A stretch of DNA of 64,000 nt from Eledone cirrhosa (GCA_964016885.1 OZ024744.1:65782001-65846000); one strand, 5' to 3'; shown: positions 1 through 64,000, counted from the stretch's first letter. Notes: a model not told the origin generated them from the sequence alone. Made by a program: numbers and translations.

Positions 1-1067
1 CTTGTCATTCTGAGTTCAAATCCCACCAAGGTTAACTTTGCCTTTCATCCTTACGGGGTCGATAAAATAAAGTACCAGTAATGTACTGGGTGGTTGCTGG
101 CCTTGTGCCAAAAGTAGAAACAATTATTTATTTTGAGAACAATACCTTAACATCAGAATGAGCAGCCAGTTTGTACAGAAAGAGGTGAGAGAATTCTGGC
201 TGGATACAGCCGGTTTAGATGCTAAAGGGTTAACGTTAACTGCTTCAACACAGGTTTTTGACTATGAAAAATAGTCTTAACAAGTTGGATAGATGGGAAA
301 AAAAAACGCAGTGTTGCCTATGGGATTCAATCTGTCGTACAATGGACGGCTGAACTAGCGATTACATCAAAGAGAGCTGGCAAATCTTTCAAAGATTTTA
401 AGCCTTATCTTGAGTTGTACAGACTGTATAAATGTGTATATAAATTTGTACATTTTTAGTACAAATACATGTAAACATGCTAAATATATGTATTTCCCTG
501 TAAATTGAACAAGAAGAAACAAAGGGTATTTACCTTCTTAATCGATTTTTGGACTTACTTGGGTTAATCATCATCAGAAGTTATGTATTTCATATAAAAT
601 ATTTTTTCTTGGAAATATATAACTGAAGAGCAAATACACCCTATAATTTATTGTAGCAGCCTGAAATGTAAGTACTAATTTGTGTATTAGTAGAGCTTCT
701 GCTGGTAGTTAGTTATACTATGTCAGAAAATCGATTAAAAGTGGTTACGCAGTGATGAGTAGAAGGAGAGGGGATGTTGTGGTGGTAAAAATACCTAAGC
801 AGAGATAGTGGTGGGAGCATGGATGGTGTGGTCAACAGGGGCACTCACCACAGTTTCGGAGGGGGGGGGGATATACAGAATAGCTAAGGAGTGAGAGTGG
901 AAGTGGCATGGATGGGGTGCACAGGGAAGGAGAGGGCAACTATTACGATATGATAGTGAGGGCATCTAAGGGTTGAGACTAGAGGAGACATGGATGGAGT
1001 AGATGTGTGCTGTGATGGTGAGGATACTTACTAGGAAGTGGGGGGGGGTGCTGGGAGGGGACAGATC

Positions 1068-1821
1068 ACATTCTGTGCTGGTGACTGGGTCTTCACCAGT
1101 CCAACATAGCACCTACCCTCACAGTCCTTTGTCTTTTCTGTTGTGAGGCTTAGTTTTATACGGTCAGCCTTCACTATCTCATCCTACGTCTTCTTGGGTC
1201 TGCGTCTTCCATTGGTTCTAACTACAGAGATTTCTGTACAGCTGTTATCTATCATACACATCACATGTCCATACCAATGCAATTTTCTATTTTGCACACT
1301 ATATCCAATTTCTCTTATGCCAAGTTTTTCTCTATGTTTGCTTATGCTACATCATTAATGCATGCCAACATTACACATCCATCAGAGCATACATGCTTCA
1401 CTTTTTTCCAGCCATCACATGTCTTCTGTAGCAGTGCAGTCATATGTAGGCATCATACAGCCTATCCTTCACTGAGAGAGAAGCCTTTTGTTGCCAGAAG
1501 AGGTACCATCTCCCTAAACTTCTTCCAGCCTGGCTATCACACTTTCAGAGCATTCTTTCCCACTGCTGATTAGGTTGCATAGGTAACAAAAGCTGTCAAC
1601 AACCACTAAGGAGCCTCCCTGGTGACACTATTTATTTTACATGTGCTCTTAGTGCTCACTTCCCTGGTGCATCTGCCACATACAAAGTCTATCTTTTCTA
1701 TTAGCCTGCTTGCAATCCCACTACATCTCTTGTGCGTCCATATATTACATTGTGTGCACCTTATAGAATTTCTACCTACCCCTAAGTAATTTATTGAACA
1801 AGGCCACTTCTCAGATTCCAC
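1068..1821 (-). mobile_element. decayed RTE LINE fragment
   Basis: KWPCS...GVGRNSIRCTQCNIWTHKRCSGI, homologous to the 15.6-17.9 kb ORF. Confidence 0.8.
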
Positions 1822-1822
1822 T

Positions 1823-2165
1823 TGAGGAGGAAAATAGAGGTAGAGAGTGAAGTGCAGCCTTCAAAGCAATTTGTTAAAAGGTGGGTGAGAGAAGCGATCA
1901 TGGCCCAAGTGAATGGGCCCACCCTGAGTGTAAGCTTTTAGATCGGGGGTTTTCCACAAATGTCCCTCAAATGTCTCCTCCCTATTTAGGAAACTTCTTT
2001 GTTTTAATTTTATCATCTTTTTTTTAACATTGTTAAAATTTGTTTACATGCAAAACACGCACACATACACACACTCTGTTTTCGTCCTGTACTGTTATAA
2101 TATTTTTCTTGATGTGGGCCCTTTGTGGTTAATAAAGAAATCATTATTATCATCATTATTAATAT
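1823..2165 (+). mobile_element. L1/Tx1-like 3' remnant (related copy at about 4330-4800)
   Basis: Shared TTTGTTAAxAGGTGGGTGA (FVKRWV) block, T-rich UTR, AATAAAGAA and trinucleotide tail. Confidence 0.5.
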
Positions 2166-2790
2166 CATCCTTATCATTAGGTTTAAAAACTTTATTTCGA
2201 TTAACAGATTTTCTATACATGTTAGTAAGAAAATGTTCAGCTAATTTAAAAAGCAAATAAATCTCCAGATTTTTTTCAAAGCACATATTAGTTCTTCTCG
2301 CCTCATTAAATAATGTAATTAGATCTCTTTTATTCTCTTTGCATACAAATAGCTGAAACTTGAGTGAATGTTTTCACATGTTGCTGTTATGCCTTTTTAT
2401 TTTTAAAGGTGATATTTGCTTGTAATTTTTTGAAATATTTATATCTATGTTCAGAGATTAATATATCTCAGTTTCAGAAGATCTCATATAAGGGTGAAAA
2501 CAAAAATTATTTACTTAAACTTTTAATCTATTCTAATAATTGATAAACTGTATGTTATCACTGCCTCCATTGGTGATCAGCCTTGTCCAATCAGATCGGA
2601 GTTTAGTTAGGAATATATGATATCCTGAATTATTGTCATTTGATTATAATGTATAATGATTAGCCCTATAAAGGTGATTTTAACCTTTTAGCATTCGGTG
2701 GATTGGCAGTATCAGTAGAGGGTCGGACGCCATGCTTTGCAGCACAGTTATGTCCCTTTATGGTCTGAGATCAAATCCCATTGAGGTTAA

Positions 2791-3229
2791 ATATTAATAA
2801 TAATGAAATATTGTGTACAGTGCTCAGATGCACTACAACTCATCAAAAAGTGTATGTATAGTACATAGGGTAATGTACAAACATCAGGAAAATGAACAGT
2901 GCATGAGTCATGATACACACGTGTGTGCATGTGTATGGAAGGGGTACATCAGGTGTTGTTTTAGCGTATTTCGGGAAGCATGAGTGTCTTAAAGGATGCA
3001 GTGTCTCGGCAGCTAACAACTGATGCAGGCAGTTTGTTCCATGCTTCAGCAACTCTGAGCGTGAAAAAATGTTTACGAAAGTCATGGGAGCTGTGCTGTT
3101 TTCTGATTTTGTAGGCATGTCCACGTGTGTTAGACACATGGAGATCAAAAAGGTGCTCAGGGTTGCAATTGGCGAGATGGTTAATAACTTTGTGGGTATT
3201 TACCAAGTCCATTGCCAGACGTCGGAGCT
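2791..3229 (-). mobile_element. CR1-type LINE 3' fragment
   Basis: TRGHAYKI...RKHFFTLRVAEAWNKLP C-terminal motif, 3' UTR and (ATT)n tail. Confidence 0.85.
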
Positions 3230-4829
3230 TTAACTTTGCCTTTCATCCTTACAGGGTCGATAAAATAAAGTACCAGTAATGTACTGGGTAATTGCTGGCC
3301 TTGTGCCAAAAGTAGAAACAATTATTTTATATATACTATTATATTTTCATGGTAAAGGCTTTACCTCACATAATATCGAATCTGAGATTTTGAGAGTATT
3401 TATGTTGAGAACAATATCTTAACATCAGTTTGAGCGACCAGTTACAGCCAGTTTCAACAGAAAAAAGTAGAGAATTCTGGACGGTTTTGGCCGGTTTGAA
3501 CACGAAAGGGTTAATGCGATTGTAGTGTAGAATCTAAGAAAAAATTTCTGTCTGGTTTGAAGTGTTCCTTTATTTCTGTATTCTGGGAAGTGTGATAACA
3601 TTTGTACTTCTAGTCTGTAACATTTTTGTTTTTGTTGAAGTTATCAACATTATCGTTTTTACATTCACTTTTCCATGCTGGCATGGGTTGGAAAGGACTT
3701 TTTGAGGCAGTATTTTATAGTTGCTTGCTCTTTCTTGTTCTAAAAACCTGACTACAAACAAATAAATCATTGTTGTTTTTTATGTATGGTTGTGTATTTT
3801 TTATTTTTTTAAATTGTATTTTTGTAAGTATTTTGTACTTTTCTAAAACCCCATTGTGTTTTAGAGCCTGCAGTATGTAGAATCATGGGTTTCATTCTCT
3901 GGTGGTCTTGTGGCTAGAAAAGTAACTCTCTATATGAGAAACAAAAACAAAAGAGACACATCAACTGACAATCATTCAAACTCTGATCATTTTATCTTTT
4001 TGGGCTTATTATATTTTGCTTTTCATCTTTTTAAGTTTGATAAAAAAAAAAAAAGGCACTAGTCCAAGTACTAGGGTCAATTCTTCCACCCCCACTCTGT
4101 TTCTCTCTCTTTCGAAGAAGTTGGCATTGTTCAAACCTGGAGATGGTATGGGTTCACATGTTAACTATATGTTATGGCATCCCTACATACATATTCAGGA
4201 ATATTTCATCATAGTAAGATGTGTAAACATACAGTATCCCATATATATATACCCATCTTAATGAGTCCCCCCCCCCCCTCACACACACACACTTCTCCCC
4301 CACACTACACCAGATCCACTGCTCAGAGCTGTTTGAATAACTGACCCCCTTTCTTGAAATTTCTGAATTTGTGCCTGTGTTAGAAATTGTGTAGTAGACG
4401 CAGCCGAATGGACTGAAGACTGGTGCTTTCTTCTTTGGCCAAGCTTTCTTCAATTTTTTTCAAGTTCACTTAGAAAAGAAGGTGAGAATGGAGAGAGAAG
4501 TGCTACATTTGTTAAGAGGTGGGTGAATGTAGCAAGGATGGCTTGAGTGAATCAGCCTACTCTGACCATGCGCTTGTAGGCTAGAGAGTTCAGAATGGAG
4601 GGAAACGCCATCCTAATGCTCCTCCCTTATTGGGGAATTCTGTTGTTATCTATTTTCTTTATCTGTTATCTATTTTCTTTGTTTACACGATGAATTATAT
4701 ATAAATCTCCATTGTCCTTGTCCATTTGTATTGTCCCTTGTTTTTCGCCCCTGGTGGTCAGTAAAGAATTATTATTATTGGCCTTGTACCTAAATCATTA
4801 TTATCATTATTATTTGTGTATATTTGTAG

Positions 4830-4953
4830 GTATCTCGAGCACAGATACTCAAAAAAGCAGCAGATTATATTCAATTTATGCGAACAAAGAACCTTGGCCA
4901 TCAAAAGGATATTGAAGATTTGAAAAAACAGAACACATATCTGGAAAAACAAA
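4830..4953 (+). CDS. MAX: MAX bHLH-Zip transcription factor, penultimate coding exon (helix 2 and leucine zipper)
   Basis: tttgtag|GTATCT...CAAA|gtaagt, 124 nt; translates [41 protein letters not shown], matching MAX 'SRAQIL.KA..YIQ.MR.KN..HQ.DI.DLK.QN..LE.Q'. Absent from the ORF track. Upstream exons not found in the window. Confidence 0.93.
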
Positions 4954-5269
4954 GTAAGTATAAATTTATAGCATATAACGTCCATGCACAGTGTGGCACA
5001 GCCAATATGATATTTGCTGCATGCCAAATCCAGGAAAAATGCTAGGAGCAGCACAACTCATTTGTGATGATCCATTGGCAGAGATGGCCAATGGAAAATA
5101 ATGGTAAAGTTTGGCTGCTTTAGCAGGTTTGTCACAGTTGTTTGGGTGTTCCACAATGGTGTGATGGTGATGAGTCGGAAAACTTTGCAGTGATTAACAG
5201 TGTGAAGCACTTGTCACTACACTTTTCTGTGGCATCTTTTTTGCTGTGCTGCACTAACAAAACCAAAGT

Positions 5270-5980
5270 TATGTATGTACCTGCCTGCACCTGAAAAGCC
5301 CTACCTTGAACGATACATCATAGGGAAAGGGCAAAAACTACAAGCAGCTAATAACTTCACATATCTGGGAAGCACCATTTCAGAAATGTCAAACATAAAT
5401 GCCAAGGTCAGTAACAGGATTGCTAAAACAGTGTTGCTTTTGTGAGGTTCTGGGAGTGTCTACAGCAGACATGCTAAACAGCTCAGCCATTTCCATTTGA
5501 GCTGCCTCTGCAGATTTCTCCACATATGGTGGCAGGACAAAGGCCCTGACTCAGAGGCTTGAAATGGACTCATACACAGTGTCCTCACCCTCCTACAGAA
5601 GGCTCAAGTCAAATGAACTGGTTAGGTTTGGATGTCTGACTGCAGACCATTGAAACAGCTAGTTTGGAGAGGTGAGCTGGGAAAAGTACTTAGACAGTTG
5701 ACTGAAGAAAGTCTAAAAGTGCTCCTCAAAAACCAGGATCATCCAACTTGGCGAAGTAAAATCTTTGAAGGAGCATTTACAGCAGAAACCAGACACATCG
5801 CAGAGGCTCAGAGGAAACGTTCCACATGCAAGGCATGAGCCCCATCCATTTTCATTTCTACACTTACTCATATGTGCCCCACATGTGAGCATAGTTTCTA
5901 GGCATGGGTTAGCTTCACCTCTAAATCCACCACAAAACAATGAAGTGATGATCGTCTTCGACTCTGAAAGATGAATAACT
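5270..5980 (+). mobile_element. decayed RTE/BovB-like LINE 3' fragment
   Basis: FTYLGSTIS, NRIAK and FHLSCLCRFLHIWWQDK fragments. Confidence 0.7.
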
Positions 5981-6190
5981 TGTTAAGAGTCCACACAATT
6001 GCAAGCATTCGGGTTGGGTTTGAAGTCTGAAGAGAACGAAAGATGAAAGTTATCTGCAAACCATCAATTAATAAATGAAGAATTTAGAAAGATTTATTAA
6101 AATCATTCATTATTAAGATACTAATTTTTGTAATGAATGTTTTTTTTATATAAAATTATTTTGGAAGATTATAAAAATAAATAGGAACCA

Positions 6191-6409
6191 TTTAACCCTT
6201 TAGCATTTAAACCAGCTGTATCTGGCCAGAATTATCTCACTTTCCTTCTGTTCAAACCCACCATAACCGGCTGCTCATGTGGATGTTATAAGGTATTCAT
6301 CTCAAAATAATAATATTAAAATCTCATAGATTCTATATTATGTAAGGTAAAGCCTGTACTGTGAAAATACAATAGTAAATATAAAGTAATATAAATGCTA
6401 AAGGGTTAA
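6191..6409. mobile_element. piggyBac-like MITE (about 210 bp), representative copy
   Basis: TTAA|CCCTTTAGCATTT ... AAATGCTAAAGGG|TTAA; further copies near 2680-3514, 12277-12447, 21048-21245, 24606-24817, 25082-25295, 30720-30922, 38979-39369, 39915-40126, 42259-42475, 49727-50058, 50197-50379, 50938-51062. Confidence 0.88.
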
Positions 6410-7016
6410 AATAGTTTTATTTAGTATTGAAAGTTTAAAAAACAAAACAATTTGATGTGAAATTATTAATCACACAGCAATGCTTGTTTTGAATATATGT
6501 GGGAGCCTGGCTTAACTATGATAATATGTGAAAATGTGTGGGAGCCCAGCTTAATTCTGATAAAATCTAAATATCTATGTGAGAGCCTGGCTTAACTATA
6601 ATAGTGTGGGAAGCCTGCTTCATTGTAATAATTTTCTTATAAATTTCATTACAAAATAATTTTTTATTTTTTTAAATTTTTATGATGGTGATAAATCACT
6701 TTCTTGATTGTTATATTTGCAATGTTTTAGCCCCTATAACCTCCAGTTTTTTTTATGGTGCCTGTCATATTTGAAAATTAAAATAAAACAGTTAAAAATT
6801 GTGAGATGATATTACCTAACACAACAAACACCTAAACAAGGTCAAAGAGGATAACATTGTGATTATAACAACCAAGATAAGGGAGACTAGCTTGAATAAA
6901 TCAGTTTATAATAATAATTCTGGCGATATATTTGTTTTGCAAGGTTTTTTTTTATATGAAATCATGTGTTGAAACAGATATTGTTATATTTAAGGATTTT
7001 TGCCCTAATATTACCA

Positions 7017-7372
7017 GAAAAATATAGTAAAACACACTCATCACTGTTTGGTCTGGTTTGGCTTTCGCTTCAGTATATTTTTATATTTCTATAAATAATT
7101 TAGCTGGCAATCAATGTTTATCATTGACCAACATTTAAAAATATAGATATGTAGTTTCTCAAAGTTCTTTCATCACACATATCTGCAACATTCTCAGTGA
7201 TTATCATGTTTCCATGTTTCCTCCTGTTGTGTTCCTTTCTACCTATTTTTAAATGTTGGTCAATGATAAACTTTGATTGCCAACTAAATTATTTATAGAA
7301 ATATAAAAATATACTGAAGCGAAAGCCAAACCACAAACCAAACAGTGATGAGTGTGTTTTACTATATTTTTC
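7017..7372. repeat. inverted repeat, about 127-bp arms, 100-nt spacer, in the last MAX intron
   Basis: 7017-7143 vs 7244-7372, few mismatches. Confidence 0.93.
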
Positions 7373-7498
7373 ACATAACAATAATAATTCCTCATTTCAG
7401 AAGTCCATACAAAATTGTTTTTTGTTTTATATGTTCATTATTTATTTTTCTCTCTCTCTCTCTTTTTAATTTTTTATAAAACCCCTAACTTTATATAG

Positions 7499-7665
7499 TA
7501 CGTGCTCTAGAAAAGGCGAAAAATACAGGTTCCTATACTGCAATGCATACGGTGGGTGCACCAACGCAGGTTTCTGCATACACCAATGATACTGAGTCTG
7601 AAAGTGATGGATTAGATGCACCTTCTACTCATGGACGACGGAAAAGGTTGAAGACTGCCAACTGA
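7499..7665 (+). CDS. MAX: MAX terminal coding exon
   Basis: Phase-1 acceptor tatag|TA completes ATA(I); reads IRALEKAKNTGSYTAMHTVGAPTQVSAYTNDTESESDGLDAPSTHGRRKRLKTAN*: RALEKA zipper end, acidic patch and basic NLS typical of MAX. Confidence 0.92.
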
Positions 7666-10600
7666 ACTATATATAAGCAAAGAATATAGAAATTGTGGAC
7701 TATTTTCTCACTCAAATCATGTGGAGTGTTTATTGGAAAAAAGAGCAAAAATGTGAAAGATTTTTTTTTTCTTTTGTTATCAGTTTGCAGATATGTCAGT
7801 CTGACAAAACAATTTGATAAATGTGAAAATATGATCATGATGGGTATTTCCCACTAACACAGATATTGAAATGTGAAAGTTTAATGCTATGTGACTTATG
7901 TACGTAGTACATACTCTTACATTCAAACACATACATGCTATTATAAGATTACACACCTATACACATATTCATACAGATCTACTTGTTAAAACACATACAC
8001 ACACAGATAAATGTGATGGAATAAATGTGAACGTTGCTGAGAGTGTGTCTATGCAGATACTAATAATTATAACTTGAAAAAAAGAAAAAAAAAAAAAAAA
8101 AAAAAAAAGAAAAAGATATATATGTGGGTTGTTTAAATTATACAAAATCAAATAGTATTTTATGAAATTATAATTCAATGCATATTTTTTTCTTCATCTA
8201 AAATATTATGCATTTATGAACCTGCTAATAAATTGTTTTTGCATACATTTGATTAGATTATTATACATATGTATAAATATATGCACATGTTGGTCAAATT
8301 AAGCATTGAAGCGGAGGGTTATTAGACAACTACAACATATATGCACATATGGCTACATGTGCAATATTTTTTACTACGCACATACAATAACATTATTTGA
8401 TCAATTATTCATTCCATCCTTGAAACATATAACCCTTAAATTACACACACTCTCTCTCTCACACACACTCACACAGACAGACAGACACATACATACATAT
8501 ATATATATGTGCACATAGATTGTAGAGCTTTCTGAGAACAATATCTAGAGAGGAAAAAGAATTTGTGAGTTTTGATTGATGAACCCAGATTGCAAAAAAA
8601 AAAAAAACACAAAACAAAATCTTGTACTATGCTACATCTTTTAATGGTGTTCTTTCAATCATAACAGATCAATAAAATGGTTCTACTCAATTGTAACACA
8701 TCTACACTGAGTTAATACCTTTTCATAAGAAAATCTTTTAACACTGACTTTTGGTTCAGTAAGAAAATAGTATTCATTATTTTTAAGAGATTTCATTCTA
8801 GATTTCTAGGGACCAAAATGCCATTGTAGTAGAGAAAACATCATCTTATCATCTTATTATATTCTCTGTAAACATATATTTAAATACAAGTAAAATATTA
8901 ACTGTAAAAAAACGAAAACAACAAAAAAAAAAAGTTATATTTAGATTCTTAAGAGAAATACATAATTTATGTTGGTTGGGATGGAATTGAAATACTTTAA
9001 TAGAAATATTTGCTGTTTTTTTGTTTTTTTTTTTAATTAATATATTAGAAATTTATGTCAGTGATTTTCAAGCTAAAGATAATTTCCACTGAAGAAAAAC
9101 AGAAGGGTAAAGATAATTTATATTACAAAATTATGTACAGGTGTGACTATTTTTTAGACGTTTTTAGCTCCCTTTATGATAAGATGGTTCAAAATATATC
9201 CCAAGCAACATTTATATTCATGAATAATTGAATTTGTCAGCCTTATTTCAACCAATGAACAATCACTTGCATTTATTAGTTCAAGAGAATTTGGATATGT
9301 ATATATATATATTTCTTTAGTTTTAACCTTGTTGGCTATAGATATTGTCACGAAATGTTTTACTAAAATTTAAAATGCAAGTGTGCATGTGTTCACTCAC
9401 ACATACTGACCTAAATACTGCACTTCATAATTTATTTTTTAACACTACTGTATAACATAGCTACTGATTAATATATCTAACCAGCATTCAAGCCTACATA
9501 TTAGAAAATGTTTCCTGAGAATCAACATGGGAATGTTTTCTGACATATGTAATCATTGAACAGATATGCAAATTGGTGTTTTTTTTTTTTAACCATAATG
9601 TTAGTTTTTAATTGAGAGATGCCATAAAAAACAAAATGATGGTTAGTGTGGATGTGTGTGTGAAAATGGTTATGAGAGGTATATTTTGCAGGTATGACTG
9701 TACACATTTGGTTAAATGTGGTATGTGTGTATGTGTGTGAGATATCAGTTGATTTTTTTTTGTGGGTGGGGAGGGTGGGGTATGAGAGAGTTCTCTGCCT
9801 TACCCAAAGACTATAATTATGCATACAGGTATTTGTATAATTATATTTTATTTTTTAGTTATTCTCTGTAACCTGTTGAAAAGGTACAGAAACATTCAGA
9901 ATTACCTCCTGATGCTTTCCAAAGACTTTTAAAAGAATTGTTTTGTTATATATTATATACATCATATAAACACATATATTATACATATGTATGTATGTAT
10001 GTATATATGTATATACATATGTATATAAATCATATATGTATGTATGTGTGTGTGTGTGTGTGTATGTATATATATATATAATGCATATAATATATATTAT
10101 ATATGTATTATATACATGTATATGTATATTATATATACCTGTTGTTCGTTATCTCCCCATGTGTAAAGTCATTATTCACCACCTTGTTTCATGCACACCG
10201 TTCATTCACGACACTGTTATACCAGCTGTCAGTGGGGGATTGTTCAATCCACACTGATTAGTATTCACATTCAGATAATAAATTTGCTTTTTAAAGACAG
10301 TCTGCAGGAAGCTATCTTGGAATATAAATCTCTTCATTTGTCTTTTATATAATGAGTGTTTGGGGATTAATGAAATAATAAAGAACAAATGGACTGTACA
10401 TATGATACTGATTGGCACAGTTTGAAGCAACTTGAAGAATTTATTCTCACCAGATACTTTCCGATGGCATCAGTGGTTTTTTTTACTTTCATCTTATTAT
10501 ACCCCAGTACTATTACTAATATGTTTTAAATTAATATTTTGATTGTGTGCAGAATACTAAATAGAATTGTTTTTTTTTTGTATTCTTAGTGGTGTTTGTT

Positions 10601-11100
10601 TTACATTAGTATTAAGTTAACTATTTAATTCTCCTTAGAGTTTTGTTTTTTCCCTGATTTCTTATCCTTACCATTTACAGGCCTGCCAACCTCTAAAAAA
10701 ACCCAAAGTTGACAGTCTGCATTTAAGTAAATTTTTTTTTTTTTTTTTCTTCTCACCATACTATGCAGTTTTTATTCAATACTCCTCACATAAATACTAT
10801 GTTGCTAGAGTTGCACAAGTCTAATGAGAATCATATTATTTTCATTAGCAAATATTGATAATTGATTAAAATATGTGACCAGTTGTCTTGTTCTCTCGCC
10901 ATAAAGGAGATATACATTTTTGTCCAGCCCGAAGAGACGTTTACATCAAACAATATCACTGAAATCTTTTATGATTCTGTTTACTCATATTATAATAAGG
11001 GATGTCGTATTTTTCTTCCATGTTTTTCCCTTACAAGACTTATGATGCAGCCATGAAAATATTTTATAATTGTTTTTAAGTTGCCATTAATATCTTTTGT
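7666..11100 (+). other. probable long MAX 3' UTR
   Basis: About 3.4 kb of AT-rich sequence after the stop, free of the SINE/MITE copies that are dense elsewhere; several AATAAA. End point is a guess. Confidence 0.45.
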
Positions 11101-13744
11101 GAGATACACTTGATTAAGATGAATTGAGATATACTCTGTTGAGTTCATCCATGTCGTATTGTCCACATAATTTTTTTAATTAAAAAGTAAAAAGTAAAAA
11201 CATTTTGTAAATGGTTCTTGTTATATGGGAGTGTGTCCATCAGTTTTTGGAGAAGGCAAGCTTCATCTTTAAAAAATGGAATAGGATAAACATAAACAGT
11301 ATTGTACGTTCCAGAAAAAAACCCCAAAAACCCATTGTTAGCCATTTTTGTAACTATATCTGATGATGAAAATTCACTGCTCATCATCATCATTTAAATG
11401 TCTGTTTTCCCTGCTATCAAAGGTTTTACTGGTCTTCACCGACTTAGTCTCTACTCAAGCAGGTCTACTGACCTCTCAGGTGTGTCAGAGGTCCTCCTCT
11501 CACATATGATGTTGCACTTTGCTGAATGTATTTTATCATGACGCCAAGCACTAGGGATGGTGTCATGTCTTTGACACAACTGTTGGGTCTTCCCACCTTT
11601 TGTTTGGCAAGATGTCTATGGGTGGATGCCATTCTTATTATCAACCACTTTATAATATGTACTAATAATTGTTTCTATTTTTGGCACAAGGCCAACAATT
11701 ATCCTAGTGTATTACTGGTATTTTATTTTATCCAACCCCCCCCCCCCCCCCCCCCGTAAGGATGAAAGGCAAAGTTAACCTCGGCGGGATATGAACTCAG
11801 ATCATAAAGGGCCGTAACTCTTTGCTGCAAAGCAAGGCGTCCGACGCTCTACCGATTCTGCCAATTCACCGCAATAATATTAGCTAATTTGCTACACAAG
11901 TGTAACGCATCTTAGAATGATGGTCCACTGTTTTCTATAGATTGTCACTACCTCCTTCCTTCAGTAGTCATCTCCCTTCCAGTGTGTGACAGACAAATAA
12001 CAAATATATATAGATATACACATTTGTTGTTATAGTTGATGGATGTGCCTATAGTGATGATTTTGTAACATAGGCGCAAAGCCACAAATTCTTAGAGTTT
12101 ATTATAATTAACACCATTATGTCCCTTTACAGTCTGAGTTCAAATCTCGACGAGGTTAACTTTGCTTTTCATCCTTACGGGGTCGATAAAATAAAGTACC
12201 AGTAATGTACTGGGTAATTGCTGGCCTTGTGCCTAAAGTAGAAACAATTATTTGAATTATTCTGATTTTATTAACTTAACCCTTTAGAATTTAAAGCAGC
12301 CGTATCTGGCCAGAATTCTTTCACTGGTTGTAACCAGCCATTCATTCTGATGTTACAGTATTGTTCTCAAAATAAATAATATAAAAAAAGCCTTTACTAT
12401 GAAAATATAATAGTAAATATAGAGTAATATAAATGCTAAAAGGTTAACATTTGATATCTTGTAATGATTTAGCTGAAAATGTCTACAAACGAGTTTGTTA
12501 ATTTAAATGGTTACGGTATTTTTTCTTTAGTGGACAGAACGATATGAAAATTTGCAGTATTATAGTAGATTTCACTATATAATTTTGATACAGTCATATT
12601 GCTGTTTTGGTACTTTTCAAGAATGACTTAATACTGAGGTCTCATGTAGTACAAGACAGTAAGATGTAATATGACATGACAAAATTCTCTTATTAGTGTA
12701 GAGACCATTTAATTGTTAAGAAAAAATTTATATATCTAAGGTACATAAAAAAAACTGGTTTTGAAGTTTGTCTGTGTGTCAAATAGCTGTTAATGTCCTC
12801 ATAGCATAACTGTTTGAAAAGTAACCGGTGACATTTTTTTACGCCTACCATAATCAATATACTATGCAATGTAGATATTCGGCAAACATTTAATGGTATA
12901 TACCATACTTAAAATAATATATGGGTTAATGTCAGGACAAGCATCCAACTGTAGACTACTGCCTGAAAAAGTCCTGTTCAACTCGTGCAAGCATGGAAAA
13001 AAGCAGATGTAAAAGCAATGATAAATAATGAGTTGACAAGATTTCTCTATATGGTCACTTGGAGTGTTAGATATAGCAGCCAAATCTTGCTCAATTAACA
13101 CTCTACTACATTAAAGAAAGGAAAGTTACCCTGCACAGACAATATAGTATATAAGCATGCAAGATAGTCAGGACTGGAACATTAAGACTATTGTATCCTG
13201 GTTTTTAGAATAGGTACACCACATCCCTGTGAGTCATAAGAAGTGACAAAGGGTTGGTATCAGGAAGGGCATCTAGCTGTAAAACATTGTCTAAACCTAT
13301 GCCATGGAAAAATGGACAAAACAATAAGGATTCAGGTGGGATAGGTTGTTTGAATTTTTTTCTTCATTTTTATTTATTTCCCACTCCAGGTTGGTGAAAT
13401 GGACATTAAAAATATTTGTCCAGATATAGAAAACAACTTTATTCACACATATCTTGTAGATAGGTGGGGTATGACAAGAAATATTAGGAAAAAGGCAGAA
13501 TTATTCTAACAAAACTAGTTTTAATGATGTCTATATATTGAGCATCTACATGGAAGCTTGATCTTAAAATAGTAGCAAAATCTCCCTAAAATTACGTCCT
13601 AAAAAGACATTGGATAATGTGATTCTGGTTGTGAAGGTGTGTGGCTTACTGGTTAGAGAGTTGGACTCGCATTTGATTCAGGCTGAGTGATGTGTTGTGT
13701 CTTTGAGCAAGATACTTTATTTCATGTTTCTCTTTCTACCAGGA

Positions 13745-14920
13745 GTTGCAACTGGTAGATAAGTTTTGAGACTTTTTCTTTTCAGGCACTTTTAATTGAT
13801 CTATGTAACTGTCACTCTAATACATCCTTGATATGGTTATAAGGTAAGATGCCAAATCATTTTCTTTCCAGGTTGAAGGTTCGAGCTCCTACGGCATTTT
13901 AAACACTACCCATCAAACATTTCTTGTCACAGCTGACTTATTCCACAATGCAGTTGAGATGTGAAGAAACTTTGAGGCTCAATATGCAATAAAGTTTGGT
14001 ATCAAGCTTGGCACAAGAGGTTCCAGGAGGGCAGGGAGCAGGTGAGGGATGATGAGAGGGGCATCACGACACCAAAGTTGGTAACAAAATTCACAAATTT
14101 CCATTGTGCATTTCTTCTGAAGAATGCTAAACAATTTGAAGTCATTCATGATGATCTGAACATGTGCAAAGTTTGTTTCCAGGGTGCTCAATGAAGATCA
14201 AAAGTAGAGGCGTGTTGAAAACAGCAAGGAGATGGTCGAGTGGATTGCTTTGAATCCAAGTGTCCTTCAGTCTCTGGTAACCTGTGATTAGAGCAGGGTC
14301 TACTGTTATGATCCAGAGACCAAGATACAGAGTGTCCAGTGGAAACATTCTGATTCTCCAAGACCCAAGAAGGTCAGGGAAAGCAGGTCCACTAGGAAGC
14401 TCATGATCCCATTCTTCAACAGCAAGGGCATCATCTACATCCACTGGGTCCCCCACGGCCAGACTGTCAACAAGGAGTATTATGTAGAGGTTTGAAGGCA
14501 GTTCAGAAAGATTACATTGCAGGAGACCAGAACTCTTCAAGTCTGGTCAGTAGCACCTGCACCAGGACAATGTCCCTTGCCACAAATCCATCCTGGTGAC
14601 CAACTACTTGGCCAATAAGGGGATCAAGACTGTCTATCATCCTCCCTACAGTCCAGACTTAGCACCATGTAACTTCTGGATGTTCCTGAAGTTGAAGAAG
14701 AAGCTTAGGATTATCCAATTTCAGGATGTGGACGAAATGAAGGAGACTGATAAGCACTCTAGACACCTTCACTTTGGAGGACTAAAAAGGGGCTTCTAGA
14801 AGTGGCAAGAGCACTTCAACTAATGAATTGAAGTTGGAGGATCCTACTTTGAGGGGAGCTAGAGATTTGTGTTGATCTGAGTTATATATAAATATCTCTT
14901 GAACCAGGTCAATTTCATGA
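13745..14920 (+). mobile_element. mariner transposon remnant
   Basis: Broken frames give AKFVSRVL, VTCD..VYCYDPETK, QWKH, GQTVNKEYY, HQDN.PCH and HPPYSPDLAPCNFW. Boundaries approximate. Confidence 0.85.
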
Positions 14921-15299
14921 CAACAAACATGAAGCAGAACTGACATGATTTAGTAGTTGATGAAACATGGAATGCTATGCCACATGAACAGCAGTGAGAC
15001 ATAGATATTATTAACTCTTACTATTCAGTAGGTTTGTTAATTCAAATGGTCATAGTATCTTTACCAGTGGACAGATCATGAGCATTTGCATATTTAATAA
15101 TATAAAGACTTTAATTTTTAGCCCTTTAGTTACCAACCTGGCCAAAACTGGTTCTGATTCTATGAAATAAAAGCACCCATTTTAGCTATTTCCAATTCAA
15201 ATTAAAATCTTCCAACATGATTTTTTATAAGAACCTTACATTAAGTTACTATCTTAGTAATGAAATAATTAAAATAGTGTATTTCATTAGGAATGTGGT

Positions 15300-17936
15300 C
15301 ATCATCATCATCATCATCATCACCGTTTTACGTCCGTTCTTCCACGCTAGCATGGGTTAGACGGGTTGTCCTGTTGTGGGCAGTGTCTGGTCGGCTGACC
15401 ATGCCTTGCTCATACAGGAACTGATCTGGCTTGATTTCTACAGCTGGATGCCCTTCCTAACACCAACCTCATTTACAGTGAGTGCTGGGTGCTTTTTCGT
15501 GGCGCCTACACGTCCACTTTACAGTGTGGGCTGGGTGCTTTTTTGCCGTGGCACCTCCACGACCACCTTGCGGTGGGGGGGGGGGCATATTGTTTATATG
15601 CTTCAGCATGTACCCATGGGAGGTCGGGTACCCTGTATTACTGCGTGACGCCAGAAGTCACGGTCGTGTGTCATTGACTTTGAGAGGTGTAGTTGGGTAA
15701 GGTCGGCTTTTATCACCTCATCCCAAGTCATCTTGGGTCTCCCCACTCCGCGGTTTCCATCAACTTCTAGTGCTCTGCACCTTTTTATGCAGCTGTCATC
15801 CTTCATACGCATCACATGTCCATACCAGCGTAACCGCCTCTCCTGCACGCAGCATTTGATTCCTCTTATGCTCAGTCTCTCTCTCAATTCATTTATGCTT
15901 TGTCGTTCACGTATATTACTGTTACACATCCATCGGAGCATGCAGGCTTCGTTTCTCTCTAATCTACGTAAGTCTTCCACCTTCAGCGCCCAGGTCTCAC
16001 TACCATGCAACATCGCTGTTCGGATACACGCATCATACAGTCTGCCTTTCATTCTGAGGGAGAAGCCTTTTGCAGCTAGCAGTGGTAGTAGTTCCCTAAA
16101 CTTCTTCCATCCCGTTCTTACCCTAGTTATTGTACTTTCTGAGCACCCACCTCCGTTGCTAATTCGGTCACCTAGGTAGCAGAAGCTGTCTACTGTTTCT
16201 ACAGGGCCCTCCCAGAGATTGGTGGTACTTGTTTCCTGTGGCTGTTTGCTTGCTGTTTCAGCACAGCTGCTGCATGTGAATCCTACATTCTTAATTAAGC
16301 TTCCTGAGATCCCGCTACATCTCTTGTGTACCCATTGTTTGCATTTGGGGCAAAGAATGGAGTTCCTACCTACACCTTTCCTACATACTGAGCAAGGCCA
16401 TTTCCCTGAGGGGATCTGGGTTCTGTTTTCTCGTCTACTTATAAGGACCTTAGTCTTTGTCATGTTGACTTTGAGGCCCTTTCTCTCTAGTCCCTGCTTC
16501 CAGGTTTGGAATTTATTCTCTAGTTCTACCATAGATTCAGCTATGAGTGCGAGGTCATCAGCATACAGGAGTTCCCATGGGCATCCGGTCTTAAACTCCT
16601 CCGTTATTGCCTGCAGGACTATGATGAACAGGAGAGGGCTAAGAACAGAGCCCTGGTGGACCCCAACCTGTACGCTAAATTCCTCGCTATACTCATTGCC
16701 AATCCTAACTTTGCTGACTGCTCCCCTATACATGGCTTGTACCGCTTTCACAAGCCATTCATCTACTCCTAGTTTTCTAAGAGCCCACCAGATTACTGCA
16801 CGTGGAACTCTGTCAAAGGCTTTCTCAAGGTCGACAAATGCCAAGTAGAGTGGCTTACTTTTAGCTAGGTACTTTTCCTGTAATTGCCTCACAAGGAAGA
16901 GCGCATCAGTGGTGCCTTTCCCTGGAACAAACCCAAATTGCATCTCGTCTATATTCACCCGGTCCCTAATCAGCTGTGCTATAACTCTTTCTGTTACTTT
17001 CATGACCTGGTCCATCAACTTTATACCTCTATAGTTTCCTCTATCTAGTGCATCGCCTTTACCTTTGTAGCAGTTGACAATGATGCTACTGCACCAATCT
17101 TTTGGTATGGCCCCCTCTAGTATTACCTGGTTAACGATACGTGTGGTTATAGTGTGACCTACAGACCCAGATGCCTTCAGCATCTCGGCAGCTATACCCG
17201 ATGGACCGGTTGCCTTCCCTATCTTCATATCTCTGATTGCCTTACTTACTACGCTGCCGCTGACTTGTACTGCTGGTCCCTCTATAGGGTCTACGTGGGG
17301 TAGGGTCTCTTCTTCCCATGCATTCTCCTCATTTAGTAATCTATCATAATGACTCTTCCATGCATCTTTCTTCTCAGCACTTGTGAGGGCAAGCTCACCT
17401 TTATCATTCCGGATACACTTCTCTCCAATGACATCACAACTATCTCTGACACACTGCCTCGCAATCTTGAATACCTCCTGTTTCTGGTCCTCACGTTGTA
17501 AAACATGCTTGAATTTTCTATCCTCTGCTTCCCTCCTAGCTAAGTATACTTGTCGCCTAGCTTCCCTCTTGGTCTCTATGTAATGTACCCTGCTCCCCCC
17601 GTTCTTCCATTCTTTCCATGCCTGTCTCTTGGCCTTGACTGCTTCATCTACCTTATTGTTCCACCACCAAGTCACTCTCCTCCTGCTTGAGGTCTTACTC
17701 CAGCCACAAACCTCATCCGTCGCCTCTAGTAAGTTATTTTTTAGGAACTCCCAGTTCTCTTCTACGTTAAATGTCTCTATCTGTTCTTCTTTACTGTCGT
17801 AGGCGTTGAGTAAAATATCTTTAAATCTGTTACTGGTTGAGGGGACTTTCAGCTTCCAGATCTTTCTTCTCCAGGTTGGCCTCTGTTTCAGGGCTCGTCT
17901 AGTTCTGACCGTGAGGTCGCTGACAACTAAGCTATG
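15300..17936 (-). mobile_element. RTE-clade LINE, 5'-truncated, with 3' UTR and (GAT)n tail
   Basis: Uninterrupted frame 17936 to 15603, then a UTR shared with many local fragments and a (CAT)n run on + at about 15300. Confidence 0.93.
15603..17936 (-). CDS. LINE reverse transcriptase ORF (partial, about 778 aa; frame open upstream of the tracked GTG start)
   Basis: NYRGIKL, QFGFVPG, FVDLEKAFD, GVHQGSVLSPLLF, LLYADD, FCYLG, RRLRWYGHVMR and GRPKMTW motifs; PHD-like C4HC3 insert. Confidence 0.92.
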   Translation of the reverse strand, partial: HSLVVSDLTVRTRRALKQRPTWRRKIWKLKVPSTSNRFKDILLNAYDSKEEQIETFNVEENWEFLKNNLLEATDEVCGWSKTSSRRRVTWWWNNKVDEAVKAKRQAWKEWKNGGSRVHYIETKREARRQVYLARREAEDRKFKHVLQREDQKQEVFKIARQCVRDSCDVIGEKCIRNDKGELALTSAEKKDAWKSHYDRLLNEENAWEEETLPHVDPIEGPAVQVSGSVVSKAIRDMKIGKATGPSGIAAEMLKASGSVGHTITTRIVNQVILEGAIPKDWCSSIIVNCYKGKGDALDRGNYRGIKLMDQVMKVTERVIAQLIRDRVNIDEMQFGFVPGKGTTDALFLVRQLQEKYLAKSKPLYLAFVDLEKAFDRVPRAVIWWALRKLGVDEWLVKAVQAMYRGAVSKVRIGNEYSEEFSVQVGVHQGSVLSPLLFIIVLQAITEEFKTGCPWELLYADDLALIAESMVELENKFQTWKQGLERKGLKVNMTKTKVLISRRENRTQIPSGKWPCSVCRKGVGRNSILCPKCKQWVHKRCSGISGSLIKNVGFTCSSCAETASKQPQETSTTNLWEGPVETVDSFCYLGDRISNGGGCSESTITRVRTGWKKFRELLPLLAAKGFSLRMKGRLYDACIRTAMLHGSETWALKVEDLRRLERNEACMLRWMCNSNIRERQSINELRERLSIRGIKCCVQERRLRWYGHVMRMKDDSCIKRCRALEVDGNRGVGRPKMTWDEVIKADLTQLHLSKSMTHDRDFWRHAVIQGTRPPMGTC

Positions 17937-18224
17937 AAAGGGTTAATGTGATGCAGTCATAATGCTGTTTTGTACTTTACAAGAATGTCTTGCTAAGGTG
18001 GTTTCATAGCAGATCTAGAGAAACGTGAAGCAAATATTGTTATATAATGTTAACTTATGGTGTATACACAGGATGTACTGAGACCACAAGTAGGCTGACA
18101 GAGAAGGTAGACTTCAGATTTGTAGTAGTCAACAGTAAATGTATTCATGAAATAAACTCTCTGGTGGTTCACTAGAACTAGTGCTGAGTGACCTCATTAG
18201 TGGCAGAGGTGGAAGAAGTTGAGA

Positions 18225-19100
18225 TGTTATTTTTGCTGACAACAAAGGGCTTCTCTCTCTGACTCAGATTGAAGGACATTGTATCATACTTGTTTAGACT
18301 ATTATACTGTATGGGAACAAGGTGTTGGCAAAGAATGAAAGATATTTATGATGAGTAGAAATAAATAAAGTGTGTATGCTCTACTGGATATGTAATGTTA
18401 ATGTACATGAATGATGAACCACAGGTGAGCTAAGAAAATCTGGGTGTAAGTAGAATCAAATGTGCAAGAAAGACAATTGCATTAGTTTGGACACCTGGTG
18501 CATAAGGAGAGCAAGAGTTGTATAAAGAAATGTCAAGTGCTTGGAATAGGTTAACCTTCAAAGAACCATCAGCGACAATAGAGTAATCTCCTCTTAATAC
18601 ATTATGCAGTGTCAAGGGAAGTAATTCATTAAAAAAAAAGCAGCATGCTGGAGGTTAATCCTGTGAAAGAAGGAGACCAGGGGATACAGTTGTGAAAAAT
18701 GAGAGGTTTGTGGATGACTGGCAATACACCATGCTAAAAACGAACCACTCACCAGTGTAAGCATGGCAATGTAAATGTGGGGAGAAATCAGACTGCATGG
18801 AATGTAGAGGTACCTTTAAGCCTGCAGTGGATGGGACTTCTCTGGTGTTTGCTTCATAATGGAATGTACTCTCTGGGCCTGTAAAGTAGTTAACAAACCG
18901 AGAAAACTTTGGATTTGGATTTAATGAAGACTTGACATCTCTATTGCTGGTCCCATGATAAAGTTGCATCCAGTAGATTCTGTAAAGGAAGGGCATTCAA
19001 CTGTAGCAACTAGATGTAGTCATCTGATGTCTTGTCTCAGACTATGATGACCCAGCTAACTCATGCAAGCATTGAAAGCATGTAAAATGATAACAATAAG
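18225..19100 (+). mobile_element. old RTE LINE fragments
   Basis: TTKGFSL and MLYWICNVNVHE similarity to the RTE C-terminus; RTE-type tail near 19000-19095. Confidence 0.6.
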
Positions 19101-20139
19101 CGCACGTAAAAATACATAGTATTAGTAATACAATAGATTGGTAAAAATATGTATTCTCCATTGTCAGAACTGTACAACTGTAGACTAGGTGCATGCATCT
19201 AGTCTAATGTTTAATCATCAGTTTTGAATGTATTCACAATGTTCTGATAAATGAAGAATACATGCTTTTCTCAATAATGTCTATGAAACTGGCAGTTATT
19301 TTAGTGTATTACTAATCCCATGTTTTAGAATATATAAGTTGCCTTTATGTTTACATATTGAGAGCTCATTCTTTCATAATACAAAATCCTACTTAAGTAA
19401 GCATATATATATATATATATATGTGTATGTGTTAATAAATATGAAGTCACGGTTCTACTTTTACATTACTTCAATTGAAGTATGGAAATGTTGAACCATG
19501 TCATCATATTTATTAATACATCTAGTACTAGTCTATGGAATCTCAGATCTTAAATAGGTACAACTGACGTAGAGTGCTTAAGCCTAATTACACTATAATT
19601 CGTTGATTGGTTGTGTGAAAATATAACATTGACAACCAACTAACATCAATATATATAAAGGGTGGGTTGTTGATGGGTATTGGAAGGTGACCAGAGTTAA
19701 AAAGGGTACTCAATATGTTAGTTGAGTACAGGCATTTTTATTTTATATAGAAATAATTTCTTCAAGACCCAATCCGTTTTACAATCTGTGTACTAGGTGC
19801 TTTTTACTGTGGCACTAAAATGATTAACTGACAGGTTAGACAATACTTTTTGTCGTATCACTAACACAATTTCTTTATAAGGTGGATTGGGTGTCTTTTG
19901 TCATGTCACCATCACAAGCACTTTACAGTGTGGACAGGGTGCCTGTTGTCGTGTCACTAACATGACAACCTTACAGAGTGGGATGGTCTATGATGTATGG
20001 AGTAGATATGGTCTGACACGGAATTTAAAAACAAAATAGAAATGTATTCTATGGTGAAAATTACCTGGCAACGACAGGCTACTAGAATTTATGAATCTGA
20101 GCTTGTTTGAAAAATTTGACAAATTGGAGTTCATCAAAG

Positions 20140-21474
20140 TTTTCAAGCTCTTTAGAAACGGTATATCTTGATGGGAATGGACAGGCAGGGCAGTTTGCAC
20201 AAAATCTCTTAATGCTTGGGGATGGGTGACTTTCTGTAGATTGCAAAGGCGCTATTGATGTACATCCCATAGGCATGATGGGTCGAATCTCAGAAAAAGT
20301 GTTCCCTAATATTGAGGATCTGTTTGCAAGTCACAAGTTACAAGTGGCTCAATGAAAGGGCTATATTGGTCCCGAAAAATGTGACAGTGAAATTGATAAT
20401 TCAAGAGCTGTTATATAGAATTCCAGGGGTTTCAAAGCTCTATTGATGTGTTGACACTGGTGGACAGTCGGAAGTTGTCAATTATCCGACAAAGTTCCTC
20501 AACTTTTTAGAACAATCAAGAATGCCTTCACATGTCATTGACCTTAAAGATGGGCATCCATCATCTTATTGAGGAATTTGGACCCACCTAGGCTATGCAA
20601 TGGCACTCAATTGGTTGTGAAAAAAAAAATGTATCCACATATCATTCAAGCCACCGTTTCAACAGGATATGATAAAGCAAAGGATGTGTTCATTCCAAGA
20701 ATTCCTCTGATCTCCACTGATGTTCCATTTAAATTCAAATGACTTCAATTTCCAGTGAGTCTCAGTTTTGCCATGATCATCAAGTTGCAGTTGCTGGTTT
20801 AGAGCTTGAAGAGCCCTGCTTTACCCATTGTCAGCTTTATGTTTGATGATGAAGAGTAGGAAATATGAAAAATATTTACATTTATGTACCGAATGGAGAA
20901 AAAAAACCATTGTGTATCGAGAAGTGATAAATTGCCCCAAATATCACAGAAATTTGTCCTGATCAAGAAGAGGCCTATCCAGCGAAGAAGACTTTATTGA
21001 AGAAAGAAAAGAATTCCTTTCATGTATAGATCTGGATACTTGCACTCTTAACCCTTTAGCATTCACATTATTTTATATATACTATTATATTTCCATGGTA
21101 AAAGCTTTACCTCACATAATATCAAATCTATGAGATTTTGAAAGTATTTATTTTGAGAACAATACCTTAACATAAGTTTGAGCAACCAGTTACAGCCAGT
21201 TTCAACAGAAAGAGGTTTTGGCCAGTTTGAACACTAAAGGGTTAATTCTATCAGCTTTACCTTACTATTTGTTTTTTCTTAAATAGCTTTATTTTTTCCA
21301 TATTCTTCATACCCAACTCATCAGAAAAAACAAAATAAAATCAGTTTTTTGTGAAATCTGCATCCTAATAAGAAATGGGTGATGAGACAGAGGGCAGACA
21401 TGAAATTAAAAAAAGAATTGGAGGAAGGAATTCTATGATGAGAATTGCCTGACAACGACGGGCTACTCTGCTAG
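20140..21474 (+). mobile_element. Helitron remnant: PIF1-type helicase 3' part and terminus
   Basis: FAQNLLMLGDG, NERAILVPKN, LLRNLDPPRLCNGT, VFIPRIPL and QFPVSLSFAM fragments; ends with hairpin GCCTGACAACGACGGGC then CTAG|T at 21471-21474. Confidence 0.85.
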
Positions 21475-21577
21475 TATATATATATATAAAATAGTCGTTT
21501 TGGAAGGCTCAACAATGCAGATGGATACATCTTGGAGTAACAAAATCAGCCAACCAATAAACATCTTTCTTTTATAT

Positions 21578-21830
21578 TCATCATCATCATCATCTTCGTT
21601 TAACGTCCATTTTCCATGCTAGCATGGGTTAGACGGGAGTTGTTCCACTTGAGGCAAGGTTGGTCGGGTGACCGTGTCTCGCTCATATAGGACTATTTGG
21701 CAGGTTTTCTATGGCTGGATGCCCTTCCTAATACCAACCACATTTACAGTGTGAAACTGGGAACTTTTTACCGTGTTACCTACACGGCCACATTACAGCA
21801 TGGACTGTGTGTTTTTGTCGTGACAACTAC
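21578..21830 (-). mobile_element. RTE 3' UTR fragment
   Basis: (CAT)n + TTAACGTCCATTTTCCATGCTAGCATGGGTTAGACGG, as at 15300. Confidence 0.8.
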
Positions 21831-22499
21831 ACAATCTCATTATCTCATTATCTCATTTATTTGGACTGGATGATGTGGTACCAACTTTATAGAGAGAGGG
21901 TGTTGTTGGTGGGAGTGGGAGGATAGGGTAGGGGTAGTGGATTGGAGTGTATATTTGGTTAAGTGGTGCCTACTGAATGTAGGTTTCGCTTTGTACATAA
22001 TATAGATATCTATATATAAATTACAAGTATGTAAGCCTACTTTCATGCTCATAGTCTATTTATATATATATAAATTATGAGCATGAAAGTAGGCTTACAT
22101 ACTTTGGAAGACTAATGTTATCTGCAAATGTAATAGTTGTAGAATCCATGACTATAAGAGTTATCATTGTTTATATAAGTAACACACTTTGACAATTATA
22201 GAAGATATGCTAATGATGCAATACACCACTAAAGAAGATGGAAATGAGGGAAATTGAAAAGTTCGAGAGAGCTTTTCAGTTGTGTCAAGGGCATGACAAC
22301 CTCTTTATTGTTGGTGACATGGTGAAACTTATCCTGTAACTTATTTTGTAAAGTGGTTGATGATAGGAACATCCAGCGATAGAATACTTGCCAAACAAAG
22401 CTTCAAGGGGTTCTTTAATTGTGACAAAGACATGACAACCTCCTTAATGCTGGTACTATGATAAAATGAATCCGGTGCACTCTGCAATTAACTGTAACT

Positions 22500-23400
22500 G
22501 AGATCTGTATGTCACTCACCAGTGGTGTCTCATAATAGAGAAATTTGGACAAAACAATAAAACAATGTTGTTGTCCTCAGCATCAACAAAGCTTTCAACT
22601 GTTTGTTATGCAACCTCTAAAAACTGATCATCTTGGGGCATTAGCTTCCTTTTAGATCACATAGCAGCTTGTAATGATGGTGTTCTCTCTGTCCCACACT
22701 CTATGAACTCTGGTGTATCCCATGGTTCAATTTTGATCCCTGTTCTTTTTACTCTACTAGCCATCATTCCCAACAACAACTTTTATACAAATTATACCAC
22801 TCTTCATTTCATTACCTTCTACAACCAAATGCCATCCATATTCTATCTTAACATTTCATGCTGGAAATTAACATCCAATAATTTCATACCAACCTCCTCT
22901 TTTTCAACAATGAGAAAAACAAAACATAAGCACTGCTTACCTCAAGAAAAAATCATTATACCTTACCTTTCTTAAGCATGAATAGCACGCAAATAAAACC
23001 TCCAAATAGAAGCCCTCACAATCACCGAAAACTTTTTGTGGTAAACATGTCATTAATATAGTTATGACTGCATCCTAGTACCTGGCCCTTCTCTTTTGGG
23101 CCAAAACATACTTGAAACCTCCCAAAAATTTGAGGTCCTCTGCAAAGGTCAGGTGAGACCCACAATGAACTGCTGCTCCCATATCTGGAGTGGTACTGCT
23201 GCTGTTTACACTAGCATATTAGACTGCATCCATAAAAAAGACACATGGCTACTTAATTGAAAGTTGCTTTGTGGAACTTTTCATTCTTTGGAACTCCCTC
23301 TCTGCTACAATTTAAATAGAACATCGACAGCATTGATCTATACAGTCTCAATTTAAGTTATATGCCAAACAGTGTATAAAGAATGCATTTGGAGTAACCT
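22500..23400 (+). mobile_element. highly decayed non-LTR RT fragment
   Basis: MNSGVSHGSILIPVLF (GVPQGS-like) and CSHIWSG fragments. Confidence 0.55.
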
Positions 23401-23414
23401 TCCTGACTTTTGGA

Positions 23415-23750
23415 AACCAGATATTTCAACCAATTTAGTTCTTGTTCCATTATGAGATTGACCATAACCCATAAGCTATTGAGAGTCTTAGGTTTTTTTT
23501 TATTACTGTAAGAATATTATTGAATTATATAAAGACCAGATATTTCAGACAACATAGTCCTTGTTCCACCATGAGATTGACCATACACAAGCTATTGAGA
23601 GTCCTAAGTTTTTGATTGTTGTAAGAAGAATATTACTGAATTATATAAAGACCATTCAGCCAGCATGGTGAGATTGACCATAACACATAAGTTATTGAGA
23701 GTCCTAAGTTTTTGATTACAGTAAGAATAATACTGTATTATATAAAGAAT
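23415..23750. repeat. three diverged tandem copies of a 100-120 bp unit
   Basis: TGAGATTGACCATA...AAGCTATTGAGAGTCxTAxGTTTT recurs at about 23453, 23572 and 23669. Confidence 0.85.
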
Positions 23751-25823
23751 GTTATTAAATCATATGATTCATTTCAATGTATGACTGTTTATTGTTACAT
23801 ATCACAAGGGCAAAGATAATTGGTCAATTCTACTGATATCTGGGATAGAATCAACAATTATTGCAAAGTACTTATATACCTTGATTACAGTTATCTTTGA
23901 TAGAACCTCAGTTGATAAGGTCTATATTAGACTATTTTGTATGTCACGACTGAGATAGACTATATTTCAATCACTCACTATTAAATATTACTCTAACAAT
24001 GTATCAATTCTATTGACAAACACCTTAATTAGTTCTAAACATTGTCTTTGTTTTTTCTACTTGTGGAACCTAAACCTTGACACAATAACTACAGAATAGT
24101 AATTCTTTCTTCTCTGAATAAAGAACTACATCTAGAATATGGGTTAGAATCATTTTGTTTTTCTCTGTCTCTTTCCTTTCTGCAGTAACAAGGCCAAACA
24201 GAGTAATTATCTTGTTAAAAAAAAAAAAAAAAAAATGAAATTTGGTAACAGAAAAATCTATATCTGTATTTTTTGTAATTTTTTTCTGCTCATTTCATGT
24301 TTTTCATATTCGTGTGTACCTTTATCAAAGTTTTTGCAACCAGATTTTGGATAATTCCAACCATCTGACTGATTTACAAAAAAGCCAACAAGCAAAACAA
24401 AAGTGTGAGTAAACCAACCAGTACCTAATTATTTCACAATCAGTTCTAACTTGGTGTTTGTGCAGAAATTATGCGTCACTTCATCTTTTAGAAAATTAAC
24501 AGAATTATCTTTAAGACATGACTGACAAATGTCAATTCCTAGAAGAACACATAGCGGGGTCTGATGTTTCTCAAAGCAAGTGTTGATCTTGATAACATAT
24601 AGCCATAACCCCCTAGCATTGACATAACTCTATATTTACTATCTTATTTTCATGGTAAAGGCTTTATCTCACATAATATCGAATCTACGAGACTGATATT
24701 ATTTATTTTGATAACAATACTTTAACATAAATATGAGCAGCCAGTTATGGCCGGTTTGAACAGATAGAGGTGAGAGAATTCTGGCTGTTTATAGCTGGTT
24801 TAAATGCTAATTAGTTAATGTGTCATCTTTGTACTCTGGGGGATGGTTTGCTGAACTGGTCAGGATTTCTAAAGGCTCTGTGAACATACTTGGGAAAGAG
24901 AGAGAGAGAGAGAGATTTGCCCAGTTCTATGCAAATATGTCTCCCTCTCTCTTCCACTCCTTTGAGTATGGTCACAGACCAACTGACCAAAATTATTTAC
25001 ACAATCATAAAAATGAACACTATAAAGAAGATTATACTGTATTTAAAAAAAAAAAAAAACAAATGCAATATTAAAACCTGATTAAGAGTTAGACTTATTT
25101 AAACTGGCTGTATCCAGCCAGAATTCTCTCATCTCTTTCTGTTCAAATTGGCTGTAACTAGTCACTCATACTCATGTTAACGTATTGTTCTCAAAATAAA
25201 TAAAATCAAAATCCCATAGATTCGATATTGAGATAAAGCCTTTACCATGAAAATACAATAGTAAATATAGAGTAATGTAAATGGTAAAGGGTTAAAGTTC
25301 ACTCTATTTCATTTTGGTGATATGTCTATGGTCTTATAGTACAAATATAGCAAAACATTGTCAAGTATACTGGAGAAAGGATGATGATGATGAGAAGATC
25401 TAGAGGAGAGCTGTGAGCAGGTTATCTACCTGCACAGTAGAAAAACCAGACCATCTAACATTTTACAGAAATGTTTTACTTTGTAAATAGTAGTTGATCC
25501 TAAAATTAGCATCTTTCTTCATATTCTTCGTTTCAGAACGCAGAAACAGCCACAATTTGATACATGTAGTCCCAGGACTGTAGAAACAATATTAAGCAGG
25601 GTCTGGATAGTATATTAGGGGATCAGGTTTATCTAAGATTGGATTGGACAATTCCTTCAGAGGCTGATTGTGTTTTTACAAACAGAAAGCTACACACACA
25701 CAAATATCTCAAAAGTAACTCGGATGATGTACAGTTACGGAAACACTTTTGGAGCTATTGTGTATGAGAAATCAATAAACCACATGCTACCACATGCTAT
25801 ATGTTTAAGTACCTGGCTGTCAT

Positions 25824-27207
25824 ATAGGTGTCATGACAAAAAGCACCCAGCCCACACTGTAAACTGGTTGTGTAGGTGGCATGACTAAAAGCACCCAGCC
25901 CACACTGTAAACTGGTTGTGTAGTTGGCATGACTAAAAGCACCCAGTACTCACTGTAAACTGGTTGTGTAGTTGGCATGACTAAAAGCACCCAGTACTCA
26001 CTGTAAACTGGTTGTGTAGTTGGCATGACTAAAAGCACCCAGTACTCACTGTAAACTGGTTGTGTAGTTGGCATGACTAAAAGCACCCAGTACTCACTGT
26101 AAACTGGTTGTGTAGTTGGCATGACTAAAAGCACCCAGTACTCACTGTAAACTGGTTGTGTAGTTGGCATGACTAAAAGCACCCAGCCCACACTATAAAG
26201 TGGTTGTGTAGGTGTCATGACTAAAAGCACCCAACCCACACTGTAAGGTGGTTGTGTAGGTGGCATGACTAAAAGCACCCAGCCCACACTGTAAGGTGGT
26301 TGTGTAGGTGGCATGACTAAAAGCACCCAGCCCACACTGTAAGGTGGTTGTGTAGGTGGCATGACTAAAAGCACCCAGCCCACACTGTAAACTGGTTGTG
26401 GAGGTGGCATGACTAAAAGCACCCAGCCCACACTGTAAACTGGTTGTGGAGGTGGCATGACTAAAAGCACCCAGCCCACACTGTAAAGTGGTTGTGGAGG
26501 TGGCATGACTAAAAGCACCCAACCCACACTGTAAGGTGGTTGTGTAGGTGGCATGACTAAAAGCACCCAACCCACACTGTAAGGTGGTTGTGTAGGTGGC
26601 ATGACTAAAAGCACCGAGCCCACACTGTAAAGTGGTCATGTAGGTGTCATGACAAATGGCAGCCAGTCTACACTATAAGGTGGTCATGTAGGTGTCATGA
26701 CAAATGGCAGCCAGCCTACACTATAAGGTGGTCATGTAGGTGTCATGACAAATGGCAGCCAGCCTACACTATAAGGTGGTCATATAGGTGTCATGACAAA
26801 TGGCAGCCAGCCTACACTATAGGGTGGTCATGTAGGTGTCATGACAAATGGCAGCCAGCCTACACTATAAGGTGGTCATATAGGTGTCATGACAAATGGC
26901 AGCCAGCCTACACTATAAGGTGGTCATGTAGGTGTCATGACAAATGGCAGCCAGCCTACACTATAAGGTGGTCATATAGGTGTCATGACAAATGGCAGCC
27001 AGCCTACACTATAAGGTGGTCATGTAGGTGTCATGACAAATGGCAGCCAGCCTACACTATAAGGTGGTCATATAGGTGTCATGACAAATGGCAGCCAGCC
27101 TACACTATAAGGTGGTCATGTAGGTGTCATGACAAATGGCAGCCAGCCTACACTATAAGGTGGTCATATAGGTGTCATGACAAAAAGCACCCAGTACTCA
27201 CTGTAAA
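25824..27207 (+). repeat. 48-bp minisatellite, about 29 units in two sequence phases
   Basis: Unit TAGGTGGCATGACTAAAAGCACCCAGCCCACACTGTAAACTGGTTGTG; gives the 16-aa periodic spurious ORFs. Confidence 0.95.
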
Positions 27208-27373
27208 TGAGGTTGGCGGTAGGAAAGGTATCTAACTGTAGAAACCAAACCAAAATTAGTTCTGTATGAGCAAGACATGGTCACCTGACCTGTCATTGCT
27301 CACAACAGGACAACTCGTCTAACCCATGCTAGCATGGGAAAATGGATGTTAAACGGTTATGATGATGCTGATG
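27170..27373 (+). mobile_element. RTE LINE 3' terminal segment with (GAT)n tail
   Basis: Reverse-complement match to 15300-15500. Confidence 0.85.
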
Positions 27374-28061
27374 ACTGGGATCCATTGCCATAAGGTTTTC
27401 TGAAGCTTTTGTAGCTTTCTATTCATTATTGATATGCTCCAGTTCTTTGTTGAGATTCGGGTCAGTGAGATCATCAAATCTGCTGATGTTACACATCACA
27501 TGACTGGTCAAATATCTAGTATTTCCCCAGTTCTGTGGATCAATGGTATCTTCATTTACACCTTTGTAAACACACCAGGATTGAATATCATTGACCTTTT
27601 GTCTTGGCAAAATAACATGGAGAGAGAGAGATTTGCCCAGTTCTATGCAAATATGTCTCTCTTCTACTCCTTTGAGAGAGAGAGAGGAGTTCTATGCAAA
27701 TATGTCTCTCTCCCTTCCTCTCCTTTGACAGAGAGAGAGAAAGAGAAAGAAGGAGTGAGAGAGAGAGAAGGTGTGTGTGTGTGAGAGAGAGAGTGTTTCA
27801 GTATATTCAACATAGTCTGATAAAGTACTATTAATTATATAGATTATTTAATTATTAATTATATAATTATATAAATAAATAAATAAAAAATAAAGTACCA
27901 GTAATGCACTGGGTAATTGCTGGCCTTGTGCCTAAAGTAGAAACAATTAATTAGTAATAAATGATAGTACTTTATCAGACTATGTTGAATATGCTGAAAC
28001 ACTCTCTCACACACACACACACACCTTCTCTCTCTCTCACTCCTTCTTTCTCTTTCTCTCT

Positions 28062-28255
28062 GGTGGATTGGCAGTATTGGTAGAGTGTCGGACGCCATGC
28101 TTTGGCGCATAGAGTTACGGCCCTTGCCATTCTGAGTTCAAATCCCGCCGAGGTTAACTTTGCCTTTCATCCTTACGGGGGTCGATAAAATAAAGTACCA
28201 GTAATACACTGAGTAATTGCTGGCCTTGTGCCTAACGTAGAAACAATTAATTAGT
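28062..28255 (+). mobile_element. tRNA-derived SINE family A, full copy
   Basis: A box TGGCAGTATTGG, B box GAGTTCAAATCC, core GCCTTTCATCCTTACGGGGTCGATAAAATAAAGTACCAGT, tail GGCCTTGTGCCxAAAGTAGAAACA(ATT)n. Other copies near 1-130, 2697-3326, 11667-11872(-), 12120-12251, 32525-32650, 39508-39632, 48680-48875(-), 50585-50766(-). Confidence 0.88.
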
Positions 28256-28925
28256 AATAAATGAACAACTTGACACAATACAATTAAAGCAATTTTATGT
28301 CAACTTTAATGTTATACAAGCACTGAAACATGGGATATATTTTATTAGTGATTTGTCCCATCCCATATCTCTCTTTTTGATTTTTTTTTTGTCTTCGTAT
28401 GTTAAAACAGTTTTAAATGTTGTTACACATATTTGTAGATGCAATAGTAGTGAAATCCTTGTGCAAAAGGAGTTCGTACTGATATATGTAATTATTTGAC
28501 AGACAAGCAATTAGTGCAAATATAAGCAAATTTTTAATGCCACATGCTTTTTTTAAAATTATTATTATTCATGAGAGGTCCTTTTTTTTACCTGGGGCAG
28601 GGGGGTGGGATAAATAACAGAAAAAAAAGAGCCCTCACCCCAAAAAACAAAAATAAAAACAAACAAACAAAAAGAAAACACAACCCCCTCCCACCACCAC
28701 CACCACTTGCCTCACTCAAGTACATGCCTTTTTATTTGTTAAAGCAATATTGAAAGATTTGTCTGAACAGGGATTTTGCTGACGTTTGTGTCTGTCTGTT
28801 GAGTACAATTTAGTATAAAATTAAGCAAATTTAAATGATATAATCGTTGATGTATGGCATACCTTTAATTTGGAGAAGAAAAAAATATATTCTTGATATA
28901 TATATGCATATATTATATATATATA

Positions 28926-29001
<76 letters not shown>

Positions 29002-29531
29002 TATATACATTATATATATATATATATATATATGATGTGTGTGTGTTGTGTGTGTGCATGAAAGCAGCACTGAAATCTCTTAGTCTGAAAGAAGTCAGTG
29101 TTGAAGGAAATAAATGTTTTGACAGGCAAGCAATTAGTTTTTAAATATAAGCAAACTTTTATCCTGTTATTTTTTTTTTTTGTGTTAAATATTTTTAAAA
29201 ATTATTTTGTTTAATTCATTGGAGATCTTTTAATTTGTAAAAACACCTGAATACATTTCTCTTGTACATGTGCATCTCTTGTACATGTGCATAAAAGCAA
29301 CATTGAAATTCTTATATGTGTGAAGTGTAGATGTAGATGTATATGATGTATGCAGCTTTATGCTGGGCAACAATCAGAGCAAATATAAGCAAACTTTTAT
29401 TGCCAGACACTCAGGAATACATGGAAGATCGTTTTATTAGGGAAACATCTTTAAAAGCAATATTGAAACTTCTGCTTCTGTCAGGGAAATTTAATTTCAT
29501 GATGGTGTATGTGCATATAAGGATCTGTGTT

Positions 29532-29564
<33 letters not shown>

Positions 29565-32016
29565 GTAATGATATACACATACACATATACATAGGTATAT
29601 GTGTATGTGATGCCCGCCTTAACCTCACAGCGATGGTGCACTTCTACAGTGCATAAGTTGCTGCAAATTTATTTGGCAAAACTGCATTCGGGACTTTGTA
29701 GAAAAAAATAGATATATTTTTGTCTATTATTTCCTCGCATTTTAAATTTGATATATTGATACATACATATATATAATATGCACTTGCATATGCACAAAGT
29801 CACAAAGATGCATTCACCTGCGATGTAGAGAAGCCATAAGCTAATTTCCCAGCCTAGTCCCATCATCTGATTCTCTAAGTTGCCCTACGCCAAACCAGGA
29901 GATCCTTGTTGGGTTTCAAGGATATAGGCACACAGTTAATATATTTCTCAAAGCATGCAAGATACATAGCTAATTGGTACTATCACTGAGAAAAACCAGT
30001 CTACTACACTAAGATAATACAAGCTGAACTTAGTCAATGCCTCTCCAGACAATGACAAACCTATTATGATCTAAGTGGCCTTACATGCTCCACTGGCTAT
30101 AAAAATTTAATTTAAAAAAAAAACACAAGTCCAGACCTATAAATTGGAGGAGGATTTTAACCTTTATACTTACATGTATGAGTGTGTGTCTATGTACAGC
30201 AAACTCATATATGCTCACACAAATTCATGTGCACATACACATGCACACCCACACTCACACACACACACATATATATATATATATCATACACTGATTTATT
30301 CAGACTAGTACCAGTTTCCTCATCATGGTCATTATAATCAAAAATATTTTGGCCATTTAACTCTCTATCCTTCTTCAGGTGCCTGTTGCATGATATTTGG
30401 TAATGTTATCAGAATTTCAAACTGAATCATTTATTCAAATCACTGAAGTAGATTGTCTATGCCCAGGATATCCTTGCATTAGTTATTTGTCATTTGTGAT
30501 ACCGTTTGTTCATTTCATTTCACATAAACTAGATAATATATGGGTACAATGATTCAGATATTGAACTAACACCTGCCAAATAAACTATCATAATTAACAC
30601 TTAATTAACACTTAATTAATGGTTTACTTAACTGTTGTCTTATAGGATGATGAGGTGATGGAAAGTAAGAACTCTAAATTAGAATTTTTAATGGTTTTGG
30701 GCGAAATGATCTCCTTTCCTTAACCCTTTAGCATTTAAACCGGCCATATCTAGCCAGAACTCTTTCACCCACCCCTTTTAGTTTAAACCGGCTGTAACTG
30801 CCGGCTACTCATACTAATGTTAAGGTATTGTTCTTAAAATAAATATCAGAATCTCATAGATTTGATATTATGTGAGAAAATACAATAGTAAATATAGAGT
30901 AATGTAAATGCTAAAAGGTTAATTGAAGGTTCCTATATGGTGTCCATATATGTGTTTGGTCTATGGGAGGGGTTATTAAAGTCAAGCATAAGATGAATAG
31001 AAAATCAGCGTGTATGTTTATTGCCGATGATTTCATCAGTAGTCTTAGCATAGGTATGAACATCAAATGGGAGACTTTAATTAACCTGTTCACTGCCACA
31101 TATATTTTACACAGCTACAGTTGCTGTGTTGGTTTTTTTTCAGTAAAATGATCATTTTGATTGATAAACATCACACCCCATCTAGCTTTGAAGTTATGAA
31201 CTATTGGAAATGAGTTCAAACTTGTTAAAACAAGTTATCTCAACTACCTCACTGAAAAGGTTAAGAAAGAGAGAGCATTAAACTAAAATCAATTAACAAA
31301 TTATTAGGATTAAAGTTCATAATTTCCATCACTTTATTACCTTATGGGAAAATCTAAGTCAAAAGTCTGTCTTAAGCCATTTAAGGCTCATTAGGCCAGT
31401 GCTTATCCCAGTTTCATAGTGTGAAGAAACTGAGAGTACAAGACTTCCCCTGGACAGGATGTCTGTCCATTGCAGGGTTAAACTCCCAGCTATTACTGGT
31501 GTTCATTTTCAGCTGAGTATACTGGAACAACATGAAATGAAGTGTTTTGTTCAAGAACACAACACACAACCCAGCCCAGGAATCGAACCCACGATATCAT
31601 GATCGTAAGTCCAGCACCCTTATCACTAGACCATGTTCCTCCACCATGGGAAAATAGCATTGACAATATAAATGCTGATTAAATGTTAAAGGTTTTAAAC
31701 TATCTGTATTATATATGGTGGCTGTGAGCCCAGTCCCTTGATCAGTTTAAATCAGCACAAACAAACAACAGCACAAGCAAACATTAACTAATAAGAACAT
31801 GTGATTTGAACAAAAGGCTGAGTTTGAAATCTCTGCGAACAGGCATCTTGAACAATGACCAAAATATGATGATAACTTAGCTAAGTACATTAATCAGAAT
31901 AAATCAGTTGATAGTGAATAAATTAGATTTTTCGTCCCAGAAATTCAGACAGTATAGATATATGAAGGTGTATACATACATGCACACATGCACACACACA
32001 TACATACACACATATG

Positions 32017-32051
<35 letters not shown>

Positions 32052-32168
32052 CATATATATATAACCATATTGTTAGAGTTAGTATTTTTTCACCCTAGCA
32101 AACCTGGTCCTTTACAATTCGAACACATGTATGTTTATATTTGTGTTTATCACTCTTGTATGTTCAAT

Positions 32169-32208
<40 letters not shown>

Positions 32209-33043
32209 TATATATATGTATGTATATATATATGTATATGAATATATATAACAGTTGGATCATGGTATAACCATTATTGCCATTAAAAAATGTCACATAT
32301 GCCAGTATAATATTTACTTTTATTATATTTTCCAATAGTATTATATATTTTATTGAGTATCATAGTATTGCATCATACACATCTATTATTGATTACTCTA
32401 CTGCATTATATATATACACAGTGTCCCACCCCCCACCAAAAAAATATATATACACATACTTCAATTCTTTGAAAAAAATGCATTAAAATAAATTCTGTTT
32501 TATATGCATTATTTACTTTTATTTACGTTCTGAGTTCAAATCCCACCGAGGGTAACTTTGCCTTTCATCCTTACAGGGTCGATAAAATAAAGTACCAGTA
32601 ATACACTGGGTAATTGCTGGCCTTGTGCCAAAAATAGAAACTATTATTTAAATTATGTAAACATTTTTGGGTGTTTACATACAATTGAATTATATCTGTA
32701 GATCATTTTATTTTTGGGAAAGGCTCTGCATTCTAATAAATATTACCTGTACAGCTAATCAAGGTAATGATACATTTTTGGGGGACAACCTGTATATATA
32801 TATATATGTACACACATACTCATATATATATATTTACATACTGTCGTTATGTCTTCCTGTTTTCTAAAGGTAATATTTGGTAGTAACTTCTTTGAAATAT
32901 TTACTGTCTACAGCTTAATTTTTCTCAATTTCAGAAGATTCTGCTTAGAGTGAAAGCAGAATTCTTTGCTTAACCTTTTAATCTATACTAATATATATAT
33001 ATGATACTATATACATATTTATATAGTGTAAGGAAACAACAAA

Positions 33044-33122
<79 letters not shown>

Positions 33123-33169
33123 TTTTGGGTTCAATCAGAGATAACCACAGTAAGTAAGGTACTCAATAC

Positions 33170-33270
33170 ATCATGTTTAATATAGAAATGGCTTCTACAG
33201 GACTAGAACTGTTTCATTCAAAAGGAATCAGTTCTAGTCCTGTAGAAACCATTTCTATATTAAACATGAT
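33170..33270. repeat. inverted repeat, 42-bp arms, 17-nt loop
   Basis: 33170-33211 vs 33229-33270, one mismatch. Confidence 0.93.
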
Positions 33271-33331
33271 ATATATACATATATAAATATAAATAAATAT
33301 ACACGGGTGTGTATGATTGTGTATAGAAGAT

Positions 33332-33694
33332 TATATTAATAAAAGGAATTCCAACTTTGTCTGATTTACTCGTTTTATTTACAATCCTTTAAAATTTATA
33401 ATGGTATTAGAATGAAATAGTATGATAGAATATTAAATGTTAAGTGTTAATTGAACAAGTACTTTCATGCTTTCACAATCTTCAGGTTCGTATTCTGTGG
33501 TGACAGTCTGAAAACTTGACTGTCACCACAGAATATGAACCTGAAGATTGTGAAAGCATGAAAGTACTTGTTCAATTAACACTTAACATTTAATATTCTA
33601 CCATACTATTTCATTCTAATACCATTATAATTTTTAAAGGATTGTAAATAAAACGAGTAAATCAGATAAAGTTGGAATTCCTTTTATTAATATA
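33332..33694. repeat. long inverted repeat, 177-bp arms, 9-nt loop
   Basis: 33332-33508 vs 33518-33694, about 4 mismatches. Confidence 0.95.
33536..33574 (+). ncRNA. minimal type I hammerhead ribozyme motif (mirror copy on - at 33452-33490)
   Basis: TGAAC-CTGAAGA-tTGTGAAAGCAt-GAAAGTACTT^-GTTCA: core, 5-bp stem I, 3-bp stem II with GAAA loop, palindromic stem III AAGTACTT. Confidence 0.65.
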
Positions 33695-34317
33695 TATATA
33701 TATGAGGGTGATTGGGACCTGATAAAGTTTGCCTCTTAATACTAGGTTGATTTTTATTATGTTATCATCTTTCTTTAGGGTGATTACATTTGGTTTAGGT
33801 TCATTTCCTTGTTATGGGTTTCAGGTTTTGTTGATTAGATATGAAATATTTAGTGACTGATTTTATTTGTGGCGGATGTAATATTATTTTGTTAAATTTT
33901 GTATTTTATGGCTTTGAACAGTATTTGTGTGGTGTGGGTCGTGGGTGCTTGGGTGTGTACTGTTTGTTTACTATTTTCTGCTTTAATTCGGTGGGGTTGT
34001 GAGGGAAATATTATTTTATACACACACACAAAGATCTTAACACAAATGCATGCTACCTAAGGTTACATAGATACACTATGTATGTTAGTTTAGTTATTTT
34101 CATCATCATTTTTTTTGTTCGATGATAACTAAACTATCAGATATACGATATCTATTTCCTACACTGGTTGAAGCTTGAAACCTAAGGTAGCATGCATTTA
34201 TGTTGAGATCTTATTCATATAATATATTTTGACTCAATATATTACATAGAACACTTTTTTTCCTTGATCTATTCTTCGGAAACTCTTGGCACTAATATAT
34301 ATATATATATATATATA

Positions 34318-34589
34318 TAGTTATGTAATAAACAACATAAGATAATTATTTCATTTACCAGTGGTTTCTTGAAAGCAGATATATCTACTTTCAGTCGTCA
34401 GAATGAATAAAAAATGGTGTTTTTATTAAATATGGATTTAATTTCATATTTCTTATATTTTGTTTTCAAATCCATATTTAATAAAAACACCATGTTTTAT
34501 TCATTCTGACGACTGAAAGCAGATATATCTGCTTTCAAAAAACCACTGGTAAATGAAATAATTATCTTAAGTTGTTTATTGCATAACTA
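34318..34589. repeat. inverted repeat, 122-bp arms, 28-nt spacer
   Basis: 34318-34439 vs 34468-34589. Confidence 0.95.
34350..34407 (-). ncRNA. type I hammerhead ribozyme motif
   Basis: Minus strand TTCATT-CTGACGA-cTGAAAGTAGATATATCTGCTTTCAa-GAAAC-CACTG-GTA^-AATGAA: complete core, 6-bp stem I, palindromic stem II, short stem III. Confidence 0.72.
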
Positions 34590-34893
34590 ATAAGCTCTGT
34601 AACCTACATAGAGCACTCTTTTTTCTTGTACCTTTCCGACGGAATTACTTCATTTACACGCACATATATATATATGTATATATATATATATAATTTTAAT
34701 CATCATGATAATCCTTATTTTATTGTATTATGTCCCTTTTTTGGTGCTGGAATGAAATGGGGTGGATGGGCTCTCGTTGTAGAACAAATCAGTACATTAT
34801 TGGAGCTAGTGTCTTAGAACCAGGTCATGGAACCACATCCTATTAGATAAGTCCCATGCGTGTGTATATATATATATACATATATATATATAT

Positions 34894-35002
34894 GAAAATG
34901 TTTAACCCCGATGGCAGAGCTCAAGCCGTTTTGACGGCTATTTCTGGTCCAGAAATAGCCGTCGAAACGGCTTGAGCTCTGCCATCGGGGTTAAACATTT
35001 TC
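34894..35002. repeat. near-perfect palindrome, 54-bp arms
   Basis: Centre at 34948, one mismatch. Confidence 0.95.
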
Positions 35003-35082
35003 CTTTACCCACTCTACTACCCTAAGTATTGAGTACTCTGGTGCGTTATGGTCCATCTGGTTCCTTATCACAACTCCTTCGT

Positions 35083-35113
<31 letters not shown>

Positions 35114-35379
35114 AAATGGAAGCAGTAAAAACTTGTTAGACATTACTCACCAAAGTACTCAATACTTGGTGTAGTAGAGAGTGCTAATATGAAAGAGCCG
35201 GGACCCCAACAGGTGAGCTCCTACCATTTGGAACTAGCTGTTGAAACAAAAGGAGCTCAGCCTTTGGGGTCACGACTCCTTCATATAATGTATATAGGAC
35301 AAAATGAAACAAAAGTTAAATATTGTGGTATATGTGTGATTGAAATGGCTACAGTGATTTACCTTGAGTCCACATATGT

Positions 35380-35440
35380 ATCTATCTATCTATTATCTTT
35401 CTATCTATCTATCTATTTATGTATCTATCTATCTATATAA

Positions 35441-35471
<31 letters not shown>

Positions 35472-36437
35472 AATACACATACAGATACATATATATATAA
35501 ATGCATACACACACACGTGCTCATACACATACACACACACACACAGATATATATATTTTTATATATCTTTATAATAATTAGTGTCTGCAGATTGCTTGCT
35601 GTTTTTTTTATTTTCTTGTATTTTTTTAATGTTTTTTTTTTTTGCTTTTGTTTTGTATTGTTTTGCTTAGTTTTGTCTTTGTTTTTTTTTTGTTGTTGTT
35701 GCTGTAGTGTCAGAATTGCGCTAAAATACACCTGTACTATTTATTATGCATTTAAGCAGTACACTTTAGGCATGAATAGAATATAAAACATTTGAATTAA
35801 AAGAAAAGTTTTAATAATGTTGGATATGTTGTGGCTAGTATCCTGAGCTTAGAAAATATCAAGATTTTTTTTGTTTTTAAAAATATTTATCAACACGGAC
35901 ACTTTCTCACTCACTCACACACTCAAATGCCCTTTCTCACTTACGTGCACGTTCACTCATGCTCCCACACTCAAACACACACACACTCATACATGCACGT
36001 GCTCAAACATGCACATGCTCTCACTAACACATGCATAACAACAAAAACACATTCAATTACACAACTCTCACACATACGTACACATACAATTAGATATATT
36101 TGTATGAATATGTGTTCATTGAAACACGCAAATACACATACACACATATTCCTATATATTTATATACAATGAAATATATATCTAATTATTTTTGTATATA
36201 TCATCATCATCATCATCATCATCATCATCTTCGTTTAAGGTCCACTTTCCACATATATATGCAGGTCTGTGTGTATGTGTGAGCATATATATTTATACAT
36301 ATAAATGTGTGTGTGTACATACACACACACACACACATATATATATATATGCACTCATATATGTATAAATATATACATTTACATATATATATATATATAT
36401 ATTTCATTCACCGATCATTTTAATGAATGAAATTATA

Positions 36438-36507
<70 letters not shown>

Positions 36508-37241
36508 CTGAATTTATTTATATATATATTTATACATGCAGACTCACATACATACATGCATATATACATACATACAAACATATACACACACATACATACA
36601 TATATACATTCATTACATACATTACATACATACATACATATATACACACACACACACATACACATATATATATATACATACAGTATCATGCATGTACTTA
36701 GTTTGATAGCAAAGCTTGCATACATACATTCAAGCCAGCAGTGAGAGATGAACAAACTAACATTTGTTTAAAAACAACCAAAAATAAAGGTTTAAAAAAA
36801 AAATAAAAGCTGGAAGCCCTTACTACACAAATGAGGGCCTTTATATGGTCTAAAGAAATATATGATGAAATTATGTCATTTGTTCAGGACAATGGTAAGG
36901 TACCATTTCAGTAGAATAATCAATGCAAATAGCAATTTAAATTACAAAAAAAAAAATAAAAAAAAAATAAACGTTTCGGGAGACAATTTCAAATACTTAA
37001 AGATAGCAAAACACCTCGTATGTTGCTAGGATTTTCATTATTTTTCATTAATTTTCAGTATTGTTTTATCATTATCGTTATTATCATTATTATTTGTTAT
37101 TATTCATTATTTTTTCATTATTATTATTATTATTATAGTCAAATTCCATTCTCTCATCTTGAAATCTTCTCATTGGTAAATTGGTAAAGTCAAGGAAAAT
37201 GAAGTTTAAAATTACACACACACACGCTTTCATATATATAT

Positions 37242-37281
<40 letters not shown>

Positions 37282-37408
37282 TGTATATATATATATATAT
37301 TATATATATATATAATATATATATATTATATATATATATACATATATATATATGTATATATATATGTACATATATATGTATAAATATATATATATATTAA
37401 TATATATA

Positions 37409-37449
<41 letters not shown>

Positions 37450-37818
37450 ATATATATATACACACACACATACATACATACAAAGAGAAAGAGAGTACAT
37501 ACACACATACACATGTTGTTAGAGACTCGGCTATGTACAAGTTTTAACTTTCTAATCAGATTTTTCTCATATTTTCTCATAAGTCCTTTGCGGCAACAAA
37601 GTTCCTAAATATATAATTTAATCAAGGTTTCTACACTTTCACAGTCTTATCATCAGGAGTGTTATTGTTTACTTACAAGAAAATATGAGAAAAATCCAAT
37701 AAAAAATGATACAATTCAAACATATTCATGTTTTTAACAACATATGTCTAAAGAAAAGCCATACTCCATATATACACACATATATATATATATCTATATA
37801 TATATATATACACACATG

Positions 37819-37867
<49 letters not shown>

Positions 37868-38325
37868 GTATATACATACACATATAGGTATATATACCTA
37901 TATATATATAATTTATACATACATATATATAATCACATGCATATTTATATATATATACATATGTATATATATATATAGATACACATGCACGCACACACAC
38001 ACACACATATATAATTCTATACATACATTTTCATATAATTATTTAGACACACATATACATAAATATAAATATATATACACACATATATATATACATAAAT
38101 AAAAATATATATTCGCAGGTATATAAATACATGTATGTGTGTGTGTGTATATATATATTTATATATATGTATATATATACACATATATTTATATACATAT
38201 ATATATATACATATATATACGTATATATATATATAGATATACGTATACATATATATATACATAGATACATACAAATAAACACACACACATACACACATAT
38301 ATAAATATATAGATATACATCTATG

Positions 38326-38396
<71 letters not shown>

Positions 38397-38438
38397 CTAT
38401 GCACATATATATGTGTGTGTATGTGTATATATATACAT

Positions 38439-38502
<64 letters not shown>

Positions 38503-38510
38503 TAATATTT
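35380..38510. repeat. (TA)n/(CA)n microsatellite-rich zone downstream of the KIF26 stop, probably partly 3' UTR
   Basis: Many TA/CA/TATC runs; all ORFs here are Y/I/H/T artefacts. Confidence 0.85.
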
Positions 38511-38760
38511 ATTTATTCATATTTAGAGATAGAACATTCCACCAAACACACAGAGACAAAATACAAACTTTTGCACCCATTCTCATATACATATATTCGT
38601 TGAGTTATTTTTATTTCTTTGGAAAACCGTTTCTGTAAATTTAATCAGCTTATTCCATCATTTTTTTCCAGATATTATTATCCTTGCATTCGTTGCAGTT
38701 AAGCAAGTCTTAAGAGTTTCTCGCTGCAGTCTTCTGTGAAGTCTGTATGTAAAGTGTACT

Positions 38761-38903
38761 CTATTTTACCTTTACATCAAATGATGTTATTATCATCAGA
38801 TGAGATTTAAATGCTTCGACTCTCCTCTCCAATGCTGCATTTTCATATTCTAAGATCTGAATATCACTAGCATTGTCATAGTCAATGTTTTCAACTGGTT
38901 CAC
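38761..38903 (-). CDS. KIF26: KIF26-like terminal coding exon
   Basis: taacag|GT phase 1; CEPVENIDYDNASDIQILEYENAALERRVEAFKSHLMIITSFDVKVK*, matching the KIF26 C-terminal 'LE.RV...K.HLM.IT.FD'. Confidence 0.9.
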
Positions 38904-40654
38904 CTGTTAATGGATAAAGAAGTAAAATATATGAGTATGGGGGTCTTTTCAAGGTGCCAAAATATAATACTGCATAGTTTAACCCTTTAGCATTTACATT
39001 ACTCTATATTTACTATTGTATTTTTATGGTAAAGGCTTTAGCTAACATAATTATCTCACATAATATCGAATCTATGAGAGTTTGATATTATTTATTTTGA
39101 GAACAATACTTTAACATAAGTATGAGCAGCTGGTTATGGCCGGTTTGAATAGAAAGCGGTGAAAGAATTCTGGCTGGATACGGCCAGTTTAACCCTTTAG
39201 CATTTAGACTGGTCATACCCGGCCACTCATACTGATGTTAAGGTATTGTTCCCAAAATAAATAATATCAAAATCTCATAGATTTGATATTATGTGAGATA
39301 ATTATGTAAGGTAAAGCCATTATCGTGAAAATACAATAGTAAATATAGAGAGTAATGTTAAAGGGTTAAAATTTGTTTTGCTCTATTTGAAAATATATTG
39401 AATTCACTATAAGTTCAGATGTTGATATCTGAATCAATACAGTCTACAAATGTTAACATTTATATTATACTTCTTCAGTTACATAGGGGTTTATTATTTT
39501 ACAGGCATGTGGATTGGCAGTATCAGTAGAGTGTCAGACATAATGCTTTGCAGCATAGAGTTATGTCCCTTTATGTTCTGGGTTCAAATCCCGTTGAGGT
39601 TAACTTTGCCTTTACTGGGTTGATAAAATAAAGCACAAGAGTCCACAGAGCGCATTTTAACATGTTACCTACATTAGAAAGGTGGTCTTGTCTAATGTTG
39701 GTGCCACAATTCATATTTTAAATTCCATTGAAAGGGCCCATAGAAAATAAATAATGGCTTCTACTTTAGGTACAAGGCCAGCAATTACCCAGTGCATTAC
39801 TGGTAATAAATAATGGCTTCTGATTTAGACACAAGGCCAACAATTTTGGACGAGGGAAAAGTTGATTAAATCAATTTCGGTGTATTACTGGTATTTTATT
39901 TTATTGACCCCATAATCTTTTAGCATTTGACTTGACTGTATCTGGCCAGTATTCCTTCACCTCTTTCTGTTCAAACTGGCTGTAACTGGCCACGGATATT
40001 GATGTTAAGGTTTGTTTTCAAAATAAATAACATCAAAATCTCATAGATTCGATATTATGTGAGATAAAGCCTGTACCATGAAAATACAATAGTAAATATA
40101 GAGTAATGTAAATGTTTAAGGGTTAACTATGAAAGGCAAAGCTAACTTCAGTGGAAATAAATAATAAATAAATATGTATGAGATCTGATTAAGACAAAAT
40201 AACTTGAAATATACTCAGAATTCTCACACTGATTAGCTTGAAAAAGAAAAGAATTTTAGTTAACATGAAAATAACACATCATGAAATATCATTAAATAAA
40301 ATTATATTTTTTAGATAAATACATTGGTAAACATTGGGTAGGGTAGTTAATATAATATAATTGAATCCTAAATATTGGTATGGTTTGGACTTGTAACTCC
40401 CAAGGGAGTCATAGGGATACCATATTGGCATATGGCATTTCTTAGAGCATTTTAAAATCTAGTGAAGCCCATCTCCTCTCCAGGCCTCATTACAGAAGAT
40501 TCCTTCCAGAGAAGGATAAAGAATGGAAGTGAGAAAGAAATATAGAGGAAGAATTGTCCCCAGTACTAGACTGGTACTTTTTTTTTATTGACTTTTATAT
40601 TACAAGTACTTATTTGATTAAACTTTGGTGAGTAGGAGTGATGGTTCCATAATA

Positions 40655-40900
40655 AAAAGCACCCAGTCCATCCTGCAGGGTGGTAGTGGCAGTGCCACAA
40701 TAAAACATACCCTGTACATGCTGTGAAGTGGTTATCATTAAAAAAGGGTATCCAGCCATAGAAACCAAGCCAAAAATGGAATTATGAGCAAGACCAAGAC
40801 ATGGTCACCTGACCAGTCTGTCTAGTCTCAAAAAGTGGCAGCTCATTTAACCCATGCAAGCATGGGAAATAGACATAAAAGGGTGATGATGATGATGATC
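40655..40900 (+). mobile_element. old RTE 3' UTR fragment
   Basis: AAAAGCACCCAG...ATCCAGCCATAGAAACC...AACCCATGCAAGCATGG + (GAT)n. Confidence 0.7.
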
Positions 40901-41730
40901 ATCATCATCATGGTGGAATGAAATGTCTTGCACTATTTGTATCAGATCTTTGCATTCTGGGATCATGTGTAATAGACTTAATCTGCCACCCGGATCAACC
41001 CCACTACTTTGTCTTTGGATATCTTTAGTGGAGCTCACTGTGGCAAACATTGAGCCAGGTTTCCAATCTGAGGATAACTTACTTCATTTCATTCACCAGT
41101 CTTGAAGACTCTGAAAAAATACACTCCCTGGTTAAGTGGGAAGAAGAAAAAAAAATATCGAAGTACCAAATTACATATTAGGAAATCATTTAGGCTGACA
41201 TAAATCGATGATCACTATTTAGCTCTAGGGTCTCCTCCTTAAGGGCCTTGGGTGGATACCACCAGGCCTTTGGATGGCTTTAGTCTTTTAGTATATTCCA
41301 TTCTGTTTCTAGCATTTGGACTAGACCTTCAGTCTGAGATAATTTGATATATTAATAATATACAGCTTTTTTCAACCCACAAGTTTTAATTTTTTTTTAG
41401 CCCCTCCCATTCTCCACCCGGCATTAGTCATGGGCTCCTTATCAGAGGTCACATGTGCTGCTCTTTCCCATCCCCATACAATAAATTTTAGGATTTATAT
41501 GCTGTCAGTATAAGTACAGTTTTTAAAAAAAAATTATAAGCCCCACTGTGAATAAATTTTGCCATGCTTACAATGTTGAAGCAGATGTTTTTACAGATGG
41601 CTATTCCCTTACCCCAATCCCTCAACTGCCAAGTAGGGAGTTCAGACAAATTATTGTCAACCAGGCAAACTAGGGGTTTTGTTCAAGGATATAATACATC
41701 AACCATTGTAAAAATAATAATAATAGTAAT

Positions 41731-42000
41731 GGAGGCGTGTGGCTTAGTGGTAAGGGTGTTGGGTTTACCATCATAATGGGTTTGATTCCTGGGTTGTGTT
41801 TTGTGTTCTTGAGCAAAACACTTCATTTCACATTGCTCCAGTATACTCAGCTAAAAATGAATACCAGCTATAGCTGGGGGTTTAACCCTGCCATAGACTG
41901 GCATCCTGTCCAGGGGAAAGTCTTGTACTCTCAGTCACTTCACGCCATGAAATCAGGATAAGCACTGGCCTAACAAGCCTTCTGGTTTAAGACTGACTTT
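41731..42000 (+). mobile_element. tRNA-derived SINE family B
   Basis: GGAGGCGTGTGGCTTAGTGGT head; core GTGTTCTTGAGCAAAACACTT..TTGCTCCAGT.TACTCAGCT; copies at 31365-31645(-), 63206-63360, 13635-13730, 49140-49225(-). Confidence 0.8.
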
Positions 42001-43314
42001 TAGGATAGTAATATTAGTCATAAGATTTGACTTCATAACTGTATAGTCAGTAGTATAATATTTTTAACTTCCCATTCATTGTGTCTTGTAAAATAATATT
42101 CTTTTTTAAACTAAATATGCATAACAATATTCCCCATTCTTTGATACATTCAGAATTCTAACCAGCTTTTAACCTTGATTTCAGGCTGTTGTAAAGTTGT
42201 GAGTTTGATTAAACACAAAATGAACTTTGTAGTGAGGAATTCCTTTTTTTTAAATCACTTAACCCTTTAGCATTTACATTACTCTATATATACTATTGTA
42301 TTTTCATGGTAAAGGCTTTACCTCACATAATATCAAATCTACAAGATTTTGATATTATTTATTTTGAGAACAATACCTTAACATCAGTATGAGTGGCCAG
42401 TTACAGCCAGTTTGAACAGAAAGAGGTGAGAGAATTTTGGCCGGATATGGCCAGTTTAAATGGTAATGGGTTAATCAGTCTAAAAGCCTCCTCCCCACCC
42501 CCAAACTAGTTTGGGGGTGGGGAGGAGGAAGAGGTAAGATCCCAAGCTTGACTTGAATGTTTTGCAACAGAGTACAGTCTTTTAAAGATACTCAAAGATC
42601 AAGTGGGGCTGTTAAACTGGACAACAAACCAAGTTGGTCACAGTGGGATCTGAACTCAGAATGTAAAGAACCAAAATGAATGTTGCAAGGTTAGTCAACC
42701 ACCCTTAACTGATACTTTATTTATGAACCCTAGAAGGATGAAAGGAAAAGTTGGCCATGATGGGATTTGAACTCAGAATGTAAGGAGCTGGGATAAATAC
42801 TGCAAGGCATTATGTTGTACGTTGTATGTTCTTTTAATCCTTCTACAAATTTACTGCCTATAAGTTATTTGCATTGACCAAAAATACAAACAGTAGTCAT
42901 TATTTGTATCAATCCCAGACAGACAGAAGACAAAGTAAACCAGAGAGGGATTTGAAGAGATACAATATCGAACATGGTACACTAGAAACTTCCATTTTTT
43001 TATAGACTTGTTAATTTGCGATAAGGTAAGTTTTTACTGGTAAGATGAAACTTTGAGGCTTAGAGTTAGGATTAGAGTGAAGGTGAAAAATAAAAGTTAG
43101 AATAAGGGTTAGAGCAAATGTTATGTTATGTTTAAGATTTATGAGTTAGGCATAAGGTTAGAATTATGGTTAGGCTTAGCAATTAAAGTTATTAATAGAG
43201 AAATAAAATGCATGCCTTTGTTAAGCTTCGCCTCCTGCAGGAAAGGATGGTGGAGGATTTTTCAAAGCTCTGTCTTTCTGGCCCTTCGGCATGTAAAACA
43301 CAGGAGCGACTTAC

Positions 43315-43435
43315 AGTCAAAGTTCCAAGATGCCTGTTCAATCAAGAGACGGTCCTTAGCTGAGGTCAACTCCTGCTTAAGTTCTTCTTGCTTGTTTAAA
43401 AGTTCAAGCACTCTTTCTCGACGTTGTTCATAGAC
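43315..43435 (-). CDS. KIF26: KIF26-like exon, C-terminal coiled coil
   Basis: (TC)n tract then cacag|GTC...GACT|gtaag, 121 nt; VYEQRRERVLELLNKQEELKQELTSAKDRLLIEQASWNFD. Confidence 0.9.
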
Positions 43436-43465
43436 CTGTGTAGATTGAAGAGGAAAGTAAAGTAA

Positions 43466-43536
<71 letters not shown>

Positions 43537-45289
43537 ACAGATTGGTGTTGTGTAATATTTTGAGGCTGTAGAATTCAGGAAAATCTTTCATTCATTCATT
43601 TTACCACTCCACTTGAGACAAATCCTACAACTCCTCTTTAGACCTCACAATCCTACATTACCAATTACCGCACCAAGGTCTTGAACTTTACATTTTACAC
43701 CAAGGTGAACAAATCCCAAAGTATGTTCTGTGGCTGGGGCTGAATCAAGAATCATAGTTCAACTATTAAACATAGTTCCCCCCGAGTCATTTGACGAAGT
43801 CCCATCTTTTCACAAATAACTACTGTCACATGTATGATATAAGGTGCATCACCAACCAGTGTTTTTATGGAGACACCACCTCTAAGTAATTGTTAACTAA
43901 GGCCAAAGAGCTCATTATATATCCAAGATACATAACTAGTATTTCAATGGTTTTCACTGGGAATCTATAACCCTGGACAAGGACCCATACCAGGTGCTGT
44001 CAGGTAAAGTCAACTGATACCACCTCAAGGTGATTGCCAGTCAAGCCCAAAGAGTTCATCACCTACACATGAGACATAGTGTTAGCTGGAGTCAGCTGTG
44101 TTTATAATTCATATCGTGTAGGTAAGTAATGTTCTATTTTGTGGCCTAATTTCAGTGGAATTAAATATACATGAATATGAATTTGTAAACACATTTATTC
44201 AAAGACCATACTATAATTGTGACTCATGTTTGGCAGGCTTGTTTTGACCTGAGGTTAATGACTGAGATCGATACTCACTACCAGAGAAGCTTTTGATTTA
44301 TTGGGGTAATCTTATCCTGGAAAATGAACCTAACTACAGCTGTCACTCACAATCTAGTATGACTTGGTAGTCTGTACCATGCTTAGGTGACCATCCAGTT
44401 GGAAGCAGACATAGATACACTCAGTTTCATTCTTTCCTCTCTCCCTTGCTTCAGCAGAACACCCCCAGGATGTGAGAGGTGGAAAGAGAGAGGGGGCTAT
44501 ACTAACATTAGGCTGATACTTTCTTTATTAACTCTGAAAGAATGAAAGGCAAAGAAATGGACATTGGTAAGATTTGAACCCAGAACACAGAGGCTATGGA
44601 CAAATGTCAATGCTTTAATGCCTCTGTCAAATTGACTGGCTTGATGGGAAATGTTGTAGATTATATTATGTACCTTATTGCACTTAAGTAGATTATACTT
44701 TTGAGTTGTGTCACAGTTATAGAAGACAAGCAATATGGTACAAGCAAGCAAGCCTTACCAAAATATCATGTGATGCCCATAAGAGTTATTCCAGTGCTAT
44801 CATCTACAACAAAGGTTCTCAACAGGGGGCATATGCACCCCCAAGGGGCGTTTTGGAACTCCAGGGGGGGGGGGGCGTTTGGGAGCAAGGGGGCATTAGG
44901 GGGGCGTTTGGAGCTTTAGGGTGCACTGGAAGGCTCTTTACTTTGGTAACTTTTATAAGCCATATTTGTATGTCTTTGAGACAGCCAGTGTGAATGCATT
45001 TGCATGGGCATGAAAACAGCATAACTATAGTTTGACCGCAGCTGTGAGCAGGTGTGTAGGCGTGTTTAGACATTAACCGGCAATTGAGATCCTAACAACG
45101 GAAAAACCCACAGTCAACTGGGTCAAGGACACTTCAAGCTCAGCCAGTTTGAATCTTGTCTTTGCTTCACCGATAACAATGTATTTCATGTCTGAAATTA
45201 TTGACTCAACTGTAACGAGTTAACAATATGTAGATCTATTTTATTTCCTATTGTATAAATAATATTACAAATAAAAAAAAGAAAAAAAA

Positions 45290-46820
45290 ACACAGAAGCG
45301 GGTAGCACACACATCTAGGACCACATACAACACATAAGCAGGTAGCACACACATCTAGGACCACACACAACACAATCAGATAATACACACATCTAGGACC
45401 ACATACAACACATAAGCAGGAAATACACACATCTAGGACCACATACAACATATAAGCAGGTAATACACACATCTAGGACCACATGCAACACATAAGGAGG
45501 TAGCACACACATCTATGACCACATACAACACACAGGCAGGTAATACATACATTTAGGACCACATACAACACATAAGCAGGTAATACAAACATCTAGGACC
45601 ACATACAACACATAATCAGGTAATACAAACATCTAAGGCGGGTAAAATTCCCGAGATCCATGGACGAGTTCTCTCCAGAGGTCTCTGTCCCTCATTATCG
45701 CTGCCATGTCCTGCGTCTCCAACAGACCAGTGTCTGTCCTTAGGGCATCAACTTACAGGCTTATGGAATCCCCAAGAGGATAGTGGACCTGATATCACTG
45801 CTCTACACCAACACCAAAGCCCAAGTCATTACACCTGATGGGATGACAGAGTTCTTTGAGATACTGGCTGGAGTGCTCCAGGGAGATACATTGGCTCCCT
45901 ACCTTTTTATCATTGTAGTGGACTATTGTATGCACCTTGCACTGGAGAAACACCAGGACTCTGGCTTTACTGTAGCACCGGCTCAGAGCAGGAGAGTTAG
46001 GGCGAAAAAGGTATTGGATGCTGAATTTGCCGACGACATAGTTTTGGTGACAAATACAGTGAAGGAGGCAGAGGATTTGATGCGGGAGGTTGAGACTGTG
46101 TCGATGAGTATGGGGCTGAGAATGAATGAGACTAAAACAAAATATCTGGTAGAGAATGTTGAGAAGCCAGAGGGGATCATTAATGTAGGCGGGAAGCCAC
46201 TAGAATTGGTTGAGGGCTTCCTGTATTTGGGAGCAAAGATTGGGAATACGGAAGATGATGTGGTTGAGAGGAAGAGCAAAACCTGGGCGGCGTGCCACAG
46301 CTTGAGATTGGTGTGGAAGTCGGACCTTCGTAAAGACCTGAAAGTCCGCCTCTTCATTGCTGTAGTGGAGTCTGTGCTGCTGTACGGGTCTGAGACTTGG
46401 ACACTGACCAAGAAACTCACTCAGATGGTGGATGGGTGCTAGACGAGAATGCTGAGGATGGCTCTGAACATTAATCAGTATACACTGAGGATGAAAAACT
46501 CAGAGCTGTATGGGAGCATCCCAAAAGTCAGCTCAAAAGTGACACAGAGGAGACTGAGGTTAGCTGGACATGCTCACCGACATCCAGAGTTGACATTGCA
46601 CTCAGTGCTCCTGTGAGAGCCCCTACATGGACACACTAGAAGAGGAAGACCAAGGTTAATGTATGTTGATACAAACATCTAGGACTACATACAACACATA
46701 ATAAGGTAATACATACATCTAGGACCACATGCAATACATAAGCAGGTAATACATACATCTAGGACTACCTACAACACACAGGCAGGTAATATATACATCT
46801 AGGACCAAATACAACACGCA
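45290..46820. repeat. 39-40 bp minisatellite (about 9 + 4 units) split by the LINE fragment
   Basis: Unit GGTAATACACACATCTAGGACCACATACAACACATAAGCA. Confidence 0.9.
45636..46668. mobile_element. RTE-like LINE fragment with internal inversion
   Basis: 45753-46670 (+) encodes GVLQGDTLAPYLF, FADD, FLYLG, LLYGSETW and RGRPRLMYVD; 45752-45636 (-) continues VDALRTDTGL...RDRDLWRELVH; flanked by repeated ATACAAACATCTA. Confidence 0.88.
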
Positions 46821-46821
46821 T

Positions 46822-47872
46822 TGTATCATGTGCTACGGATGACGCAAGAGCAATGGCCGGCCAACATAAGGGTTTCGTCACTCTTCTGAAGAGAGAAAAA
46901 TCTATCTGTATTTGTCGTTCATCGACAACACTTGGCTGCGAAGAAACTCAGCAAGCCACTGAGCAAGTCCTTGCAGGTGGCCCTTGATGTCATCAATTTT
47001 ATCAAACGGCATTCCCTCAATGAACAAATTTTCCGGCAACTGTGCCAAGATAATGACGAAGAATTCGTCAAGTTGTTCCTTCATAATGAAGTGAGGTGGC
47101 TTTCAAAGAGCAAGTGCCTTACTCACTTCTTTGAACTGTTCGACTATATCATTGAGTTTCTGCGAGGACGCAACACAGAACTGTACAAGAACCCCTCGAT
47201 GTGAGGCAAAACTGCGCCTACCTCACCGACATCGTTGACAAATGCAATAGTGTCATTTTGGCTTTGCAGGGGAAGAAGATCACCTTACTTAAAGCAAGGA
47301 ATGCTGTGAAAACATTCCTGGCCAAATTGAATGTCATCAAAAGGAATCTTTGTTGACGGGAATTCTATAATTTTCCTAGTGTCGCCAATGTTCAAAACAT
47401 TGTAAGCGATGACCAACTCCAAATTTATATCGCTCACCTCCGTGCGCTACAAAACAACATGAGAGAACGGTTTGTCGACCTTTTGCTGATGGACATCCCA
47501 ATGTGGGTAGCAGATCCCTTCATAGCTAACGTCGATGATTTGGACGTTATATTTCAGGAAGAATTCATTGAACTTCAAGCAGATGACATGATCAAAATTA
47601 GATTTCCCAAAATAGGTGAACCCCTTTATTGGATGCAAGAGGAAATTCAGCGTCGATTTCCACACCTACATGCAGAGGCTAAGAGATTTGCTCTGCCTTT
47701 TCCAAGCTCATACTTAGTCGAGAGGAGGTTTGGTGCTATTTCCAGACTGCACAGTAAGGCTCGCAACTGCTACAATGTAATTACACATGGAGATCTCCGG
47801 CTACATCTTACGAAAATCCAGCCTGACGTCAAAGAGTTAGCTAGACTCCATAAAGTTCAAGGGTCCCATTGA
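46822..47872 (+). pseudogene. hAT/Buster transposase remnant (SCAND3/ZBED8-like), frameshifted
   Basis: ATDDARAMAG, HRQHLAAKKL, LFLHNEVRWLSK, FPSSYLVERRF and GDLRLHLT motifs spread over shifted frames. Confidence 0.88.
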
Positions 47873-49271
47873 AATGAGGTCAAAGTTAAAGTAAGTTGAT
47901 TTATCCGAAAACTTGGATATGCTAACTAAAGTAAACTAACAATTTTTTTTATTTGTACTTGCAGTCTGACTGGAAACCATCTACTACAATTCACTTACTC
48001 ATTTGTTGTATATATTTTACCATTTACTAATAAATATACCCTCCCGCGTGGTCATGAAAACCCTCTTCCGTGGTCTCTAAGCTCACAAAGCAGAGGTGAC
48101 ATCAAGTTAGATATCAACATTTATTCTGTCCATTTCATTAAAGGGAAAGCTTTGAAATGATATAATTGCCACTTTCTTCCAGATAAGAGCACTCTTGGGA
48201 TAGACAGATTTGCTCTTGTATAAATGTTCAAAATAGTTGGTATCGCCCGGTGGGAATATAACAAATTCAACTGGTCCTTATTCATAAAAAAGAACATTTA
48301 TGTTCTTTTTTTTGAAATTTATATATTTCCTTTCAAGGAATGTATTTATACTCTCAGCTGCCTGCAATGGTATCTTTGGAATATTGTTAATCAATTTTTT
48401 AGTAATCTACAGATATCAAAATCAGTAGTATATTGAAAAATGGAAAAATAGGGTAGGGGGCGTTTCGTGATTTCGAGGGACAAAAGGGTTGAACCTGTGA
48501 TCTACAACAATACTATACATGTGTGTGTTTGTCTAAAAAATTATTAGAAGAGAAACTCCAGCGTCCCTTGTTGGGGCTTGTGATAAGTGTACTAGTCTTT
48601 TACATTATACATTTTTTTGTTTTTGTTTTTTTTCTTTTAATGATTCAAAAAAATATAAATTGTGTTTATATATAATAATTTCTACTAAAGGCAATTTGGG
48701 GAGAAGGGAAAATCGATTAAATCAACCCCAGTGCATTACTGGTACTTTATTTTATCGACCCCATAAGGATGAAAGGCAAAGCTAACCTCAGTGGGATTTG
48801 AACTCAGAACATAAAGGGCTGTAACTCAATCCCACAAAGCATGTTGTCTGATGCTCCACTGATACTGTCAATCCAACATATAATGATTATAAATAATTGT
48901 TTTGAGGGAATAATCCCTTACACAGTGTCACACAGTTTCAATCTCATAGGAGAGGGAAAATGATATGTTGTGAGGTTCATGCTTATTCTAATGTATATAG
49001 CACCTCTATTTGTTTCCACAACAAGTGTTCCAGTTGTTTGAACAACGGAACAGCTTGATCCTGAGATTAAGGTGTAAGTGGCTGAGCATTCCACAGACAC
49101 ATGTACCCCTAATGTAGTTCTCTGAGAAATTTTGAATATGAAATAAAGTGTCTTGCTTAAGGGCTCAATGCACCACCAGGAATTGAACTCATGACTGTAT
49201 GATTGTGAGTTTTCACTATCTTAATGTAATGGTATTTATTAGTTGTTTGTGGATGAAAGTTTTTACCTTAC

Positions 49272-49495
49272 CTCAAGTTCATCTTTCCGTCTACGGTGCA
49301 TCCGCTCAACGTCTTCACTATCATAATTACGAATTTCCATTGGCTCATCCTTTAGTTTCTGAATTTGTCGTGTATCAACCCAGGCTTTTGATGAAGGACT
49401 AGGTGGTACCTGTTGACCATTTGCATCTCCCTTTAAACCACAAAGGGGACTTCCCGATGCTGACCTAGCTGGAGCAGAACGACTACGACGGGACC
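49272..49495 (-). CDS. KIF26: KIF26-like exon, tail region
   Basis: ttcag|GG...GAG|gtaag, 224 nt; GSRRSRSAPARS...EPMEIRNYDSEDVERMHRRRKDELE; phase 1 in, phase 0 out. Confidence 0.88.
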
Positions 49496-51341
49496 CTGAA
49501 ATAGTAAAAAACAACAACAACAATATTAAACAACATCTTAGTATTACAAGTCTATGGACATGTAATCTGTATGATCTATCATACTCTACGATAATATCTT
49601 GTCAGCCTTACAATGCTTCTTTGTCTATCGTCCATACACAATCTCTGTACTATACTATAATGTTTCTCTGTCTAACTGAATTTGTTCTCACTCTCTGGTT
49701 ACCCTCAATAAATCAATGGCTACTTGTTAACCCTTTAAACCAGCCATATCCAGCCAGAATTCTCTCACCTCCTTCTGCTCAAACCGGCCATTATCGGCTG
49801 CTTAGACTTATGTTAAAGTATTGTTCTCAAAATAAATATCAAAATCTCGTAGATTCAATATTATGTGAGATAATAATTGTTTCTACTTTTGGCACAAGGC
49901 CAGCAATTACCCAGTGTATTACTGGTACTTTATTTTATCGACCCCATAAGGATGAAAGGCAAAGTTAACCTCGGCGGGACAGATAATAATGTGAGATAAA
50001 ATGTTTACCATGAAAATACAATAGCAAATATAGAGTAATGTAAATGCTAGGGGGTTAAATTGATGGTTACCTTTAAAATGATAGTTACTTTTATTCAATC
50101 AAAGGTTACCTCGTCAGTCTCCAGTTAATATTATTTAGTCAATAGTTAAACTTGTTTAGTCAATGGTTACTTTTGTTTAGTCAATGGTTATTTACATTAA
50201 CCTTTTAGCATTTACATTACTCTATATTTACTATTATATTTTCATGGTAAACAATTTCACATAATTATCTCACATATTGAATCGTTGAGATTTTGATATT
50301 ATTTATTTGATATTATTTGATATTATTTGATATTATTTATTCCAACTGAATATGGCTGGTTTAAATACTAAAGGGTTAAGCTGACAGTTACCCTCATTAT
50401 GGTGATGACATTGGTTATCATCGTAGTTCAGCTAACAGTGGAACTCTTGTATGCCCATCATTCATATATACATATGAGAACAGGACACATCTAAACACAA
50501 CCTTATTGTTAGAAATACAGATACAACATCACTAGGAACATGTATGTATTCATGAAGATATTTTTAAAAAGAATTTCAAATAGTTGCTTCTACTTTTGGC
50601 ACAAGGCCAGCAATTATCCCAGTACAATACTGGTACTTTATTTTATCGACCCTGAAAGGATGAAAGGCAAAGTTAACCTCGGTGGGATTTGAACTCAAAT
50701 CATAAAGGGACGGAACTCTATGCTGCAAAGCATGGCGTCTGACCCTCTACCGATACTGCCAATCCAACATTGTTTTCTCTGTCTTGTAAAAATGGTTTGT
50801 CTTCTTGTGTATGAGTATCAGTAGGCTTCAACCAAGTTAAAATTTAGATGACTTGAATCACTAAGGGAGATTCTCTGTAGACACTTTACTTGATCAATCT
50901 AGCAGTCAGATCACTAACAACAAATACTTTAACGTCTTTAACCCTTCAACATCTACATTACTCTATATTTACTATTGTATTTTCATGGTAAAGGCTCACA
51001 TAATATCGAAACTATGAGATTTTGATATTATTTATTTTGAGAACAATACCTTAACATCAGGATGCAAGAAAGAAAATAACTCCAGCAAAGACATAATATA
51101 TTTTTTAGTCCACTCCCTTACATCCAGGATTGCCTCGGAAATGTAACTTTTTACTCAATCTTGCTGCACGATAATGGTTAAATAATCAAGTGGCTATGAT
51201 TGTCATTGAAATATGTATCACGCCCTTATTAATAAAGGTCTCCTTTAACATCTACAACTTCACATTATTATAACTCCATCATCCTTATTTTGAAGAAGTA
51301 ATATGGTGTTGAGTGTTTGAGTTGAATTGCATCTATGTCTA

Positions 51342-51410
<69 letters not shown>

Positions 51411-51489
51411 TTGTGTCTCCCTATTTATATACATATATATATACCTGCTATAGTTACATAGCTTCTAATTGAATGGAAGGAAGCATGGG

Positions 51490-51561
51490 TGGCATGTTGG
51501 TGTAATGGTAACACATTGGTCCGGCAAACCAAAGATGTGGGTTTGTGTCCCATATACGTCA
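51490..51561 (+). pseudogene. degenerate tRNA-like sequence (SINE head or tRNA pseudogene) between (TA)n tracts
   Basis: A box TGGTGTAATGG, anticodon stem TTGGT/ACCAA with 7-nt loop CCGGCAA, T stem GTGGG/CCCAT with a mutated loop. Confidence 0.55.
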
Positions 51562-51712
51562 AAACTCATCCTTTTTCCATTCAGAGGTTTTTTTTAACAT
51601 CCCAACTCACAGACTAATTCTATTTAGTCAAATACGACATAAGCACATGTTACTACCTAATTTTCAAATTCGCTAGCTGTTTCTAAACAAAGCTTGCTTT
51701 GTATCTATATAC

Positions 51713-51745
<33 letters not shown>

Positions 51746-51751
51746 CCTTTC

Positions 51752-51786
<35 letters not shown>

Positions 51787-51838
51787 AGTCTTCCTCCTAC
51801 CTATTTAAGAAGGAGAACAGAACAATAGAACAACATAC

Positions 51839-54800
51839 CTGGTACTTTTTTTCTTCGTGTCCCTTTTTTACGGTCACTTGACGAGCACTCACTAGCTGAG
51901 TCTTCATGGGCTGATGACGATGATGATGAAGAGCCCGTTGCTTCACTGTCTCTTAGCATGCTCTCATATCCACTGCTTGTTCCTCCGCCGTGCACTTTAT
52001 CTGACCGACCGCCCATCTGTGTACGTATTTCTGTACTTACTGTACTACTGTTATCACTGCAATGTCCACTACTTGAATGCCTCACCACTCGTGGTTTTGT
52101 CACAGTTGCATACGGAGACAAGAGAGCTTCTTCACCACCAACAATTTTGTTGACTTTTATGGCACTATCCGTGCTTTTAGTCCGACCCCTACGTCCTTCA
52201 TCATGTGTTTTGGAAGGTGTTACCTTTTCACCTCCACTTTCAGAACCCTTACTTCGTCCCTTTTGCCCATCATCATGTGGTTTTGACTGGGTTAGCTTTT
52301 CAACATTTGCTTTGTCTTTCTTACGCAGTTTTGATAATTGACAAAGGTTTGAAGGGTTAAAGATTGGAAGCCTTGAGCGATTGGGTGATTGGGATTTTGA
52401 CCCAGAAGATCTATTTCGGGCATTAGAATTTGTTGATTGATTTACAAATCTTGAGGCTTTAGAACCTCGCTCTTTGCCCCTACTATTGTGGCTAGATGAC
52501 GTTAATGAAACTGTTGACCCTTTGCAATGTTTAGCTTGAACTGTTGGAGATGAAGATGATGTTTGATGAGGCACTTGATTGTTATGGCCTGATGATGATG
52601 TCAATGATGGTGATGATGGCAGTGAACCTTTGCAATACTTAGCTTGAGTTGTCGGCGATGAAAGTGGAAGCGATGATCCGACATGACTATTATAACTTGA
52701 CGATGACCCTTTAGACAGGCTACCCTGAATTGTTGGAGATGACGGTAGTGCTGGTCCTTGATTAGTATAACCTGATCCCTCAGAAAATTTTGTTTGAACC
52801 TTTGGAGATGAACATGCTTGAGCAGAACCTTGATTGGTAAGGCTAAATGATGCTGGAACCTCACAAAGTTTGGATTGCATTTTCTCAGGTGAAAATGATA
52901 CATCATCTTCCTTTGACTTGATCTTATTTAAAGGTCTCTGCGATAATGAGGGTGACAATGGTGTTATATTATTGTTAAGATTATATACAGGGACTTGAGA
53001 CCCTGAGAACTTAGAAACTGTATCCTCATCATATGGAGAAACCACTGAGTACACTGGTAGACCGGGCATCTCTAAGTTATCATTACTGTCTGACAACAAA
53101 CTGGCATTTTCTGATTGTTTCGATGTTATATATATGCTAGATGATGTTGGGTTAATGGTGTAGTTTTGCTTTATTACAGATACATCAAATGCTCCACTTT
53201 CTTCGTGAAATATTTCTTTTGATAAACAGGGCTCTGATGCGCCATCAAGATTTCGGGAACAGAGAAGCTTACATTCCAAAACAGACTCTTCTTCAGATAC
53301 CTCTTCAAGGTCGGAGAGTTTGCTTCCTTCATACTGACAATGGCTTCGTACGTCCCTCATTAGTGGTGGCTGTTCACTATGAGCTGCATTAAGGGCTTTG
53401 AGTTTTTGGACAGTAATAACACGTTCCTCTTCTTGTGCAATCGCCAAGCTTTCAGCATCTTCTTTTGGAAAAGACACACTACTGAATGTATCATCATCTG
53501 TTGCATCAGGGTTATTTTTCCTGGCAAGTTCCAGCTGTTGATCTACATGAATTTCATAGATTGATTCACGATTTGAAATTAGGAGGTTGGCAAATTCTGT
53601 TTCTGGGTTGTTATCATTGACAGTATCACCACTATTATAGAATCCTTCAAACTTCTGTTCACTATTAACTTCATCGTCAGTAAACCAAACTCTATCAATC
53701 TCTTTACCTAGAGCCTTAGCATCTATTGATGCTAAAGTCTCAGAGCCAATGACCCCAGTATGTTTCAATGCTCCAAACTTGAGATTTATATTTGGACTAG
53801 AATTTCCAGTTTTCATTTCATGCTTACATTGCTCGTCATCAGTTGAAACAGTTTTCAGCCACTCAGCAACTCTTCTGGTTGTGTGAGCATTATTAACACC
53901 AACACAGTCTGTTGTTTCTGAGATTGGATCAATTCTAGTTGATGATGGCTGGATACTGTTTATTGTTGGGCATGATATGATGGAAGCTTGGGGTTGGCTA
54001 TAATTTGTGAAGGATTCTAGGCTTCCTATGACTTGATTACATGAATCAACTATAAAACCGAGGTTCGGATCGTTTTCTCCGCACGGTGCTGGTAAAGAAC
54101 CATCTGGAAATGTTCCATGTCTTTCAACCCAGCCCGTAACAAATTTCTCCAAACCGTCCTCGATGCCATTCTCAATGCTATTTGCAATTGCATCAACAGA
54201 GATATCTTCTTCTACAGATTGCACATTACTATGGAAACTTACTGGTCTTGAATCTGATGGCTCAGCATTTACTGAATCTGCACTAGCTGTGCTTTCAGGT
54301 CGTGACCCTTGGTTAGGTGTATCTTGCTGTGTAATGTTTGAGTCAATAGGGGCAGAAAGCATTGGGGACAGTGAAACAGCAATACTTCTGTCTGGCGATT
54401 TGCGATTAGATGTGGACGGCTGGTTTGTTTGTAAAGGACATTTCTTTCTGCTGCTTGGCCCAAAGTGCTTTGCTTGGTTGATATTAGATACCCGTGTGTC
54501 ACAAGTGGACATGTCCGCACCACTGCTAGGTCCATCTATCCAACGCTCTGACTCGCATTCCTCTTTTGGCATTGCTACACTCCTTACAGTCTGGGTATCT
54601 CCATCAGAAGAATTCCCATTTCGTCGCTTAGCAACCCAGACACGTCCCCTAAAACTCTCGTCTGTTTCTTTAATAGCTCGAGGTTGTTTTCTGGAAGACC
54701 CATTGCTTGTTCTCACCATAAATGCCTGAGGACCATCAACCCACAACTCTGTACTCTTTTTATCAGGGTAGATAGCAGCCCCGGGACCATCTACCCATTG

Positions 54801-55409
54801 TTCCATGAACTCTGAACCTTCGTTGTTTATCTGGTGTCGACCATTCATTCCACCTTCAGGTTTAAATTTCGATAATGGCATCTTTTGCTTAATATTTGTC
54901 CTACGGGCGATTTGATAGCCAGTAGAAGACGGGACCAGTGGTGGAGAGGGACAGTCATGTGAGGAACTTGGAGTTGCAACAGGCGACATGACAGGTATTC
55001 GTGACTGTGGACTTGGCTCCCGATTATAATACAATTTGCTGACAGAAACACGCCCAGAATCTACCGGGGAAAATTTTCTACCAGTATCTGATGCAGATCC
55101 TTCATCTCCTGACGACCTGGATCCACTTGTTCGACGTGGCAGGCGTGGATTTGTTCGAGGAAGCAAGGGCAGGGATTTTGGGGGACCTTCGTTATCGGTC
55201 AGCTCTCGGTCACTCAATGACTGACCGTTGATTCCCATATATATCACAGTGTCACATGACTGTTCGCTACCCGACGTACAGTCTGGGTCTGATAGGGAAG
55301 ATGAGTATAGGAAATCTTCTCTAAGGGTACCCATTCGAAAGCCTCTTAAAGGTCGTCGTAACCTTCCAGATTCATCTGTAGAACTGTCCTCAGAACTGGT
55401 ACTTGAAAA
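51839..55409 (-). CDS. KIF26: KIF26-like giant exon (3571 nt), Ser/Pro-rich stalk
   Basis: ttttcag|TTT...CCAG|gtatg inside the 1214-aa ORF; contains KIF26 motifs SSSLSDPDCTSGSEQSCDTVIY, LSDRELTDNEGPP, SPYATVTKPR and SSGYESMLRDSE. Confidence 0.93.
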
Positions 55410-55477
55410 CTGAAAAAGTTTACAGGAAAGAACAAAAAAAAACAAAAAAACAAGGTATAGTTTAATTGACTAAATCT

Positions 55478-56380
55478 ATGTGTATGTGTGTGTTTATTCT
55501 ATGTGTGTGTGTTGCATCTATGCAATCTATGTTCTATGTGTGTGTGTTGCATCTGTGTGTGTGGTGTGCCTGTGTGCTTGTATGTGTGCTGTGTCTGTGT
55601 GTTTGTTGTATGTGTGTTTGTGTATGTGTGTGGGCTGTGTATGTGTGTGTGTTGTATCTGTGTGTGTGTGTGTGTGTGTGTATGTGGTGCCTGTGTGTTT
55701 GTTGTATGTGTGTCTGTGTGTTTGTTGTATGTGTTTGAGCTGTGTCTGTGTTTGTGTGTGTGTTGTTTCTGTGTGTTTGTTGTGTGTGTGTGCGTTGTGT
55801 CTGTGTGTTTGTTATGTGTGCGTGCGTTGTGTCTGTGTGTTTGTTATGTGTGTGTGCGTTGTGTCTGTGTGTGTGCTGTGTCTGTGTGTTTGTTGTGTGT
55901 GTCTGTGTGTTTGTTGTGTGTGTGTTTGTGTCTGTGTGTGTGTTGTGTGTGTTGTGTGTGTGCTGTGTCTGTGTGTGCTGTGTCTGTGTGTTTGTTGTAT
56001 GTGTGTTTGTGTATGTGTGTGTTGTGTGTGTGTGTGTGTTGTGTGTTTGTTGTGTGTGTGTGTATATATGTGTGTGTTGTGTATGTGTTTGTTGTGTATG
56101 TGTGTGTTGTGTATGTGTGTGTGTATGTGTTGTGTATGTGTGTGTGTTGTGTGTGTGTGTTTGTTGTATGTGTGTGTTTGTTGTGTGTGTGTATGTGTAT
56201 ATGTGTTTGTTGTGTATGTGTGTGTTTGTTGTGTGTGTGTGTGCTTGTGTATGTGTGTTTGTTGTGTGTGTGTATATGTGTGTGTTGTGTATGTGTGTGT
56301 GTGTGTTGTTGGTGTATATGTGTGTGTTGTGTATGTGTGTGTTTGTTGTGTGTGTGTGTGCTTTTGTATGTGACTTTATG
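55478..56380. repeat. 900-bp degenerate (TG)n/(CA)n tract
   Basis: Directly visible; source of the Cys/Val ORFs. Confidence 0.95.
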
Positions 56381-56659
56381 TGAGTATGTATTTATTGCAT
56401 ATAGGAGTATGCATGTAGTGTGTATGGGAGTTTGTCATGTATACAATAGCAGTAATACTGCAGGGTCAACTTTGCTTTTATTAAAAACTCCATAAGAAAA
56501 CATTGATAGAATTGGAATCAGACTCAGCATTATGGTTTTGCAGAAAACACTTTTGGGAACAGCAAATATTCTACAAAAAGTAGTCTATCTGAGGTTACAT
56601 AACTTGATAGAGAGTTAATTAAATGATCCAGTGTTAATTAAATCATCACTGTGTAAATT

Positions 56660-57188
56660 AATATAATAATAAGTGTTTCTACTTTTGGCACAAGGCCAGC
56701 AATTATCCAGTACATTACTGGTATTTTATTTTATCGACCCCGTAAGGATTCAACATCCATTTTGAGAAAAATCTGTTTCAAAGGGGTTTTGTACCGCCTT
56801 GCAATATTTCTCCTTGTACTGCTACCTACTGCAACAGTTTCAGCATTTCTAAACATAAAGGGGCGTAACTCTATGTTGCAAAGCATGGTGTCTGATTAAT
56901 AATTGTTTCGACTTTTGGCACAAGGCCAGCAATGACCCAGTGCATTACTGGTGCTTTATTTTTATCGACCCCGTAAGAATGAAAGGTAAAGTTAATCTTG
57001 GTGGGATTTGAACTCAGTCCATAAAGGGACGTAACTCTATGCTGGAAAGCATGGCGTCCGACCCTCTACCGATACTGCCAATCCACCACAATCCGAATAA
57101 TAATAATAATAATTGTTTCTACTTTTGGCACAAGGCCAGCAATTACCCAGTACATTACTGGTACTTTATTTTATCGACCCCGTAAGGA

Positions 57189-57220
<32 letters not shown>

Positions 57221-57406
57221 TGTTTCTACTTTAGGCACAAGGCCAGCAATTACCCAGTGCATTACTGGTACTTTATTTTATCGACCCCGTAAGGATGAAA
57301 GGCAAAGTCAACCTCGGCGGGATTTGAGCTCAGATCGTAAATGGACGTAACTATGCTGGAAAGCATGGCGTCTAACCCTCTACCGATACTGCCAATCCAC
57401 CGCCCT

Positions 57407-57450
<44 letters not shown>

Positions 57451-57630
57451 TGTTTCTATTTTAGGCACAAGGCCAGCAATTTGAAGAGGAGGGTAGAGTC
57501 GATTAAATCGACCCCAGCGCGTGACTGGTACTTTATTTTATCGACCCCGTAATGATGAAAGGTAAAGCTAACCTCGGCGGGATTTGAACTCAGAACGTAA
57601 AGGGACGTAACTCTACGCCGCAAAGCATAC
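56660..57630 (-). mobile_element. head-to-tail cluster of about 5 SINE-A copies/partials separated by (AAT)n
   Basis: Repeated TGTTTCxAxTTTxGGCACAAGGCCAGCAAT starts at about 56673, 56903, 57113, 57221, 57450. Confidence 0.9.
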
Positions 57631-57978
57631 TAATAATATATACAGTCAAAATGTTCTAAAATTGATAAGCTACACCATTTGTCTTACACATTGGACTCTG
57701 AATAACACACTTTTATATTACTTTTTCAGATTCACGTACTTCTAGAAATTTATCTACTCGGAACATTTTTTTTTTATTACTAAATGATGAGAAAATAGTA
57801 ATAAATAATCTAATTATCTCCCTTGCATCTTCAAGCGTTTTGGAGTTGTCTCCCATAGCTGCGCCAGCGTATGAAAACGTTATTTTCTCATTATTTTGTG
57901 GTTTTTACAATGCTGACAACCAACAATTAGCTGGTGTAAAATTGCTATATGGAAAGAGAATGTAAGAAATATTGTTAC

Positions 57979-58141
57979 CTTCATTTTCCGTCTCCGCAAA
58001 CGATGGATCCGAGAAGCTAGCTGGATTACCTGTAGTGTCTCACTATAATGTGTGGTGGTTGCTGATACATGCGCTATCATACAGGTACGACAAGACACGT
58101 TACCAAGGGAATCTCTTAGCAGCCTTGCAATCTTGGCATCT
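57979..58141 (-). CDS. KIF26: KIF26-like exon, end of motor domain
   Basis: ttccag|A...AAG|gtaac, 163 nt; DAKIARLLRDSLGNVSCRTCMIAHVSATTTHYSETLQVIQLASRIHRLRRRKMK; phase fits both neighbours. Confidence 0.93.
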
Positions 58142-58674
58142 CTGGAAAAATTTAAATATTAAGTGACAGAATTGGCAAAAACAAAAAAAAAACAAAAAAC
58201 AAAAAAAAAATAAATAAAAAAAATAAATAAATAATAAAACTGTGTAAATAAAAAAATTTTAAAAATCCAAACTCAAACACGAAACTATAATTTCCAAGGC
58301 TTTAATAAAAGTATGCATTATAAATACACTTAAATAAATTTTAATAAAATTCTGAACATAGCTTGTCTAACACATGGCATATCACTTTTCCAACTAAATG
58401 TTTTGTTCAAACCTTTAATACCTGTATTCTCATAAGCCGACTGACTAGATGTCTTTTAAGAGCAGAAACTTTCATGTTAATGTGGTTTTCATTATGTATA
58501 TATATATTTTATAGAAGATGATGATGATATATTAAGACATCATTTATGACAGCTTTATAACTGGTGGCCTTATTATTTAATGTATATTTTGTCTGCTTAT
58601 TGTACAATCAACTGTTTAATGCACACACACACATACATGTATGTATGTATATTTATATATTTATATATGGATAC

Positions 58675-58739
<65 letters not shown>

Positions 58740-58757
58740 GGGAGAGAGAGAGATGGA

Positions 58758-58833
<76 letters not shown>

Positions 58834-59104
58834 AAGAAAGAGTGTGAGGGCATGCAGTCGCAGAAATAATGGCAAAAATAGAATGTATGAGTAATATGTG
58901 CCCACCCTACCCCTGGATCTGATTAGTCTCAGACAAGCGGAACTTGTTTAACCCATACAAGCATGAAAAGCAGATGTAAAACAATGACACAACAACGATG
59001 ATGACAATGATGATGATGATGATGTTATATTTAAAGCATGGCTGCAGTCTAATGACTGACACTAATAAATATGTATGTATGAATGCATACATATATTCAT
59101 TGTA

Positions 59105-60005
59105 TATCATCATCATCATTTTACGTCCGCTTTTCCCTGCTTGTAAGGGTGGGGCGAGTCCTATTCAGCATGGCATCTCTCCACTTGTCACGGTCCTTCA
59201 TCATCTCCTCGCTGAGTTTCAGCAATCTGAGGTCAGCTCTCACCACCTCCGCCCATGTTTTTCATGGTCTACCTCTACTGCGTCTTCCTTCTACTGGGAT
59301 TTCTTGGCACCTCTTTACCCAGCGGTCATCCTCCATGCGCATCACATGTCCATACCATCTCAGTCTTCTCTCCTGCACACCACAACTTATCCCTCTTAAA
59401 CCCAGTTTCTTTCTCAACTCGTCTATGCTTGGTCGTTCATGTGCATTAACATTGCACATCCAACGGAGCATACTTGCTTCATTTTTCTCCAGCCGTCACA
59501 TATCCTCTGCAGTTGCTGCCCAAGTCTCACTATCATGCACATCATGCATCTCACACAGGCATCATATAACCGTCCTTTTGTACGCAGGGAGAAACCCATC
59601 TTTGTCAACAGAGGAAGCAACTCCCTAAACTTCTTCCAACCCGTCCTTATTCTAGATACTATGGCCTCGGACCCCCCCCCCCCCCTCCCATGCTAATCTG
59701 ATCACCTAGGTACCGGAAGCTATCAACCACTTCCACATATACATCATCATCACCATCATCATCACCATCATCATTTAACGTCCATCTTCCATGCTAGCAT
59801 GGGTTAGATGGTCTTGTTCCATTTGATGCGGGAATGGTTGGGAGACCGTGTCTTGTTCATACGGAAGTGTCTCTGGCAGGTTTTTACAGCTGGATGCCCT
59901 TCCTAACACCAACCACATTTACAGTGTGGACTGGGAGCCTTTTTACCGTGTCTCCTACACGGCCACACACAGTGTGGACTGTTGTGTCATCGACACAGTG
60001 GACAG
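59105..60005 (-). mobile_element. two RTE fragments (ORF C-terminus; 3' UTR with tail)
   Basis: MLRWMCNVNAHERPSIDELRKKLGLRGISCGVQERRLRWYGHVMR; (CAT)n-led UTR copy from 59743. Confidence 0.85.
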
Positions 60006-60489
60006 AATGGGAAAGAGAGGATGGGGTACGGTGTGTGGGGAGGGGTGTACATTGGGTTAAGAGGTGCTGACTGACAGTAGGTTTGTATGCAATGGCAGTC
60101 GGGTCTTCTGTATACATATATATATATACACACACACACATATATATATAAATGCAGAGAGAGAGAAAGGGAGAAGGAGGGAGTGAGAAAAAAGTGAGTG
60201 ACAAACAGATGAATATATAGAGACAGAGAAGGAGAAAGATAAAGCTATTTAGCTACTTAGTGAAGTTGGTGTCAACATACTTAACATAATAAGGCAAGGA
60301 ATTTTAATTAAAATAGTTAAAATTACACCTATAATGAGAAAATAACCATTATGTTAATAGCTAATTCTGGTGAAACAAGTCAAGGGAGACAACCTGGAAT
60401 ATAAACTAATTAGAATTAATTAAACTAGACTAGATTGAATCTGTTCTTTATCAGCATCTATGCTCCCCTCCCCTGCAATGAGCCAACGA

Positions 60490-60830
60490 AGATGGACCTC
60501 CGTCAGTTTCGACAATGACTGTTCCAGCTGTTTGATCAACATGGAACAGCTTGCGCATAAAATTAATATGTAAATGACTGAGCATTCCACAGACAAGTGT
60601 ATTCTTAACATAATTCTCAGGGAGATTCAGCATGAAACAGTTTGCAACAAGGCTTGACTTTTAAATTGTAGTACATCTGTCGTGCTTCCAAACAGTTTCC
60701 GTCTACTCAATTTCACTCACAAAATATGGCGTTGACCCGAGGCTATGGTAGATGACATTTACCCAAAATGCTACATGGTGGGATTGAACCCGAGTCCTAA
60801 TGATTGTGAAATGAACCTCTTAACCTTTAG
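60490..60830. mobile_element. third SINE-like repeat family
   Basis: Block GCTGAGCATTCCACAGACA..TGTA...TAA..TA.TTCTC recurs at 48990-49130 and 61705-61755. Confidence 0.6.
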
Positions 60831-61274
60831 CATGCTGAATTTTTTTAATGAATGCTTCCCTTGACATTGCATTATGTATTAAGGGGAGATTACTCTATTG
60901 GCAACATAAAGCACCTACAACATGCTGAAGGTTAAATATTTGACTTTGCTGCATCCAGACATACAGTCTCCTAGACACACACATATACGCATACATGCAT
61001 GCACACATTTATATTTCACATATAGAATTACTGTTGAATGAATCTTGTTGGTGTGTACTACATACACTCTGCAACATAACATACATAATAGAAAGACCAA
61101 TTTTAGATTCACTATCAATTATCAAGTTTCATTTAATCTGCTGCAACAAACCATATTTTGTTGCTAAATAGTAATTGTTGCTTAGGTTACATGTTGGTAA
61201 ACTAATTTACAGATTCACATTGATTTTAGAAATACAAAACATTATTTCTATATAGTTGAAGTCATGTTCTAAAT

Positions 61275-61686
61275 AGCTCCGATGTCTGGCAACTGACTTG
61301 GTAAACATCCACAAAATGATTAACCATCTTGCTAACAACAACCCTGAGCACCATTTTCAATTCCATGTGTCTAATACCCATGGACATACTTACAAAGTCA
61401 GAAAACAGTACAGCTCTCATGACGTTTGGAAACATTTTTTCATGCACAGAGTTTGGAAACATTTTTTCATGCATCAGTTGTTAGCTGCCAGGACATTGCA
61501 TCCTTCAAAACTTCCATGCTTCCTGAAATTTGCCAACACTACACCTGATATTCCCCTCCATACACATGTGTGTGTATCTGTGTGTACACCATGACTCATA
61601 CACTGTTCACTTTCCTGACATTTGTACATTATTCTATGTACTATACATGCACCATTGATGAGTTGTAGTACAATTTTCATTATTAT
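61275..61686 (+). mobile_element. CR1-type LINE 3' fragment, same family as 2791-3229
   Basis: HKMINHLANNNPEH...THGHTYKVRKQ and a matching UTR. Confidence 0.8.
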
Positions 61687-62399
61687 ATATTTTTGGACAT
61701 ATTAATAAGTGGCTGAGTATTCCACAGATACAAATCTCTATTACATAATTCTCAAGCAAAAAAAAAAAATCAACATGGAACAACATATGGTATGGCTGGA
61801 AGTTTTGGTTTATATGCACAATCCATATGATTGTTTCCCACATAGTTCCTGTTTAACCAATTTCATGCACAGACTTGGGTTGATCAGAGGCTATGTTAAA
61901 ATGCATTTGGTCAAGATGCTATGTGGCAGGTTGAAACTGAAGACCCCCCCCCCTTCCTCCTCCTCCTCATCATCATCATCACCAACACCACCAGCACCAC
62001 CACCACCATCATCATCATCAACATTGTTTTAAAGTCCACTTTACCTGCTAGCAAAGGTTTGATGAGTCTATATAGACCAAGTCAATACTGAAGCGATGGC
62101 TACTGATCTCCCAGACAAGCCAAGAATCTGTTGTCTCGCTTATGTACAGTCTCACACACAGCTGAGGGTGCTCTCAACCCTTTATTTGGCAAGTCTTTTA
62201 CGGTTTGATGCCCTTTCTATCACCAACTACTTCACAGCATATACTGAGTGTGTTTATCATGGAGATCTCCAACATCAAGGTGACTATCATGTACTTAACA
62301 TGACTGAAGGGTTTTCTCGACTCATAATTGTGAAATGATCCACGCAGCAATACCCACTTCCAGGCATTTAAATATGCTTTATTTACTTTATTTTAAAGT

Positions 62400-62745
62400 T
62401 GTGAATTAGAAGAGTCATTAAAAAAGCCGGCCTTACCCAATTGCACCTCTCAAAGGCGTCATGCAGTAATACAGAAGACCTGACTTCCCACAGGTACAAG
62501 CCGAAGCTGAAGCATAGAGACAATATGCCCCCACCCCATACTGTGAAGTGGACGTGTAGGTGCCACAGAAAAAAGCACCCATTACTCACTGTAAATGAGG
62601 TTTGTGTTAGGACCGGCATCCAGCTGTAGAAATCAAGTCTGAATCAGTTCCTGTATGAGCAAGACAAGGTCAGCCGACTGGACACTGCCCACAACAGGAC
62701 AACCCGTCTAACCCATGCTAGCATGGAAAAACGGACGTAAAATGG

Positions 62746-62778
<33 letters not shown>
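62400..62778 (+). mobile_element. RTE 3' end fragment
   Basis: High-identity reverse complement of about 15300-15700; (GAT)n tail. Confidence 0.85.
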
Positions 62779-62780
<2 letters not shown>

Positions 62781-63652
62781 AAAACGTCAGAATGCTTTTT
62801 AGGAATTGTTCTGGCTCTTTGCACCCTGAGTTCAAATCCCGCTGGAGTCAACTTCATGTTTTATTCTTTTGAGGTTGCTAAAAAAAAGTGCCAGTCTAGT
62901 TTTCTTCTGAATCTTTTCCCCACTTCCTCTCTCTCTTTCTTTGGAAGAAATCATATGTATTCAGTCCCAGAGAGGAATGATCTTGATTAGGCTTCAAATG
63001 CCCGAGACACATTGTATGTCACTACGGTGATCCCACAACTCCACCAGGAGTTATGGGTTAATACATACATACATACACACACATATACACACATACATAG
63101 ATACATACATACACTTTATTTCATCTGAAGAAAAAGTGTTTAACTAGTTATCTTGATTGGTAAGTTAGGTAGGTATGCAGGTAGATATATATATATATAT
63201 ATAATGGAGGCACATGGCTTAGTGGTTAGAGCATTGGCCTTGCAATCGAAAGGTTGTGAGTTCAATTCTCAGACCGGGTGATGTGTTGTTTCCTTGAGCA
63301 AGACACTTTATTTCACATTGCTCCAGTTTACTCAGCTGTAGAATTGAGATGACAGGGACTGGGGTCCATATCATTCCACTGCAAAGTGGTCGTGTAGGTG
63401 CCACGGCAAAAAAGCACCCAGCACTCACTGTAAATGAGGTTGGTGTTAGGAAGGGCATCCAGCTGTAGAAATCAAGCCAAAATCAGTTCCCGTCCCACCC
63501 TTGCAAGCAAGGAAAAAGCGGATGTAAAATGAACTGATGATGATGATGATGATGATTGATAAATATATAGACAAACAGACAGACAGATAAACAGATAGAC
63601 AAATAGAAAGCTAGCTACAACAGAAACAGTATGAGTTGAAATAATATATTAC

Positions 63653-63797
63653 CTGTGAGGTATATGTCGTTGTCCATTGAGAAGAGCCAGTATAACATTT
63701 CCTAGTGCTGAAAGGCTCAGCGAGACATTATTAGGATCTTTCGACTTTGAGCAACTCCCAAGATCAATGAAATGTAAGCGACTCCTTCCACCAGCCA
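63653..63797 (-). CDS. KIF26: KIF26-like (kinesin-11) exon, motor switch II region
   Basis: ttag|TG...CACAG|gtaa, 145 nt; [48 protein letters not shown]. GGRSRLHxIDLGSC is characteristic of KIF26. Confidence 0.93.
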
Positions 63798-64000
63798 CTA
63801 AATCAACCGAAAAATGTAAATAGTCAGTGAGGTCTATAAGGATTACGCTAGTCTGGTATAAACTAGTTTTAAGCTACTCCACAAGAAACTGAAATGAATT
63901 GTGAAGCATGCAGAACAATTTTCTTCCCACTATGTTGTAACAAGGTAGCAGATTAGCAGAATTGTTAGGGTGATGGAATAAATGCTTTGTAATATTTTTT

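Follow-up and report, generated by a model that had tools for sequence, protein, structure and literature searches.

The window, by which we mean the whole 64-kb stretch of Eledone cirrhosa DNA that was analysed, contains the host gene KIF26, the large exon of which (51801-55469) shows 89% identity to the KIF26B protein of O. bimaculoides. Two candidate last exons lie on the minus strand, at 43265-43438 and 38761-38896; mollusc database isoforms end at the exon near 43265, and the vertebrate-like C-terminus sits in 38761-38896, a conserved exon that ends with the stop codon 38761-38763 and belongs to the context rather than to the elements described here. Past this stop, at a distance of 3.5-5.6 kb, six fold-back units (E1-E6) are packed into 2.2 kb, mostly within (TA)n tracts. 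This distance, as given by the original prediction, is borne out via the conserved C-terminal exon, the database isoform ending at about 43265 instead. AATAAA signals at 38615 and 38517 are located upstream of the cluster on the KIF26 strand. The cluster is preceded by a (TA)29 target tract (33062-33119). In total, 77 TA tracts of at least 10 bp are found in the window, and intact stubs are confined to the 2.2-kb stretch.

Several other repeats are present in the window. A seventh, decayed E1-like end at 19660-19770 (minus strand) carries the tail motif described below at 19715 within an 8-bp hairpin and a short TA run at its end, with no inverted arm. Short hairpins are located at 19427-19521 (83% arm match) and 22025-22104 (92%), the first of which comes after a (TA)n tract and is possibly another old stub. 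Longer inverted-repeat elements occur at 7017-7372, 24606-25294, 38978-39370, 49981-50270 and 27734-28061; two of them (24606-25294 and 38978-39370), as well as a pair at 6191-6410, have similar ends and a MITE-like look. Non-LTR retrotransposon ORFs with an RVT_1 domain lie at 15603-17942 (minus strand; 779 aa, additionally with a PHD finger) and at 45744-46442 (plus strand). A dispersed SINE-like repeat, putatively a cephalopod SINE, has copies at 32530-32640 and 57096-57299.

The six hairpins that had been predicted were all recovered, with coordinates agreeing within a few bases. E1 (33120-33274, minus strand) is a stub composed of an inverted arm (33229-33274), a loop, a sense arm (33211-33166) and a 46-nt tail, and in its hairpin (33166-33274) 44 of 46 bases pair around a 17-nt loop. 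A hammerhead is represented by its 3' half (GAA at 33215), and of a stem-loop, termed SL1, this copy has the 3' strand (33168-33158) but lacks the 5' strand; other copies of the E1 family continue into a CTGATGA core (loose ends at 33230). E2 (33300-33694, minus strand) has 177-bp arms (hairpin 33332-33694, 173/177 bases paired), a type I hammerhead that is complete in both of them (33532-33577 on the plus strand, 33494-33450 on the minus strand) and no SL1. A left-side tail of about 30 nt is probable for E2, and a contig of run X5 matches from 33311, beyond the arm end. E3 (34031-34293, plus strand) is an older stub, in the hairpin of which (34031-34212) only the outer 37-bp arms pair well (33/37) and the interior has decayed; the 3' half of a hammerhead (34177) and a decayed SL1 (34231-34255) are followed by a tail that reaches up to a (TA)12 tract. 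The 5' strand of this SL1 is canonical in the majority letters of other copies at 34232, 34236, 34237 and 34240. E4 (34318-34660, plus strand) consists of 122-bp arms (hairpin 34318-34589, 117/122 bases paired) with a 28-nt loop, SL1 at 34594-34617 and then the tail. E5 (34894-35082, plus strand), the most abundant family in the reads, has 54-bp arms (hairpin 34894-35002, 53/54 bases paired), a hammerhead 3' half, SL1 at 35011-35037 and an 80-nt tail. Finally, E6 (35112-35286, minus strand; hairpin 35187-35286, 29/35 bases paired) is the oldest-looking stub, with SL1 at 35182-35154; it is placed tail to tail with E5 over a (TA)14 tract and is related to it, 34 of 39 bases being identical across SL1.

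By their tails, E1 and E6 are oriented on the minus strand and E3-E5 on the plus strand, E2 being probably minus. In five units (E1, E3-E6) the tail is one-sided, 46-81 nt long and ends in (TA)n. The microsatellite borders claimed earlier hold on most sides, which are (TA)n or (CA)n, but E6 on its outer side and E2 on its left are bordered by sequence that is AT-rich only. The arms are, as had been stated, mostly unlike each other, since among the units only E5/E6, E3/E4 and a motif of 11-14 nt can be aligned. Insertion into (TA)n is evident both from the flanks in the window and from loose ends of other copies that run into (TA)n, and the organisation is that of an insertion unit of Penelope-like elements (PLEs), namely an inverted 5'-truncated copy in head-to-head arrangement, with a one-sided tail and, in the reads, a fixed tail-less end. 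Target-site duplications are indiscernible within the (TA)n flanks, and Craig et al. (2021, PMC8557442) have noted the same for Naiad and Chlamys elements. Provided that both arms of a unit started out identical, the units are of different ages. The spacer between E2 and E3 (33705-34020) is G/T-rich, mildly repeated in run X1 (depth 8-180 vs 8.5) and contains no ORF; it is possibly the 3' UTR of a different TA-targeting element.

With a descriptor for type I hammerheads that tolerates a single unpaired base at both ends of helix II, three complete hammerheads were found in the whole 64 kb, all of them belonging to the cluster, where E2 has one in each arm and E4 one in its left arm; any match was obtained in 1 of 1000 shuffles. 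In the E4 hammerhead, helix II is palindromic and 12 bp long and helix III measures 4 bp, the pairs of the latter being by eye the same as in Hydra-1_Obim; the left arm (minus strand from 34401) carries an intact version, and in the tail-bearing arm (34506-34551) G12 is changed or lost. Only 3' halves are present in E1 and E3 (by descriptor) and in E5 and E6 (by eye). That two hairpins hold complete cores and the rest partial ones was therefore foreseen correctly, but the hammerheads are not minimal, as had been supposed; they are canonical type I with a short palindromic helix III, not helix-III-less. Such canonical hammerheads are a feature of the Hydra clade of PLEs, and besides the full ones of E2 and E4, other copies complete helix III of E5, through the letter at 34984 (96% of the depth in run X1), and the core of E1. 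Among the best 150 of 172 Rfam matches none is a hammerhead in the region analysed, and only hairpin and microsatellite matches below threshold occur. Owing to the head-to-head arrangement, the arm in hammerhead sense is the second one whichever strand is read. The predicted probability of helix I pairing is 0.6-0.9 in isolated hammerheads and 0 in whole hairpins, so that the hammerhead-sense arm, being transcribed second, is predicted to be trapped in the duplex and the ribozymes would therefore be silent. Hammerhead cleavage was ruled out as the origin of the 5' ends, because no unit of the window begins at the cleavage site.

The tail motif is located at 33168(-), 34245, 34607, 35027 and 35164(-). 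It had been described as two related tail motifs; both are covered by one degenerate 11-mer that occurs in E1 and E3-E6, but not in E2, so that the claim of shared tails stands for five of the units. Five occurrences in the cluster compare with a mean of 0.07 in 1000 dinucleotide shuffles, and two more are found elsewhere in the window. The 11-mer is the 3' strand of the covarying bulged stem-loop SL1, which is also present in the 3' ends of published Hydra-clade PLEs and is conserved with elements of coral and sea cucumber. An alignment of 28 representatives shows a GCUC/GAGC lower stem, a small 3' bulge and an upper stem that covaries, with double changes in 3 of 3 pairs, and RNAalifold recovers the same hairpin; for the whole structure, 0 of 500 shuffles scored as high, a control that overstates the significance because the aligned sequences are related. 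In five related loci Rfam gave nothing at the gathering score, and SL1 thus fits no Rfam family at that threshold. A covariance model was built from the 28 loci outside the window only and the 64-kb window was then searched with it. The six best matches of the full model all fall in the cluster (E4 with E 2e-12, the inverted arm of E4, both arms of E2, E3 and E5), and E6 ranks eighth (E 0.19). A model of SL1 alone places E4 (E 1e-6), E5 and E6 (E 0.011) as the top three in the window. In this search E1 was matched by neither model, and E3 was missed by the SL1-only model. A 3' end shared with named Hydra families is accordingly found for E3-E6 by the covariance models and for E1 by the 11-mer only, and was not found for E2.

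The cluster was compared with reads and contigs of 4 of 11 listed octopus runs, in which the summed contig depth does not equal copy number. In run X1 this summed depth reaches 1e5-2e6 over E1, E2, E4 and E5, about 2e4 over E6 and about 5e2 over E3, and in run X9, a reduced library, 32,621 of 12,467,656 raw reads (0.26%) fall on the 2.2 kb. Octopus genomes are a few Gb in size, and these values would correspond to roughly 1e4-1e5 genomic copies. By read depth the arms recur in the genome, each hairpin matching highly repeated octopus DNA. At about 35004 many copies come to an end and give way to (TA)n, as seen in 178 contigs of X1 and 1051 reads of X9, and the fold-back (strand-switch) joints vary among genomic copies, falling at several different places. 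An exact 544-nt contig (depth 8.5, no differences) runs across the end of E2, the spacer and E3. Three bins across 34653-34871 have zero depth in every run, partly because repeats were skipped. A joint from 33205 to 33172, seen in a deep contig and 69 reads, suggests a head-to-tail unit of about 72 bp of the E1 family elsewhere in the genome.

Relatives were sought in metagenomes with a query composed of the hammerhead core, a gap and the tail motif, and 120 of about 350 matching stretches were analysed. The set is biased in that it was selected by the hammerhead and the motif of the query, two families make up 41 and 16 of the 94 loci with a full hammerhead fold (94/120), and short-read assembly disfavours long hairpins. 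A GCTCT-like 5' strand of SL1, absent from the query, lies upstream of the motif in 91/94 of the full-hammerhead loci, and an adjacent inverted copy is present in 26/94, or in 25 of the 74 with enough upstream sequence. A match to a Hydra-type ORF was found in 22 of the 120 loci, the query locus L062 included; some of these have the end of one ORF upstream and the start of the next ORF downstream. In L062 an intact ORF of 706 aa (2707-4824, minus strand) is located directly upstream of the same hammerhead-SL1 end. Hydra ORFs combine a reverse transcriptase (RT) with a C-terminal GIY-YIG domain, carry RWK, DKT and CxCx5C motifs and lack CCHH; the three motifs can be read in the L062 ORF. Pfam named no family for the L062 ORF, and at least 3,233 relatives of its protein were found at E<=1e-20 among 8,000 candidates scored. 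Named relatives of this Hydra-type protein include ones from a coral, a bivalve and a bryozoan, and the number of relatives far exceeds the 27 families in the original table. The adjacent RT and GIY-YIG ORF that the original prediction proposed to look for is therefore present in metagenome loci (22/120), but there is no Hydra ORF in the 64-kb window (best E 0.96); a six-frame reading of the spacers 33705-34020 and 34695-34860 revealed no PLE ORF, and two words from the spacers had no match in the portions of the supplement of Craig et al. (2021, PMC8557442) that were available. In viral contigs a loose pattern gave 26 matches with neither a folding hammerhead nor a TA tract, which were taken as chance, and the octopus-type SL1 pattern was found 0 times.

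The ends of the units follow a regular pattern. In 22 of the 24 metagenome hairpins that do not lie at a contig edge, 3-11 nt separate the end of the inverted arm from SL1, the exceptions being a gap of 36 nt and one mis-called motif; the corresponding gaps in the window are 4 nt in E4, 8 in E5, 4 in E6 and 19 in E3. A second stem-loop, SL2, follows SL1 after 34-47 nt in 7/107 loci, compared with 15/20,600 shuffles, and in 5 of these 7 an ORF starts just downstream; the SL1 model scores SL2 weakly (E 0.005-0.2). Stubs are without SL2, while full leaders carry it just beyond the point where the tail ends. In one AT-rich family (family 3), compared by eye, the stub tails match the full leader up to a few bases before SL2. 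On the other side, 5' ends cluster 7-13 nt before the hammerhead core in 13/17 and 6/10 cases in the two largest metagenome families, which are of coral type, and 7 of the 17 fall exactly at -11; this position is occupied by the A of an initiator-like motif, which a TATA-like tract precedes by about 30 nt. These counts are conservative, as de-duplication over-merges hairpins, and the query and assembly bias applies to them. The coral-type pile-up of 5' ends is not seen in the six octopus units: the start lies within the hammerhead in E1, E5 and E6 and about 66 nt upstream of it in E4. In 4 of 25 metagenome joints the centre is a single nucleotide, with A, T and G all occurring.

The known systems to which these units can be compared are considered here from the available portions of each source. 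Hydra PLEs carry canonical hammerheads and almost all insert in (TA)n, the clade includes Hydra-1_Obim from O. bimaculoides, and for Penelope-13_HM an inverted 5'-truncated copy has been described (Craig et al., 2021, PMC8557442). The units of the window share with this clade the (TA)n target, the type I hammerhead with a short palindromic helix III and often a T.T closing helix II, the same 11-mer in the 3' end and the inverted truncated copy. The 11-mer of the E4 tail is present at the 3' end of Hydra-2_Ajap and at the 5' start of Hydra-1_Ajap in the supplement of that study, and the form of the motif found in E5 and E6 lies, by eye, about 60 nt after the hammerhead of Hydra-2_Amil, to the 3' end of which metagenome family 2 is nearly identical (by eye). 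Unlike published Hydra elements, the window units are ORF-less stubs of 100-360 bp that represent several further families; by eye, none of them is Hydra-1_Obim itself, and their tails measure 46-81 nt from the arm end as compared to 30-40 nt. Naiad PLEs, which are without a canonical hammerhead (Craig et al., 2021, PMC8557442), differ from the cluster in this respect. The Penelope elements of Adineta vaga also have a head-to-head inverted pseudo-LTR with a one-sided tail, a palindromic junction, and TATA and initiator-like motifs in the pseudo-LTR, but have a low copy number, an ORF and target-site duplications, and were explained by antisense self-priming (Arkhipova et al., 2013, PMC3846280). 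Non-LTR retrozymes and the minimal hammerheads of PLEs are likewise type I with a palindromic helix III, belong to PLE repeats and are numerous in animal genomes (Cervera and De la Pena, 2014, PMC4209133; bioRxiv 10.64898/2026.07.22.740005). However, retrozymes form head-to-tail tandem arrays of units with one complete hammerhead each, in which dimeric ribozymes are possible (bioRxiv 10.64898/2026.07.22.740005), whereas the window units are head to head with ribozymes predicted to be buried, and no such array is present in the cluster.

On the sequence evidence, E1 and E3-E6, within a cluster of six separate TA-tract fold-back units, are very probably dead-end insertions of Hydra-clade PLEs, derived from different elements and each placing two hammerhead leaders head to head. 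E2 is a PLE stub that may belong to Hydra or to another clade. On the metagenome, model and read evidence, the units are read as independent stubs of several Hydra families and not as an artefact or as one new hairpin family. The insertion hotspot for several PLE end fragments that had been proposed is thus supported and narrowed to the Hydra clade for five of the six units, E2 falling outside that narrowing, and the other proposal, of a single undescribed non-autonomous ribozyme-hairpin family, is not supported, because the units come from different families, their joints differ and the same unit stands beside Hydra-type ORFs elsewhere. As genomic objects, the stubs are a known kind of PLE insertion scar.

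As to how such scars arise, the arm ends before SL1, the position of SL2 past the tail end and the initiator-like starts suggest twin priming on a short leader RNA. The element protein, which in a related PLE is a dimer by prediction, would bind SL1 and SL2 of the leader RNA and nick both strands of the (TA)n tract. One cDNA would begin just 5' of SL1 and give the tail-less end, the other just 5' of SL2 and give the tailed end; SL1 likely marks a start of the copying enzyme. If the RNA is short or incompletely copied, both cDNAs would halt near the hammerhead or the 5' end of the RNA, by run-off or stalling, and their end-to-end joining would yield a hairpin with a tail. Stubs would be poor templates, since SL2 is not copied. 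Taken as a whole, we hold this mechanism via SL1 and SL2 to be evenly balanced between right and wrong. A precedent is PAc, a Poseidon element of Anolis, for which two internal RT starts flank the tail in vitro, both strands are nicked and extended, RNA downstream of the start is needed, a dimer has been modelled and the hammerhead is dispensable for insertion (Frangieh et al., 2024, PMC11167929, available portions). PAc resembles the present units in the two tail-flanking starts, the treatment of both strands and the AT-rich targets; it belongs to another clade and its starts lie inside the ORF at an AC-rich stem-loop, whereas in the window and metagenome units both ends are located in the 5' leader and each is closely followed by a GCUC/GAGC stem-loop. 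The local pile-up likely results from TA tracts being targeted again and again, with each insertion dividing the tract, and an attraction to existing stubs or tails may have contributed; as recounted in PMC11167929, recognition by the D. virilis endonuclease required the tail.

The same elements could also have been joined in another way, in that one cDNA snaps back and is copied until the stem-loop, or in that antisense RNA primes itself (Arkhipova et al., 2013), the endonuclease then trimming the far end to leave the tail. Both arms of E5 carry the helix III letter at 34984 that is absent from 96% of the X1 depth, and thus both stem from one template or subfamily, which suits a snap-back, as does the 2-nt microhomology within helix II at the E1 joint (by eye). 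Self-priming has been argued for in PMC3846280, and the tail attributed to endonuclease-mediated resolution in PMC8557442, each as far as the available text goes. On the other hand, the joints with a 1-nt centre (4 of 25 in the metagenome set) suit the annealing of two cDNA ends better, and we infer from them that annealing is favoured over snap-back. In E1 and E4 it is the tailed arm that is longer, in E2 apparently the tail-less arm (judged by loose ends and contig pieces), and two RT starts have been demonstrated for PAc (PMC11167929). This alternative is the less likely one, but still a serious competitor. Still less probable are hairpins that propagate themselves as non-autonomous, SINE- or retrozyme-like units, transcribed and re-inserted whole by a PLE protein in trans. 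Their very high abundance relative to any ORF and the recurrence of some joints across contigs and read starts (33218 or 33219 to 33230) fit this model, and retrozymes have been reported as non-autonomous PLE derivatives (bioRxiv 10.64898/2026.07.22.740005, available portions), but the joints mostly differ between copies, the units are not in tandem arrays, the stubs are without SL2 and the six units stem from different families.

Two further explanations would remove the units from PLE biology altogether. Inverted repeats in TA tracts, as found here, suit derivatives of TA-targeting DNA transposons, so that MITE-like or fold-back DNA transposons come to mind; MITEs have terminal inverted repeats at both ends, however, and the one-sided tails of 46-81 nt in E1 and E3-E6 mean that the repeats are not terminal at both sides. 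Together with the hammerhead, SL1 and ORF linkage, which match Hydra PLEs, this makes such an origin very improbable, and for E3-E6 it is already contradicted. Hairpins can also arise in assembly, and run X1 may be the source sample. Nevertheless, the arms differ by 2-17%, in line with the earlier point that arm mismatches speak against a fold-back artefact, the 544-nt contig covers the E2 end, the spacer and E3 without differences, up to 10 start places are seen for strand-switch joints in the raw reads of X9, which come from another study, and the same architecture recurs in unrelated datasets, namely the metagenome loci; an assembly artefact is thus barely credible.

Returning to twin priming, a more general form of it is proposed tentatively, and held with slightly less assurance than the mechanism for the stubs themselves: in Hydra-clade leaders from coral to octopus, two tandem bulged stem-loops would dock a dimeric, telomerase-like RT that starts a few bases upstream of each, and RNA started at the promoter would yield only short twin-primed copies that are joined as stubs. 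If true, this docking would account at once for the tail of PLEs, for their head-to-head inversion and for stubs outnumbering full elements so greatly. SL1, SL2 and their tie to the insertion ends were not found in the open-access full texts searched or in Rfam, and the same full texts gave no instance of arm ends 3-11 nt before SL1, of SL2 beyond the tail end or of the coral-type initiator-like start; the two stem-loops go unmentioned in the available portions of PMC8557442, in which the formation of the inverted repeats and the tail of PLEs is named as an open question. In octopus, several Hydra families seem to have reached very high copy numbers, as compared with one family described (PMC8557442, available portions). 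If they are transcribed together with KIF26, the hairpins would be putative double-stranded RNA for editing. The stubs expose a conserved, covarying RNA element with a second copy in full leaders, the positions of which match both insertion ends, and SL1 and SL2 are thereby exact and mutable candidates for how PLEs form their inverted repeats and tails.
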